Positions 1 to 64,000 are shown, counted from the stretch's first letter. The stretch: DNA of 64,000 nucleotides from an uncultured candidate division Zixibacteria bacterium (GCA_963735035.1 CAVTJJ010000003.1:864001-928000); one strand, 5' to 3'. The notes: a model not told the origin generated them from the sequence alone. Translations and numbers: made by a program.

Positions 1-2
1 CG

Positions 3-1037
3 CGGAAGTGTTCGATTGAAGCCGCCCGTATCTGCTACGAAGCCGCTCTGGCGGCTGGCGCTCCGGAACACTGTATCCAATGGGTATCCCGATCAACCGA
101 TCAGGAGACTATTGCCCTGATGAGCCACAAGAAGACGGCCATGGTGCTCGCCACCGGCTCCACCGCGCTGGTTAGGGCCGCGTATAGTTCCGGCAACCCG
201 GCCATAGGCATAGGCCCCGGGAACGTGCCGGTGTTTATCGGCAAAACTGCCGATATTCCCTTTGCCATTGAGCAGATCTTCCTTTCCAAGACTTTCGACA
301 ACGGCACGATTTGCGCCAGTGAACAGGCGCTGGTGATAAGAGGCTGTCACGTTGACGAAGCCAAACGCCTTCTGAAAGAGCGGAAAGCCTATTTCCTCTC
401 GAAGGATGAAATTGCGCGCCTCGAAAAGATCGCCTTCAACGTCGAGCACCGCACGATGCGGCCCGAGGTGATCGGTCAGCCCGCAGCGGTGATAGCGCGC
501 ATGGCCGACATCCAGGTGCCTGATGACACCACTCTGCTGATAGCCGAGCTGGAAGATGTCGGCTTGCAGTCGCCTCTGTCGCTTGAGATTCTGGCGCCGA
601 TTCTGGCACTCTACGTAGCACCAAACCTCGAAACGGCCATCGATCTGTGCCGCAAGATCAACGTTCACGGCGGCCTGGGGCACACGATCAGCATGTTCTC
701 CAACAACGAAGAACGTATCCGGTATTTTGCGTCGACTATGAATGCCGGCCGGATTCTGGTGAACACTCCCGCCTCTCAGGGCGCTCTTGGCGGAACTTAC
801 AACGCCCTGTCCCCTTCGATGACTCTGGCCTGCGGTTCCGGCGGTAAGAATCATTCGACGGACAACATCAGCGCCATGCACTTGCTTAATATCCAGCGCA
901 TCGCCCGCAGGCGTGTCAGCCCGCATATTTCTGACGAGGCGATGGCGATGTATCTGGATGAATCGGTGACTGCGGTCGATTTCGAAAAGCACACTCGCGA
1001 TGCCCACGCGTTCGACGAATCCGCGCCTTCGGAGTGA
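3..1037 (+). CDS. CoA-acylating aldehyde dehydrogenase (AdhE N-terminal/EutE/PduP-like), 5' end outside the window
   Basis: The frame is open from position 3 (RKCSIEAARICYEAALAAGAPEHCIQW...). It carries LATG, GIGPGNVP, catalytic SKTFDNGTICASEQ and SMTLACGSGG motifs, and ends without an ADH domain. Confidence 0.85.
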   Translation, partial: RKCSIEAARICYEAALAAGAPEHCIQWVSRSTDQETIALMSHKKTAMVLATGSTALVRAAYSSGNPAIGIGPGNVPVFIGKTADIPFAIEQIFLSKTFDNGTICASEQALVIRGCHVDEAKRLLKERKAYFLSKDEIARLEKIAFNVEHRTMRPEVIGQPAAVIARMADIQVPDDTTLLIAELEDVGLQSPLSLEILAPILALYVAPNLETAIDLCRKINVHGGLGHTISMFSNNEERIRYFASTMNAGRILVNTPASQGALGGTYNALSPSMTLACGSGGKNHSTDNISAMHLLNIQRIARRRVSPHISDEAMAMYLDESVTAVDFEKHTRDAHAFDESAPSE

Positions 1038-1051
1038 ACAAGTTCCTTTGG

Positions 1052-1078
1052 CCCCCACAAACAAAAAGCCCCTGCCGA
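1052..1078. repeat. 27-bp direct repeat, left copy (second copy at 1900-1926), flanking the RAYT element
   Basis: CCCCCACAAACAAAAAGCCCCTGCCGA is identical at 1052-1078 and 1900-1926. Confidence 0.9.
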
Positions 1079-1083
1079 ACTTA

Positions 1084-1214
1084 ACGTGCCCGGCAGATGC
1101 CCACATCTGCCGACGAATGTGATTCGTGGGAGTCACAAAACTCCCCTTCTGCCATAATCGGCGACTGCCATCTACGTGCCCGGCAGATGCCCACATCTGC
1201 CGACGAATGTGATT
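1084..1214 (+). repeat. Two 41-bp REP-like direct repeats (1084-1124, 1174-1214) upstream of RAYT
   Basis: ACGTGCCCGGCAGATGCCCACATCTGCCGACGAATGTGATT occurs twice, with the hairpin CGGCAGATG-CCCA-CATCTGCCG. Confidence 0.85.
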
Positions 1215-1247
1215 GCCACGGTTTGTGCATTTCAGGCATCTTAGCAC

Positions 1248-1772
1248 ATGCCGACTCGTACGCGCCTCCAAATGACTGGGCCGTGCTTGACGTTTGTCAC
1301 CACCACGGTCACCGATTGGGTTCCCGTGTTCGGAGATAAGCGGCTGGCTGAATGTGTACTCACTACTTTTGGAGAGGGTTTGACGCGTCAGAAAGTCTCG
1401 TGCATTGCATACGTTCTGATGCCGTCGCATCTTCATGCTGTCATTGGTGTCACAGACTACTCGCTGATCTCAAGATTCATGCAAAGCTTCAAGATTATTT
1501 CGTCGAAGAATCTGAAAGAGCAACTTGGGCACAATTTCCTTGAACGAATTACCAATAGTGGAAAGTACCATTTCTGGCAGCCTCGGTACGATGAACTTGT
1601 CATCACCAGCGAAAAGCAGTTCAGGACGAAGATTCAGTACATCCATACCAATCCGGTCAGGGCGGGTTTAGTCAGGGAGGCTGTGGATTGGGTGTATTCG
1701 AGTGCGCGAAGCTGGAACGGGAAGGGACGAGGGATAGTCCCAATTGATACTACTTTTTCATTTGAGCGGTGA
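1248..1772 (+). mobile_element. REP-associated tyrosine transposase (RAYT; Y1/HUH, IS200-like family)
   Basis: 174 aa with FVT, VLMPSHLH (HUH), FWQ, YIHTNPVRAGLV (catalytic Tyr) and WVYSS motifs, flanked by inverted REPs. Confidence 0.9.
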
Positions 1773-1790
1773 AGAGTCTTTCTTGCTTGC

Positions 1791-1817
1791 CGGCAGATGT
1801 GGGCATCTGCCGGGCAC
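1791..1817 (-). repeat. Inverted REP copy downstream of RAYT
   Basis: CGGCAGATGTGGGCATCTGCCGGGCAC is the exact reverse complement of the REP core at 1086-1112. Confidence 0.85.
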
Positions 1818-1910
1818 TCTAAGGAAGAACCGACTCTTGTTCACCTAGGTCTATACGTTCAACGAGTCTTTCAAACCTACGAACTAAGAAACACAGGCCC
1901 CCCCACAAAC

Positions 1911-1942
1911 AAAAAGCCCCTGCCGATAGGCAGGGGCTTTTT
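1911..1942. terminator. Bidirectional intrinsic terminator (ends the Mtr-like operon)
   Basis: AAAAAGCCCCTGCC-GATA-GGCAGGGGCTTTTT hairpin with A and T tracts on either side, between convergent genes. Confidence 0.85.
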
Positions 1943-1963
1943 CACTCGATCGAGTAATCTCAA

Positions 1964-3064
1964 TTAGTGAGCGGAATAAGTGCGCGGCTCTGATTTCACA
2001 GCAGCGGTAACGCCACTCGCGTTTCCCGTTCTGATGAAGTTCAGAGATGACTGGAGCAGGCCGAGAGCATATTCGGTATTGTGAATGCCCTCGGACCGGT
2101 CTTCCTTGACGAACATGTAGTTGTAAACCGCACCCGTGGAGTCTTTGCTCTTGACAATCCTATTACCCATTGGTGCGTAGGTGGTGTCAGCGGTCCCATC
2201 TTCGAACTCTTCGATGGAATAATCGGCCAGGCCGACGTCGTAAAGGGCGGCGCCGAGGGAATCAAGGTACTCTACGATAGACGTCTGCACGCCGGTAGAA
2301 TCAAAACCCTTCATCTCAGCGTTGTGGCAAGTGGACCTGTTGCATCCAACAAGATTCTGTTCTTCGCCCTCGACCGTCACGGCTGCCATGGTCCAGGTAT
2401 GTCCGCCCAATTCAACACCGACTGACGGCGACATGTGACAGTCAATGCAACCATCAACGGCAACATTGGAGTGGGGGGAGTTCGTATAGGTGTAACCGTC
2501 ATACTCGTAACCACCGCTGCCATTCAGCATATCGCCCTGCGGGCCGTGGTGCGGACCGAAACGCGACGAAAGCTTCACGCTGTCAGCAACAGTGGTTCGT
2601 ACATCCTTCCGGCTGTGATGACAATTCACGCAGAGATTGGCTTCACCATGATCGAAGACGTCGCCGTTAAGCAGCGTATACGGTTCAGTCACGCGAAGCG
2701 CCAGGGTTCCGGTGGTATGCGGGGCGTGGCAAGTGAAGCATCCGATAGACGAATAATGTGACGAGTCAAAGGGTACGTCGGTAATAGCAGAGATGAATCC
2801 CTCCGCCGTATGGCATTCCCCGCACGAACCCTCGCCGACATTGGCGTTGAGGATAGTCGTCGCACCTTCGCCGTGTTTCGAGTTAGCCCACTGTGTCTGG
2901 GCGGCTACCAGCTTTAGATCACCGTCGCCATGGCATTCCATGCAGGCGTCCGCGCCGGCGAAGGTATTGTCTTGTACGATGGTGTTGGTCACTTTCCGCT
3001 CGCAACCAAGCGCCAATATCAGCGAGGCGCAAAGCAGAATCGTGAATATGACTGTACGTTTCAT
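1964..3064 (-). CDS. Multiheme c-type cytochrome lipoprotein (5 CXXCH + 1 CX4CH)
   Basis: Lipobox LALG-C. Motifs CMECH, CGECH, CFTCH, CVNCH, CIDCH and CNRSTCH. Last gene of the porin-cytochrome operon. Confidence 0.85.
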   Translation of the reverse strand: MKRTVIFTILLCASLILALGCERKVTNTIVQDNTFAGADACMECHGDGDLKLVAAQTQWANSKHGEGATTILNANVGEGSCGECHTAEGFISAITDVPFDSSHYSSIGCFTCHAPHTTGTLALRVTEPYTLLNGDVFDHGEANLCVNCHHSRKDVRTTVADSVKLSSRFGPHHGPQGDMLNGSGGYEYDGYTYTNSPHSNVAVDGCIDCHMSPSVGVELGGHTWTMAAVTVEGEEQNLVGCNRSTCHNAEMKGFDSTGVQTSIVEYLDSLGAALYDVGLADYSIEEFEDGTADTTYAPMGNRIVKSKDSTGAVYNYMFVKEDRSEGIHNTEYALGLLQSSLNFIRTGNASGVTAAVKSEPRTYSAH

Positions 3065-3076
3065 GTGTCCGTCTCC

Positions 3077-4645
3077 TTAGAATTGGACGTCTTTTATCAA
3101 ACTAACTTCTACTATATTCGCGGTGTAATACTTGTCCCCCAGCAGGAAATCGTCGTAGTTGAATACATCGTAGCGCGCCTCCAGCCGATGCCCCTTCGGG
3201 AACCGGTACGACACGCCAAGATCAACGCTGAACTTCTCGATATCCTGATCGCGTCTGCTGCGGTAGTACGTTCCCCCTCCATCGACCGTGAAATTCTTCC
3301 AGGCCACCGGATAAACGTGTCCGGTGAGAAGGTGATCGATGAAGTTGTAACTCGTGACGTCACTCCGGTTGTTATAGGACCCGTCGTAGTAGGAATACGT
3401 AAAGGTCAAGCGTCCCAGCTTCGAACGAGTCAGGTTCACCTCGCTGGAGAGCACGTTGTAGTCAACCTTGCTGGTCAGATCGTCATTCTTGCGGGTACGA
3501 CCGTCCCAACGGGCGGATACATCGCCCCACTCCGGCTGAATGAACTTTGCCATGAGCGAATGGTGGGTCCGGTTTTCGTCGCCCAACAGCGTTACGCCGT
3601 CGGTGACATCGGTCTTGCGGGTTGAAAAACCGCCGCTGAAATACCACTTATCGGCCGGTTTCAGCCAGGCGTTGGCCAGCATACCGTTCAGTTTGGTGCG
3701 ATTTTCAAAATCGTCACCGGTCCGGCTTTCATATCCGACCCTGACACCACCCCAGTGGCTCCATGATTTTCCGAGCATAAGCGTATGGGAATAGTTGTCG
3801 ACCGTGCGTTGCGGTTCATTTCGCTCGGTGATAGCATAGATAAGCTTGTATTCGGCGAACAGGGTCGATGTAAAGTTGAATCTGGCATCGCCCCAGTACT
3901 GACTCGTCTTCAATTCAGTGGCGGACAGATCAGCCTTGTCCTTACGATAGTTCAATCCGCCCGAAACCTGGAGCTGTTCGCAGCGCGGCAGCTTGGAGGT
4001 GGCCTGAAGATTCAATAGATCGGCCGTGCGGTTCGCAGCCAGCGGCGTGTTGTCAGTGAAGTCAAAGCGACGATAATCCACCCGGAACTGGTGGCTGGCA
4101 TCTCCCACCTGGGCGCCAACATTATAAGTGTTCTGGGACCAATCGTTGCCGCGAGAAACGGTATCGCTGACCGCCGGCAGGACAAAGAAGTCCCGGCCGA
4201 ACTTGTCCATACGACCGTACCCGGCGTTGAACTTCACGAATTGATTAGGCTGATAATTGGCCTGAACGTTGGTCGCGCGACGGCGCGTATAGTCGCTGCC
4301 ACTGTCGCTGTAGATCCGACGATACTGCGTGTTGGTCACGCTCAAGCCGAAACTGCCGGGCTTGCCCAGCGAAAATCTGACATTACGGTTGTTGAGCGTA
4401 ATATTATTGAGGTCGGCCTTGAATCTCATGCCGCTGTCCCAGTTGTAGCGCCACTGGTTGAGCGAAACGCCGAATCCCTCGTAAGTATTGTAGGTCTCTT
4501 GATTGACCGCCCGGGATCCTTCCTCGTCGAGATAGGTATATCCCAGTTTGACCGAACCACCACCGTTACCGGCGGCATGGATCGCCGGGGTCACCAGGAT
4601 GGCGATCAAAGCGAACAAAGCCGTTGCGTAGTATTTCTGTTTCAT
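3077..4645 (-). CDS. Outer-membrane beta-barrel porin, MtrB/PioB-like partner of the decaheme cytochrome
   Basis: Signal peptide, alternating amphipathic beta-strands rich in Y/G/N/T, C-terminal Phe (DVQF). Directly downstream of a decaheme cytochrome. Confidence 0.75.
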   Translation of the reverse strand: MKQKYYATALFALIAILVTPAIHAAGNGGGSVKLGYTYLDEEGSRAVNQETYNTYEGFGVSLNQWRYNWDSGMRFKADLNNITLNNRNVRFSLGKPGSFGLSVTNTQYRRIYSDSGSDYTRRRATNVQANYQPNQFVKFNAGYGRMDKFGRDFFVLPAVSDTVSRGNDWSQNTYNVGAQVGDASHQFRVDYRRFDFTDNTPLAANRTADLLNLQATSKLPRCEQLQVSGGLNYRKDKADLSATELKTSQYWGDARFNFTSTLFAEYKLIYAITERNEPQRTVDNYSHTLMLGKSWSHWGGVRVGYESRTGDDFENRTKLNGMLANAWLKPADKWYFSGGFSTRKTDVTDGVTLLGDENRTHHSLMAKFIQPEWGDVSARWDGRTRKNDDLTSKVDYNVLSSEVNLTRSKLGRLTFTYSYYDGSYNNRSDVTSYNFIDHLLTGHVYPVAWKNFTVDGGGTYYRSRRDQDIEKFSVDLGVSYRFPKGHRLEARYDVFNYDDFLLGDKYYTANIVEVSLIKDVQF

Positions 4646-4657
4646 CGCGCCGCCTCC

Positions 4658-5578
4658 TCAGTTCACACCGTGACACCAGCAACTCTGACCGTAGGTCGTA
4701 GAGATGTCGCTGGACAGCAGTTTGCGGGTGGTCGACGAGCCATGGATGTCGCTATGGCACGCCAGGCAGTCGATTCCGGCGTAGACGCCGCCGTGCGCCG
4801 TGTTATGTGTCGGAACCATGTGACAGTAGTTACAGATCTGAGACTTGGGCTGTCTCAGGAGCTGATCGTTTTCACTGCCGTGAGGATAGTGGCATTCCAT
4901 GCACCAGCCGCTCTCCGAGCTAAACGTGCTCGAACTCTGATGGCCGTACAGGAACGGGCCACTCTGCTCCATATGGCAAGAGTAGCAGTTAGCCGACGCT
5001 CCAAGCCCTATTTCCGGCTCCGAAACGCCCAGGAAGCGATGGCAACTCGTGCAAGTAAAGGTGCCTTCGATCAAAGGGTGGTTGGAGCGCTTGTGGAACT
5101 GGAGAGCGACCGATTCGTGGCATTTTTTGCACGGTTGATCACCGGTCCAGGCCGCCGCCTGGTGAACCGAATGGCAACTCGTGCACGACATCCCCAGCCC
5201 GGCATGAGGATCATGCCCGGCCATCCCCAACCCCGGATGAGGCTGGTGGCAGGTGGTGCAGGTTGAGCCGGTCTTCGAGGGATCCTGAGTCGCCGGATTC
5301 GTGATATTATCCTTTGAAGGATTCTCGATGTGGACCGGACCACCCTCGTGGCAAGATACGCAGGCAACGGTGTGGTTGCCCTTCAAGCCCAGAGCGTGGG
5401 TGGTTTTGGCCAGTCCGGCGTCGTAGCCTTCGTGACACGACAGACAGGTCGCATTGTCGACCCCTGCCGGCGCGGCCGGTGTTTCGCCCGCTGAAAGAGC
5501 GGCCGAAGTTAGCAATCCCAGTCCCGCGATCAATAGACCAAGCAGGAACCGGTGTGAATTTGGGTTTTTCTCCGTCAT
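4658..5578 (-). CDS. MtrA/DmsE-family periplasmic decaheme cytochrome c
   Basis: Signal peptide and 10 CXXCH motifs in 306 aa. MtrA-like segments SGPFLYGH..CMECHYPHGSEND.LL and CLACHSDIHGS. Extra C-terminal CWCH. Confidence 0.85.
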   Translation of the reverse strand: MTEKNPNSHRFLLGLLIAGLGLLTSAALSAGETPAAPAGVDNATCLSCHEGYDAGLAKTTHALGLKGNHTVACVSCHEGGPVHIENPSKDNITNPATQDPSKTGSTCTTCHQPHPGLGMAGHDPHAGLGMSCTSCHSVHQAAAWTGDQPCKKCHESVALQFHKRSNHPLIEGTFTCTSCHRFLGVSEPEIGLGASANCYSCHMEQSGPFLYGHQSSSTFSSESGWCMECHYPHGSENDQLLRQPKSQICNYCHMVPTHNTAHGGVYAGIDCLACHSDIHGSSTTRKLLSSDISTTYGQSCWCHGVN

Positions 5579-5650
5579 GGCTTGTCCTGAAGAACCTTGT
5601 CCTTAGTCGACGTTTACATCCATGTACACGACACCTGCATTGGTGCGGGT

Positions 5651-5668
5651 TTGTGACATTTTTAACAA
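5651..5668. promoter_or_regulatory. Putative Rex (or CRP-family) operator upstream of the mtrA-like operon
   Basis: TTGTGACATTTTTAACAA matches TTGTGAA-N4-TTCACAA at 12 of 14 positions. Confidence 0.5.
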
Positions 5669-5933
5669 GATAAAAAAACTTTCCATGGTCATCTTTGTCG
5701 GCAATGATCCACCGAACCTTTAGCTTTCCCAGTGACATACATGTCGTAACTGATTTGGACGGGGAATCCGATCATCCGGATCATCCAGCCGTAACCGCCT
5801 GAAAGCTAATCATCTACGCCGACATCACGTATCTTGAGCGGCACCCCAATCATCTGGATGATTGACGCTTAATCCCACACATAAAGTGCGAAGCATGCCT
5901 TACTGTGCGGAGCTTCCTATGTGATCCCAAGGC

Positions 5934-5967
5934 AAAAAAAGAGGAGGAGAGCTAAGCTCTCCTCCTC
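5934..5967 (-). terminator. Intrinsic terminator of the OmcS-like gene
   Basis: Perfect 12-bp stem GAGGAGGAGAGC-TAA-GCTCTCCTCCTC followed by T7 on the minus strand, about 20 nt after the stop codon. Confidence 0.85.
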
Positions 5968-5989
5968 GGAAATACCCACGTATCGTGTC

Positions 5990-7015
5990 TTACGGCAGGT
6001 TCAGAGCAACGGTACCCTGAGAATGGCACTGCTGACAGACAACTTTCGGAGCCGTTCCATCGCCTTCTTCGTCAATCGCGGCAGCGCCGGTAGCGAAGAT
6101 CAAGCCAAAGGCATTCTGGTTGCCGTGGCCCTTGTGGCAGCTAAAGCAGCTCGGCGTCAGATCGGCCGGAGCGGTCGCAAAGTTGGTACCCTGCGTACCC
6201 CAGTCACCGGTGGAGCTCATGACCTTGACGCGGTAGGGGCGGTTGCTGAAGCGACGAGTCGCACCAACGCTGATGTTGGCACCAGCGGTTGGGTGACGCA
6301 CCCAGGCGCTGTCGGTCATGTTGTACATGTTGGCGTTCGACGAGTTGCCGTGGAAATTCGTGTGGCAGTCGCGGCAGAAAGCAGCATAGGCCGACGAATC
6401 CTGGTACGGCTCGTTGAAATCGATATTGTCGACACTGTAATGGTCAGCAATCGCGGCACTGCGCTGGAAGACAGCCGTGGCCAGATTGTTGGTGCCGGTT
6501 GAATAGGTAATGTAATGACGGGCTGAGGATCCCACACCGCTAGAACGGGTATTGCGATAGTAAGCGTTGCCGTGCACGGTATGGCAGTTGGTGCAGCTCA
6601 AACCGTCGGCATTGCTCCAGGTACCGCCCGGGGCGACGTCAGTCGAGCCAATGGTATGGCCGGTAACGTCGAAGTACGGGGCGGTATTATCCATGTTCAA
6701 ACCACCACCCATACGACCGTTGGTGTACTGGGTCCCACCGTTGGCGCCCATGACATCAGGGGCAAACGTCTGGTTGTTGTGACAGCCGAGGCAGAGGTTC
6801 GTGACCTCATCGCGCAACAGAGCGTCATTCGGGCCGTTCGGGGTTACAAAGTATCCCGATCCGGCTGAGTCGGCATTGTAACCGTGCTGTTGGCTGGAGT
6901 GCATTACGTGGCACTCATTGCAATTCAGAGTCGCCTGGTAATGATAGTCTCCGGCCATGGCTCCCGCTGCAAACAACGCAACGAGTCCAGCCGCTACCAT
7001 GAAAGTGTTTCTCAT
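5990..7015 (-). CDS. OmcS-like hexaheme cytochrome c (candidate nanowire subunit)
   Basis: AAGGAG RBS, start MRNTF, signal peptide AMA. Six CXXCH motifs plus OmcS-like segments YH-x6-CNECHVMH, GH..APGGTW..LSCTNCHTVHG, RHP, CFSCHKGH and terminal CQQCH. Confidence 0.8.
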   Translation of the reverse strand: MRNTFMVAAGLVALFAAGAMAGDYHYQATLNCNECHVMHSSQQHGYNADSAGSGYFVTPNGPNDALLRDEVTNLCLGCHNNQTFAPDVMGANGGTQYTNGRMGGGLNMDNTAPYFDVTGHTIGSTDVAPGGTWSNADGLSCTNCHTVHGNAYYRNTRSSGVGSSARHYITYSTGTNNLATAVFQRSAAIADHYSVDNIDFNEPYQDSSAYAAFCRDCHTNFHGNSSNANMYNMTDSAWVRHPTAGANISVGATRRFSNRPYRVKVMSSTGDWGTQGTNFATAPADLTPSCFSCHKGHGNQNAFGLIFATGAAAIDEEGDGTAPKVVCQQCHSQGTVALNLP

Positions 7016-7184
7016 GAAGAACTCCTTAATAAACACACAGTACTGAGGTTGAAGTGTTATTGGACATCACTAAATTGGCTCTGCAAGCGGCCGGAATTGA
7101 AAAGTGCCGACCGAATCCAAACAGGAGAATCAGGTAGGAAATTTCTTCCTCAAAGAAGCGAGCGATGACACATCGGTGACAATA

Positions 7185-7202
7185 TTGTGAAACTTTTAGC
7201 AA
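7185..7202. promoter_or_regulatory. Putative Rex (or CRP-family) operator upstream of the omcS-like gene
   Basis: TTGTGAAACTTTTAGCAA matches TTGTGAA-N4-TTCACAA at 12 of 14 positions. Confidence 0.5.
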
Positions 7203-7403
7203 GCCGTCGTAAAGCTTAAGCATTGTGGTCGTTTGTTTCGTCACAAATGTTACTCAGTAATCACTAGGTAAGTACTAGTTCAATCTGGCGTAAAGATATC
7301 AATATTACCCGATAAGTCAATACCAAATTATTCGAGAACTTGAATCTTTTTTGTCGTAAATCTATACCAGCTAGTAAGTTAAACTACTACTGGGAAGGTG
7401 GGA

Positions 7404-8381
7404 TTACCTGATCTGGTACTTTTGGATTCGTCGACCTGACCGCTCGACGACGTAAAACGTTGAACTGCCGTCACTTGCAATTCCGATCGGATACTGGAAG
7501 AACCCCGGCTGTCGGCCGTATGCCCCGATCATCGTAAAGAAATCTCCGGTCCCTAAATAGACCTTTACAGTCTGCCGTAATTCGTCCAGAATCAAAATGA
7601 ACCGCCCCCCCTGACCATCGGACAAAAACCCGAATCCGGCAGGAAACGTCAAATCCTGTCTTTCGACATCGTGGCCGCCAAAACCGAACAGATATTGTCC
7701 GAGCGTATCGAAGACTTTTACGGCCGGAGTTCCGTAGATATCGCCAACATAGACTTTTCCGTCGTACATCCCCAGGCCAACCGGCGTATTGAGCTGATTG
7801 GCGGAATCTCCCTTCGATCCGATTGTACGAACCAAGAGAAGGTCCTGATCCAGAAGCAGCACGGTGGTGCGATCACCGTTGACGGCCAGACAGAACCGGT
7901 CGGTCGCGTCGACGGTCACGCACGAGACTTTCAAGTGAAGGGCAGTGTCGCCCAGCAATTGGCTGGGCCAAACGTTGTCAATAACGCGCCCCCGAAAGTC
8001 CAGGAGATCAAGTCGATCACTGATAGCATCAAGAAGCAGTATCTCCCCCCGACTATTAACTGCCATCGCCTTCGGCTGTCCGGCGAGAGTTCTTCCCGAG
8101 GCGTCTCTCACGAAATGCCGGAAAGAGAACTTACAGGTCAACTGGCGATCGTAGATCAGCACCCGGCTATTTCCAGCGTCGGCGACAAACACTTCTCCCG
8201 CCGTAGTGTCAAACCAGATGCCGGCCGGATCTTTGAGCATGGAGCCGAAACCGTCATCGTAGGCGACCGCCGTTACGGAAATGGCCGCCTGCAACGAATC
8301 CGCATCAAGAGCCGACGCAGTCGTGGCGCCCAGACCCGACAGAACGATAAGACCAAGAGCACAGACTCGAATCGGGCTCAT
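7404..8381 (-). CDS. NHL-repeat beta-propeller exported protein
   Basis: Signal peptide and repeated P.GI...G.VYVAD.GN.RV-type NHL blades. Confidence 0.85.
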   Translation of the reverse strand: MSPIRVCALGLIVLSGLGATTASALDADSLQAAISVTAVAYDDGFGSMLKDPAGIWFDTTAGEVFVADAGNSRVLIYDRQLTCKFSFRHFVRDASGRTLAGQPKAMAVNSRGEILLLDAISDRLDLLDFRGRVIDNVWPSQLLGDTALHLKVSCVTVDATDRFCLAVNGDRTTVLLLDQDLLLVRTIGSKGDSANQLNTPVGLGMYDGKVYVGDIYGTPAVKVFDTLGQYLFGFGGHDVERQDLTFPAGFGFLSDGQGGRFILILDELRQTVKVYLGTGDFFTMIGAYGRQPGFFQYPIGIASDGSSTFYVVERSGRRIQKYQIR

Positions 8382-8962
8382 TCACCGACCAGCTTAACAA
8401 GTTTCGCAACTGCTTTATCAACCACTTTGCGGGCCAGTTCTTCGCGCGATCTTACCGCCCGAATCCCGAACAATAATTCCGACTGATCACCTCGGGCGTT
8501 GGAAGCCCCGGTCCAGACGGTTTCGCGGGTTTTACAGCTAATTAGTCGAAGGTTCATCGAGACTTGCGGGATCTTCCCGAGGTAGGTGTTATCTGTCTCG
8601 GTGTATTCCAGAACCGTCCCGGTTATGATGTAATCAACCTTGAGACCGCCCGCGAGACTGTCGATCTGATCACCGGTCAGAAAGGTGCTCGACCGTACCC
8701 GATGTTTTCGCATTTGCTCGTAGGTTTGACCCAGTTCGGTCATTTCGAAAGCATTCGTGCTTCGCAGCGACAGAGCCAGCAGTTCGGTCATTTTCTCCGA
8801 GGCATTTTCCCGCGCACTCAGGTTTTCGAAGGGCATAATCGCGACTTTCGCACCCCGATGAATGGTTTCACCGCTGTATTTTCCGGCGGTAAAACTCGGC
8901 CCGCAGCCGGGTGCGACAAACAGGACAGCCATGATAGCCCACAACAGGCGTGGCATAAGCAT
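8378..8962 (-). CDS. CsgG/PelC/GNA1162-like (TolB_N-fold) lipoprotein
   Basis: Lipobox APG-C. Motifs VAIMPFENLS, LKVDYIITGTVLEY and VSMNLRLI..KTRETVWT. Confidence 0.75.
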   Translation of the reverse strand: MLMPRLLWAIMAVLFVAPGCGPSFTAGKYSGETIHRGAKVAIMPFENLSARENASEKMTELLALSLRSTNAFEMTELGQTYEQMRKHRVRSSTFLTGDQIDSLAGGLKVDYIITGTVLEYTETDNTYLGKIPQVSMNLRLISCKTRETVWTGASNARGDQSELLFGIRAVRSREELARKVVDKAVAKLVKLVGE

Positions 8963-8967
8963 ATCTC

Positions 8968-9561
8968 CTACTTCAGCACCAGCGCAAAGCGCGCCGCTAC
9001 TTCCCGGCAGACCTTGGTCGTGAGTTCGCCGAGCGTATGGGTTTCGCCGATCGATACAATCGGGAATTTCGGACCGCCACGACGGGTGGTTTCATAGCTC
9101 CACACCACCTTTCCCGAGTTACAGTCCAATAACCGGACTATCAGACCGACCGTCGGGAATTCGTCCGAACCGACCCGGACCATTCCGAAATCCCTGACCG
9201 CGCCCACGAAGACTCCCTGCACTCCGGTCGCCTTAGCGAGAGCGGTAAGCTCCTCCGCGGTGATTTCTTCAGGCAAATTGACCTTGTCGCCCTTGAGCGA
9301 CTCGCGTACCGCCTTGTAGAAATCGCCGGCCGGAGCTATTTCCACCGCATTCTTCATCAGAAGCTCGGTAATGAAACTCGAGGTGACTTTGTCCGACGCG
9401 GCACGGTCGCCGGTCAGACTGGCGAACGGGATAACTCCCACACGCTGGTAAAATCCAAAGTCGGCCTCGTTGTTCACATATTCCGGCGGTGGTGCACACG
9501 ACACAATTGCGAGCGCCGCCAGGGTAACAGCGATCAACCTGTAAACATGTTCTTTAAGCAT
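8968..9561 (-). CDS. CsgG/PelC/GNA1162-like lipoprotein (paralogue)
   Basis: Lipobox IVS-C. Motifs RVGVIPFASL, GVQGVFVGAV and VRLLDCNSGKVVWS. Confidence 0.75.
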   Translation of the reverse strand: MLKEHVYRLIAVTLAALAIVSCAPPPEYVNNEADFGFYQRVGVIPFASLTGDRAASDKVTSSFITELLMKNAVEIAPAGDFYKAVRESLKGDKVNLPEEITAEELTALAKATGVQGVFVGAVRDFGMVRVGSDEFPTVGLIVRLLDCNSGKVVWSYETTRRGGPKFPIVSIGETHTLGELTTKVCREVAARFALVLK

Positions 9562-9573
9562 ACTTTCTTGCCG

Positions 9574-11364
9574 CTATATCTGAAAGTTGAAGGTTCCATT
9601 CCAGGTTTTTGAAATGATTTCCGTTTTGTCGAGTTTTGAGCCGCTCCGCCCCTGAAGATAGCCGAGGGTAAGCGTCGAACGACGACTGGTGTATATCATT
9701 AACTGAACGTTGGCGGTCCGAGGGCGCGTAATCTTGACCGATCCCTTGTCGTATATCGACTCGGCCTGCACCCGCTCCTGGTTCTGTCCGTTGAGCGATA
9801 AGTAGAAAGTGAAGGCTCGACGAAACGAGTAGTTGACGTACAGCCCGATATTCTCGTTGCGATTGAACGCACTCGATGCCCCCACGCGACTGAAGATATA
9901 AGACGCCGACAGGTTGAGATTCTGTCGAGGCAACCAGGCCAGCCCGGTGTTGACTGATTCCATAAAGACACGGCCGGGCCGCAGCTTCCGTCCCAGCGAC
10001 GTGCTCGAATAGCCTACCCGGCCTTCCAGGTTGGAAGCCATGTAGAACCGGCCTTCCGCCGAATTGCTCATCTGGTAGCGGCGCTCCGCCTGCGGCGATT
10101 TGATATCTCTAATGAGCGATGAATTCATTCTCAGGTCGAAATAGGGAAACGGCGAAAAGTCGACCGAGCCGTAGTACGTGTCCACCGCATAGTGATCGAG
10201 ACGCTGAGTGGAAACTAAGTTGCCCAGCGAATCGGTCTGCTCGATCACCCGGTTCGACCGCTGGTAGATTGTGCGGGACGCGCTGAGCCTCGTGTCCACA
10301 CCCTGCCTCAAGTACCGGGAAAGAGAGCCCGTCATCGACACAAACTCCAGAATGCCGTCGCTGCCCCAGCCTTCAACCTGATATGATTTCACTACGCTGG
10401 CGTCAAAATACGGCGCCGGGGAAAAGTCCAGCCCGGCGGACATCGACTCGGAGCGTGTGCGGGAAGTCGCAACGCCCTGGGTTGCCGATGTAGCCCTGCC
10501 GGAGTAGCTCGCCGATAATCCCAGCGGCCGCCAAGGTGAAGCGGAAACCATCGCCGAGAGAGTGTGTGTCCGGCTGCGCGAGTCAATCGTAACCAGGGCA
10601 TCGTCCTTCGTGTCGTAGATATTATAAGACGCGCCGGCGTTGCCGAACCGCCACGACGGCGTGGTCGTGGATAGAGTCCCGCTCATGGCCCGGATAACAT
10701 CACTCGCCAGTGGATTGAGCCGATCATCTCGTCTGATGCGTGTATAATTGCCCCTCAGAGCAAATCGTTCGCGAGCGTAACCGGTCTCGCCCACAAAGTT
10801 GTGCTGAATGACATCGTCATGGCGCACAGGCGCGCGATCAAAGAAACGAAGGCGGTTGTAGGCCAGATTCAGAGTCGGATATCGAGGCACATTCACGGCC
10901 AGCGCGCCGCGCCAATCCCTATAGAAAACGTCGACAAGTGAAGTACCCGCCGTGTCCGAAATCGTCCTGTCCCTGCGACTATAAGGTGAGTAGCTCGTGT
11001 TGATGCTGTAGCCGTAGCTGCTCAGATCAAAGTAATAAGTGGGGCGGTAGCTCCGATAATCGGTGTGAAGATCGTCACGCCAATCAAACCTCCCGGCCAG
11101 GCGCATCCGGTTCTTGTAGAAGAGAACGTCCTCTACATTGATAAACGTATTGGCCATCATCTGACCACTTCGCGATGTGGTCGCACCCGTAGTCCGAACA
11201 TCAGACATCGACAACTGCCCGTTACCGTACCAGCGCTGTCCGCATGCCGAACCGGGCACGAAGACAACAGTCATCATTATCAGCGCAGCCGCACCCCATA
11301 AGGCGTTACTGAGTGTCAATTGAGTATGGCCGCAAGAGCCTCGTCTCCAGAGAGAACCGTCCAC
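9574..11364 (-). CDS. Large outer-membrane beta-barrel protein (candidate nanowire export or anchoring channel)
   Basis: Hydrophobic N-terminus, S/Y/R/N-rich alternating beta-strand pattern throughout, C-terminal GTFNFQI. Start codon uncertain. Confidence 0.65.
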   Translation of the reverse strand: MDGSLWRRGSCGHTQLTLSNALWGAAALIMMTVVFVPGSACGQRWYGNGQLSMSDVRTTGATTSRSGQMMANTFINVEDVLFYKNRMRLAGRFDWRDDLHTDYRSYRPTYYFDLSSYGYSINTSYSPYSRRDRTISDTAGTSLVDVFYRDWRGALAVNVPRYPTLNLAYNRLRFFDRAPVRHDDVIQHNFVGETGYARERFALRGNYTRIRRDDRLNPLASDVIRAMSGTLSTTTPSWRFGNAGASYNIYDTKDDALVTIDSRSRTHTLSAMVSASPWRPLGLSASYSGRATSATQGVATSRTRSESMSAGLDFSPAPYFDASVVKSYQVEGWGSDGILEFVSMTGSLSRYLRQGVDTRLSASRTIYQRSNRVIEQTDSLGNLVSTQRLDHYAVDTYYGSVDFSPFPYFDLRMNSSLIRDIKSPQAERRYQMSNSAEGRFYMASNLEGRVGYSSTSLGRKLRPGRVFMESVNTGLAWLPRQNLNLSASYIFSRVGASSAFNRNENIGLYVNYSFRRAFTFYLSLNGQNQERVQAESIYDKGSVKITRPRTANVQLMIYTSRRSTLTLGYLQGRSGSKLDKTEIISKTWNGTFNFQI

Positions 11365-12453
11365 CTAGTCTCCTGGATCCGGATTGTGAACGTTGTGCCC
11401 GGTCGGCGAGCTATAATTGCTACCGTGTTTATCATAACAGTGCTTATCAGACGAGAACAGATGTGCCTCTTCGTTCGGAATCGGCGGCAGCGTCCTGCCT
11501 TCAACCGTACCACCGCCAACACCATCCGACGATTGGTGACAGCCAAAGCAGAACCGACGCACTTGAGCGGCATCATTCTTGATGTCAGTCAGACCGTACC
11601 ATCCCGGCCGTTGATCACTCAGCAGATAGGCGTTTCCACCGGCTCCGTTGTTGCCGACCGAACCGTGAGGATTATGGCACTCGTAACATGGGAGACGTGA
11701 CATCGACGGAACATACCCCACGCCGTTGCTGGAGCCGTGTCCGGCGTTCGAAGCGGGATTGATGGAGCGGTCATAGTAGTAGGCTATAGTCTTCGATGTA
11801 TCATCCATCGCCGCAGGGCCAAACTGGCTATGACAATTCAAACAGAGCATGTAATTGGTCGGCTGCGATCCGGTCTGAGAACCCACGATGCCGCGATAGG
11901 TCGTATCGAGCAAATCGTGCTCACCCGACCCGCCGTGAACATTGTGACAATTGTTGCAGGAACCGTTCCCGTCCGCGTCTTTCAAAGGCATGTACTGGCT
12001 GGTGTAGTGCGGCGAAAATTGCGGATCTTCCCACACGAGTTGCCCCGGCCACCGAACACGGTGCTGCACTCCCGCCACCCGGGTACCGCCGGAATTGTAT
12101 TCGAAGTAACCCGGATCGGACGATCCCGTGGGTAACCGATCCGATTCCTGGGCCGGATAACCCGACGTACCCCCGGAGGGGCGATCGGCGTGACAACCAC
12201 CCAGAGATGCCGCGAAGCAGAGTCGATCCGAATTGGCCTGGAATAATCCATAGGGAGAAGACGACGCCGGGTCGTGGCTGACGTGACACTGAGCGCAGCT
12301 CCCGCGCGGGCATTCCTGAACTCGCAGAACACCGGTCGTCGTTGAACCGTGAGGTGACGCCTGATACCGGCCGTTGTCGGCGTTGGATACACTGATCAAC
12401 AACATCGTCAGGCCGGTCATTACGAAAACAAAGATACGTTTACGAGTTATCAT
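11365..12453 (-). CDS. Exported multiheme cytochrome c (5 CXXCH + CX7CH + CXXKH)
   Basis: Start MITRK with GAGG RBS and a signal peptide. CAQCH, CNNCH, CLNCH, CYECH and CFGCH, plus atypical CFAASLGGCH and CYDKH. Confidence 0.85.
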   Translation of the reverse strand: MITRKRIFVFVMTGLTMLLISVSNADNGRYQASPHGSTTTGVLRVQECPRGSCAQCHVSHDPASSSPYGLFQANSDRLCFAASLGGCHADRPSGGTSGYPAQESDRLPTGSSDPGYFEYNSGGTRVAGVQHRVRWPGQLVWEDPQFSPHYTSQYMPLKDADGNGSCNNCHNVHGGSGEHDLLDTTYRGIVGSQTGSQPTNYMLCLNCHSQFGPAAMDDTSKTIAYYYDRSINPASNAGHGSSNGVGYVPSMSRLPCYECHNPHGSVGNNGAGGNAYLLSDQRPGWYGLTDIKNDAAQVRRFCFGCHQSSDGVGGGTVEGRTLPPIPNEEAHLFSSDKHCYDKHGSNYSSPTGHNVHNPDPGD

Positions 12454-12460
12454 CGTGGCC

Positions 12461-13429
12461 TCACTTGTAATGGCATTGCTGACAACCGGAAAGATAGTTG
12501 ATGCCGCCATCGACATACGGCCAGCGTAGATTCTTGGTATTGGCCGTACCATGAGAAGCATGACAACTGCCGCAGAATACCATATTGCTGCTCTGGGCTA
12601 TTTGCGACGAGGCGAAATCGGTTGCTTGCGGCTGAAGGAAAGGAAGTCGCGGGACACCTTCGCCGGTGATCGGGCTTGACCCAACGAACCCCTCGCCGCC
12701 GCCCGACACCCAATGATTCACGTTGGTATGTCCGGAGCTTCCGACGGAAACATCCGACGGGTGGGCGTTGAAATGAGCCGGCAACACTGCGGCGGAATTT
12801 ACCGCTACCTGATCATGGCAGGAACCGCACCAGCGCGACCAACCAGTCTTATACCCAATGTTACCCCGGTTGTAAGCGATAGCGGAACCGCTGGCGTTGG
12901 GTGGATTGGCCGGAGCGACATTCCAGAACAGATCACGACCGGCCTCGATAGTGATCGAATCTCCTACCCCGGCCGGATCAAAACGGAGATTGCGATAATT
13001 CGTATTTCCGTGATAATCATGGCAACTGGCGCAGGTCAGGGTCATCGATTTTCCAAAACCGTTGAGCGGAATCGGGGACGCGATACCGAGATCATGACCC
13101 GAAACCTGGCCGACGCCAACAACCGTAAAATGCCCGGCGGCGCTTTCGGCAATGGTCCCCTGAGAATACATCGATATCGGCGCCAGAACGTCCGGTGCGC
13201 TCGGGTCGGAGCCGTCGTGACATGACAGGCACAACTCGTTGACTGAACTCTTTATCAGGAGCACCGAATACGGTCCGCCCGGAATCGGCTGGCCGTCGGC
13301 GCTGCTGTGCTGGATGTGACACTGCCCGCAGGCGAGTGATTCGCCCAGGTGCCAGTCGCCGGCCGACACGCCCGGTGCCGCCAGAAGCGAAGCTGTCGTC
13401 AGAGCTGTAAGTATCTGCCCGAGTTTCAT
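12461..13429 (-). CDS. Second OmcS-like hexaheme cytochrome c
   Basis: Signal peptide VSA. WH-x6-CGQCHIQH, CLSCH, GHDLG, LTCASCHDYHG, WCGSCH, HPS, CGSCHASH and terminal CQQCH; collinear with 5990-7015. Confidence 0.8.
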   Translation of the reverse strand: MKLGQILTALTTASLLAAPGVSAGDWHLGESLACGQCHIQHSSADGQPIPGGPYSVLLIKSSVNELCLSCHDGSDPSAPDVLAPISMYSQGTIAESAAGHFTVVGVGQVSGHDLGIASPIPLNGFGKSMTLTCASCHDYHGNTNYRNLRFDPAGVGDSITIEAGRDLFWNVAPANPPNASGSAIAYNRGNIGYKTGWSRWCGSCHDQVAVNSAAVLPAHFNAHPSDVSVGSSGHTNVNHWVSGGGEGFVGSSPITGEGVPRLPFLQPQATDFASSQIAQSSNMVFCGSCHASHGTANTKNLRWPYVDGGINYLSGCQQCHYK

Positions 13430-13430
13430 A

Positions 13431-14339
13431 TTACTGCTCCTGACTTAGATCGTAAATGTCAAGGCGGCCGGTATCGTTGACAACGATCAATTTGTAGTCG
13501 GAAGTCGTTGTCATGTCGACCGGCCTTACGCCCGGTGTTCCGAAAAGCCGCGTGTCCAAAAGCGTGCCTGTCTGATCGTAGCGCCGAAACTGCGAATTGG
13601 TGGCGTCGGCCACCCAGATCATCTCGCGCGCATCCACAGTCGCCGCCGTAGCATCCCAGACGCTTTGCGGCGACGGTCGGTTCCAGTCCCCGGCCAACAA
13701 CGGTTTACCGTCGACGTCGAAAATCTGCACCGGGAAAGATCGATCACCAACTATCACCAGACGCCCCGAGGCCAGTTGGGCGCAGACCGTCGCCCGTCCG
13801 AGCTTGCCCCGTCCGGATCCGCCCGGTATTAACACGCCGACTTGTTTCCACTCGATATCAAAGTGTCTCAAGCCATCCGGGTTTTCCGTGATCGCAAGAA
13901 AAGTACGATCGCGACGTTGATATAAACGCAGGATTCGTCCCTTGCCGCCAAGAGTCGATGACAGATCGGCCACGGTATCGATCTTTCGGGGTTCTTCTTC
14001 GGAGACCCGAAACAGAAGTCGGCTATCCCACTGAGAGAATATCAATTCCCGATCGCTCGTCCAGACGAGGGCGGTCGGTTGAGCGAGCATGACCCCGTCA
14101 CCGACCGACCAGAGCACTTCGCCTCTGGAATCGAATACGTAAATGCGATTGTTGAATCGATCGGCGACCGCCACCCGCTCGCCACTGGGCGCTGTCGCCA
14201 GTTGCCCGGGTTTGGACACCGAAAAAGAAACCAGCCTGGAAATAAGCGGAGGCAACTCAGTGGCCGACTCGGCAATAACGGCGCATGTCGACAGCAACAA
14301 TGCGCTTACGAAAACTATTCTTGCCGATGCAGCCGACAT
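13431..14339 (-). CDS. NHL/beta-propeller exported protein
   Basis: Signal peptide and blades VAVADRFNNRIYVFD and IWVADATNSQFRRYD. Confidence 0.8.
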   Translation of the reverse strand: MSAASARIVFVSALLLSTCAVIAESATELPPLISRLVSFSVSKPGQLATAPSGERVAVADRFNNRIYVFDSRGEVLWSVGDGVMLAQPTALVWTSDRELIFSQWDSRLLFRVSEEEPRKIDTVADLSSTLGGKGRILRLYQRRDRTFLAITENPDGLRHFDIEWKQVGVLIPGGSGRGKLGRATVCAQLASGRLVIVGDRSFPVQIFDVDGKPLLAGDWNRPSPQSVWDATAATVDAREMIWVADATNSQFRRYDQTGTLLDTRLFGTPGVRPVDMTTTSDYKLIVVNDTGRLDIYDLSQEQ

Positions 14340-14356
14340 AAGCGATGCTCATTGCC

Positions 14357-17300
14357 TCATTCGTGCTCTGTGCCGTGGCACAGATTGCAGAGTTTGCGGG
14401 TCTTGTCTGCTATCAGCAGATTCTTTTCCGTCGTAGAGTGCGGCGAATGACACCCGGTACATATTAATTCGGTACGAGTTCGTGGATCCAACACTCCCGC
14501 TCCCATCGGATGGAAATGCGTCTTCTGGGCGTCCTCATGACAGCCCGTGCACAATTTCATGATATCCGGTGAAGCGAGCAGGTTCTTGTAATCGCTCGAA
14601 TGCGGGTCGTGACAGGTGCCGCAATCCTCAAAGGCGGGCGGATGCTTCACCGGCCCGGTGAATTCTCTGGTATTGTGGCAGCTCAGGCACTGCTGGACGC
14701 CGTCCTTCTTCTGCAATCCGGCGCCGAATCCGACGTGCGGCGAGTGACAGGCAGTGCAGGAACCCGGGGTTTCGAGCGCCGGGTGCACGACCGCCTTCGA
14801 AGTCAGTTTGGTAGCATCGGCATGGCACTTGGCGCAGAGTTGAACGCCGGTGGCAACGAACTGCGTGGGCGATGAACCCTGATGGCAGTCGGGGCACCGG
14901 CCCTGAGTAAACGGCTTGTGGCTCTTCGGCAACAGCAGGCCGGTGGCGCCTTTCGCTCCCACGTGCGACGCATGGCAGCTCTGGCAATCGGTTCCGGAAA
15001 TGTCGAAGCCCTTGTGAGCGACACCCATCGCCGGTGACGTCAAATTATGACACTTGCCACAGAGCGCTTTCTTGTCGGTCACGAGCAGGGCTTTGTGGGT
15101 CCCGGCGTGGACTTCGTGACAGGCAACACACTTGCCGTTCTTCGCCGGCGGATGCACCTGGCCTTTATCAAATGATTCCTTGAGCGCCGAATGGCAATCA
15201 AGGCAGATTACTTCGGAAGGTTCCTTCAATAGCCCGGCATTGGCCGAGGCGTGCGGCTTGTGACATTCGGTGCATTTCTTCTCGGCGAACGGTCGATGTA
15301 CCGATGGCAGCGTGTCCAGCTTGCGCAGGTCGTCGTGACACTGGAAACACAACAGACTCGCTTCAGCTTTCAAGAGCTTGGGCTCGTCGGCGGCGTGCAC
15401 CCGGTGACAGCCGACACATTCGCCGCCCGCGAACGGCGGATGTTGCGTCGATAGTTTCATTTCGGCGGCCAGGCCGTCGTGACAGGTGGTACAGACCTCA
15501 GTGAGATTGGTCGCCAAAACAACCGAGCCGTCCGGGCCTTTGGTATGGCAGTCTTCGCAAGCCCCTTCGGCGAACGGCGGGTGCTCGATCGAGCGCACCA
15601 GCTTGGCAGCGGTCGATATATGCGGATTGTGACAATCCAGACAGTCGGCCTTGGCGACGTTGAATCCCTTGTGAGCGGCATCAAGAGTGGAGTCGACCGT
15701 ATGACACTGCACACACAATTCCGGCGCGGGAGCTTTGACAAATCCGGGCTGGTCGGATCCATGCGAGACGTGACAGGCGTCGCAATTGCCGTCCTTTACC
15801 GGCTTGTGCGCGATATTCTTCTGAATCCTGTCGCCCATCTCCTGATGGCAGACATAGCAGAGGGAGGCCCGCTGATCGGTGAGCGACGGCTGAACCATCA
15901 CCATCTGCCCGCTCACCAGCATGTTCGTAGACCGCCCGGCAATTAACCCGGCCCGTTCGGCGCCATGCGGATTATGACAGCCGGTGCAGTCGCCGTCTTT
16001 AGCCGCCGTATGCACATGGGCTTTCTGCAATCCCAGTTCACTGCTGTCGTGACAACCCACGCACAGCTTGGCGGGCGCCTCGGTCAGAAGATTCTGCTCG
16101 TTGCCGTAATGGGGCACGTGACAGGTCAGACAGTCTTCGCCGGCCGGGGCATGCTTGTGCTGCAAATTGAGCATGCTGCCGATCTGCTCGTGGCAACCTA
16201 GACAAAGAACGGGGCCCTCCGCCCGAAGCAACGCCTTCTTCGTACTGAAGTGCGGCTGATGACAGCCGGCACAATTGCCGGTCATGTAAGGCGAATGTGC
16301 CGAGGCCGCCGTCTGAGCTTTCGCATCCGGTTCGTGACAATCGGCACAGAGCTGCTCCACCGGTTTGCGCAACATTGCCTTGCCGATACCCTCGTGCGGC
16401 GAATGACACGACAGACAATCTTCTAGCGCGGCGTGGACCGACATCGATGAATCCCGTGTCGCCGCCATCGCGGTATGACACTGCAAGCAGAGCTCAGCTC
16501 CGTTCTTGCGCAACAGATGCGTCCGCTCGGAACCGTGCGGTTCGTGACAGGAACTGCACTGGCCCAACAAAGCCGGCTGATGCTTTACTAGATCCGATTG
16601 AGTAGTAATTTCGGAGTGGCAATCCCGGCACAGCTCTCCCTCACCCTTGACTAATAGTTTATCCTGGCGGGAACTATGCGGCTTGTGACAGTCGGAACAA
16701 TTGTCCGCACTTACTGCCGGGTGAGGCACCGGCTTCGAGGCGCCTGCCGCCTGTTGGTCGTGACAGGTCGCACAGACCGAATTCGCAGTAGTGCCGGCTG
16801 CGAAAGTAACCTTGCCGCTAGCATCGGGCAACGAATGGCAGGTCTCGCATTCACCGTCCGCAAACGGAGCATGCGCCCGGCGTGACAATAGACCCGGCTT
16901 GGCGGTCGCATGACCCGAGTGGCAATCAGTACAGCCCAGAGCCTCGGTGTTCTTGCCGGCATGAGCCTTGGCCATCGCCGCCGCATCATCTTTGTGACAG
17001 CTCATGCACAGAGCGCTTCCCTCCTGCTTCAACAGGGAGGGATGGGCGGAGTTATGAGCTTCGTGGCAAACCAGACAGTTCAGTTCGTTGAACGGCTTGT
17101 GCGGATGAGCCGCTTTCAGCGACTCAGACACTTCGGCATCATGACACAACAGACACGACGCCGGGTCATCGGTCCCCTCCACCACCGGATACAGCATCGC
17201 CTTCTTGTCCGAAGCGTGAGGACTGTGGCAATCCCAGCAGACCCCCTGTCCGACCGGCGTGTGAACTGTACCCGCGGCAAATTTTTCCTGCAGGTCTTTG

Positions 17301-17557
17301 TGGCAAGAGAAGCAAAGCTGATTGTCGTAGAATTTTAGAACCAGATTCTGAGCAAATCCGTGCCGCCCATGACAGGACTCGCACTGTTCCTTCTTGACCG
17401 GATCATGAACGAATTTTCGGGAACTGAATTCCGACTTCTGCTTCTTGTGGCAATCTAAGCAGGTCTTGGCGGCAAACAGGTCGGCGGCCGAGAACAGCAG
17501 CGTTATGGCGAAGAGAATACTAGAAAGACGAAAGAACCTCGATGAAGCGCGAGACAT
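14357..17557 (-). CDS. Giant multiheme cytochrome c, 42 CXXCH (paired CXXCH repeat units)
   Basis: Signal peptide. Manual count gives 42 CXXCH motifs in 1066 aa, in the repeat H.P...CxxCH.PH.S...LL....LCxxCH. Confidence 0.92.
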   Translation of the reverse strand: MSRASSRFFRLSSILFAITLLFSAADLFAAKTCLDCHKKQKSEFSSRKFVHDPVKKEQCESCHGRHGFAQNLVLKFYDNQLCFSCHKDLQEKFAAGTVHTPVGQGVCWDCHSPHASDKKAMLYPVVEGTDDPASCLLCHDAEVSESLKAAHPHKPFNELNCLVCHEAHNSAHPSLLKQEGSALCMSCHKDDAAAMAKAHAGKNTEALGCTDCHSGHATAKPGLLSRRAHAPFADGECETCHSLPDASGKVTFAAGTTANSVCATCHDQQAAGASKPVPHPAVSADNCSDCHKPHSSRQDKLLVKGEGELCRDCHSEITTQSDLVKHQPALLGQCSSCHEPHGSERTHLLRKNGAELCLQCHTAMAATRDSSMSVHAALEDCLSCHSPHEGIGKAMLRKPVEQLCADCHEPDAKAQTAASAHSPYMTGNCAGCHQPHFSTKKALLRAEGPVLCLGCHEQIGSMLNLQHKHAPAGEDCLTCHVPHYGNEQNLLTEAPAKLCVGCHDSSELGLQKAHVHTAAKDGDCTGCHNPHGAERAGLIAGRSTNMLVSGQMVMVQPSLTDQRASLCYVCHQEMGDRIQKNIAHKPVKDGNCDACHVSHGSDQPGFVKAPAPELCVQCHTVDSTLDAAHKGFNVAKADCLDCHNPHISTAAKLVRSIEHPPFAEGACEDCHTKGPDGSVVLATNLTEVCTTCHDGLAAEMKLSTQHPPFAGGECVGCHRVHAADEPKLLKAEASLLCFQCHDDLRKLDTLPSVHRPFAEKKCTECHKPHASANAGLLKEPSEVICLDCHSALKESFDKGQVHPPAKNGKCVACHEVHAGTHKALLVTDKKALCGKCHNLTSPAMGVAHKGFDISGTDCQSCHASHVGAKGATGLLLPKSHKPFTQGRCPDCHQGSSPTQFVATGVQLCAKCHADATKLTSKAVVHPALETPGSCTACHSPHVGFGAGLQKKDGVQQCLSCHNTREFTGPVKHPPAFEDCGTCHDPHSSDYKNLLASPDIMKLCTGCHEDAQKTHFHPMGAGVLDPRTRTELICTGCHSPHSTTEKNLLIADKTRKLCNLCHGTEHE

Positions 17558-17567
17558 AAAACCCCCG

Positions 17568-18143
17568 CTAGTGCGGCTTGGCCGTGGAGTCGGCCGGTAA
17601 CGGCTTCGATACCGGTTTTGGTCTCTCGACCTTCACGAACCGGTCACTTACTTTGAAGTCAACTAAACGGAAGCCGAACATGTCGTTCCGGCGAAAGTGC
17701 GGAGCATCGGTGAAAAAGAAACCCCAGCTCTCCTGTACCAACGAATCCCCGACCATCACGCGTACGCGCACCGCGGGGTTGTACAGAGTGTCCGACAACT
17801 GCATGACCTTACCGCTGTCAGTGATCGTGAAATGAGGATTGAACAGGATCACCTCACCCACATCGTCACCTTCACCAAGCGGGAACTTCTGGTTCATCTT
17901 GACCGTGTCAATTTGTGAAAAACCGGTGAAAACCCGGTGCTTGGTCTCAATGACGTAATAGTCATCAGGCGAAGCGACCGCCGCCGCCGGGGCAGCGTCA
18001 TGACTGGGCAACAAAACCGGCGTCTGACCGGCAGGAACTTTGACTGAATCAGTCTCGGCCAACGCGACCGCTACCGCTGCAACTGCAAATGTCACAACAA
18101 GTAGGGGTCGAACGGACCATTTCTCAAACCACATCTTTCGCAT
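17568..18143 (-). CDS. Exported DUF2155/ResB-like beta-rich protein
   Basis: Signal peptide, P/A linker, and motif FNPHF..SDTLYNPAVRVRV..ESWGF resembling ResB/DUF2155 periplasmic domains. Start uncertain (18179, 18143 or 18134). Confidence 0.5.
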   Translation of the reverse strand: MRKMWFEKWSVRPLLVVTFAVAAVAVALAETDSVKVPAGQTPVLLPSHDAAPAAAVASPDDYYVIETKHRVFTGFSQIDTVKMNQKFPLGEGDDVGEVILFNPHFTITDSGKVMQLSDTLYNPAVRVRVMVGDSLVQESWGFFFTDAPHFRRNDMFGFRLVDFKVSDRFVKVERPKPVSKPLPADSTAKPH

Positions 18144-18275
18144 CAAAATAAGAGTAACAGGATCGGACCGGTATGTCAATACGTATTTGGGAATAGGATA
18201 CCAGGTAGTAATGATTGATAACCGCTCTTGATAAGCATTGAGCGTGGCCTACCGAAGCGATTCTTGTAAAATTCG

Positions 18276-19082
18276 CTATTCGAATTCGTGGCAGGCCAGA
18301 CAAAGCGCCCGGGGTGAACCAAGATCGATCAGCCGATTCTTCGTCACGCTGGTCAACTGGTGACAGGTCTGACACTCCATCCGACCACCGTACAACTGCA
18401 GGCGCGGATCCAAATCGCGACGTACCCGAACACCGCTCCGGAAATCGGCGTGACGCTCGATCTGTCCGACCGGGTGCATCCGGTGACTGCTGAACCGTGG
18501 GACGTTGGCCTGATCGATTCCCTCAACCGACAGGTTTTGTTCTTCGCCATGACAGAGGAGGCAGCTTTCCGACGAAGTCAGACCGGCCATGGCGGGATAA
18601 TTCGTATGGTACAACCCGGCCGCCTGTCGATGACCCTCGGAGAGCATGTCCATCCGGACAGTGCCGTCGTGGCAGGCCGAGCATACATCGGGTCCGGCCG
18701 AAAGACTCGGAGCAAATACATTCCCGCTCGCGCTGATCATACCCGGCTCGTGATACACATGACAATCGCCGCAGGGGCGGTTTGGATTTTGGTGGAAGGC
18801 GGCCGCAAGACCGTTCTGAGGGCCATCGGATTTGCCGTGGCACGACCGGCATCGTTGTGTCGGTGACGGCGCTACAGACGTTTCGTCCAACGAAGCCACC
18901 AGGCTATGGCAGACGGAGCAATCGATTTTCGCATGGCTGTTACTTGCAGTGGCGGGGGCTCCGATATTGTCGGTCCGGCCGAATACGCCCACTCCACAGA
19001 CGAAAACGATGACAATGCCATGACTCCAGAAGCGTGATCTTCTCATACGCCCCATATCGGCTCGGAAAGGGGCCGATGACAT
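18276..19082 (-). CDS. Heptaheme cytochrome c
   Basis: N-terminal hydrophobic segment. CSVCH, CRSCH, CGDCH, CSACH, CLLCH, CQTCH and CLACH. Confidence 0.85.
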   Translation of the reverse strand: MSSAPFRADMGRMRRSRFWSHGIVIVFVCGVGVFGRTDNIGAPATASNSHAKIDCSVCHSLVASLDETSVAPSPTQRCRSCHGKSDGPQNGLAAAFHQNPNRPCGDCHVYHEPGMISASGNVFAPSLSAGPDVCSACHDGTVRMDMLSEGHRQAAGLYHTNYPAMAGLTSSESCLLCHGEEQNLSVEGIDQANVPRFSSHRMHPVGQIERHADFRSGVRVRRDLDPRLQLYGGRMECQTCHQLTSVTKNRLIDLGSPRALCLACHEFE

Positions 19083-19335
19083 TTCCTCCCGCTATTTTGG
19101 CGCGGTTGCGCCTCAGGTTGTTTAACCGCTGAATACGCTGTTCAGACGGTGAACAGAAAATGACTCGGGAGTTGTCCTAAATTCACGCCGATGACCGCGT
19201 TACCACGATTTCCCACTCCAGCTTGCCCCGCGGATACAATCGAAATAGACCAAAAGACTCCAAGTTCGGGAACCGCTACGATATGGCCAGTGTATTAGCT
19301 ATTAGTTGTCACTTTGAAAATAAGGAACTCGCCGC

Positions 19336-19890
19336 TTGACCGCAGCCAAACCCCTTTTCACACCCGTTCGAACCGCTTCGCAGAAACACTTGTTCGAACG
19401 ACTACTGGTAGGCGTCATTATCATGCTTATCGTGATGGCGTTCACCCCATCGAACGTCCACGCCGAGGACCCGTCGGCAACAGTCGCGACTATCGACTCC
19501 GTTCTCGCGCATTCTCTCGTCCTGAAAGATAAAGTTGTGTACGTCGACTTCTGGGCGTCCTGGTGTACGCCGTGCCGCCACTCCTTTCCCAAGATGAAAG
19601 AACTCGCTGAGAAATATGCCGGCAAGGGCTTTCAGATAGTCACGGTCAATCTTGATAAGAAGCACGCCGATGCCGAGAAGTTTCTCCGTGAGACACAGAC
19701 TGCTTTTCAGGTGGTATATGACTCCACCGGCTCCGTCGCCAAACTGTTCAAAGTCGACGCCATGCCGACCTCGTTCTTATACGGTCGTGATGGCCGTCTG
19801 CAAACGCGCTTTCGGGGATTCAAGGACGACGAGTCCGAGACTCTCACTACAACAATTAGTAATCTTCTCATTAGGGAGAATTCTAAATGA
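19336..19890 (+). CDS. TlpA/ResA-family thiol-disulfide oxidoreductase
   Basis: VVYVDFWASWCTPC and AMPTSFLYGRDG motifs with an N-terminal signal or anchor. Start uncertain. Confidence 0.9.
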   Translation: MTAAKPLFTPVRTASQKHLFERLLVGVIIMLIVMAFTPSNVHAEDPSATVATIDSVLAHSLVLKDKVVYVDFWASWCTPCRHSFPKMKELAEKYAGKGFQIVTVNLDKKHADAEKFLRETQTAFQVVYDSTGSVAKLFKVDAMPTSFLYGRDGRLQTRFRGFKDDESETLTTTISNLLIRENSK

Positions 19891-20120
19891 ACCGCAAGTC
19901 TCTGGCTGGAATGTTACTGATAGCCATCCTGGCCGCCGGCGCTTTCTCGGGTTGTGCCGGAGTGGGTGTGCAGGTATGGGAGCGCGACGTTCTCGCCAAG
20001 CGTGAGATGCAGCTCGACAACGGCGCTCTGGATAAAGCCCTGGATGATCATATCTACTTCAGCAAGGAAGCATCATCCGGTGGCAGCGGCTTTGGCGGTG
20101 GAGGCTGTGGGTGCAACTGA
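19887..20120 (+). CDS. DUF4266 small lipoprotein
   Basis: Lipobox FSG-C, VWER..LA, and C-terminal SKEASSGGSGFGGGGCGCN. Confidence 0.85.
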   Translation: MNRKSLAGMLLIAILAAGAFSGCAGVGVQVWERDVLAKREMQLDNGALDKALDDHIYFSKEASSGGSGFGGGGCGCN

Positions 20121-21409
20121 ACCGAGCCAGATCAATCAGGCCCGCTCTCGCGACCATTACGGCCGCCCTTCTCGGTACTGGTGTCAGCGCCCAGACGGAG
20201 CTATCCAAGGTTGAATCGTCGCTGCTAGTCTATTCCGAAACGAGTCGCGTTAAGGCGCTGGAAAGCGTTACCGGTCTCACCTGGAAACTCAAAAACGATC
20301 GCACGGCCAGTGTCAAGTTTACCTACGACGGCCTCACCGGTGCCTCGCCCAACGGCGCGGCCCCCTCGCGTAACATCCAGACCTTTACCCGCCCTTCGGG
20401 TCAGGCAGGCTACTCTGTAGCCCCGGGGACAATTCCTCTGGACAACACGTTCCACGACACCCGTCTGTCCCTGGATGGCAGCTTATCTCTGCCGCTGACA
20501 CGTCTCGTGGTCAGTTCGTTCGGCGGGCATTATTCGACCGAACATGACTATTCCTCTTTCGGCCTCAACTCCAGTCTGACTCTGGATCTCTTCCGAAAGA
20601 ATACGACTCTGGGTGTCTCGGGGTCGCTATCTCACGATCTGGTCTCGCCTAAGAGCGGAGCCCCGACACCTATGGCGACCCTTGTGGCACCAGTGGTAGT
20701 AGTCGGTGATGGCGAGGGCGAAGGGGAAGGCGGTGCTGTTGGTCCTGCCAAAACCAAGAACGTCTTCGACGCCGTCTTCAGTCTGACTCAGATTCTGGAT
20801 CGGAAGACCCTGGCTCGCTTCAATTATTCGTATAGCCGTTCGTCCGGCTATCTCAACGACCCGTACAAGATTCTGAGCGTAGTGCAGAATCCCAGCGATT
20901 CGGCGCCCGGTGAACCGGTCGGCTACATCTATGAGGCCCGCCCCGATCTGCGCACGAAATACGCCTGGTTCGGACAGATACGACGATACATCGCTGGAAA
21001 CACAATCGATCTATCATACCGCTACTTCTGGGATAACTGGGGAATCAAGTCTCGCACGACCGAGGTATTCTATCTCCAGCAACTGGGCCGGGGATATGCC
21101 ATCAAACCGCACGTTCGCTGGTACCAGCAGACCCAGGCCGACTTCTACCGCCAGTTTCTCGCGAGCGGCAGCCCGCTCCCTAAATACGCTTCGGCTGACT
21201 ACCGGCTTGGGGCTTTCGACGCTAACACGTACGGACTGCAGTTCATCATGCCGGTCGGCGAGCGAACCCATTTCAACATCGCCGCCGAGTACTACCGACA
21301 GATCGGCAAACGGGGACCGCCAAACGAATTGGGTGTACTGCGCGAATTCAAGCTGTTCCCGGACATGAGCTCGGTCATGGTCAGAACGGGGATCACGGTT
21401 GATTTCTAA
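20111..21409 (+). CDS. DUF3570 outer-membrane barrel protein, putative flavinylation target
   Basis: Overlapping start MQLN. YSE..RV, DGLTGASPNG ([S/T]GA[S/T]), GYLNDPY, YRYFWDNWGI and SADYRL motifs; C-terminal Phe. Confidence 0.85.
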   Translation: MQLNRARSIRPALATITAALLGTGVSAQTELSKVESSLLVYSETSRVKALESVTGLTWKLKNDRTASVKFTYDGLTGASPNGAAPSRNIQTFTRPSGQAGYSVAPGTIPLDNTFHDTRLSLDGSLSLPLTRLVVSSFGGHYSTEHDYSSFGLNSSLTLDLFRKNTTLGVSGSLSHDLVSPKSGAPTPMATLVAPVVVVGDGEGEGEGGAVGPAKTKNVFDAVFSLTQILDRKTLARFNYSYSRSSGYLNDPYKILSVVQNPSDSAPGEPVGYIYEARPDLRTKYAWFGQIRRYIAGNTIDLSYRYFWDNWGIKSRTTEVFYLQQLGRGYAIKPHVRWYQQTQADFYRQFLASGSPLPKYASADYRLGAFDANTYGLQFIMPVGERTHFNIAAEYYRQIGKRGPPNELGVLREFKLFPDMSSVMVRTGITVDF

Positions 21410-22301
21410 AACGGCGACAGAATTCGCGTTGACGCGCACGGACGACGGCTGGCTCGTGAGCTACTCCGCCATGGCCAGTCCCTGTGAGATACATTTGAAT
21501 TCAATATCAAAGAGCGAGGCCGAGGAATCGGCCTCGCTTGCCTTTTCCGAGACCCGGCGAATCGAACAGAAATACAGCCGGTATCGCACCGACAACATCA
21601 TCCACGCCATAAATCATTCGAATGGAAGTCCGGTTGAGGTCGACAATGAAACCGCACGTATATTCAACTACTCCGATCAGTGCTACCAGCTCAGCGAGCA
21701 TATGTTCGATATTACATCGGGCGTGCTTCGCAAAGCGTGGAAATTCGACGGGCGAGAGGTCAACGTCGACGAGACGCTGATTTCGTCGCTGCTCGATCTG
21801 GTCGGTTGGGACAAAGTAGTCTGGAGCGATGACAAGATTACGCTTCGGCCGGGGATGGAACTCGATCTGGGAGGCGTGGGCAAAGAGTACGCGGTCGATC
21901 GGGTAGCTGAGATGCTTTTCAGGGCCTGCAACTCACCTGTCATGGTGAATTTCGGCGGCGATATTAGAACCGTCTGCCCGACTGATCGGCCACATATCTG
22001 GACGATTGGAATAGAGAAGCCGGAGACTGAGAGCACGGCGGTTGGACAGATCGAACTAACCAGTGGTGGGGTCGCCACCAGTGGCGACGCACGTCGTTTC
22101 TGCCTCCATAGGGGCAAGAGACTTGGACATATACTTAACCCGCTCACCGGCTGGCCCGTGATAGGCGCGCCACGAAGTGTCACGGTCATATCGGATCTCT
22201 GCACCGAAGCCGGATTGTTTTCGACCCTGGCCATGCTTCAAGGCGAATCCGCCGAAGAATTCCTCGACGCTCAGCAGGTGAAATTTCACTGCATACGCTG
22301 A
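21399..22301 (+). CDS. apbE: FAD:protein FMN transferase ApbE
   Basis: FDITSG, DLGGVGKEYAVD, VNFGGD, ATSGD and HILNPLTGWP motifs. Confidence 0.92.
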   Translation: MISKTATEFALTRTDDGWLVSYSAMASPCEIHLNSISKSEAEESASLAFSETRRIEQKYSRYRTDNIIHAINHSNGSPVEVDNETARIFNYSDQCYQLSEHMFDITSGVLRKAWKFDGREVNVDETLISSLLDLVGWDKVVWSDDKITLRPGMELDLGGVGKEYAVDRVAEMLFRACNSPVMVNFGGDIRTVCPTDRPHIWTIGIEKPETESTAVGQIELTSGGVATSGDARRFCLHRGKRLGHILNPLTGWPVIGAPRSVTVISDLCTEAGLFSTLAMLQGESAEEFLDAQQVKFHCIR

Positions 22302-22311
22302 CTTGATGCCA

Positions 22312-22734
22312 CTATTCGCGTGAATCCGGGGTGAGGATGTATCCTTCGCTGCGGACTGATTTGATTAGCTGGCGCGACTCCCCACTGTCGCCGAGTTTTC
22401 GCCTCAGGCGGGATACCCTCAGGTCGATAGTCCGGTCAAGCCCGTCGTACTCCATACCGAGGACCTGCCGAAACAATTCGTCGCGCGAGACCACCTTCCC
22501 GGGGTGAGCCGCCAGATAATCCAGCACCTCAAACTCGGCCGAAGTCAGGGAAATATCACGATTGTCGACCGAAGCGATACGGGACATGCGATTGAGACTG
22601 AGCCGTCCTACCCCCAGGGGCTCGATACTTACGTGGGCTGACTCGGAGCTTTCGTTCATTATCATAATATGACCGTCCAGCAGAAGTCGGTTCGGGCGAT
22701 GGTTCTGGTCCGACGCCGGACCGATACAAATCAT
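22312..22734 (-). CDS. Stand-alone OmpR/PhoB-type winged-helix DNA-binding domain (RstA-like C-terminus, no receiver domain)
   Basis: LTSAEFEVL..LA, YDGLDRTIDLRVSRLRRKLGD and IKSVRSEGY motifs. The true start is probably later (~22660). Confidence 0.75.
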   Translation of the reverse strand: MICIGPASDQNHRPNRLLLDGHIMIMNESSESAHVSIEPLGVGRLSLNRMSRIASVDNRDISLTSAEFEVLDYLAAHPGKVVSRDELFRQVLGMEYDGLDRTIDLRVSRLRRKLGDSGESRQLIKSVRSEGYILTPDSRE

Positions 22735-23013
22735 CGCGATACAATCCTGACAGCTCAGGTCCTGAAAAGGATTAATGCTCTCAGAAGGAATAATTGGAGC
22801 GGTACTTTCGAATCAATGAAGTCAGGTGACGGAGCAGATCGTTCGGCTGGTTAAGAATCAATGGCACAATATGTTACGGCGGCCTGCAAGTGCTCTGGAA
22901 AACTGGCCGTTCGACTTTGTCTACAGACCCAAAAAAAACGAAAAAAACTTCAGTTCGATCTTGACACTGCCGACGTATAATAGCATATTGACATGCGATT
23001 AGGAATTTAACTT

Positions 23014-23433
23014 ATGATTTCCAGAACCGGAACCCACGCCACTCTTGCACTCGCCTTCCTGGCCCGACTTAAGCCGGGCGAGTATGCCGGCGCCTCCCAG
23101 ATTGCAACCCAGGTCGGTGCGCCCCGCAACTACCTGGGTAAGCTCTTGAAGATTCTCGCGGCCGAGGGTCTAGTCGAGTCTCAAAAAGGCTTTGGAGGCG
23201 GCTTTCGACTGGCGCGAGCCGGCGGCAAAATCACACTTTACGACATCCTCGAGCCGGTAGAGAAAGTCAGCAAATGGAACGGCTGCTTCATGGGGCACGC
23301 CCGCTGCAACGAAAAAGATCCCTGTGCCGTCCATGACCGCTGGAGCAAAGTTCGCAGCGACTACCTGAATTTTTTGAAAGCGACCACGATCAACGACGTC
23401 GCCGACGGAAACGTCCCGCTGTCGGAGAACTAA
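23014..23433 (+). CDS. Rrf2-family transcriptional regulator with three Cys (Fe-S)
   Basis: YLGKLL..L...GLVESQKGFGGGFRLAR and C-x6-C-x5-C-x2-H (CFMGHARCNEKDPCAVH). Confidence 0.9.
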   Translation: MISRTGTHATLALAFLARLKPGEYAGASQIATQVGAPRNYLGKLLKILAAEGLVESQKGFGGGFRLARAGGKITLYDILEPVEKVSKWNGCFMGHARCNEKDPCAVHDRWSKVRSDYLNFLKATTINDVADGNVPLSEN

Positions 23434-23500
23434 AATGCTTGGGCGTGTATATAATCGTATAATAACATGTGATTCTACTGTAAATGCAAAGGAGTATATT

Positions 23501-24097
23501 ATGAACCCCACCGAAATTCTCTCAAGCGAGCACCGGATCATCGAAATCGTGCTCTCCTGCCTCGAACGCATCACCGAAGAGGCCCTTTCCAAAGGTCGCC
23601 TCGAACGTGAGTCCGCCGAACAGGCCCTAGATTTTATTCGCAACTTCGCGGACGGATGCCATCATTACAAAGAAGAGAAACTGCTGTTTGTCGCCCTGAC
23701 CGAAAAGGGCATGCCTCAACACGGCGGTCCCGTCGGCCAGATGCTGCACGAACACGAGGAAGGTCGGCAGTTTGTGGCAGGTATGGCCAGAAACATCGAA
23801 GCCGCTTCCACCGGTGACTCAATCTCGGTACGCGAGTTCGCCCAGAACGCCGGCGGATACATTCAGCTATTGCGAGCCCACATCCTCAAAGAGGATGGAA
23901 TCCTCTTCCGTATGGCTGAACGTATCTTCGACGACGACGACTGCGCCAGACTGCTCCAGTCATTCAGTGAGACTGAAATCCACCACATGGGTGAAGGTAC
24001 CCACGCCCGATATATGGGCCTGGCCGCGAACCTGGCGAAGAAATACGGCGTGCCTCATGAGCTGTTGCACAGCGCATCGTGCGGATGTGGCCATTAG
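23501..24097 (+). CDS. Hemerythrin (HHE) domain protein
   Basis: AAGGAG RBS. EHRII, HHYKEE..LF, EHEEGR and HILKED..LF motifs; C-terminal CGCGH. Confidence 0.9.
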   Translation: MNPTEILSSEHRIIEIVLSCLERITEEALSKGRLERESAEQALDFIRNFADGCHHYKEEKLLFVALTEKGMPQHGGPVGQMLHEHEEGRQFVAGMARNIEAASTGDSISVREFAQNAGGYIQLLRAHILKEDGILFRMAERIFDDDDCARLLQSFSETEIHHMGEGTHARYMGLAANLAKKYGVPHELLHSASCGCGH

Positions 24098-24166
24098 GGA
24101 AGGACCAGACTCCATGAACGTTGACCGGTGCAAGTACGATTGAGTTAGATAGGAGGACGTAGGGAT

Positions 24167-26437
24167 ATGAAACGTTTATGGACCGCGTTCATACTGGTCG
24201 TGCTGGTTTCATTCGGGGTGCTAGGATGGGCCGGCATGAGAATCTATCAGGAAAAACCGCCGCTTCCGGAGAGCATCGCCACTCCGGACGGCACAAAGAT
24301 TATACCGGATGGGTACGTAGTCACCGGGCAGAGTGTCTGGCAGGCCATGGGTGGCATGGAACTCGGATCAATCTGGGGACACGGGAGCTATGTCGCCCCG
24401 GACTGGACCGCCGACTGGCTGCACCGTGAGTGTGTGTTCATCCTCAACGATTGGGCCAACGCCGACTTCACCGCGAACTATGACAACCTTAGCGGCGAGC
24501 AGCAGGCTGCTCTGCGCGAACGACTCAAAGAACTCATGCGCAAGAACACCTACGATCCGGCTACCGGGTGGATCACTCTCGAACCGATCCGCGCGCGAGC
24601 TTTCGCCGCCAACGTACAATATTATCAGCAACTGTTCACGCAGGGCAAACCGGAATACGCCATACCTGTCAATACGCTTACGGATACGGAGAAGATCACG
24701 CAACTGGCGTCGTTCTTCTTCTGGACCTCATGGGCCGCTTCGACCAATCGTCCCGGCCAGAGCATGTCATACACCAGCAACTGGCCGCATGAGCCGTTGA
24801 TCGACAATAATCCTACCGCCGATTCAATCATTTGGACGGGGTTCAGCATCATCATGCTGCTGGCGGGAATCGGCCTGATGGTCTGGTACCATGCTCGCGC
24901 AGAAGCGCGAGCTCGTGGCCGAGCAGATTCCGCAAACCGATCCGCTCTTCGATTTCAAACCGACGCCGTCGCAGAAGGCGATCGTCAAATACTTCTGGAC
25001 CGTGGCCGGTCTGTTTCTCCTCCAGATGCTTATGGGGGTGATATCTGCACATTACGGTGTAGAGGGAAACGGCTTCTACGGCATACCGATCGACAAATGG
25101 ATTCCGTATCACGGTCGTGCGCACCTGGCACACCCAGCTCGGCATCTTCTGGATCGCTACCGCCTGGCTTGCGGCGGGGCTGTTTATCGGGCCAGCCGTC
25201 AGTGGCGTCGAACTCAAGGGCCAGAGACTGGGTGTGAACGTCTTATTTGTCGCCCTCGTAACGGTCGTACTGGGATCGTTTGCCGGGGAATGGCTGAGCG
25301 TAAAAGGGTACCTCAGTGGCGACAGCTGGTTCTGGTTCGGACACCAGGGTCTCGAGTACGTCGATCTGGGCCGCGTCTGGCAGGTCAGCGCTTGTGGTAG
25401 GCCTCTTCCTGTGGTTGTATCTGGTTGGACGAAATGTCCTGATCGCCATCCGCAAGGGCGGGGAGCAGAAACCGCTCTTGACCATGTTTCTCATCTCGGC
25501 CGTGGCCATCGCCGGTTTCTACGCGGCCGGTCTAATGTGGGGCAAACACACGCATCTGTCCATCGTCGAGTACTGGCGCTGGTGGGTGGTGCATCTCTGG
25601 GTAGAAGGATTCTTCGAAGTCTTCGCCACTGCCGTGATCGCTTTTCTGTTTGCCAAACTGGGCCTGGTGCGCCTCAAGACCGCCAACTCGGCCGTCATCT
25701 TCTCTACCACGATCTTTCTCACCGGCGGCATCATCGGCACGCTTCACCATTTGTATTTCGCGGGCACACCGATCGCAGTCATGGCTCTCGGGGCGGTGTT
25801 CAGTGCTCTCGAAGTAGTCCCCCTTACTATCATTGGTTTCGAGGCCTGGGACAATATCCGGCTGTCACGCTCGGTGGAATGGGTCAAAAAATACCGCTGG
25901 CCGATCTATTTTTTTGTCGCGGTGGCCTTCTGGAACATGGTCGGCGCCGGACTGTTCGGCTTTATGATCAATCCCCCGATCGCCCTCTACTACATGCAGG
26001 GTCTCAACACCACCCCGGTTCACGGACATACTGCTTTGTTCGGCGTCTACGGCATGCTCGGCATCGGTCTGATGCTCTTTTGCCTGCGGGTACTCTATGT
26101 GAAACGTGACTGGAAGGACGGCATCATCAAGTTCTCCTTCTGGACCATCAATGTCGGACTTGCGCTGATGGTCTTGCTGAGCCTGCTTCCGGTCGGTTTC
26201 ATGCAAACGTGGGCTTCGGTCGAACACGGCTATTGGTTCGCCCGGTCGAGCGAGTTCCTCTATTCTCCCACGGTGACAGTGTTCAAATGGCTGCGCGCTC
26301 CCGGTGACATAATATTCGCCACCGGCATTTTGATCTTCGTGTTGTTCATCTTCGGCCTGGCGAGCGGCCATTCACTCTTGAAAGAACGCCCGATCACCCG
26401 TCAGCCAAGCGAGAAGAAACCCGAGAGAGTAGCGTAG
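24167..26437 (+). CDS. norB: Quinol-dependent nitric oxide reductase (qNOR), split by three +1 frameshifts (probable sequencing errors)
   Basis: GSIWGHGSYVAPDWTADWLH, SYTSNWP, AHYGVEG, RTWHTQL, EYVDLGR, WWVVHLWVEGFFEVF, GTLHHLY and HGHTA across four ORF pieces. Shifts near 24895, 25110 and 25390. Confidence 0.88.
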
Positions 26438-26463
26438 AGTACATACCCCGGCGGACGTTTACC

Positions 26464-26496
26464 TAGCCCGGCCGATGTTGGCATCGGCCGGGCTAC
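26464..26496 (-). repeat. GTAG-type REP hairpin related to the RAYT REPs (may also terminate norB)
   Basis: The minus strand reads GTAGCCCGGCCGATG-CCAA-CATCGGCCGGGCTA, a perfect 14-bp stem. Confidence 0.6.
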
Positions 26497-26665
26497 TATG
26501 TGCGTGGTGGACGTCCTCGTTCGACTAGAGGTAAGAGACTTGCCACAACTTGCCGATCTGTCTAGTTGACGTGTAACTCTGACTGGGATCGTCCAACCAA
26601 GTTTCACCGGACGCGGCTTTGGAGCCGTCAACTGACGACAATATGAGATACAGGATGGTTGCATC

Positions 26666-27430
26666 ATGCTTGTTATCGTAAAGGAAGACTACGATTCCAT
26701 GGGCCGTGAGGCGGCCCGAATTGTCGCCGACCGTCTGCACGCCAAACCAAATCTGGTTCTCGGCCTCGCCACCGGCAGCAGTCCGCTTGGGCTCTACACT
26801 GAATTAATTCGCATGCACCGCCAGGAGGGACTCGATTTCTCCAAGGTCACTACCTTCAATCTCGATGAATATGTCGGGCTTCCTCCCGAGCACGATCAGA
26901 GCTACCACTACTTCATGCGCGAACATCTGTTCAACCATATTAATGTCGATCCCCGTTACGTACATATTCCTTTGGGAACCGCCAAAGATATCAACGCCTT
27001 CTGTCAATGGTACGAACAACGGATAACCGAGGCGGGTGGCATCGATCTGCAGGTGCTCGGTATCGGCGCCAACGGACATATCGCGTTCAACGAGCCCGGC
27101 TCCTCTCTTGGATCGCGCACTAGAATCAAAACTTTGACTGGAACGACCCGACTAGACAACGGCCGCTTCTTCAAGAACGCCGATGAGGTCCCCAAGTACG
27201 CCATTACCATGGGCGTTGGAACAATCATGGAAGCTCGAGAAATCGTTCTCTTGGCCTCCGGTTCCGCCAAAGCTGACGCCATAAAGGCCGCGGTCGAAGG
27301 GCCGATTACGGCCACCTGTCCGGCCTCGATAATTCAGATGCATCCCAAAGCGTATGTAGTGATAGACAAAGACGCGGCCGTAAAGTTATCCTGTCTGTAC
27401 AACGACACCTGGGACTCCGAGACGCTTTAG
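26666..27430 (+). CDS. nagB: Glucosamine-6-phosphate deaminase
   Basis: VLGLATGSSP, TFNLDEYVGL, GGIDLQVLGIGANGHIAFNEPG and AITMGVGTI motifs. Confidence 0.95.
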   Translation: MLVIVKEDYDSMGREAARIVADRLHAKPNLVLGLATGSSPLGLYTELIRMHRQEGLDFSKVTTFNLDEYVGLPPEHDQSYHYFMREHLFNHINVDPRYVHIPLGTAKDINAFCQWYEQRITEAGGIDLQVLGIGANGHIAFNEPGSSLGSRTRIKTLTGTTRLDNGRFFKNADEVPKYAITMGVGTIMEAREIVLLASGSAKADAIKAAVEGPITATCPASIIQMHPKAYVVIDKDAAVKLSCLYNDTWDSETL

Positions 27431-27703
27431 TTGGCTGTCATCCAATAAGTTAGGCTTTGCAGGGAGCCAGATTCTGAGCCGGCTACTGCCGACGATGTTC
27501 CAGACCTGGTTGAAACCAACGTTTGGCGGACTCTGTTCGCAAATATCTATGCCAATCAATTGAATAACAAGATGTTATAAGATTAGTCGCAGATTCTTGA
27601 AACTTACAGTGATTAAATGCCGTTTAATTACTTGACAGCGTTCAGCTACTTGCCGATATTGGCGGGTGTAGACTGAACCAACGAATAGAAAGTGATGAGA
27701 GTC

Positions 27704-28315
27704 ATGGGTACTGCTGAAAGACGAGAGCGCGAACGAGGCGAGATGCGCGACGCTATAGTCGACGCAGCAGTCGAGCTGTTTCTGGCCGAAGGATATGAAA
27801 ATACCTCGATCCGTCGGATCGCCGAGAAGATCGAGTACACTCCGGGCGCCATCTACTCTTATTTCAAAGACAAAGATGAGATCCTCTTCGAGATTCACAA
27901 GAAGGGGTTCGACAAGCTCTTCGAATATCTTCTGCCGGCTCTCGAAGGTGCCGATCCGCTCGATCGGCTCTATAGAACCGGACGTCTATATATCAAGTTC
28001 GCCCTGGAGAATCCCAAGTACTACGACGTGATGTTCATCGATAATAGTGCGGCCAGAACTATCCAGGAAGAATGCAATTGGGAATGCGGCCACCGAGCGT
28101 ACGATGTACTCCGGAAGATTATTGCAGAGTGCATCGAAGGCCGACTTCTCCCTCAGGGAGACATCGATCTCGCCGCCTATTCATTCTGGTCACTGACTCA
28201 CGGTATGGTATCGCTGGTACTTCGCGGCCGGAGTATGGTGCGAGCAGAGGAACAGGACGCCATGCTCAATGGCGCCTTCGAATACATGTGGTCAGCAATC
28301 GTTGGTAAGAGATAG
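27704..28315 (+). CDS. TetR/AcrR-family regulator (WHG-type C-terminus)
   Basis: GYENTSIRRIAEKIEYTPGAIYSYFKDK helix-turn-helix and WSLTHG. Alternative starts at 27692 or 27695. Confidence 0.92.
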   Translation: MGTAERRERERGEMRDAIVDAAVELFLAEGYENTSIRRIAEKIEYTPGAIYSYFKDKDEILFEIHKKGFDKLFEYLLPALEGADPLDRLYRTGRLYIKFALENPKYYDVMFIDNSAARTIQEECNWECGHRAYDVLRKIIAECIEGRLLPQGDIDLAAYSFWSLTHGMVSLVLRGRSMVRAEEQDAMLNGAFEYMWSAIVGKR

Positions 28316-28355
28316 TATATTTTTTTGACCTTCAATTGAACGGTGTTTAAGAATT

Positions 28356-29759
28356 ATGCAACGTTTAGCAAGACATAGGAATACGACGACCAGATGGCAG
28401 ATTGTGGCGGCTTCAATAGCCACGACCGTGCTATATGCCTCGACATTCGCGCAGACTCCCACCCACTTGGATCAGTATGTGCAACTGGGTCTTCATCAGA
28501 ACCTCTCGCTGCAGCAGCAGGAACTGACCGTTCGCAAGGCGTCTGAAGCCACGAAAGAAGCGCGTGGTTTGCTGCTTCCGTCGCTGTCAGTCGACACCCG
28601 GTACAGTGACATAAGCGGCAATTCGCTCGATTTCGGCGATCTGATCAACCCGGCCTACGCGACCTTGAATCAGCTCACCGGTCAGAATCGGTTTCCGACC
28701 AACCTGAGTTTGAAGATCCCGTACAAGCAGGAAACGAAATTCCGCCTGACTCAGCCGGTCTTCCAGCCGAAAGCCATCTACAATCTGCGGCTTCGGCGCG
28801 ACTTGAAGCAGGCCGAGCAGGCGCATCTGGACGCCTCCGCCCGTGACCTGGTCGCGCAGATAAAGACTACTTATCTGGACTATGCCAAGTCGGTGCGCGT
28901 GGTCGAGCTGTACACTCAGACTTTGCAGTTGCTCGAAGAGAATCTCCGAGTCAGCCAGAAGCTGGTAGACAACCAGAAGGCGACGCTTGACGTCCTCTAT
29001 CGTGCCAGGGCGGAGTTGAGCGACGTGCAGCAGAAGCGGGACGAAGCTGAACTCCGTCGTTCGGATGTTGCCCGATTCTTCAATTTCCTGCTCGACCGAC
29101 CCACGGATGCGGCTATCGAACTCGATCCTGATTCGGTCATCAGTGACATCACAATCCCGACCCTTGATCAAGTTGTTCGTTCGGGGCTGGAGCAGCGCGA
29201 CGAACTTAGGCAGCTCGACTACGGCGTACGGGCGTCATCGAACAACGTCAAGCTCAATACATCAGCATACCTGCCCAACGTGGCGGTGGTTGCAGACTAT
29301 GGATTTCAGGGTCAGGACTACCGCTTCTCTTCCAAGAACGACGTGACCACGATCTCGCTGGTCGCACAATGGAACATATTCAACGGCGGTCAGGATGCCT
29401 CCCGTCGCGCTCAGGCGGTATTGGACGTGAAGCGTCTTTCCACCCAGAAGGATGAACTTCAGAAGCAAATTGAGCTTCAGGTTCGGCAGACCTACGATGC
29501 CGTCAGGGTCGCCAAGCAGGCTCAGGCTACTTCCCGCGACCGCCTGCAGAGCGCGCAGAAGTCATTCGAGCTGGTATCCCGCAGGTTCTCCGAAGGGATG
29601 GCGTCACAGGTTGAATTTCTCGATGCCCGGACCAATTTCACTTCGGCCGGCATCAACGATATTCTCACCACGTACAGTTTCGTTCAAACGTTTGTTCAAC
29701 TGGAGCGTGCCGGCGCGCTTTTCTCAGTACAACTCGACAATCTCAGTCAGGACAAGTAA
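28356..29759 (+). CDS. TolC-family outer-membrane efflux protein
   Basis: Signal peptide, two OEP repeats, QWNIFNGG; first structural gene of the RND operon. Confidence 0.9.
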   Translation: MQRLARHRNTTTRWQIVAASIATTVLYASTFAQTPTHLDQYVQLGLHQNLSLQQQELTVRKASEATKEARGLLLPSLSVDTRYSDISGNSLDFGDLINPAYATLNQLTGQNRFPTNLSLKIPYKQETKFRLTQPVFQPKAIYNLRLRRDLKQAEQAHLDASARDLVAQIKTTYLDYAKSVRVVELYTQTLQLLEENLRVSQKLVDNQKATLDVLYRARAELSDVQQKRDEAELRRSDVARFFNFLLDRPTDAAIELDPDSVISDITIPTLDQVVRSGLEQRDELRQLDYGVRASSNNVKLNTSAYLPNVAVVADYGFQGQDYRFSSKNDVTTISLVAQWNIFNGGQDASRRAQAVLDVKRLSTQKDELQKQIELQVRQTYDAVRVAKQAQATSRDRLQSAQKSFELVSRRFSEGMASQVEFLDARTNFTSAGINDILTTYSFVQTFVQLERAGALFSVQLDNLSQDK

Positions 29760-29772
29760 GGAGTCTACTCAC

Positions 29773-30837
29773 ATGCGAAACACAATTTTAATCATCTCAG
29801 CCCTGGTGTTGACAATCGCTTTGTCGATGCTTGCCGGATGCGGCGCCAGTTCGAACGCCGCCGCCACCAACGGGACAGTGACTTCGGCTCCGATACCTGT
29901 GCGCCTGGCCACGGTTGAACACACCAACGCCGGTCTTCCGGTGCGCGCGGTCGGCAAGCTCGAAGCTAAAGAAGAGTTGCGGCTGTCATTCAAGATCGGT
30001 GGCATTGTCGAGAAGGTGTATGTGGATGAAGGCCAGAAGGTGTCCAAAGGTCAACTGCTCGCCACTCTCAGCCTGACCGAAATTGATGCTCAACTGAAGC
30101 AGGCGCAGAACGGTTTCGACAAGGCCGACCGTGATCTTCAGAGAGTAAAGAATCTCTTTGCCGACACCGTCGCCACACTGGAACAACTTCAGAACGCTAC
30201 CACCGCGTGGGAAATGGCCAAGGCCGGTCTCGACGCGGCCGCATTCAATCGCAAGTACTCGCAGATCTATGCGCCTTCGGACGGCCGCATACTCCGGCGG
30301 ATGGCGGATGACCATGAGCAGATAGCCTCAGGTACCACCGTAATCGTCATGGCCGGCTACGAAAAAGGCTGGATCGTGCGGGCCGGGCTGGCTGATCGTG
30401 ACATAATGCGGATACAGACGGGCGATTCTGCGAAAATTGAATTTGATGCCCTTCCCGGAAATCCCGTAACCGGGAACGTCGCGGAAATTGGCGCCGCCCC
30501 GAACCCGATGAATGGAACTTACGAAGTAGAAATCCGGGTCGACCATCCGTCGGAACGGCTGGTTACCGGACTTATTGGAAAGATCACGATCACACCGGCT
30601 ACGACTAAGCAGATGTCATTGGTCCCAATCGAAGCGCTCGTTGAAGCCAACGGCACCAGCGGCTTCGTGTTCGCCCCGGCGTTCGATGAGAAGACGGCCA
30701 TGAAAGTGCCCGTCACGGTCGCGTATATCCAGGAAGGCAAAGTCAGCATCCAGGGCGACCTGCCGGGAATCAGTGAAGTTATTACTGCGGGTGCGACGAA
30801 GCTGACCGACGGCGCGTTCGTCAGCGTTGTAAAGTAA
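29773..30837 (+). CDS. RND efflux membrane-fusion (periplasmic adaptor) lipoprotein
   Basis: Start MRNT after an AAGGAG RBS. Lipobox LAG-C, lipoyl-like LSFKIGGIV..V.EGQ.V.KGQLLA, and IYAPSDG. Confidence 0.9.
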   Translation: MRNTILIISALVLTIALSMLAGCGASSNAAATNGTVTSAPIPVRLATVEHTNAGLPVRAVGKLEAKEELRLSFKIGGIVEKVYVDEGQKVSKGQLLATLSLTEIDAQLKQAQNGFDKADRDLQRVKNLFADTVATLEQLQNATTAWEMAKAGLDAAAFNRKYSQIYAPSDGRILRRMADDHEQIASGTTVIVMAGYEKGWIVRAGLADRDIMRIQTGDSAKIEFDALPGNPVTGNVAEIGAAPNPMNGTYEVEIRVDHPSERLVTGLIGKITITPATTKQMSLVPIEALVEANGTSGFVFAPAFDEKTAMKVPVTVAYIQEGKVSIQGDLPGISEVITAGATKLTDGAFVSVVK

Positions 30838-30876
30838 CGCCTCCGACCATTATTGAGATCGATCAGGAGCCCAAAC

Positions 30877-33800
30877 ATGAAACTTGCAGAGTTCTCTGTC
30901 AAAAACTTCCAGTTCACGATTGTCGTGTTCGTCATGCTGATCGGACTGGGGTTGACATCGTTCATGAACATACCGCGGTCGGAGGACCCGGTGTTTCCGA
31001 TACCCTCTTTCGCGGTGGTGGCGGTCCTGCCCGGTGGGACTCCGCACGACGTCGAACAGCTCCTGATCAATCCGATTGAGAAGAGCCTTAAGGAGCTTGA
31101 GGACATAGACGCGATCAAGTCAACGGCCGAGGACCAGTTGGCAATCGTGAATATCGAGTTCCACGCCGACGCCGATACCGAGCAGAAACATGATGCGGTG
31201 CTGCGACAGATCAACAGCATTCGCGGAACGTTGCCGGCCGAGCTTCTCAGCCTTGAAGTCATCAAGTACAGCACCAGCAATGTCAATATCGTGCAGTGTG
31301 CGCTCGTGTCCGACTCGGTCGATTTCAAGATTCTCGAGAAGCAGGCCACCAATCTCAAGGACCGCATTGACGCCATCAGCGGAATCAAAGATTCCAAGGT
31401 ACTCGCTTGCCCCGAAACTCAGGTGCGCATTGCCCTCGACCTGGAGCGCATTGCCGCCCTGCACATTCCTTTGAATCAGATCATCGGCGCCGTGCAAAGC
31501 GACAATGCCAACATACCAGGCGGCTCAGTGGAATCCGGAACCCGCCGTTTCAATCTCGAAATGTCCGGCCGCTATGAGTCGCTCGACCAGATCGGCTCGA
31601 CGGTGATTGGCACGTCGGATGGGGCCGTGGTTCGGGTACGTGACGTGGCCGAAGTCTCCTGGAATCACGAAGACGAATCGTATACGGCCCGTTTCAATGG
31701 TCGTCGCGCCGTCTTTGTGGTCGCTTCCCTGCAGGGAGGCAAGAATATCTTCGAGGTGCGCGATCGGGTATACGCCGAATTAGGTGATTTCTCGAAGAAC
31801 CTGCCGTCGGGTGTGAAGCTGGAAACCGGCTTCGATCAGTCGAAAAACGTCGCACGACGCTTGGATCATTTGTTCATCGATTTTCTTATCGCTATCACCC
31901 TGGTCTTGATTACACTATTGCCGCTGGGACCCCGCGCCTCACTCATTGTCATGATATCCATCCCGCTGTCAATCGCGATCGGTACAACCCTGTTGTACTG
32001 GTCCGGATTCAGCCTCAACCAGCTTAGTATCGTGGGATTCGTGATTGCGCTGGGCTTGTTGGTCGATGACTCCATCGTGGTGGTCGAGAACATCTCCCGA
32101 TTCATCCGAAAAGGACACAACCGCAAAGAGGCGGCTATTCTGGCAACCCGCCAGATCGGTGTGGCCGTGCTGGGTTGTACTGCCACACTTCTCTTCGCCT
32201 TCCTCCCGTTGCTCTTTCTGCCCGGAACGCCCGGCAATTATATCCGCAGCTTGCCGGCCTCGGTGCTTTACACAATCGGAGCCTCCCTCTTCATTTCGCT
32301 TACGATCATACCGTTCCTGGCCAGTTTTCTCCTTAAGAAAGAGGAGCGCGAGGAAGGCAACCGGGTGCTGCGCGGACTGAACTGGGTGCTGGAACGCTCC
32401 TACCGCCGTCTGCTCCACTGGTCGATTGCACATCCGAAGTACACGGTGTCCATCGCCGCGGTCTTGTTTCTCGCGAGTCTGTCGCTGATTCCGGTGGTTG
32501 GATTCAGTCTGTTTCCCAAAGCGGGCATTCCTCAGTTCCTGGTCACTATAGAAGCTCCAGAGGGAAGCTCGGTGCTGGAAGTTGATCGCGCGGCTCGTTT
32601 CGTAGAAGGTACTCTGATCGGCCAACCCGGTATTCGCGATGTTTACACCAATGTCGGCCGGGGAAATCCGCAGGTCTATTACAACCGGTTGAGTCTGGGC
32701 GAAAAGGCCAATGTCGGCGAACTGTTCGTACTCATCGATGAATACGACGCCAAGAAGACCCCGCGCTATCTGGATAGTCTCCGTCAGGTGTTCAGCGGCT
32801 ATCCCGAGGCCAAGATACAGGTCATAGAGTTTGCCAACGGTGACGCCATCGACACCCCTATCGCACTGAGGATTGTCGGCGACAATCTCGACACCCTCGC
32901 GATGCTGGCTTCGCAGGTCGAACAGGTTATGACCACCGCAGAAGGAACGAGATCGGTCAAGAACCCGACTCTATCTCCTCGGACGGATATTCGTGTCCTC
33001 ATCGATCGTGACAAGGTCGGACTGCTTGGTATGCCGCTGATCGACATCCAGCGCCAGGTACGACTGGCTGTGGCCGGCCTGGCAGTTGGGCAATATCGGG
33101 ATAAGGACGGCGACGACTATGACATCGTCCTTGGCCTCCCCCGCGACAAGAGACCGTCGCTCGAAGTTCTTGACAAGATCTACGTCGGTTCGTCCCTGAG
33201 CGGCTATGTGCCCCTGCGTCAGATTGCCTCAACTGAATTTCAGACTTCACCGACCAAGATCGATCACTACAAACTGAAACGGTCGGTCACGGTGAGCGCC
33301 GATGTGAAAACCGGCTACAACACCGACCGCTTGACCAAACAGATACTGGCAACCTTACAGCAGATGCGTGTTCCAGCGGGATATCAACTTATCCCCGCGG
33401 GCGAAATTGAAATGCGCGAAAAGAGTTTCGGCGGCTTCGGTTCGGCGATCTTGATTGCCGCCTTCGGAATGCTAGTCGTCTTGGTTCTCGAATTCAAGAC
33501 GTTCAAGGGCACCCTGATTGTCGCCTCGGTCATACCGCTGGGGATAGTAGGCGGTATCGTCGCGCTGCTCTTGAGTGGCGAAACCCTGTCATTTGTTTCC
33601 ATGATCGGATTCATCGCCCTGATGGGCATTGAAGTCAAGAACTCGATCCTGCTAGTTGACTTTACCAATCAACTTCGTGAAAAGGGCATGAGTGTCGACG
33701 ATGCGATTCAGCAGGCCGGCGAAATTAGATTCGTGCCGATTCTTCTGACCACCCTGACGGCTATCGGCGGTCTCTTGCCGCTGGTAATCGAAGGCGCTCC

Positions 33801-33933
33801 GCTCTATGCGCCACTGGCACTGGTCATCATCGGTGGTCTTATCAGCTCGACCTTCCTGGCCCGGTTGGTGACACCGGTTATGTACAAGCTGCTGGCACCG
33901 GAGATCGTCGTCGCGGAGGTGTCGGCATCATGA
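30877..33933 (+). CDS. RND efflux permease (AcrB/AcrD/AcrF family)
   Basis: About 1018 aa. GLLVDDSIVVVENI, KNSILLVDF and RFVPILLTTLT motifs. Confidence 0.93.
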   Translation: MKLAEFSVKNFQFTIVVFVMLIGLGLTSFMNIPRSEDPVFPIPSFAVVAVLPGGTPHDVEQLLINPIEKSLKELEDIDAIKSTAEDQLAIVNIEFHADADTEQKHDAVLRQINSIRGTLPAELLSLEVIKYSTSNVNIVQCALVSDSVDFKILEKQATNLKDRIDAISGIKDSKVLACPETQVRIALDLERIAALHIPLNQIIGAVQSDNANIPGGSVESGTRRFNLEMSGRYESLDQIGSTVIGTSDGAVVRVRDVAEVSWNHEDESYTARFNGRRAVFVVASLQGGKNIFEVRDRVYAELGDFSKNLPSGVKLETGFDQSKNVARRLDHLFIDFLIAITLVLITLLPLGPRASLIVMISIPLSIAIGTTLLYWSGFSLNQLSIVGFVIALGLLVDDSIVVVENISRFIRKGHNRKEAAILATRQIGVAVLGCTATLLFAFLPLLFLPGTPGNYIRSLPASVLYTIGASLFISLTIIPFLASFLLKKEEREEGNRVLRGLNWVLERSYRRLLHWSIAHPKYTVSIAAVLFLASLSLIPVVGFSLFPKAGIPQFLVTIEAPEGSSVLEVDRAARFVEGTLIGQPGIRDVYTNVGRGNPQVYYNRLSLGEKANVGELFVLIDEYDAKKTPRYLDSLRQVFSGYPEAKIQVIEFANGDAIDTPIALRIVGDNLDTLAMLASQVEQVMTTAEGTRSVKNPTLSPRTDIRVLIDRDKVGLLGMPLIDIQRQVRLAVAGLAVGQYRDKDGDDYDIVLGLPRDKRPSLEVLDKIYVGSSLSGYVPLRQIASTEFQTSPTKIDHYKLKRSVTVSADVKTGYNTDRLTKQILATLQQMRVPAGYQLIPAGEIEMREKSFGGFGSAILIAAFGMLVVLVLEFKTFKGTLIVASVIPLGIVGGIVALLLSGETLSFVSMIGFIALMGIEVKNSILLVDFTNQLREKGMSVDDAIQQAGEIRFVPILLTTLTAIGGLLPLVIEGAPLYAPLALVIIGGLISSTFLARLVTPVMYKLLAPEIVVAEVSAS

Positions 33934-33981
33934 TAGCAGGCAATCGTAACAGGCCGTATCGTTTACGGCAGGAGAACTAAT

Positions 33982-34764
33982 ATGGCTACCGCACTCGTAA
34001 CCGGAGCTTCCAGCGGGATTGGATATGAACTGGCCCAGCTTTTCGCCGCCGATCAGCACGGTCTGATTCTGGTGGCCAGGCGTGGTGAGCAGTTGAATAA
34101 GTTGGCCGATACTCTTCGCGAATGGTATCAGGTCAAAGTAGATGTGATCGAAATGGATCTCTCCCGACAGTACGCCGCACAGTTTCTCTTTGACGAAGTG
34201 ACCAAACGTGGGCTTGAGGTCGATTTTCTCGTCAACAACGCCGGTTTCGGCGACTATGGTTTGTTCCACAAGCGCGAGTGGTCACGGACAGAACAGATGA
34301 TTATGCTCAACGCCATGACCCTGACTCATCTGACCCATCTGTTTGTCAAGCCGATGGTATTGCGGCGGCGCGGGCGGATCATGAATGTCGCCTCAATCGC
34401 CGGTTTTCAGCCCTGCCCGACCGGCGCCGTGTATGCCGCCACCAAGGCGTACGTTCTCTCGTTCACCGAGGCACTGCATCATGAGCTCCATGGAACGAAC
34501 GTTTCCGCTACGGCTCTCTGCCCCGGTCCCACGAACACCGGTTTTCAGAATGCTGCCGATATGGAGGGAGTGGCACTTTTCAAGGGCAAGGGTGTGATGT
34601 CGAGTGCAGACGTGGCGGCCGCGGGATATCGCGCCATGATGCGAGGCAAGATGACCGTGGTTCCCGGCCTGATGAACAAACTGCTGGTACAGGGGCCGCG
34701 TTTCTCGCCCCGAACCATGACTCCGAGAGTGTCCCGATTTGTCATGCGCCGGGCCACGGACTGA
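33982..34764 (+). CDS. SDR-family oxidoreductase
   Basis: TGASSGIG, NNAG and YAATK motifs. Confidence 0.93.
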   Translation: MATALVTGASSGIGYELAQLFAADQHGLILVARRGEQLNKLADTLREWYQVKVDVIEMDLSRQYAAQFLFDEVTKRGLEVDFLVNNAGFGDYGLFHKREWSRTEQMIMLNAMTLTHLTHLFVKPMVLRRRGRIMNVASIAGFQPCPTGAVYAATKAYVLSFTEALHHELHGTNVSATALCPGPTNTGFQNAADMEGVALFKGKGVMSSADVAAAGYRAMMRGKMTVVPGLMNKLLVQGPRFSPRTMTPRVSRFVMRRATD

Positions 34765-34833
34765 GCGTCAAGTTTGGCTTTGATGCCGGACTCTCAGCTC
34801 ATGGTGCGATGTTTGAATTAATCCCCCTGGTCA

Positions 34834-35014
34834 GGAGGTGTTGAAGAAGCCCGTCTAATTGTCATTGCGAGCGGAGATGGCCCGCCGTGAGGCGGGTCAG
34901 CGTAGCGTGGCAATCTCAAGCTCGTTATAACCGTGTTATTTGAGATCGCGAGTCTCGCTCGCGAAACGCGGTCGAGACTCGCGATGACGGGGATGGTACT
35001 TGTTCAACACTCCC
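34834..35014. repeat. Nested palindromic intergenic element (REP/MITE-like)
   Basis: Outer GTGTTGAA (34838)/TTCAACAC (35003), inner GTCATTGCGA (34861)/TCGCGATGAC (34979), and internal hairpins, between convergent genes. Confidence 0.6.
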
Positions 35015-35033
35015 GTCGGTCTGGGGATTGGTT

Positions 35034-38000
35034 TCAGGAACACGAAGGCACTTCGACCTTCCGGTCCAGTTCTTTTCTTACCGCGAGCGCGAGGGTCCGT
35101 CGGCTAAGAGGTTTCTTGACGAAAGCCCCGGCGCCTAATTTCTGAGCTTCGGTCACCCTCCCCGACTCCGAGAACCCCGACACGATGATCGCCTTCTGAT
35201 CAGGCCTGATCTGGAGCGCGCGGCGGTAAGTCTCCGTGCCGCAGATATCGCTTGGCATGATCATATCGAGTAGTAGCAGGTCGAACGTTGAGTGCGCGAG
35301 CAATTCCACGGCCTTCTTGCCACTGTCGCAGACCGTGACCTCATATCCCAGCGTGGAAAGCAGCCTTGACGAAACTTCGCACTGTATCTCGTCATCGTCC
35401 ACCACCAGGATCGATTCCGTCCCGCGAGGGATTTCATCGGACGGTCTTTCGCTCACGGCCGCGCGAGTGACGGGGAAGTACAGATAGAACGACGTGCCCA
35501 CGCCTACGGTCGTCGTGAGATCGATGAACCCGTTGTGGTCCTTCACGACGGCATCGACCACGCTCAAACCCAGACCCGATCCGCGTTTCTTATCGGTCGA
35601 TTTGGTAGTAAAGAACGGGTCAAATATCTTCTGCATGATCTCGTCCGGTATGCCGCAACCGGAATCGATTACGGTCAGTTTGATATATTCCCCTCGCGGG
35701 ATGCGGCCATACATCACGGTGGTATCATCGATAAATGAGTTTTCCGTCCTGACAGATACCCGGCCGATGTCGCGAACGGCATCGCGGGCATTCATCACAA
35801 GGTTCATTACGACTCGATGCAACTGGGCAATGCCCCCCTCGATATTCATCAGTTTGGGGCAGAGATCGGATTCGATAACCAGGGTGCTCGGCGGCGACGC
35901 CATATCACGAAGCACCTGCTGAATGATGTCATTGAGGTTCAGCACTTCCTGATTGTAGTGTCCCCTCCGACTGAGAGTCAGGAGTTGTTGATTGAGGTCG
36001 GCTATTCTCTTGGCTGATTCCTCGATCGCCTCCAGATACTTCCGGCTTGGGTCGCCCACAGGAAGTTGTTCCCTGATCAATTCCGGATAAGCCATCATAG
36101 GCGCCAACATGTTGTTAAAGTCGTGGGCTACCTGGCCGGCAATCTGACCGGCGGTCTCAAGTCGAAGGGCGCGCGACTCGAGTTCCTGCAGGCGTTTCGT
36201 CTCAGAAATGTCGATTATCGCGCCCGATGCGCCACAATAGTTGCCCTGTTCATCGAATCTCGGTGAAATCGACGCCAGAACAGTCTTGCGGTTGTTTCTC
36301 GCTGTAACGATATCGATTTCGTATTGGCTGTTCAGTCCTTGCTTACGTAATTCTGTTTGAGCGAGAACCTTGTTCTGCAACTGTTGTGGAACAAAGTCCA
36401 GGAGCGACCTGCCTATCAGGTCTTCCTGTGTGCCTGCCTCAAAAATATCGGCGTAAGCCTGGTTGCAGTATTCTATGACTTCGTTCTTGTCGACAACCCC
36501 CAGCCCTTCCAGAGTCGAGTTGAACAATTTGTGATACCGATTCTCCGACTCTCGCAGCGCCTCTTCGGCGTGCTTCCGCTCCGTTATATCAAGGACCGTA
36601 CCCAGCGAGAACATAGGGTTGCCGGCCTCATCGTATTGAGTTTCGCAACGCTCGTGGACGAATTTCACGGTGCCGTCCTTCATCAGCAGGCGATGGACAA
36701 TGTCGTAAGGTTCTCTACTCTTGAGTGAATCGGTGTACGCCTGATTTACCAACGTCCGGTCTTCGGGATGAATAGTATTCAGAAACGCCTCGTACGACGC
36801 GGCAAATTCCTGAGGGTCAATATCGAAGATACGGAACACCTCTGCAGACCAGTCCAGCCAGTTAGCCGTCAGGTCGAGTCTCCAGTGACCGAGATGGGCG
36901 ATGCGTTGCGCCTCGGCATGAGTTGCCTCACTCTCGCGGAGCGCCTCGGCCGACCGTTTGCGCTCGGTGATGTCGAAGACAATCCCGTTAAAGATGACTT
37001 CACTCTCGCGACGCAAATGTCGGGACTGAGCCGAAAACCAGATGGTTTCCCCGGTGGGTTTTTGCAGAATTCCTTCAAAGTTCCAATCGGTACATTCGGA
37101 TATCGCCTTCCCTATTGAAGTCAGGAAACTCTCACGGTATGCGGGATGAACGAGGGCCGTGAATCGTTCGAAGAACCCATCCAATTCTGGTTTCAGGCCG
37201 ACGATCTGTTCTGATTTGTCGCTTATGTAGTAGAACCCGTGTTCGCCGTTGGGTCGCGCATAGAACTGATAGACCGCGCCTGGCACCTGGGAGGCCAATT
37301 CGAAGAGTCGGGCCTCGCTTTCGCGGAGCGCCTCCTCGGCTCGCTTGCGTTCGGTGATGTCGCGAGAGTAACCAGTGGTGCCGATGACATTTCCTTGTTC
37401 GTTTACCACGGGTGTCTTAAACGTCTCAAACCACTTTGGCCGACCCTGATCCTGAACTATCTCTTCAACTATCTTGCTCGCTCTTGCTTCCATGACTTCG
37501 GAATCATCGCGTCGGTATTTGTAGGCGAGTTCCCTGGGCCAGATATCAAGGTCTGTCAGGCCAACCAACTTCTTGGGGTGCTCTAGTCCGCAAGCAAGGG
37601 CAAACGCTTTATTGACGGCCTGGAAGCGGCCGTCCGCGTCTTTGAGCCACATCAATCCGGGTTGATTTTCGATAATAGAGGTCAAGTAGGATTCCCTTAA
37701 TTTGACCTTTTGTTCCGCCCGTATGCGGTCGGTGATGTCCAGATATGATCCCAGCACACCAACGATCGCACCGCCGGCATCCCGAAGCGGGAGCTTGCTC
37801 GTCAGAAGGTGTAGCTGCTCACCCGAGGGCGTTGTCTGCGGCTCCTCGAATAGAAGCCTGGCCTCCCCGCTTTCAATCACGGCGCGATCGTCAGCCTGGT
37901 AAAGGTCGGCCTGTTCCCGCCAGCCCATGTCACTGTCATCGCGTCCGATTATATCCTCGGGCTTCTCAAATCCTGCATCTCGCGCAAAGGACGTGTTGCA

Positions 38001-40370
38001 ACCCAGAAATACCGAATTCTTGTCCTTCCAGAACACTCGCACCGGCAAGGAATTGAAAACCGAATGAAGAACCTCGCGCGATTCCCATAATTCTTCCTCT
38101 GCCAGTTTGCGACGGGTGATATCTACCAGTGTGCTCTGCATGCCGACAACCACGCCGTTCGAATCGGTGAGCGGTCGCGAGTTATTCAACACCGTAACGA
38201 CTTTGCCGTCTTTGCGTACCAGACGGTGTTCGTAATTGACGATGCGATCTCCGGACAGTAATTGCTGATGCGCGGGCAGAACAACTCCGGCGTCGGCATC
38301 TACGTCGGGAATGCTCATGCTCAGTAGCTGTTCTCTTGAATAACCCAGGAGTTCCAACCCCGCCTGATTGGAATCTATGAACTTCTTCTCTTTGTTGAAG
38401 ATGTAGATGGCGGCGATGGACTCATCGAATATGCCACGATATTTGTCTCCCTGCTCTCTGAGCCGTGACTCCATCTCTTTGCGCTCTGTGATGTCCTTAT
38501 CTACTCCGCGGTACCCTTTGAGATTTCCCTCGTCGTCCAATATTGGTACGCCGCTTGTTAGAAGACAAATTCTCCTGCCGTCCATGGCAATATTCCAGTT
38601 TTCCAGATCCCGTATGGGCGCCTTCCTTGCGACTATTTCGGCGAAAATCTGTGCGACTCTCTGAGCTTCGTCTTGAGGCATGAAGTCGAATGGTGTCTTT
38701 CCGATAATTTCTTCGCGGGATCGTCCGAGAATGTCAATGGACTGTTGAGAGCTATAAGTGTAGACGCCATTCTCGTCTACTTCCCACACCCAGTCGGCCA
38801 TACTGAACGTGATGTCTCTCAAGCGTTCTTCACTCTTCCGCAGCGCCTCTTCCGACTGTTTGCGCTCGGTTATGTCCCAGAGGACCCCGTTCATTCTCCT
38901 GGGTGAACCATCTTCGCTGTACAGAGTCATTCCTCTGCCGTTCATATAATGAATCGTGCCGTCGGGCCAGACACAGCGGTATTCAACATCGTACAGGGTT
39001 TTCCGCTCAATGGAGCTATAGAGCGCCGTCGTGATTCTTTCCCGATCATCCGGATGCACTACCCGGTAGAATTCTTCACTCGTACCCTTGAACTCGTGAG
39101 GATCGAGCCCCAGCAGAAGGCAAGTTTGGTCGTCAAAGCCGCGCTTGTTTCCTTCGAGATCAATATACCATACACCCATATTGGCAGACTTCAAGGCCAG
39201 GTCCAGGCGGGCCTGATTCTCCCGAAGCGCTTCCTCAACTCTCTTGCGCTTGGTGATATCCTTGAAGACGCAATGGGTCTGCTTGAACGAGCCGTCGTCG
39301 TCGTAACTGATTCGGCCGTCGAAAGCTACGATGATTTCCGTGCCGTCCTTCTTGATCATCTCGAATTCGATACCAAGAATCTGTCCCAGGCTCTTGAATT
39401 TCGGAAAGTTCTCTTTGAAGACCTTCCGGAAATCCGGGTGGAGGAACTCGCCGAAGTTTCGGCCCAGCACTTCTTCCTTGGTATATCCAAGCGCCTTGCA
39501 CCAAGCTTCGTTGACGGCTATGAAATTGCCGTTCTCATCGAGTGATTGATAACCCAGGGGGGCATTTTCGAAGAGCTGTCGGAAACGATCCTCGCTCGCG
39601 ATGAGCGCATCCTCGGCTAGTCGCCGCTTTTGTTCGCGGCCCCGAACGCTACGGGCGCCGATAACCAGGAAGGCAAGCCCTAACAGCCACAACACCCCAT
39701 GGCCGAGGCCGATCGCAGCCATATCTTCCTGCGCAATTGCCTCGAAACGGGACATCGGCATCGAAACACTGATTCCGCCGCGCACGTCCCCTTCTTTGTA
39801 GCCTTGCTTGGCATGGCATTTAAGACATTCTTGTTCCGTTACCAACGGTCGCATGAGCCGCAAGTACTCCTGGCCATCCAGTTTCTCGACCGTGGCGAAT
39901 TCCGTCTCACCCCGCTCGAACGACTCCAATGCTCTCTTCTCCCACGTGTCCGCTGCATTCTCAGGCCGAAGCGGCTTGAGGCTCGTGATGTGACCTCGCA
40001 CTCCGTCGACTAACAAGCCAAGCTCGTGTACTTGGCGCGTCATGTAGGACGGATTGACGAGCGTCAGGTGTAGCCCGGACGGTGTCTCGATGTCGCGCCC
40101 TGCTACATCAACCAGATATGGATTGGGTTGACAAGAATCGGATACGGGAACATAGACGCCCCCAAGACTGGCGTTCCAGCGGCGATAGAGAACATCCATT
40201 GCAATCTGGTCACGGGCCGCTTCACTGGCCGAAGAGATCTGAGTATCTTTTTCGCTGATGCAATTCCACGCCATGGAAGCGGCGACCATCAGCGTCCAAC
40301 CTACTGCCAGTATCACCGCATATCTTGCCACAGCCGAAGGCTGATTGCGGTCTTTGGAGATTTTGTTCAT
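35034..40370 (-). CDS. Hybrid sensor histidine kinase: periplasmic DUF3365 heme-c domain, nine PAS/PAC, HisKA, HATPase_c, REC
   Basis: Two TM segments around ITSLKPLRPEN...ECLKCH..GYKEGDVRGGIS. Nine PAS units, most ending DIT.RK; AHDFNN, FDPFFTTK, GSGLGL; REC domain with DD..LLDM. Confidence 0.92.
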   Translation of the reverse strand: MNKISKDRNQPSAVARYAVILAVGWTLMVAASMAWNCISEKDTQISSASEAARDQIAMDVLYRRWNASLGGVYVPVSDSCQPNPYLVDVAGRDIETPSGLHLTLVNPSYMTRQVHELGLLVDGVRGHITSLKPLRPENAADTWEKRALESFERGETEFATVEKLDGQEYLRLMRPLVTEQECLKCHAKQGYKEGDVRGGISVSMPMSRFEAIAQEDMAAIGLGHGVLWLLGLAFLVIGARSVRGREQKRRLAEDALIASEDRFRQLFENAPLGYQSLDENGNFIAVNEAWCKALGYTKEEVLGRNFGEFLHPDFRKVFKENFPKFKSLGQILGIEFEMIKKDGTEIIVAFDGRISYDDDGSFKQTHCVFKDITKRKRVEEALRENQARLDLALKSANMGVWYIDLEGNKRGFDDQTCLLLGLDPHEFKGTSEEFYRVVHPDDRERITTALYSSIERKTLYDVEYRCVWPDGTIHYMNGRGMTLYSEDGSPRRMNGVLWDITERKQSEEALRKSEERLRDITFSMADWVWEVDENGVYTYSSQQSIDILGRSREEIIGKTPFDFMPQDEAQRVAQIFAEIVARKAPIRDLENWNIAMDGRRICLLTSGVPILDDEGNLKGYRGVDKDITERKEMESRLREQGDKYRGIFDESIAAIYIFNKEKKFIDSNQAGLELLGYSREQLLSMSIPDVDADAGVVLPAHQQLLSGDRIVNYEHRLVRKDGKVVTVLNNSRPLTDSNGVVVGMQSTLVDITRRKLAEEELWESREVLHSVFNSLPVRVFWKDKNSVFLGCNTSFARDAGFEKPEDIIGRDDSDMGWREQADLYQADDRAVIESGEARLLFEEPQTTPSGEQLHLLTSKLPLRDAGGAIVGVLGSYLDITDRIRAEQKVKLRESYLTSIIENQPGLMWLKDADGRFQAVNKAFALACGLEHPKKLVGLTDLDIWPRELAYKYRRDDSEVMEARASKIVEEIVQDQGRPKWFETFKTPVVNEQGNVIGTTGYSRDITERKRAEEALRESEARLFELASQVPGAVYQFYARPNGEHGFYYISDKSEQIVGLKPELDGFFERFTALVHPAYRESFLTSIGKAISECTDWNFEGILQKPTGETIWFSAQSRHLRRESEVIFNGIVFDITERKRSAEALRESEATHAEAQRIAHLGHWRLDLTANWLDWSAEVFRIFDIDPQEFAASYEAFLNTIHPEDRTLVNQAYTDSLKSREPYDIVHRLLMKDGTVKFVHERCETQYDEAGNPMFSLGTVLDITERKHAEEALRESENRYHKLFNSTLEGLGVVDKNEVIEYCNQAYADIFEAGTQEDLIGRSLLDFVPQQLQNKVLAQTELRKQGLNSQYEIDIVTARNNRKTVLASISPRFDEQGNYCGASGAIIDISETKRLQELESRALRLETAGQIAGQVAHDFNNMLAPMMAYPELIREQLPVGDPSRKYLEAIEESAKRIADLNQQLLTLSRRGHYNQEVLNLNDIIQQVLRDMASPPSTLVIESDLCPKLMNIEGGIAQLHRVVMNLVMNARDAVRDIGRVSVRTENSFIDDTTVMYGRIPRGEYIKLTVIDSGCGIPDEIMQKIFDPFFTTKSTDKKRGSGLGLSVVDAVVKDHNGFIDLTTTVGVGTSFYLYFPVTRAAVSERPSDEIPRGTESILVVDDDEIQCEVSSRLLSTLGYEVTVCDSGKKAVELLAHSTFDLLLLDMIMPSDICGTETYRRALQIRPDQKAIIVSGFSESGRVTEAQKLGAGAFVKKPLSRRTLALAVRKELDRKVEVPSCS

Positions 40371-40777
40371 ATCAACAGATTGGCCTTCTCAGGGCTCCTC
40401 AGATTTGGAGCCATTAAGCGTACTAGTTCAGCATTGTCACTGGTTCGCAATCGAACATATTCGATCTTCGTTGTTTTCTTCGATCGCAAACGAAGACAGC
40501 CATGCACCAGGCAAGGAACTACCGTTCCAGTTCTAGTCGGCAGATTGTGCAAAAATGTTACAGGTGGAGGCTGTGACCTGAGGGGCAGAAAGGCCCAACA
40601 TAAAGGTATGCAAAGAGTTAACGCCAGCCCCCGATCATGCCCGGATGATAGCAAAACCTGACAGCTCTGATCCGATGAAGACCTATATAATGTAGGGCTA
40701 TTTGAAAGACCGCGGGACGGGTGAACCTAAGGGTCCAAACAATACTATGTAGAGAGCCTTCTTACTGCAAATCACCA

Positions 40778-41560
40778 CTATTTGAAGTGAAGTGAGATAG
40801 TCGTGTTGAGGCCGTTCTTGGAGGGCTCCAGGGACATGGTTACTCGCTCAGTCTGATTACGCCGGCTTACTACCTCATAGGCAATAAGATTACCCAGAGC
40901 CGCCCCGGCGACTACATCGCTGATATAGTGCTTGTTCTCCTGTAGTCGCGAGAGACCGACATAGGCCGCCCCGCTCTCGGCTATGATCCCCGGAATGACT
41001 CCGTATCGGTCGGCGATCACTCCGGCAGTCGTGAAGGCCATGGTAGCGTGGCCGGACGGGAACGAATAGGGGGCGCCGTCCGGGCGGGTTCTCTGAGTTG
41101 CCAATTTAAGGCCGGTCGAGATGGTTCCGGCGATTACCAATCCGCTGGTGAGGTCCGACCCCAGCGCAGCCAGACCCCGTCTATGAAACACCTTCCCCGC
41201 CATGTACAGCGACAGAGCACCCGCAAGGTGGACACCTCCATTTCCAAGGAAATTGCCGTATTCGAAGATCCGGTCGGCACCGGCATTGCCGACCCAGCTG
41301 CGATAAGGCCGATTCGTTTCATTGAAACTCCACGCATGTGTCATCGCCAATAGCATAACGGCGTCGATCGTAAAAGTATGAGTACCGACATACGAACAGT
41401 TCTTAAGGAGATCGGCCAGCAGGTGCGGGTTTGCATGCTCGTCAGGTCCTGTCGACGCCTGCGCGTTTCCTCCCGTAAACATTATCAAGATTACCGCAAC
41501 AAGGCAGCAAGTGACCAGTATGACGATTATGTCTGATCGATTGGTTCTTCTGTTATTCAA
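40778..41560 (-). CDS. PAP2-family phosphatase
   Basis: K..TQRTRPD, SFPSGH and SR....KHYISDV motifs. Confidence 0.88.
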   Translation of the reverse strand: MNNRRTNRSDIIVILVTCCLVAVILIMFTGGNAQASTGPDEHANPHLLADLLKNCSYVGTHTFTIDAVMLLAMTHAWSFNETNRPYRSWVGNAGADRIFEYGNFLGNGGVHLAGALSLYMAGKVFHRRGLAALGSDLTSGLVIAGTISTGLKLATQRTRPDGAPYSFPSGHATMAFTTAGVIADRYGVIPGIIAESGAAYVGLSRLQENKHYISDVVAGAALGNLIAYEVVSRRNQTERVTMSLEPSKNGLNTTISLHFK

Positions 41561-41885
41561 AATGGCCTTTCAATTGGTCGTATTCTCCGGCCTCGATCTA
41601 CCGGCGACTCCCCCGATGACAGCGTTGTGACAGTCCCCTCGCTGTGCCGTGGCCTTCACGACGGCTGTCGAAATCATATGAGGTACGAATGCGCTGCACA
41701 ACATTACGCCCTTAACTCCTATCTGAAACACTATGATCATGTCGGATTGTTCCGTGGCGTTTGCTGACAAGATGCCGACAAAATCGACCCTCCGGCCCTA
41801 TCTCGCTGCCGCCACAGAAACTATTTGCTACCCTGGCGATACAACTACTGTATAATGCTGTAATCATGGCAAGGACTGCCCGCTG

Positions 41886-44579
41886 ATGTCACGATCTTGG
41901 AGTCATTCGTACCTAATTGCTACGACCGCCGGTCTGGCGTTGCTTCTATTCCTGCCGGCACGAGCCGTGGAACCACCGGTGGTTCGCTATGATATTCAGG
42001 TCACTTTGGATGTACCTGGCAACACCTTGAACGGCCGCGAGACCATTCGCTATGTCAGCGGCGCCGACAGCAATCTAAGCGAGCTATACCTGCACGCCTA
42101 CCCCAACGCTTTCTCCGGCCGGGGAAGTACGCTCGCTCAGGAGATGGAGAGTATCTACCATGACTATTCCATCGCTCAGGCCCGGGCGGAGGAACTCGGT
42201 CGTATGGACATCGATTCAATCACGATCGATGGAGCTAATGCTTCTTACGAGATAGATGATACGTCAGTCAAGGTCAGACTTCCGCGACCGCTGGCTTCGC
42301 ATGATTCCCTGCTACTGGAGATCAACTTTGTCACGAAGATTCCTCTCATGTCTGGTCGGTTTCGCGCCCAGGATGGCAACTTCTCCATTGCTCAATGGTA
42401 CCCCAAGATTGCGGTGTACGACAGTACGGGCTGGCATCACGACTCGTATCACTTGACCGGTGAGTTCTACGGCGAGTTCGCGACCTACGATGTCGCCATC
42501 ACTCTTCCGGCCCAGTACTACATCGGCGCGACGGGTGAATATGTCGCGGGAGAAGGCGGCGACAACAACATGCCGACGCTTTCGGCCAATCGTGTCGGCG
42601 GTGAGGTTATACAGAAGGACTCCAGGCAGATCGCAAGTAGCAATCTGCCGTCAATGAAAACGCTTCACTTTCATGCTGAAGAAGTCCATGACTTCGCCTG
42701 GGTGGCATCCCCCGATTATCTCATAGACGAAACCGAATGGCGCGGGATAAGAGTCAAGGCGCTGGTACTTGCCCGCCACGCCCAGTCTCAATGGCGCAAT
42801 CTGCTCTCGTACGAAATTGCAGCCCTCAAGTTCTTTACCGGCAAAGTTGGAGAGTATCCCTATCCGACCCTGACAGTCGCCGAAGCCTATAATTATCCTA
42901 CCGGCGCCATGGAATATCCTTCGCTCGTCATGATGGATCCGGCGGCAGGTGTGCCGTTGACCCACGCCCTTGAATATGTCACCGTGCATGAGGTCGGCCA
43001 CAACTGGTTCTACGGGGCCTTAGCCAATAACGAACTGGACCAACCCTGGCTGGACGAAGGTTTCGAAGAGTATTTCACGCTCTGCTATGCGGAGCAAACC
43101 TACAAAAACGGCACCATCTTCGATATTCCCCGATCGGCTTCCCTGTTCCTGAATCTCCCCTATCGATGGACTCATGAGATCGATTACCGCTTGTTGCCGC
43201 CCACAATCCGGTCGAAACCGGTGAGCCTGCCGGCGTATCAGTTTGCCGATGAGCAGGAATACCGCGCTATCGCATACTCGAAGGGGGCGCTTTTTCTGGA
43301 ACGGTTACACAATTTCGTGGGTGACTCGACATTCAACCAGATCATGAGGTCTTACTACTCTGAGTACAAGTTCAAGCATGTAACTATTGCGGATTTCTGC
43401 AGTGTCGCCGACAGTGTCAGCGACCTGGACCTTAGTGTCTTGTCGGAGCCCTCGCTGTGTAGTTCTAATTCCCCCAGAAGTACCATTCAATCGGACACGA
43501 CTCAAGACTTCGATGCTAAGTCTATAAAGTTCGTGCGACCTCTCCAGCCGTTCGCATTCGCCGACCCCAATCATTATGTGGTTGGCCTCAATCCCAGCCT
43601 CTGGTACAACAAGGTCGATAAGATGCGAGTCGGCGTGCATCTGCAGAGTGGTTACCTGATGACCCGTGACTTGTTCTCGGCGAAAGTTATTTATGGAACC
43701 GCCTCCGGAAAGACCGGCTACCATGTCAGCTACTCAACTTACCTGCGAGATGCGCCGGATGTCAGAGTCACACTCAAAGACAGCTATGACGAAGGGGCGC
43801 GCAATTATTCTGTCGATATCGGTAACTCGCGGCCACGCAATCTCTTTTTGTCGGTACGGCCGTCGGTAGCGCCCGAGTTTCCGTCAGTTCATAACACATT
43901 GTCTTTGGCTTATAGTGATCAATTCGACCCCGCCTATTTCGATCCCAAGTACTATACGTTCGGCAAGACCATGATCCTGAGCCTTCATGGGAGCTACACG
44001 CAACGTGGCTACGAAGGTATTACCAGCGTCCACTACTTGTTCGCTCAGGGATTAGAGGCGCACGGGGCTGGGCCTGCTTTCAAGAAAGGCTATTTGAGTC
44101 TCGGACAGGATCTTCGGTTGTTGCGAACCGGGGAATTGGTGATGACAATTCGCGGTGCGGCCGGTGTCATGTCGGAAGGTGCTCCGAAACAGGAGCAGTT
44201 CGCGGTCGGATATGGGGTACCGAGGTCAACCGTAGATCCGATCGGCCAGTATGTTGCGAGTGGCGGCGGTGGAGTGCGAGGTTACCAGAATGATGCGGTT
44301 CTGGGACACCGGTTGTTTGCCGCCAATCTGGAATTAAGCTCCGAACGACTGTACCTGGGGCTGCCGCTATTGGATCCGAGGCTGTTTTTCGATATCGGCC
44401 GGGTCAATAACCCTGAAACGTCGCGGCTGGCGAACAGGACTCTGTGCGACGCTGGGATCGAATTCCGAGCTCTCGACGTGCTGAGATTGAGTTTTCCCCT
44501 ATGGCTGAGCGATCCCTCTGACGACCACAGGCAATTTGATTTTCGAGTGGTGGCACGCATTGTGCCTCCCGGACATTGA
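41886..44579 (+). CDS. M1-family zinc aminopeptidase with a C-terminal beta-barrel-like region
   Basis: Signal peptide, QWYPK, GAMEYP, HEVGHNWF-(x)-DEGF and YSKG. The C-terminal ~350 aa are beta-rich and contain GGVRGY. Confidence 0.85.
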   Translation: MSRSWSHSYLIATTAGLALLLFLPARAVEPPVVRYDIQVTLDVPGNTLNGRETIRYVSGADSNLSELYLHAYPNAFSGRGSTLAQEMESIYHDYSIAQARAEELGRMDIDSITIDGANASYEIDDTSVKVRLPRPLASHDSLLLEINFVTKIPLMSGRFRAQDGNFSIAQWYPKIAVYDSTGWHHDSYHLTGEFYGEFATYDVAITLPAQYYIGATGEYVAGEGGDNNMPTLSANRVGGEVIQKDSRQIASSNLPSMKTLHFHAEEVHDFAWVASPDYLIDETEWRGIRVKALVLARHAQSQWRNLLSYEIAALKFFTGKVGEYPYPTLTVAEAYNYPTGAMEYPSLVMMDPAAGVPLTHALEYVTVHEVGHNWFYGALANNELDQPWLDEGFEEYFTLCYAEQTYKNGTIFDIPRSASLFLNLPYRWTHEIDYRLLPPTIRSKPVSLPAYQFADEQEYRAIAYSKGALFLERLHNFVGDSTFNQIMRSYYSEYKFKHVTIADFCSVADSVSDLDLSVLSEPSLCSSNSPRSTIQSDTTQDFDAKSIKFVRPLQPFAFADPNHYVVGLNPSLWYNKVDKMRVGVHLQSGYLMTRDLFSAKVIYGTASGKTGYHVSYSTYLRDAPDVRVTLKDSYDEGARNYSVDIGNSRPRNLFLSVRPSVAPEFPSVHNTLSLAYSDQFDPAYFDPKYYTFGKTMILSLHGSYTQRGYEGITSVHYLFAQGLEAHGAGPAFKKGYLSLGQDLRLLRTGELVMTIRGAAGVMSEGAPKQEQFAVGYGVPRSTVDPIGQYVASGGGGVRGYQNDAVLGHRLFAANLELSSERLYLGLPLLDPRLFFDIGRVNNPETSRLANRTLCDAGIEFRALDVLRLSFPLWLSDPSDDHRQFDFRVVARIVPPGH

Positions 44580-44594
44580 CAGGCTCCAGGCACA

Positions 44595-45553
44595 TCAGTG
44601 ATCTGACTTGGCCGCCACCGCCTGGATATCTAGAGTCGACCTGAATCCCTGCGCCAACTTGGTGGCCGGACCTACTCCCCAATAGTGCAGAAATATCAGG
44701 CGCGGAGTCTCTTCGTCCATGTGGTTATGAATGGCCACCACGTTGATCCCTGCCTGACGCAGGTCCTTGAGCACGGGCTGCAATTCACTCTCAGAAGTCG
44801 CAAAGTCACCGTCGATGATAGCATGCGAATCGTTGCCCATAAACGCCACCCAAGTGTTGATTCCCATCTCTTTCCCGAGCAGTGCAGCCACATGCCATCT
44901 TGACCGACCGCCCAAAGACAAACTTGGCCATGCCGTTCTTGACGCTTCCCTTGGCTCCCAGAATCTGTTCGAGCGGGGCAACCGTGATACTGCTCGTACC
45001 AATATCCCCCGATGAGCCAAATCCCGTCGCCGGAGTGGAATGTTCGGAGCGGATTGTCTTGATCTTGTCCAAAGTAGCCCGTACCGTCTTGACAAATCCG
45101 TCCAGCTTTCCGTCACCACCGATATGCATGAAGAAGACCGGCGGATCGCTGTAGAAGAAGTGATTGTGCAACGCGGTGACCGCCACGCCGCCGTCAAGCA
45201 GGACACTCATAACAGGATTGACTTCGTCCTGGAACAGCACCAGGTCACCCATGACCATGGCTGAATCGTCGCTTTGCTGAAAACCGACCCAGGTCGTCAG
45301 GCCCATGAACGGGGGAAGCGTGACACCGTCGACCTTGACCGGCACGTCTGTCCGGGGCCAACTAACTTTGTAGACACCCTCGTCGGCCGTCCAGACACCT
45401 AACGTCCCCAACCCTTTAGCAATCAGGGCAGTGTCAAGAGTCCCGGTGTGATCAGGGTTACCCCCCTGCGCCTGCAGATGGGTGACAGACATTATTGTCA
45501 TCAGAAGGAAGGCCGCTGCAATCCTTTCGAGCGGCCTGCATTATCGGTTGCAT
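44595..45553 (-). CDS. DUF1259 (LppY/LpqO-like) tandem-domain exported protein with two +1 frameshifts
   Basis: AAAGGAG RBS before the ATG at 45553. GDLVLFQDEVNPV, ALHNH..FFMH, and a second domain AIHNHM..FLHYWG. Shifts near 45535 and 44880. Confidence 0.8.
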
Positions 45554-45831
45554 AACGACTCCTTTCATTTGCCTCATACTGCAACAAAACACAACCCGCG
45601 GAGTGCCTCGAAAATGGACTTCTGATGGCATCGGGCAGTCGTCCCGACAATCACACTTCAGCCCACCATAAATTGCCTTGAAACCGGAGTCTTCTCACCA
45701 CATACTGTGTATAACGGTTGAATTGTGGGAGCAAATTTGGACGCTGTGGATATGGAGCGGGCCGGCCGGCTCACGGCCGACCGCTTGTTTGCCGCAACAC
45801 GTCAACCTCGAAACATTATTGGGAGAGAATC

Positions 45832-48800
45832 ATGACTGAGGCGAATCGTCAGTGGCTGGTTCGTTTTGTGACCGGCCGGAGTCGGGTCGGAATGGTCGCG
45901 GTGGCGACCGTCGGTGTGGCTCTTGTTCTTCTGGTATCAAACATTACTAGTCTGCCCGACAACGAAATACGAGTCGTTTCCTTTGAGCCAACCGGCTGGG
46001 TGGAACTGAAAACCAACTTTACCGTCAAGTTCTCCAAGGCGATGGTCGCCAAGGACAGCCTCAACCTCCCGATGACCGATCCGCCCGTGCTCTTCTCCCC
46101 GCCGATTCCAGGTCTGGCGCGCTGGATCGACACCGATGTGCTTCGTTTCTTCCCCGACGCCAGCCTTCGACCCTGCCACCCAGTACACCGCAAAGGCCGA
46201 GTCAAACAAGACCTGGGCGTGTGGGTTCAAGATTGTCGACAAGACTGAGTTCTCGTTTCGCACACCTAATCTCAAGGTTGATATTCGACGCACCGGTACC
46301 GAACGAGACGAAACCGCGCCAGGCATGGTCCGCTTAACCGTAGACCTAGCCTTCAACTACCCGGTGGGGGTGGAAGAACTCCGTCGGCGGCTGAAAATAA
46401 AGGGGGATGACGGTGCCGTCGCGTCCGAGCTCGAGTACACTCTGAAGGCGCGTAGCGAAGAAGGGCGAACGCCGGGCGACCAGTCGGGGCTGGCTGCACC
46501 GGTCAGGGAAGTCTATGCTAATCGGATCACCGTAGTCAGCGAGCCCTTCGAGCAGACAACTTCCAAACAGGAATATGAATTGTCAATTGACGGGGATCTG
46601 ATTTGTAGAGACTGCGGCGACGCCATGAAAGATGACTTCAAGCAGATCGTGTATGTCGATCCGAGGCGTCCGCTGGAAGTCAACAACGTAGGGCCGAACA
46701 CTGAACCGACCGGCAGTTCTATCCGATTTTATTTTTCCGAAAGCGTGGCGCTCGACCAGGCGAAACCGTTCATATCAATCGACCCGGCCATTGCTTTCAC
46801 AATTGAGGAGGAATACGGCTCGCTAACTCTTCGTGGTGCATTCATGCCTGGGATGGCAGTCACGGTCAACGTCGGCCACGGCCTCAAAGCCATTTCCGGC
46901 GCAGTCCTTGATCGCGATTTCTCGACCCGGGTCGTCTTCCCGGACATGCCGCCCACCATCGCGTTTTCTTCGAAGGCCGTTTTCTTGCCGCGACTGGGGA
47001 ACGGTCTCCTAGAATTCAAGACTATCAACATCAAGAAGCTCGCGGTGGAAGTAGAGCAGATATTCCCCAACAACCTGGTCTATTTTCTAACATCGGGGTA
47101 CGGCGACTATGACGAATACTACCGGTCTCCGTCGGTCGTGCTCGGACGGACCTTCTTTGTGAAAGATGTGGACGTTGAAGCACCGACGAATGAGCCGCTC
47201 CTGACCACGGTGGATTTGAAGAGTATCATCGGGGATTCCGCGCAGGGCATCTTCAAGATTTCAGTCCGTAACCGTGACCAGCGCTGGACTTCTGATAGCC
47301 GCTTTGCGATGCTGACCGACATCGGCATTACCGCCCGACTGGCGGATGACTACCTGATGGTCTGGGCGAATTCTCTCGCCACCTCCACCCCGATCTCCGG
47401 CGCTTCGGTTGCCCTGATTAGCCGCAACAATCAGACCCTGGTCGAGGGGAAGACCGACTCACGCGGCATAGCGACTTTCGAGAATATTAAAGACAAGTTG
47501 ACCGGCTTCGAACCGTTTGTGATCAGGGTATCGCGCACCGACGAAATGGCTTTTGTTCGTTTGGACGAAAGTCTGCTACCCCTAAGCGATTTCGACGTCG
47601 CCGGGCGACCATATCTTGCCTCGGGCTACGAAGCTTTTGTGTACGCCGACCGCGGTGTTTACCGCCCAGGCGACACCGCGCATCTAGTGTCCATCGTTCG
47701 AGGCGTGAAATCGGCCCTACCGCCCGCGTTCCCGTATTCGCTCACGATCTATGACAATCGGGGACGCAAGTTCACCAGTTTTCGGCTCTCTACCGGCGGC
47801 TCGTCAATGGCGGCGATTGATCTAGTCGTGCCGGATTTCGCCGGCTCGGGCAAATACACGGCGGTGGCGGAGATCGGCGAAGAAGTACAGATCGGGCGCA
47901 CCGAGTTCCAGGTCGAAGAATTCATGCCGGATCGAATCAAGGTGGTGCTGACAACTCCTTCGCATGACTACAATTCGGGCGACACGATCCAAGCCGAGGT
48001 CGGAGCTAAATATCTTTTCGGACCACCAGCGGCCAACCACAAAGTGGCCGGTCACTTGACAATCGAACCGCAGGCTTTCACCCCCAAGGGCTGGACAAAG
48101 TTCTGCTTCAGCGACAACAACCGCACCTTCACTCGCATGGAAGTTGATCTTCGTGACACGATCCTGAATGACACCGGCGGACATACTTACACCTACGTTG
48201 TTCCGGACAAGCTGACGGCCCCGTCGGCGCTCAAGGGTCTGCTGTCAGCCACGGTGTCTGAGGAGGGCGGTCGCGGCATAAGCGCGTATGCCGAAGTCAC
48301 TATCCACCCCTACCAGAGATATGTCGGCGTACGTTTAGATATGGAAGGCTATGCCCGGCTCGGTGAACCGGTGACGGCGCAGATCGTCTGTGTTGGCCGC
48401 GACGGCACCGCCGTGGCAGGTGATTCTGTCGACATCAAGTTCTACCAGGTCGTCTACAACACGACTTACAAGCGGGACAAGGGCGGATTCGGCCGCTATG
48501 TTTCGGAGAGGCGGCTGCAGGTGCGGGATTCATCGGTGCAGTCCGTTACGATTGACGGCGTCACGATCTCTTTCACACCCAATGACTATGGCCAATATGA
48601 AGTCGTTGCCTCTGATCGAGCCACGGGCCATTCGGCTTCAGTTGATTTCTACGCCTCCGGATGGGGGTACGCGCCGTGGGCCCTGACAAATCCCGACAAG
48701 ATCAAGCTGCAACTCGACAAGGAGTTCTACCCCACCGGAAGTAAAGCGCTGTTGCAGGTGCAGGCCCCGTTCGGCGGGAAGCTCCTTCTGACAATCGAGA

Positions 48801-51315
48801 AAGACAAGGTTCTCGAGACTATCACACGCGATATACCTGAAAACACTGCCGAGATCGAACTGCCAGTCAAGTCTGACTACTTCCCTAATGTATATATCAC
48901 AGCGGCGGTAGTACGAGGCGCGAACGACCTTGAGCCGAATATGCCCGTCCGCGCGTTCGGGGTGATGCCACTTCGAATGCAGACCGACAGCAAGCGCCTT
49001 AACATCACTATGACCGCTCCGCAGGTGGTCAAGCCGAAGAGCGGCATCACGGTCAATCTGCAGATCAACCGGCCGAAGGTTACCCAGTTGACTCTGGCCG
49101 CAGTCGACGCCGGTATTCTCCAACTGACCGATTTTGTCACACCAGATCCAATGGAGTTCTTCTACGGCAAGAAGCAACCCCGCCTCAATCCGTACGATAT
49201 GTATGCGCTCATCTATCCGCACGTCGATCAGGCTACGAACCAGATCAGACCGGGCGGTGACAAGATGTTCGCCGCCGGACGTAAGCGGCATTTGAACCCG
49301 ATCACGGCTCGACGGGTGAAGCCGGTTGCTCTTTGGTCGGGCCTGATTCAAACCGACCCGAACGGCCAGGCGACCGCTTCGTTTACGCTGCCTGAATTCA
49401 ACGGCAAACTCGTCCTGATGGCGGTGGCGGCGCAGGACGATCTCTTTGGTTCCGCAACCGGCGAAATCACCGTGCGTGACAAGATCGTTTTGCAGGAGAG
49501 TTTCCCGCGTTTCGTCAGTCCGAACGATGTGTTCGTCGGCCTGGTCACGGTATTCAACAACACCGGCCAGAAGGCGGACATCACGGTCACTGCCACTCCG
49601 TCCGGGCCGGTCACACTCATCTCCCCTGCGACTGAAAGCATCACACTCGAAAACAATCGCGAAGGTAATATTGAGTTCCGATGCAAAGCCGGCGAGAGTA
49701 CCGGGCAAGATACAATTCACAATTGCAGGGGAAGCAACCGGCGAACAGGCCTCTCTTTCTATCGAGCTGGCGAATCGTCCGGCCCAGCCGCTGTCATTAA
49801 CTTATGGAGCAGGTGTCGCTACCCGCACCAAGGCTGCTGAATTCACGTTCCCCGGCAACTGGCTCAAGGGCACCGACCAGTACGTGCTGAAGACTTCGTC
49901 CATCCCGGCGGTATCGTTTGCCCGTAATGTGCAGTACCTGCTGTCGTATCCGTACGGCTGCCTGGAACAGACCACCTCAAGAATATTTCCGCTGCTCTAT
50001 TTCAATGATCTCGTCAAGGTAGTCGAGCCCTCGATGTTCGGTGGTCACGGGCCTCAATATTTCATCCAGGAGGGTATCCAGCGCCTGAACAGCATGTTCC
50101 TTCCAGACAAGTCCTTCTCGTTCTGGCCGAGCGGGAATTACAGCAACAACTGGTCGACCATCTATGCATCACACTGCATCTCCGAAGCTTCTCGCGCCGG
50201 CTACTATGTTGACAAGAAATTCCTTTCGGATATCTATGACCATCTGGAGGACATGGCCCAGGGCAAGAGTGCCCAGGATCTTACCGATGTCCATCGTGTC
50301 TACGCTGCGTATGTCCTCGCGCAAGCCGACAAACTGCCGCAGCGCGTGGTGTCCTATCTGAAGAATCTCGATCCCTCGACCCTTCAGCCGTATACCCGCT
50401 ACCAGTTGGCGGCCGCGCTCGCGCTGAGCGGAAATATGAGCGAAGCGATGAAACTCATCCCTGCTTCAATCCAACCGAACCTGTTCGAACCGGAGACCGG
50501 CGGAAACTTCAATTCGGGAACGCGCACCGATGCGATCTTGCTGGAGCTGCTCCTGGCGATCTCGCCGGAGGATCCGTCGATTGAAGTGTTGGCCAGGTCA
50601 TTGATGCAGCGGTCGTCGTTAAATCAATGGTACACGACCCAGGACAATGCCTTCGCCCTCATGGCGCTCGGCAAGTATTTCAAACAAAAGTCCAGTTTCG
50701 CGTTCAAAGGTCAAATCATCATCGACGGCGACAAGAGCTACCGGATCGACTCAGTCCGGGTTTAGTCTTACCCGCGACGACCTGGCAGGACGCAAAGTGT
50801 CGCTGTCGGTCAACGAAGGCGACGGATCCTGTTTCTACTACTGGCAGGCCAGCGGCATTCCGACGTCGTCCACTATCGAGGAATTCGATCACGGCATGGT
50901 TGTGCGAAGACAGTATCTTGATGAAAACGGCCAGCCAATCAATCTGGACAGCGTGCCTCTGGGCACTCAGATCGTGGCGGTAATTTCTGCCAAAGCAATC
51001 GACAAGCGACTGGATTACGTCGTCATCAATGATCTGCTTCCTGCCGGCTTCGAAGTTGAGAATCCGCGCCTGAAGACCACCCCCCGCTTGTCATGGGTGC
51101 CTTCCCAGGCGCAGTCGGCCGAGTACATGGACATTCGCGATGATCGTTTGCTGATCTTCACGTCGCTCAATCCCGGCTACGAAGCGAAGTTCTATTACAG
51201 CTTGCGGGCCACTTGCGCCGGCGAATTCAAAGTGCCGCCGGTGGCGGCTGAGTGTATGTACAACCCGCTCATGGCCAGCTCATCGTCCTCCGGTGCGGTG
51301 ACTATTGTGCGCTAG
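45832..51315 (+). CDS. yfhM: Bacterial alpha-2-macroglobulin, three +1 frameshifts
   Basis: DRGVYRPGD, FQVEEFMPDR, AAVDAGILQLT, thioester YPYGCLEQ, DLLPAGFEVEN and AECMY across four ORF pieces. Shifts near 46170, 49700 and 50755. Confidence 0.88.
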
Positions 51316-51329
51316 TCAGAGATGTGACC

Positions 51330-53675
51330 ATGAAACTCGTCGACATAAGACAATGGTGGCAAAACAGGGGGCGTCGGACGCGACGCCTTCTGTTGTCGGG
51401 CGCGACTGTCGTCTTCGTTCTGGCCGCACTCAACTGGGTTGTCTTCCCTCTGCCCAAGCATCTACTGAAACGCTCCGGCTCGGCATTTGTCTACAGTCGC
51501 GACGGTCAACTGTTGAATTGCTTTACTTCTTCAGATCGATTCTGGCGCAAGCCGGTGAAGCTTGACGCAACTGTCACCCCTGCTGGTGAAGAGCGTTCTG
51601 GTCTGTGAGGATCGCTGGTACTACTGGCATCCGGGGTTCAATCCGGTGTCACTGGTAGAAGCGACGATTGACAACGTTCAGGCGGGGCGGTTTGTTCGCG
51701 GCGGATCGACGCTCACTATGCAGATCGCGCGCATGATCGAGCCGAAAGAACGTACGCTGCCTAACAAGCTTCTCGAGATATGCCGCGCCGTGCAGTTGGA
51801 ATTGAGTTATTCCAAGGATGATCTTCTCGAGATGTATTTCAATCTCGCGCCGTACGGCGGCAATATCGAAGGGATCGGCGCCGCGGCTTATCTCTATTTC
51901 GGCAAGAGCCCCGATCGATTGTCGATGTCGGAAGTTGCCGTGCTGACCGCCCTCCCGGCCTCGCCTACGAAACTTCGCCCGGACCGCGACCTGAACGCTT
52001 GCCTCGCCCGGCGTAATATGGTGCTCGTCCGACTGCGCGACGAGAAGCTAATTACGAAGAGCGAGTACGAGCAGGCGCTGCGTGAAGAAGTGCCGGTCTT
52101 ACGGGTCAGTCCGGTCGTATCGGCGCCTCACTTCTGCCAGAGCGTGTTGGCCGCCCATCCGGACGAATCAGAGATTCACTCCACTCTCGACTACAGCATT
52201 GCAGGTGACCTGCGAGCGACTGGCGCGCAACTACCAGATTGGCTTGGCTTCGAAAGGAATCCAGAATCTGGCCCTGGTTGTTCTAGACAATCGCTACCGG
52301 CGAACTGCGCGCGATGGTCGGTTCAGCCGATTTCGCCGACGTCGATAATCATGGGCAGGTAAACGGGGCACTGGCTCCACGCTCACCCGGCTCGGCGCTC
52401 AAGCCGTTTGTCTATGCTCTGGGATTCGACAAGGGTCTGATTTCGCCGGCACTGAAAGTCGAAGATCTGCCGATCAGTTACGCTGGTTATATTCCAGTCA
52501 ATTACGACGAGCAGTATCATGGGGTAGTTTCTGTATCCGAGGCGCTCATACAATCCCTCAATGTCCCGGCCGTGAATCTCACGGCTAAAGTCGGTCTTGG
52601 AGAAATGTGCAATTTACTCCGCACAGGTGGCATCACAACGCTCACGCGCAAACCGAATGAATACGGTCTGCCGCTGATTCTCGGCTCATGCGAAGTAAAT
52701 CTTCTTGAGTTGAGCAACCTCTATGCATCTCTCGCCCGCGGCGGTCTTAGCCTGCCGGTGAAATTCACGTTAGATGCTCCGTCGGGCCAGCCGGTCAGAC
52801 TGTTCTCAGAAGAAGCCAGCTTTCTTGTGGCGGAGATTCTGGCGGAATTGAAACGACCGGATTTGCCGAGCAGTTGGGAATTTACAGTCGACCTGCCGAA
52901 ACTCGCCTGGAAGACCGGCACATCCTACGGCCGCAAAGACGCCTGGGCGATCGGCTACGATCCGGATTTCACGGTCGGGGTCTGGGCGGGGAATTTCTCG
53001 GCCGAAGGCTCGATTGCGATTGTCGGCGCTGAAGCCGCCGCGCCGCTCATGTTCGATGTCTTCGCCACCCTCAAACCTGATGGCACCGACTCCTGGTTCA
53101 AGATGCCGTCAGGAATCGACGAACGCTCGGTCTGTGCGGTCAGCGGCCAGGTCAACTCGGAGGCTTGCCCGGATGCCATCGGCGAACACTACATCGTGGG
53201 AGTCTCGTCGAACACAAAGTGCACGGTTCATCAAACGATTCTTGTCGATACGAACTCCGGCTACACGGTCTGTCGCGGTTGTGCGATAGCGGGTCACAGC
53301 ACAGAAACAACGGTGGAGAACTGGCCGCCCCGGCTGGCAGCATGGTTGGCCGGAAAGGGCATCGTCAATTTCCAACCGCCCCACAACCCGGAATGTCGCG
53401 GTGAGCTGGCGGGCGACGGACCGGTGATCGTCTCGCCCGAGCGCGACGCGATTTATTCCCTTCGGGCGAGTGCCCCGAAAGAGTATCAGCACATTCTCTT
53501 TCAAGCCTCGTTGCCTTTGGACAGCCGCCAGGCGCATTGGTTTGTCGACGGTCAATTGTTCGCGACGGCGCCTTCGGACAGCTGCGTATTCTATCTGCCG
53601 GAAAAGGGACGTCATCACGTGATGTGTATTGATTCGTATGGTCGTTCGGCGAGCGTGAATATACAGGTGCAGTGA
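51330..53675 (+). CDS. pbpC: Penicillin-binding protein 1C, three +1 frameshifts
   Basis: EDRWYYWHPG, GGSTLTMQ, SPGSALKPF, SLN and KTGTS motifs, directly after A2M. Shifts near 51565, 52200 and 52295. Confidence 0.88.
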
Positions 53676-53795
53676 GAGGGGCGACCTTTGGAGCGAGGTT
53701 TACTCGGTGTTCTCGCTCGTCTGAGCCGTGATGTGTTCTCCTAGTTTGCTGAACTACGACAGGCAAGGAATAGATGAGAAGAACGGCCGTAAGGC

Positions 53796-54446
53796 CGTCA
53801 CCCCGGTGCAAACCGGGGCCCAGTTGTGATTGCATGAAAGCAAGAGTCAAGGTTCGCAGTGATGCTTGCAGAAGGGATTTGCACACTCACCGTTCTCAAT
53901 TCCAACTTGGCTATCTGAAGAGATCCTCATACAGATCACGCCAGCCCGGATTGACACGTTCGATCATATTGATCTTAATCATACGCTTTCGTTCTTTTCA
54001 CCGCTTTGCCGCCATTATGGCTTCTCGAATGTCCGCATGATACTCATAATAGACCAACAACTTAACCCCATATCGTGCTGTGAATCCGGGAATGAGGCCT
54101 TGGCGGTGTGCCTCCACGCGCTGAGTCAAGTTTGTGGTAACGCCTACATAGAGAGTACCATTTCGTCGACTGGCCATTATGTACACATATGCTGGCTTCA
54201 TAATGTTTGCGGCTGTGCTCAATACAGCACATTGCCGCATAACCTCTGGTCTGGTGACACTTGGGTCAACTTTGTCCGAGAGATTGACGCATAGTGGACT
54301 GACAGGGTGTGTCAGTGATAATCGAAAGATGTCAGGAAATTGACCGATAGCAGATTAAGAGAAGAATCCCTTCGCAGGATCCGTAAGAACATCCGCGCCA
54401 TAACCCTTGCCAACACAACTGGGTCCCGACTTTCGTCGGGATGACG
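53796..54446. mobile_element. GIY-YIG nuclease cassette bounded by 33-bp imperfect inverted CGTC-type hairpin repeats
   Basis: 53796-53828 reads CGTCACCCCGGTGCAAACCGGGGCCCAGTTGTG. The reverse complement of 54414-54446 reads CGTCATCCCGACGAAAGTCGGGACCCAGTTGTG. Confidence 0.6.
53911..54201 (-). pseudogene. Small GIY-YIG nuclease with an internal TGA
   Basis: MKPAYVYIMAS..NGTLYVGVT.NL..RV..H...AAKR*KERKRMIKINMIERVNPGWRDLY. In-frame stop at 53998-54000, and the conserved REK motif is degenerate. Confidence 0.75.
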
Positions 54447-54519
54447 GGTCTGCGACCCGTCAATCTATTCAGGTGTCATACTTGTTTCTTTGTCATGTCG
54501 GCGGTTCAGGCGCTGTAGC

Positions 54520-55836
54520 TCACAACCCCAGCTTCTTCATCTTCTTGTACAAGTGCGAACGTTCCAAACCAAGCTGGCGCGCGGCCTCAGCGATGTTGCC
54601 GGAATTGCGATCGATTGTCGCTCTGATATGCGCACGCTCCGATCGTTCCATTGCGTCCTTCAGAGAAGTCGCTTCGTCGACCGGCAACTGCGGAAGAAAC
54701 GGTGCCAGGTCGCGTGCCGAGAGTGTCAGACTATCGCAGTAGATGTTCACCCGTTCGATCAGATTCTTCAACTCACGCACGTTGCCACGAAATGGCAAAC
54801 GCTGTAAGGCCGCGATCGCGTCCGGCTCGAGCCGCTTCCCCCCCACACCGGATTCGACTGCAAAGCGGCGAAGAAAGTGCTCGGCCAGAATCTGAATATC
54901 GGTCGGTCGCTCTCTCAGCGGCGGCAGCGACAATGTCACGACATTGAGGCGATAGTACAAATCCTGGCGAAACTTACCGGCAGCCACCATTTGCTCCAGG
55001 TCGCGATTCGAGGCAGCTATGATCACACAGTCAATCGTAATCACTTTGTCCGACCCGACCGGTGTTACCTGGCGCGTTTCGATCACGCGCAGAATCTTCG
55101 CCTGAGCCTCGGCCGGCATCTCGCTGATTTCATCGAGAAAGATCGTCCCATGATCGGCTTCGACAAACCGTCCAGCCCGATCATTCGCCGCACCGGTGAA
55201 CGCTCCCTTGACATGCCCGAACAATTCCGACTCGACCAATTCCGACGGCAGCGCGGCGCAGTTAACCGCGATAAACGGCCCGTCGACATTGCGACTGTGG
55301 CGATGAATCATGTGCGCGGCCAATTCCTTGCCGGTGCCGTTCTCTCCCAGGATCAGAAATCGCTTGGCGCGTGGCGCCGAGCGAACGATTTCATCGCGCA
55401 GTTTCTTGATAGGCTCCGACTCGCCGATCAGGTCGCCATAGACAATGTCGGCCAGTCGCACTTTTTCCGAGCGCAGACGGGTGGTGCGGGTGGCATTATC
55501 GAGTGTGATCAGGATCCGGTCGAGTGAAAGCGGCTTTTCGATAAAATCGTACGCCCCCAGATGAATCGCCTGGACCGCCGTATCGATATCGGCATTGCCG
55601 GAAATCATGACCACATTGGTCTCGGGACTGCGCGTTTGAATCTCTTTCAGCAGATCAATTCCCGAACCGTCGCCAAGGAACACGTCGAGGAATACCAGGT
55701 CGAAGATCGCTCGTGCGTATTGCTGACCCTGGGCAAAACTATCGACGGTGACACAATCATGCCCGCGCTTGCTCAGGGCGTCCTTCAGCGAACTTCGGAT
55801 GCTCGCCTCGTCATCTATTATCAACACGCGCGCCAT
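54520..55836 (-). CDS. Sigma54-dependent NtrC/NtrX-type response regulator
   Basis: REC domain, GENGTGKE, GAFTGA, FLDEI, FRQDLYYRL and a C-terminal Fis-type HTH. Confidence 0.93.
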   Translation of the reverse strand: MARVLIIDDEASIRSSLKDALSKRGHDCVTVDSFAQGQQYARAIFDLVFLDVFLGDGSGIDLLKEIQTRSPETNVVMISGNADIDTAVQAIHLGAYDFIEKPLSLDRILITLDNATRTTRLRSEKVRLADIVYGDLIGESEPIKKLRDEIVRSAPRAKRFLILGENGTGKELAAHMIHRHSRNVDGPFIAVNCAALPSELVESELFGHVKGAFTGAANDRAGRFVEADHGTIFLDEISEMPAEAQAKILRVIETRQVTPVGSDKVITIDCVIIAASNRDLEQMVAAGKFRQDLYYRLNVVTLSLPPLRERPTDIQILAEHFLRRFAVESGVGGKRLEPDAIAALQRLPFRGNVRELKNLIERVNIYCDSLTLSARDLAPFLPQLPVDEATSLKDAMERSERAHIRATIDRNSGNIAEAARQLGLERSHLYKKMKKLGL

Positions 55837-57479
55837 CAGTCTTGCGGAAGCCGGACGGTCACTTCCGCGCCTCCTTCCCTGCGGTTGTTCAGTTCGATGT
55901 GACCACCGTGATCGTGGACGATCCTCTGGCAGATAGCCAGGCCGAGTCCTGAGCCGCTCTTCTTAGTCGACAAGTAAGGTTCAAACTGCCGGGCGAGAAC
56001 ATTCTCGGAGAAACCGGGGCCGTTATCGGCGACGTTTATGAGCAGCGCTTTCTCATCGTCCGCGAGAGTCACTCTTACCTTCGAAGACTCGCCGGCTTCG
56101 AGACTATTCTTGATAAGATTGACCAATAGCTGTGTGATCATATCGGGATCTATTTGAACAGAGGTGCGCGCCATGTGCCGGTCAATGGACAAGCGCCCAC
56201 CCACAATCTCTGACTGGTAAAGCGTCTGCAGTTTCTCTACCAATGTCCCTGGTGGCACACTAAGGAGTTCCGGCGGTTTCATACGGGCGAAGGCTACAAA
56301 TTCATCGAGCAGGCGTGTCAGGCGATTGACTTCGCTCTTGATCAGGCGCGTGCTGGTGTCAAGCGTCTGATCGAATCCGGGCAGCCGCTCCTGATACGAC
56401 CGCCTCAAGTCATCGGCGCTCAGACCAATCGGCGTGAGTGGATTCTTGATTTCATGGGCGATCTTCCGCGCCATCGACTGCCACGCCGCGATCTTCTCGG
56501 TGGTTGCTAGCCGTTCCTGTGACAGCCGGAGCTTGCGAGTCATCTCGCTGAACGAATCGGCTAAGTGCGAAAACTCGCCTTCCGAATACGCCATCACCGT
56601 CGTGTCCAGATCGCCCGAGGCCACTCGCCCGAAAGCACCCATTAGGTTTTCGAACTCCCGGCGCATTCTGACCGAGATGAATATCCCCAGCGCCACGGCG
56701 GCGAGGACCGATGCAAGCGCCACGAGACTGATTGCGTTGGTAAACGAAGCCATTGCTGCACTCTTGTCGGGCGGCTCAAATTTGGCCAGCACCGAATAGC
56801 CGGCTTGACTGTCGGCGAGTAACACCGCCTGCAGGGTATCCCTCTCCCGGTACATCGTGCCGCTCGTGGCATCTGATTGCCGGGAAGAACCCATCGTATC
56901 TTGAACGATCGCGATCTCTATGCGCCCGCGCAAAAGTTTCTCTGCGGTGGGGATGAAACGCCGTTCGAGATAATATCCGCCATAGAGATAATAGCTGTTG
57001 ATTCCTTTTCGAGTGCCTGTAACGGCCGCATGGGCTCCTTCAATATCATACTCCACAGTTTGCCACTGTCGGGTACTGTCCCCTGCCAAAGACTTGTAGG
57101 TCTGCTCTAGTATTTCTCCGATAAGTCCAGGGCGTTCCGCCGAGGCGACAATCCGGCCGGTCGAATCTGCGATTTCGTAGAAGTCGAGCCCGAACCCACG
57201 CGCATCGGCAAACGTCACCTGCGCTGCTTTGTTGCGCTCAATGAGCTTGACCGAGCGTTCGAACCAATTACTCTGTACCGCATTCTCCAGCGCCGTGCCT
57301 AGTTGATCTTGAAGTTGCAGCCGATATTCCAGCAGCTTGCTAAGATCGGCGGCCGCTGCTTCCCGATAACGCGTCTCTTCCTGTCTGGACGAATAGGTAT
57401 ACACCACCATCATCATCAAGACAGGCGGCAGGAGCGCTACCGCGATCAAGATCAATCGTATTCGGGACGTGAAACTCAT
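55836..57479 (-). CDS. NtrY-like HAMP sensor histidine kinase
   Basis: Two TM segments, HAMP, AAWQSMARKIAHEIKNPLTPI, DNGPG and GSGLGL. Overlaps both neighbours. Confidence 0.9.
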   Translation of the reverse strand: MSFTSRIRLILIAVALLPPVLMMMVVYTYSSRQEETRYREAAAADLSKLLEYRLQLQDQLGTALENAVQSNWFERSVKLIERNKAAQVTFADARGFGLDFYEIADSTGRIVASAERPGLIGEILEQTYKSLAGDSTRQWQTVEYDIEGAHAAVTGTRKGINSYYLYGGYYLERRFIPTAEKLLRGRIEIAIVQDTMGSSRQSDATSGTMYRERDTLQAVLLADSQAGYSVLAKFEPPDKSAAMASFTNAISLVALASVLAAVALGIFISVRMRREFENLMGAFGRVASGDLDTTVMAYSEGEFSHLADSFSEMTRKLRLSQERLATTEKIAAWQSMARKIAHEIKNPLTPIGLSADDLRRSYQERLPGFDQTLDTSTRLIKSEVNRLTRLLDEFVAFARMKPPELLSVPPGTLVEKLQTLYQSEIVGGRLSIDRHMARTSVQIDPDMITQLLVNLIKNSLEAGESSKVRVTLADDEKALLINVADNGPGFSENVLARQFEPYLSTKKSGSGLGLAICQRIVHDHGGHIELNNRREGGAEVTVRLPQD

Positions 57480-58714
57480 CGAACGACTCCCGTTCGCGCT
57501 TCGGGAAGCCGTACGATTATGGCCCGGCTGCAATCAACGCGCCCCTCAGGAGTGATAGTAGCATTCCTCAGGCACTTGTGCGTGTGGACATGCAGCATTG
57601 GACGAAATAGCGGAAAGAGACCGATATCCTCGGACATGATCCGGCTGACCGTTTCGAGATGGCGGCTGCTGTCCTCAGCGTTGAGAGATCCTACCAGTCC
57701 GGACAATTCCAGCCGGATCCGTCGAAGATACTCCGCCGGTGACGTTCCGCCGACACTGTCGCGCACCATCAGGCCCAACAGCGTATCCATGACCAGCCTC
57801 GGTGAGGCCTCACTGTATGGGACGAACTCAATGCTGAGGTCGGCGAGACCGCGGTCATGGGTGACTTCAACTGCGCACCGATCGCGGGACAGCATATCGG
57901 CAAAATATCGCGTGATGCCGTCCAGCGCCGGGTGACCGGAATACAACCTAATCCGCGACGGCCGCTTCGACAGTCGCTCAAACAGTCTCTTCCCGCGCGA
58001 CGGGTCAAAATCGTACCAACGAGGGAGTGTCGTCGAACTGGACGATGATGCGTAGAGACGATTTACCGGGGAAATCTCACCACCCTTGAAACAGAGCGCC
58101 AATCGACTATCGTCGAAACGGTAGTAGAGCGAGGTCGTCAGCTCCCCATGATAATTGAACGCTTTCCCGATCTGGGGGACTATGACTGCAACGAAGGGAC
58201 TGGGCGCCTCCAGTGTATTCGTGTCCCCGGCAGGAGGATCTACATCGTACAGTGTGACGATGGCATCAAGTTGCCCAGCGGCAAAGTCGTCGCGCATGGC
58301 GTCGACATCTTCGTATTCCGTCCAACGGACACGATCATTGAGAGGGATATCCCCTCTCAGAGGAAGACTGTAGAAATCGGAGCCGATTGTGATCGTCTGC
58401 AGGCTGTCCACTTCGGCCTGCGCAATGACCGCTTCGAGACCGGTCAGTGAAACAGTGTCGAGAAATCCCTTAGTCGGTGCGCTGACCGAGATGCCCTTCC
58501 AACTATGTTCGATAAGACCGGAGTAGACGATGATACCGTTTCTTACAATTCTAAACGGCGTGTTTTCGAAGATGAGTGCTTCTTCGCCGGCCGGGAAATA
58601 GAGTCGGTCCTGCCTCAGTTCAAATGCGGGTGTGCGCCACTCGGCCGCATGGAGCGTGACTGAAACCAGTATCCCCACACAGAGCACTAACCCAATTTTT
58701 GATCCCACGCGCAT
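57476..58714 (-). CDS. Exported protein, weakly resembling a family 5 solute-binding protein; translationally coupled to the kinase
   Basis: Signal peptide. FAAGQLDAI, FDPSRGKRL and LFPLF segments are reminiscent of SBP_bac_5. Confidence 0.45.
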   Translation of the reverse strand: MRVGSKIGLVLCVGILVSVTLHAAEWRTPAFELRQDRLYFPAGEEALIFENTPFRIVRNGIIVYSGLIEHSWKGISVSAPTKGFLDTVSLTGLEAVIAQAEVDSLQTITIGSDFYSLPLRGDIPLNDRVRWTEYEDVDAMRDDFAAGQLDAIVTLYDVDPPAGDTNTLEAPSPFVAVIVPQIGKAFNYHGELTTSLYYRFDDSRLALCFKGGEISPVNRLYASSSSSTTLPRWYDFDPSRGKRLFERLSKRPSRIRLYSGHPALDGITRYFADMLSRDRCAVEVTHDRGLADLSIEFVPYSEASPRLVMDTLLGLMVRDSVGGTSPAEYLRRIRLELSGLVGSLNAEDSSRHLETVSRIMSEDIGLFPLFRPMLHVHTHKCLRNATITPEGRVDCSRAIIVRLPEARTGVVR

Positions 58715-58753
58715 TCTTGATCTCCTGGGCAGAACTTAAGTCAACAAACCGCC

Positions 58754-58834
58754 TGTGTCAATCCAGACACATGTAATTTCTTATTATACAACGGAATAGC
58801 CGCCCGCACTTCAGATTGTGTCTGAATGGACACG
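58754..58834. promoter_or_regulatory. Two palindromic enhancer (bEBP UAS) sites, TGTGTC-N6-GACAC
   Basis: TGTGTCAATCCAGACACA (58754-58771) and TGTGTCTGAATGGACACG (58817-58834), 63 bp apart. Confidence 0.6.
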
Positions 58835-58898
58835 GTTCGGCACGTCATTCGAACCCTTCCAAATGCTTATGTCGCTGTGTCGCAAGTGCTTACGTTAG

Positions 58899-58914
58899 TG
58901 GCACAAGGTTTGTA
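58899..58914 (+). promoter_or_regulatory. Sigma54 -24/-12 promoter
   Basis: TGGCAC-AAGGT-TTGTA against the consensus TGGCAC-N5-TTGCW, about 40 nt before the ATG at 58954. Confidence 0.7.
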
Positions 58915-58953
58915 TTGACCCGAATCAGCAATTTAACCAAAGGAGAATAGGAT

Positions 58954-60006
58954 ATGAAAAAGTCAGCTTTCTTGATCGCCCTCCTGGCCTCACTGGTCGG
59001 GATATCACTCGTATTCGTCGGCTGTGCCGACAAGAACAGCCGCAAAGGCGCGTCCGAACCCATGGCTCAGGCGCTCGATTCAACCGCGCGTGACCAGGTC
59101 GGTGAGGAACCGGCAAGGTCTGCTATGACCACCGCGATTCGCGCGTCGGATTTTCAGATCGGAGATTCCGAGCTGCCGACTATCAACGATCTGTATGCTT
59201 CGAATGACAACATCTACGCCGCCCACGAAAAGGGACTGATGATCTACAACCTGAAAACTGCGGACTATACCGTTGCCCCGGTGGATGACGATCTCTGGAG
59301 CATCGTCGCCAATAACGACAGCGTCTATGTTGGCGGCGACTATCTCTATCAACTAGTAGGAAGCGAACTGCAGAAGATCGAGGAAGGTTTTCCGGGACAG
59401 ATCAATGACCTCTGCTGGTTTGGTCCGTCGCTTATGATCGGCACCGACTCGGGTCTCTACGCCCGTACGCTCTCGGAGTGTGTGCCGCTCCTTAACGAAG
59501 TGAACGTCACGTCTATGGTGGCGGACGGCTCCGTGCTCTGGATAGGCACTGGCGGAGACGGTCTGTACCGGTGGGATGGCAACGTCTTTCAGAAGCGGTA
59601 TCTGACACGGGATTCGTCGCTTTTTGACAACGTCAGCGCGCTGGCATACAGCCACGGCCATCTCTATGTCGGTACCGATAACGGTATGTTTGTCTACGAC
59701 GGCGGTCGGTGGGAGACGGTTTCGATTGACCAGGGAATGCCCAGCAATGAAATCGTGAGTCTTGACGCCGACGGATGGATTGTGTACGTCGGGACGTCAG
59801 GCGGTACCGTTACCTGGTATCAGGACAAAGTGGCTCCGGTTAAGCATCTCGACGAGACCATCGTGACCGCTTTCTGCCGCTCCGGCAATCGAATCATCGC
59901 TGGCACTCTCTACAACGGTCTGGCGATCAAGAACGGCCCGACGGTCGCGTATGTGACTGCTCCCTGGCTGCCGGATACGAAGAGCCTGGCGACAACTTTG
60001 CAGTAG
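58954..60006 (+). CDS. Beta-propeller lipoprotein (two-component-regulator-propeller-like repeats)
   Basis: Lipobox FVG-C and repeats LWIGTGGDGLYRWDG, LYVGTDNGMFVYDG and GMPSNEIVSL. Confidence 0.8.
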   Translation: MKKSAFLIALLASLVGISLVFVGCADKNSRKGASEPMAQALDSTARDQVGEEPARSAMTTAIRASDFQIGDSELPTINDLYASNDNIYAAHEKGLMIYNLKTADYTVAPVDDDLWSIVANNDSVYVGGDYLYQLVGSELQKIEEGFPGQINDLCWFGPSLMIGTDSGLYARTLSECVPLLNEVNVTSMVADGSVLWIGTGGDGLYRWDGNVFQKRYLTRDSSLFDNVSALAYSHGHLYVGTDNGMFVYDGGRWETVSIDQGMPSNEIVSLDADGWIVYVGTSGGTVTWYQDKVAPVKHLDETIVTAFCRSGNRIIAGTLYNGLAIKNGPTVAYVTAPWLPDTKSLATTLQ

Positions 60007-60163
60007 TGAATGAGTAGTTCGGTCCGAAACCCGAAAAGGGTCGGGCCGGACACTCAGGGGGTGAAGGGGAGGGAAGCCTCCTCCGGTCTCGAACCGGGGG
60101 AGGTTCTAATTTGGGACATGACAACGATATACTACGACCTGATTACGATTGTTAATCCGCCGG

Positions 60164-63100
60164 TCACTTTAGCAGCAACATCTTCTTAGAGTCGCTGAAT
60201 CTCTCCGTCGTGATCGTATAAAGATATACGCCGCTAGCCACGGAAACGCCCATGCTGTTTCGTCCGTCCCAAACCGCTTCATACCGTCCGGCCGGACGGG
60301 TCTCGTCGACTAGCACCCTGACCTGTTCACCCAGGATGTTGTAGATTGCCAGCTTGATATGCGCCCGTTCCGGAAGGGCAAAGCTGATGGTCGTGGACGG
60401 ATTGAACGGATTGGGGTAATTCTGTCCCAACTCGAATTGCTCGGGAAGCAGAGATCCACTGCCGTGGTCGTCAATACCGGTAGGAGCGTTGGTCGTGAAA
60501 GCGGCATAAACACCGGCGGCTGAAATTTCCGTACTTACCTCATTCCTCGAAGAGTCAACGGCACCGCCGACCAGAGCCCAGTCGGCAAACCCGTCATCCC
60601 AGCGATAAATGCGCAAGTAATTCTCCAGCGGATCTCCGGTCGACGAGTATAGATCTTGATCCGAATACCTGATGATGAGGTGATTACCGCCACTCAGTGG
60701 GAGGGCAGGATCAACGGCCAGGGAAATCGCATCGCCACCCTGCATCGCGCCCGCATCGAGCCCGGTTCGAATTACCGGATACGCCGAGCTCATCAGCATA
60801 AACCTCTTGATGCTTCCGCCAGGTCCGGCAATCCTTAGTTCTGAACTCCCATTCGGCCCCGAAATTCTTGCCGCCGGAGCTGTCGAATCAACAGTACTTG
60901 TAATATATGGATTCAGGAAGAAGAAGGAATGGGCCGAATCATCGGTTGCATTCACCGTGAAAATACCATCAACGCCAAGGCTGTCCGGTAACGTGGCGCT
61001 ATATCCGCCGGCAGTCAATCCCAATGAAGAAATCTGGGTTGACCCCGACGAAGAAGAAAGCTCAAATGAAGGAGGAGTACCAAAAGTCCGGGTAGCGCTG
61101 ACTGCGTAAGTTACATGCAGCGAATCGAGCTGAACGGAGCAGACTAATGGGTAGTACCCGGCAAGCGGCGATACATCCAGCGCATACGAAGAAACATTTC
61201 CCGGCGCGATGATACCGGAAAACCAGGTATCACTATTTGATGCAGCCAGGGCGGCCCCCGGAATTACACTGATCCGTCCGCTGCACATCACGGTATCGGT
61301 CGGCAGGTATCCGAGCAAACGCACGCGCCCGAAGTCGTCGGTCTGACCTTCGTCAATAAAGGTCTTACGGGCGTTGCGACGAATCATTACCCCGCTCTTT
61401 TTCAAACCGACTCCGGTCGTCTTGTCAGAAATCGTAATGGGAACCGTGCTCGCCCCCGAAGTTGTATGCGGAATCGGGAACTGTACCAACAGCCCGACAT
61501 TGTAGTCGAGCGCGAACGGAGTCTCCGGGTCATCATTTGGTCCGGGAATATAGTCCAATCCCGTGGCCAGGGTTCGGTCGCTTGGCCGGAGAATCGGCAC
61601 CTGCACACCTCGATCGGTATCGTAATATTCCGCCCAGGATTTGAGGAAATCCCAACAAGACATATTACGGTACTTGTACTGGGCGCTGTTGCGGCAGGAA
61701 ACATCGGTGTAACGAGCGGCCGAAGACATCTCCGAATTGTAGGGCCACCCGGCATTGTCGTACGCGTAATCCATATAGCCATAGTTGGCGGCGGCGGGAT
61801 CGACACAGCGACCGGTATCGGTCCGCTCCACGCCGGCCGAATCTACGAACCGGTACTCATCATAGAAGCCGAGTGCATAATGCCCAAATTCGTGGCAGCG
61901 CGTTCGGTAGTCAGAGGGAGCGGCAAGGTTCAAAGGGTACTCGGAATATGTGCCGTTGCGGGTGAGATCGTCACTACCAAACCATCGCGGCGGAAGACTC
62001 AAATACCCGCCCGGTTGGTTGATTCCGAAAACCTTGGCATTGGGCCAGACCATGTTACTGGCGCAAATCCGCATATCGGCTTCGCTCCACAGTCCGGCGT
62101 TGGTGAATATATCCACGGTATCGAGGCGAATCTGACCGTCGCTGACATCATACAGGTAATTCGAAAACTTCCTGAATCCGGTCTCCGTAGCACTGACATA
62201 TCCCGGATCCGCATCCCACTGAATAGACACGACCAAATTATAGGCCATAGTGGAATGACCAAGTTTTACCGGCTGAATCGTGTCCCCGGAGATCGTATCC
62301 CAGGTCATGTATCCCAAACTATCAAACTGGGCGTTATCGAGAAAGTGGCGATCCATGGTTTGTAGCACCGCCACGTGCTTATTGTAATCGGTCTTGGCCA
62401 GCATCAATTCAACCTTGAACATGGTCCCAATGTCGATTGAATCTTCCGGGAGTGTGATAATGCCCTTATCATCCGACACGAATGTACCCATCGGTGTTGA
62501 AGGATAGATAGGGGGATTCTTCTCTAACTTATAGACCTTCACCGTGTCCAGCGCTACGGGCATATTCCGCACGTCCACGAGCTTGAGCCGGATCTTCACG
62601 GGATCCAGCAAGATCCCTGACATTTGTCCGCCCAGGATGCCTCCGCCGATTATCTGCCCAGAATCATTGATCCCGTTGAATTCAAACAACTGCCAGCCGG
62701 AATCCTTGACTGTGACCGTGCCCGTACCGCCGTTCAAAAGATAGAATGGATAGTATCTTGCCCCGCCGGTCGGATAGGCGCCGCCAACGATATCCCCCCT
62801 GTTGTTCACTTTGTAACAGTAGCTATTGGCCACCCCACCCGTCTGGTAGAGATCTTTTATGACTTCGTCTCGCCACTCGCATGGATGCTGATACCCAAGT
62901 ACTTTCCCAACTCCCACGATCAGGCCGGAATCGTTGATATCGCGCGCCCAGGCGTCATTCCCGGGATACAGCAGCCCCAGGTCGGTCACCTGGCCGTTCT
63001 TATACAAGAAGCCATGTCCGACGGTATAAGGGGGCACGGTCAGGGCCACGTTCATCTGGCCCACGAACCAGCCGCTGTCGTTGATTCCATAGCCGCCCCC

Positions 63101-63580
63101 GGAGATTGGCACTACGGTCAGATTGCCCCCGGATAGAATCGCCGGATTGAGACCATCGGCGGTAGTCCCCGCAATGTCCCCATTATTGTTGATCGAACCT
63201 GCATAGCTGAGCTGGTCCAACGGAGTCAAACCACCCGCTGTGGTTGTAAAGAAGGCATGTTCCTTTCCGCTGTTGTCGGTGGCGTTTCCGACAATCATCC
63301 CCAGGTCATTAATGTCCCAGGCAACACCGGCATCCCCGCCGAGAGTCCCAAGGTCGGTCGTAACTCCACTTTGCCATACAAACGTATGAGTGACTGCGCC
63401 GTTGTTGATGACGATATCCCCGACTATCTCCCCTTTGACATTAATTCCTTCGGGAATGCAATAGTCGCCGCTGAGAGGATCGAGCGGAACTATGTGGTAG
63501 ATTCTGGCCGTGACCGATTGGCTGCACAAACAGAAGATTATCCCTAGCGGGACGCTAACCCGTGCGATAGAATTAGACAT
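60164..63580 (-). CDS. Secreted protein: HAF-repeat beta-propeller, CLCA-like zinc metalloprotease domain, and T9SS-like/FlgD-Ig C-terminal domain
   Basis: Signal peptide, DLGTLGG/INDxGxIVG/HAF repeats, HEFGHYALGFYDEY, and LGQNYPNPFNPSTTISF...VASGVYLY...KKMLLLK. Confidence 0.8.
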   Translation of the reverse strand: MSNSIARVSVPLGIIFCLCSQSVTARIYHIVPLDPLSGDYCIPEGINVKGEIVGDIVINNGAVTHTFVWQSGVTTDLGTLGGDAGVAWDINDLGMIVGNATDNSGKEHAFFTTTAGGLTPLDQLSYAGSINNNGDIAGTTADGLNPAILSGGNLTVVPISGGGYGINDSGWFVGQMNVALTVPPYTVGHGFLYKNGQVTDLGLLYPGNDAWARDINDSGLIVGVGKVLGYQHPCEWRDEVIKDLYQTGGVANSYCYKVNNRGDIVGGAYPTGGARYYPFYLLNGGTGTVTVKDSGWQLFEFNGINDSGQIIGGGILGGQMSGILLDPVKIRLKLVDVRNMPVALDTVKVYKLEKNPPIYPSTPMGTFVSDDKGIITLPEDSIDIGTMFKVELMLAKTDYNKHVAVLQTMDRHFLDNAQFDSLGYMTWDTISGDTIQPVKLGHSTMAYNLVVSIQWDADPGYVSATETGFRKFSNYLYDVSDGQIRLDTVDIFTNAGLWSEADMRICASNMVWPNAKVFGINQPGGYLSLPPRWFGSDDLTRNGTYSEYPLNLAAPSDYRTRCHEFGHYALGFYDEYRFVDSAGVERTDTGRCVDPAAANYGYMDYAYDNAGWPYNSEMSSAARYTDVSCRNSAQYKYRNMSCWDFLKSWAEYYDTDRGVQVPILRPSDRTLATGLDYIPGPNDDPETPFALDYNVGLLVQFPIPHTTSGASTVPITISDKTTGVGLKKSGVMIRRNARKTFIDEGQTDDFGRVRLLGYLPTDTVMCSGRISVIPGAALAASNSDTWFSGIIAPGNVSSYALDVSPLAGYYPLVCSVQLDSLHVTYAVSATRTFGTPPSFELSSSSGSTQISSLGLTAGGYSATLPDSLGVDGIFTVNATDDSAHSFFFLNPYITSTVDSTAPAARISGPNGSSELRIAGPGGSIKRFMLMSSAYPVIRTGLDAGAMQGGDAISLAVDPALPLSGGNHLIIRYSDQDLYSSTGDPLENYLRIYRWDDGFADWALVGGAVDSSRNEVSTEISAAGVYAAFTTNAPTGIDDHGSGSLLPEQFELGQNYPNPFNPSTTISFALPERAHIKLAIYNILGEQVRVLVDETRPAGRYEAVWDGRNSMGVSVASGVYLYTITTERFSDSKKMLLLK

Positions 63581-64000
63581 GTCTGAGTTCCCTTAACTAG
63601 ACTTGCATATCTAAACCGCAATGTTTACAGTCGAACATTACCCTGTCAGTCAATTAACCACTGAGGACTACAAAAAGTTTCATTGTGGACATTGAGGACC
63701 CAACGTGACAGATGGGTTACGAGCTCCAACCTGGGAAGAGGGGTAAAGATGATCTGGGAGCGCCGATGCGCCGGACCGTGGAGAGTTGTCGGCAATCAAA
63801 ATGTGCGGCCGACATTGGCAGTGACGCCACAATATGTTCATCTTGTTGTACTAAGTTATTAGAGGACAAGGCATAGGCGGGGCTGGAGGAAATAGATGAC
63901 AATGCCCCTAACCGGATGGCGGCATACCAATCTATGAAGAGACGAAAATGATCGAAGTGGGCCGAAACGCTACCCTATTCGCGTTGCGGGACAAGGACTT

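Follow-up and report, generated by a model that had tools for sequence, protein, structure and literature searches.

A divergent, rearranged variant of the osc/oet cluster predicted in an uncultured Zixibacteria bacterium

Genes and control sites of the locus

The window is a stretch of 64,000 nucleotides from an uncultured Zixibacteria bacterium. We called 11 open reading frames (g1 to g11) between positions 5990 and 19082, all on the minus strand. From g1 to g11 they contain 7, 0, 42, 0, 6, 5, 0, 0, 0, 0 and 6 CxxCH motifs, and the three genes downstream of g11 (4658-5578, 3077-4645 and 1964-3064) contain 10, 0 and 5. The 14 proteins of the 11-gene cluster and this 3-gene Mtr-like operon thus hold 81 motifs over 17,119 bp, compared with a mean of 0.83 and a maximum of 4 in 500 residue shuffles of the same proteins. 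No CxxCH was found in the three plus-strand frames. Genes g3 to g10 abut each other, with intergenic gaps of −4 to 17 nt (g6 start taken as ATG 12453), and g11 stands apart, with a gap of 388 nt on its upstream side and one of 411 nt on its downstream side. A preliminary description of this DNA had reported eleven co-oriented, often abutting or overlapping genes and 81 canonical heme motifs in 17 kb, and our gene calls and recount agree with it. The features are as follows, with type A denoting the window's form of the cluster.

18276..19082, minus: g1, 7-heme cytochrome c, start uncertain (7 CxxCH; gene maps)
18151..18179, minus: sigma-70-like promoter of the g2-g10 operon (conserved site)
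17568..18143, minus: g2, small exported protein of no known family, specific to type A (locus searches; order in locus L169)
14357..17557, minus: g3, 1066-aa 42-heme cytochrome without a lipobox (BLAST segments, profile-profile, motif counts)
13431..14339, minus: g4, NHL-type beta-propeller (hhalign; position)
12461..13429, minus: g5, OmcS-family hexaheme (hhalign 99.7% to canonical OmcS; 12/12 ligand-His columns)
11365..12453, minus: g6, type-A-specific cytochrome in the slot of oscD (5 CxxCH + CX7CH + CxxKH)
9574..11364, minus: g7, ~590-aa outer-membrane beta-barrel, distant OscE/OetI-type homologue (hhalign, profile search)
8968..9561, minus: g8, OscF-type lipoprotein with PelC/CsgG/LpoB fold (hhalign 99.9% to canonical)
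8378..8962, minus: g9, second lipoprotein of the same PelC/CsgG/LpoB fold (hhalign 99.8%)
7404..8381, minus: g10, NHL beta-propeller directly upstream of g11 (Pfam NHL; hhalign 99.6-99.95%)
7293..7320, minus: sigma-70-like promoter of g11 (same arrangement in 24/25 intergenic regions)
7185..7202, no strand: Rex operator-like palindrome with 2 mismatches, between g11 promoter and start (motif)
5990..7015, minus: g11, OmcS-fold hexaheme, probable major filament subunit (profile, model, His columns, codon bias)
5941..5967, minus: intrinsic terminator ending the g11 transcript, 12-bp stem and T run (hairpin)
5651..5668, no strand: Rex operator-like palindrome with 2 mismatches, upstream of the MtrA-like gene (motif)
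4658..5578, minus: MtrA/DmsE-like decaheme (PDB 6r2q_A, E 7e-22)
3077..4645, minus: MtrB-like barrel, 522 aa (Pfam MtrB_PioB, E 7e-4, below cut-off)
1964..3064, minus: 5-heme lipoprotein, third gene of the Mtr-like operon (1964..5578)

Promoter and terminator predictions across the window are at chance level, and only conserved sites were used. Of 25 type-A loci, 24 have the Rex operator-like motif ahead of g11, against a mean of 0.19 in shuffles. The same palindrome lies upstream of rex in 29/29 genomes, and these autoregulatory sites define the operator; the rex gene is present and its product scores above the NCBIfam cut-offs. CRP/FNR was considered as the owner of the palindrome, but the flanking T...A (35 and 34 of 36 sites), like the autoregulatory sites, speaks for Rex. 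A predicted Rex operator is thus the favoured assignment. At the g2 promoter, a Rex-like site overlaps the −10 box in 15/23 relatives and is degenerate in the window. Hairpins like the g11 terminator are visible after most g11 orthologues. The sigma-54 pattern was absent from 25 upstream regions, and Rfam gave no match in positions 1-30000, so no known riboswitch lies ahead of g11.

GC and GC3 of the cluster are genome-like (GC3 of 0.60-0.69 against a genome median of 0.66), so it is not a compositional island. Composition (GC, GC3 and codon data) gives no support to recent horizontal gain. The taxon-named homologues of g11 (8/9) and of Rex (4/5) are from Zixibacteria, the remainder in each case being labelled "bacterium", in line with the non-Geobacter, Zixibacteria-like host proposed before.

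Distribution and homology of the cluster

Type A was found in 51 of 285 genomes of the phylum, and a canonical-like form (type B) in 43 others. The two never occurred in the same genome across these 94 genomes, as expected of alternatives for one job. OmcS-type machinery is thereby extended to an uncultured phylum (94/285 genomes, both types counted). Synteny is conserved, and the exact g2-g11 order is kept in 19 of the 47 type-A loci fetched. Metagenome loci were gathered with the g6 alignment as query, and two of them (L169 and L171) have type-A genes in canonical block order, L169 reading barrel, lipoprotein, lipoprotein, g2, 42-heme gene. A search starting from a divergent barrel returned 9 close relatives only, and g7 as the lone query found no relative in the genome scan. 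Two congeners (77% and 100% complete) have no g8 gene. The gene g1 appears to be accessory; it adjoins both Zixibacteria cluster types, and its position and orientation vary in the gene maps. Type-A proteins form their own long-branched clades in trees that are unrooted and carry long-branch warnings on both (the lipoprotein tree by a quick method), and no direction of fusion or fission is claimed from them.

Homology to canonical clusters (Geobacteraceae, Nitrospira and Myxococcota loci) was estimated gene by gene with profiles. The comparison set also included Desulfuromonadia genomes, which together with Geobacteraceae MAG loci stood for the G. sulfurreducens PCA locus. The g11 profile matched OmcS in the PDB (6ef8, E 3.6e-10). 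The AlphaFold model of g11 (pLDDT 83) also matched OmcS by Foldseek (E 2.3e-4, prob 1.0, TMq 0.42) and by VIA (Z 12.1, rmsd 4.0 over 247 residues; Z 3.6 to OmcE), and OmcS was its only significant structural or profile match. Identity between the two is 17-22%. With single sequences, neither g11 nor g5 matched OmcS in the PDB; the g11 match came from the profile and the model only. OmcS is described as having 12 His ligands, one supplied by the adjacent subunit (PMC6584659). All 12 ligand columns are at 100% in g11 (39 rows) and g5 (31 rows) and at 89-100% in canonical OmcS (27 rows), and they are common to canonical OmcS, type B, g11, g5 and the 7-heme paralogue; g11 has two additional invariant His. 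The earlier naming of two OmcS-like genes is supported. Its own promoter, terminator and ribosome-like codon bias (99.3rd percentile) single out g11, and g5 is at the 61st percentile. Judged by the Rex operator and codon bias, g11 is the likely main, redox-induced product, which may form filaments, and g5 is a probable minor (base or adaptor) subunit. Promoter and codon data thus tell the main subunit apart from its paralogues, a choice that sequence models cannot make. A look-up of sequencing runs listed none for 5990-12500, which bears neither way on expression.

The g3 protein is predicted to be periplasmic, as a lipobox is absent. For 28/28 of the 26-heme (OscI-type) proteins the best BLAST segment is the N-part of g3, and for 24/31 of the 16-heme (OscJ-type) proteins it is the C-part. 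Profile-profile comparison places the best matches on the g3 family at 81-731 (26-heme) and 740-1120 (16-heme), and exactly 42 motifs occur in 34/34 full-length orthologues. The g3 protein thus equals the canonical pair placed end to end, with collinear matches (42 = 26 + 16). Such a fusion would mean that OscI and OscJ work together as a single unbroken chain of hemes.

The genes g7, g8 and g9 correspond to the OscE/F/G-type barrel and two lipoproteins, with the order kept (hhalign 97.6-100%). The barrel matched canonical and type-B barrels at 97.6-97.9% over 519-531 columns, with an identity of 13-14%, and its profile found canonical barrels in 20/251 Desulfuromonadia genomes (E 1e-10 to 1e-5). 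The g8 profile matched PDB 5t11, 5t0z and PelC 9h80. A lipobox-like motif occurs in 40/46 members of the g8 family and 37/41 of the g9 family; g9 is single-domain and the counterpart of the 330-460-aa OscG-type protein.

Of the two propellers, g10 lies immediately 5' of the OmcS-like gene, the OscA position in canonical clusters, and g4 takes the position of the propeller 3' of the 16-heme gene in Desulfuromonadia. The latter matched the propeller family following the 16-heme gene at 99.2% and the OscA-type at 98.2%. Both score higher against the distal family than against the Desulfuromonadia OscA-type, and g10 scores best against type-B NHL; sequence alone does not settle propeller orthology.

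For g2 we found 27 matches in type-A loci and 0 in type-B or canonical loci. Pfam gave no match at E<=0.1 for 15/15 homologues, and its Atlas neighbours at 0.79-0.81 have DUF2155 in 13-32% of members. The label "DUF2155/ResB-like" is thus a lead in its first half and unsupported in its second. The gene occupies the slot of the SurA/PPIase gene (oscH). In g6 the CX7CH motif is conserved, and the last motif is CxxKH here and CxxCH in 33/37 relatives, which with 5 canonical motifs suits the earlier count of 5-7 hemes. A 12-heme extended form occurs in 11/47 relatives. The g6 domain recurs in giant multiheme proteins and is fused behind a g5/g11-type domain in 6/150 representatives. Its AlphaFold model (pLDDT 42) is too low for fold comparison, and a complex prediction of g7 with g6 (score 0.23, mark 0.32) counts neither for nor against contact.

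A proposed electron-shedding machine and its alternatives

We consider it fairly probable that the cluster encodes osc/oet-type machinery, divergent and rearranged, for exporting an OmcS-family cytochrome and connecting it to the periplasm, and that the cell uses it to shed respiratory electrons to the outside. When NADH/NAD+ rises, Rex would leave its operator, as NADH releases Rex elsewhere, and the separately promoted g11 would be made in bulk. The holo-protein may mature in the periplasm and exit through the g7 barrel, braced by PelC-like rings of g8 and g9. By homology and the osc model, the propellers g4 and g10, together with g2, would be assembly factors. Outside, g11 could stack head to tail into an OmcS-like filament in which each subunit lends one His to a heme of its neighbour, with g5 and g6 as minor base or adaptor. 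The single-chain 42-heme g3 would carry electrons across the periplasm, the fusion being observed and the topology predicted. The Mtr-like operon would be a conduit in its own right, perhaps under the same Rex signal.

Several observations weigh against this machine. The g11 protein is distant from OmcS in both identity and TMq, and type-A clades are long-branched. No type-A locus has an OscH-type (folding) or OscD-type (morphology) gene. In the window the Rex sites have 2 mismatches each and the g2 site is degenerate, and g8 is missing in the two congeners. According to PMC12977616, wire formation is known for OmcS alone, its paralogues have no known function, and authentic nanowires outside the genus cannot be told from sequence models. 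Physiological current via cytochrome filaments is also disputed (PMC12580347).

A possible but clearly less probable explanation is a porin-cytochrome conduit without a filament, in which electrons would run through the g7 barrel along the 42-heme protein, g6 and g5, with g11 as a surface cytochrome that stays monomeric or forms short oligomers. In syntrophic sulfate reducers the same gene block was interpreted as a porin:cytochrome conduit (PMC10553843). In type-A loci the cytochrome gene g6 lies directly next to that of the barrel, and polymerisation of g11 is only predicted, OmcS paralogues not being known as wires (PMC12977616). However, g11 keeps all 12 OmcS ligand positions, and it is the one gene with a strong promoter, a terminator and the codon bias of high expression; a polymer of many copies would explain this better than a conduit part present at 1:1. 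The lipoproteins also resemble PelC export rings.

It is unlikely that the same hardware works inward, taking up electrons from partners or minerals, or that its role is mainly structural, in biofilm adhesion or as a store of electrons. Uptake of electrons through related clusters has been proposed for syntrophic sulfate reducers (PMC10553843), and filament function is disputed in Geobacter (PMC12580347). However, a Rex operator points to induction under excess NADH (PMC2883068), as would be expected of an electron sink rather than of uptake. The predicted operator would indicate both the conditions that turn the system on and an outward flow of electrons.

The Mtr-like operon is a unit separate from the cluster. 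The decaheme scores 134 bits against TIGR03508 (DmsE; cut-off 192), and the barrel scores 18.8 bits against PF11854 (MtrB_PioB; cut-off 23). That the filament machine and the conduit form one integrated 14-gene locus is very improbable: the two lie 411 nt apart on the same strand, with a Rex-like site at both in the host genome, but a terminator (5967-5941) stands between them, they are adjacent in 0/38 relatives (35 with at least 2.5 kb downstream), which largely refutes the idea by synteny, and an MtrB-like gene occurs in 169/285 genomes of the phylum, many without any osc-type gene. The cluster had been described as "joined to" an Mtr conduit, which holds for physical adjacency only; "one locus with a second conduit" is unsupported because the MtrB-like gene is widespread and not adjacent in relatives.

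Returning to the exporting machine, we put forward tentatively that type A is a second, anciently diverged OmcS-machine design without SurA. In it a single 42-heme chain would span the periplasm and pass electrons via a g5-g6 adaptor at the barrel to a new OmcS-fold filament, which would thereby be hard-wired to the cell; Rex would switch the system on in response to NADH/NAD+. If this were true, about one third of Zixibacteria would be filament-making exoelectrogens using one of two interchangeable designs.

Comparison with known systems

By homology, we regard the cluster as a divergent, rearranged variant (type A) of the osc/oet omcS-companion cluster. The osc cluster of Geobacter sulfurreducens was reportedly defined by Shen et al. 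2025. It corresponds to GSU2505-GSU2493 in the sources consulted (PMC13194489, PMC12977616, PMC3495685). The preliminary description had expected homology to the omcS-companion genes, and barrel, lipoproteins, propellers and large cytochrome do match by profile; these same homologies make the cluster a variant of a published one and not the undescribed system that had been proposed. The word "complete" holds in a relative sense, as OscD- and OscH-type genes are absent.

Both clusters have OmcS-family hexahemes, NHL propellers, a large barrel, two PelC/CsgG-fold lipoproteins, 26 + 16 periplasmic hemes and the gene order within each block. However, the blocks are permuted in the window and its relatives, with the canonical block order kept in L169 and L171, and the 26- and 16-heme genes are a single 42-heme ORF in type A. 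The SurA/PPIase (OscH) and the YVTN propeller (OscD) are absent, with g2 and g6 in those slots. OscH-type SurA/PPIase had 0 matches in 50 type-A locus files versus 25 in type B, and generic PPIases occur elsewhere in the host genome. The OscD-type YVTN/YNCE propeller had 0 matches in type-A loci and none in the host genome (G000), and it is also missing from about half of the type-B loci. The type-A barrel has ~590 aa against 700-770 aa in canonical clusters, the OscG type is single-domain, and the subunit has 340 aa against ~430 aa. Rex sites are found in type A but in 0/29 canonical OmcS and 0/11 canonical NHL upstream regions.

The OetABI cassette (with omcX/omcS-like/apc2a), described in syntrophic sulfate reducers and originally found in G. 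sulfurreducens, likewise has a barrel, large multiheme cytochromes and OmcS-like genes together; it is read as a porin-cytochrome conduit for electron uptake and is likened here by description only, and the passages of that paper mention neither a 42-heme fusion nor Zixibacteria (PMC10553843). The OmcS filament (PDB 6EF8/6NEF) and g11 have in common the fold, six CxxCH in the same order and the twelve His ligand positions, but g11 is shorter, has low identity and two extra invariant His, and its polymerisation is a prediction. The omcE cluster (PMC13712944) also has two multiheme cytochromes, two beta-propellers and a large barrel beside a nanowire subunit, but that subunit is tetraheme and of another fold (see the VIA scores). 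The Mtr-like operon has the order of MtrAB(C) of Shewanella (PDB 6R2Q), namely decaheme, barrel and outer lipoprotein cytochrome, but with a 5-heme partner instead of decaheme MtrC, a 522-aa barrel and sub-cut-off scores.

The literature searched, to which Shen et al. 2025 did not belong, gave no description of the variant (Zixibacteria with OmcS or osc), no 42-heme OmcS-linked cytochrome among the top 20 of 439 matches and no Rex-OmcS link among the matches listed. New with respect to it are the Rex operator before g11 (24/25 loci) and the ribosome-like codon bias of g11. The loss of OscH and OscD in type A shows which parts are dispensable or replaceable, and type-A loci are thus natural experiments on the open points of the osc model.

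Gene content and host of the locus

The features of the window (G000:C3:864001-928000) that concern us, all in the host Zixibacteria genome G000 (3.6 Mb, 97% complete), are listed below. The cluster genes g1-g11 are numbered in transcription order.

1248-1772: IS200-like transposase, just past the Mtr-like operon
1964-5578, minus strand: three genes of the Mtr-like operon
5990-19082, minus strand: g1, 7-heme cytochrome c; g2, small exported protein; g3, 42-heme cytochrome; g4, NHL-type propeller; g5, OmcS-family hexaheme; g6, 5-heme-motif cytochrome; g7, outer-membrane beta-barrel; g8 and g9, PelC-fold lipoproteins; g10, NHL propeller; g11, OmcS-fold hexaheme, probable filament subunit
19336-22301, transcribed away from g1: genes for a thioredoxin-like protein (ResA/TlpA), a DUF3570 barrel and an ApbE flavin transferase, perhaps an envelope redox module linked to flavinylation
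23014-26437: genes for an Rrf2 regulator and a hemerythrin-domain protein, and a qNor-like gene (nitric oxide reductase; label by eye) split over three overlapping ORFs, probably by frameshift
60164-63580: a 1138-aa secreted protein that carries HAF repeats and has a FlgD-Ig/Por-secretion-tail C-terminus, which agrees with an FCB-group host

The 14 genes of the cluster and the operon contain 81 CxxCH motifs (shuffle average 0.83). Genes g3-g10 are abutting, and g11 has 388 nt of upstream spacer and a strong terminator downstream. The GC and GC3 of the cluster equal the genome values. No second cluster of this kind was found among the 19 ORFs of the genome with at least three CxxCH motifs. ORF and CxxCH counts thus confirm the preliminary description of eleven co-oriented genes and adjoining Mtr-type genes with 81 heme motifs. 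Its proposal of a non-Geobacter, Zixibacteria-like host is supported by taxon-named homologues: Zixibacteria account for 8 of 9 for g11 and for 4 of 5 (identity 81-89%) for Rex, whose gene is unlinked.

Two cluster types in the phylum

Matches to g8 were found in 94 of 285 phylum genomes. Their scores were of two kinds (at least 141 bits in 51 genomes, at most 87 bits in 43), which never occurred together. Loci were fetched for 47 of the 50 other high-scoring genomes and 24 of the 43 low-scoring ones. All 47 high-scoring loci were window-like (type A), and all 24 low-scoring loci had the canonical order of the omcS-companion (osc) cluster of Geobacter as far as the contigs extend (type B). The exact g2-g11 order was kept in 19 of the 47 type-A loci, and the 42-heme protein was a single ORF in 34; the rest had contig-end cuts, frameshifts or variants. 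Among the variants, family f20 has no recognisable g4 or g5, f14 has g11 shifted upstream, and f17/f18 have an added 5-heme gene. One genome (G097) carries two type-A g8 copies.

In trees, type-A, type-B and canonical sequences formed three separate groups. Within type A, families f7, f14, f17/18 and f20 clustered, but one f5 genome nested in f1; descent would therefore be mostly vertical with some transfer, as read from a quick tree with a long-branch warning. Among 251 Desulfuromonadia, the type-A barrel profile detected barrels of canonical length or one shorter variant with three lipoproteins, and no others. In the Atlas, neighbours of g7 and g2 come mainly from Acidobacteriota and Eisenbacteria, which is no more than a lead.

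The decaheme of the Mtr-like operon matches MtrA of 6r2q, and the MtrB-like barrel gene is matched in 169 of the 285 genomes. None of 38 type-A loci, 35 of them with 2.5 kb or more of downstream sequence, had this barrel downstream of g11, nor did any of 77 locus files of type A or type B. Because a terminator follows g11 and these relatives show no such adjacency, the adjacency is particular to the G000 genome, and the cluster is "joined to" an Mtr-type conduit, as had been claimed, in the sense of physical adjacency only. The IS200-like transposase may have caused this local juxtaposition.

The OmcS-like subunit, with proposed Rex control and a proposed filament

OmcS was missed by single-sequence PDB searches; the g11 profile (116 sequences) had OmcS 6ef8 as its sole PDB match (E 3.6e-10). 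The g11 AlphaFold model (pLDDT 83) aligned with 6ef8 by Foldseek (prob 1.0, TMq 0.42) and by VIA-align (Z 12.1, rmsd 4.0, 247 residues; next-best Z 4.9). Twelve His columns of the joint alignment were filled in all rows of g11 (39), g5 (31) and a 7-heme paralogue (13), and in 89-100% of canonical OmcS rows. In OmcS, one of the 12 His ligands is supplied by the neighbouring molecule (PMC6584659), so g11 retains the prerequisite for head-to-tail stacking. When about 2,500 ORFs, called mechanically, were ranked by likeness to ribosomal codon use, g11 stood at the 99.3rd percentile and g5 at the 61st.

In 13 of 47 type-A loci (L050, L059, L061, L065, L068-L071, L077-L087), g11 is followed by this third OmcS-family paralogue with 7 CxxCH; on a filament scaffold, its extra heme could form a solvent-exposed tip or branch. 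In f7 and f20, a CcmF-like (cytochrome c maturation) membrane protein of 750-770 aa, judged by eye, follows g11 or the paralogue (L074:14627-16942, L077:1589-3847). Genome G016 (L017-L018) has a tandem pair of frameshifted g11 copies.

The last heme motif of g6 is CxxKH (window 11428-11430); relatives have CxxCH in 33/37 and CxxGH in 2/37. This suggests that a single thioether holds the heme here, with two independent losses. The invariant CX7-8CH motif of g6 is canonical CxxCH in one lineage. Giant multiheme proteins that are 1,000-4,600 aa long and carry up to 76 CxxCH (P0123, P0124, P0131, P0159 and others) contain the g6 domain as a module too.

The g10-g11 gap is AT-rich and 327-693 nt long in 24 of 31 loci, and below 60 nt in seven f20 loci, which were left out of the motif tests (24 long-gap loci and the window, n = 25). 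The genomes in the following Rex counts are kin, and the counts are not independent. Upstream of g11, a sigma-70 promoter pattern was found in 24/25, as was a palindrome at most two mismatches from the Rex consensus (100 dinucleotide shuffles: mean 0.19, maximum 2). The consensus, and the lowering of Rex binding by NADH, are described in PMC2883068. Rex is encoded in G000 and 29 of 31 relatives, and the motif precedes rex in all 29 of these relatives (shuffle mean 0.08). It also precedes g2 in 15/23 type-A loci, the first type-B gene in 18/21, and, at up to two mismatches, relatives' MtrA-like genes in 2/4 testable loci. It occurred in 0/29 canonical OmcS and 0/11 canonical NHL upstream regions. 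Genome-wide, G000 has 21 Rex-like sites, two of them in the window, upstream of g11 and of the MtrA-like gene. Further sites lie before rex, before the gene for a Tat-exported iron-sulfur subunit close to a 13-heme cytochrome (C3:484863) and before several genes assigned to central metabolism from their N-termini. Reconstructing a small Rex regulon for Zixibacteria would be feasible.

We propose that NADH excess would release Rex and induce g11. The product would be exported by the g7 barrel with g8/g9 rings and stack into a filament. Proteins g5 and g6 may form its base; supporting this, six natural proteins (6/150 representatives) have a g5/g11-type domain fused immediately in front of a g6 domain. 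The g3 cytochrome, which has no lipobox in 34/34 orthologues, may carry electrons across the periplasm. The data establish homology, the OmcS fold, the heme ligands, conserved synteny and the promoter, operator and terminator sites; the steps of the mechanism are inferred, and we consider the whole somewhat probable. Its main rival is a porin-cytochrome conduit with no filament, which is how the same gene block has been read in syntrophic sulfate reducers (PMC10553843). There is dispute, too, over what cytochrome filaments do physiologically (PMC12580347).

Comparison with the osc cluster

Published work already covers OmcS homologues from beyond Geobacter (PMC10954620), omcE clusters from five phyla (PMC13712944) and Zixibacteria iron-cycling genes (PMC8478452). 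The accessible text of PMC12307469, PMC12954529, PMC12133095 and a peat preprint does not describe the type-A arrangement. New here are the phylum-wide either/or split of types A and B, the slot replacements and the predicted Rex control.

In Geobacter, OscH is proposed to act in OmcS folding, OscE, F and G in secretion and OscD in morphology; OscI is GSU2495 and OscJ GSU2494 (PMC13194489). GSU2500-2493 is an eight-gene block after the OmcS-like gene (PMC12977616) and includes a YVTN propeller and a lipoprotein (PMC3495685). We compared nine Desulfuromonadia regions and 20 loci that contain an OmcS motif (from Geobacteraceae, Nitrospira, Myxococcota and others), assigning osc letters by order and family. 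The predominant order was NHL, OmcS, YVTN, barrel, lipoprotein, lipoprotein, SurA/PPIase, 26-heme, 16-heme, propeller, sometimes with a further OmcS-like gene at the end. Three of the nine regions lack the upstream OmcS and YVTN and have three lipoproteins. A further arrangement in Desulfuromonadia (L122, L123, L128) has no upstream OmcS and reads NHL, 12-heme cytochrome (one or two), barrel, lipoproteins (three), PPIase, 26-heme and 16-heme.

Profile-profile comparison with canonical families gave matches for g5 and g11 (99.7%), g7 (97.6% over 519 columns), g8 (99.9%), g9 (99.8%), g10 (99.6%) and g4 (98.3%), only partial heme-motif matches for g1 and g6, and no counterpart for g2. The g8 profile also matches PelC-type lipoproteins in the PDB. 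PelC forms a ring beneath a barrel. Canonical 26-heme proteins aligned best with the N-part of g3 in 28/28 and 16-heme proteins with its C-part in 24/31; of the other seven, six prefer another register of the repetitive g3 and one ends just short. Profile comparison agrees, and g3 is thus, by sequence, OscI and OscJ in one chain. The expected homology to omcS-companion genes therefore holds for the barrel, lipoproteins, propellers and large cytochrome.

The expected synteny held within blocks; block order is permuted in the window: (g2, IJ, propeller, OmcS-like)(g6, E, F, G)(NHL, OmcS-like). In two metagenome loci (L169, L171) the type-A genes follow the canonical block order; there g6 occupies the oscD slot and g2 the oscH slot. 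Among type-A, type-B and canonical loci, g2 and g6 profiles matched in type A only, and PPIase and YVTN profiles matched in no type-A locus. Type A thus differs from the osc cluster in three features: it lacks OscD and OscH, and its gene order is altered. For this reason the cluster is a variant of the osc cluster, not the undescribed system first supposed, and it would work like the osc machine.
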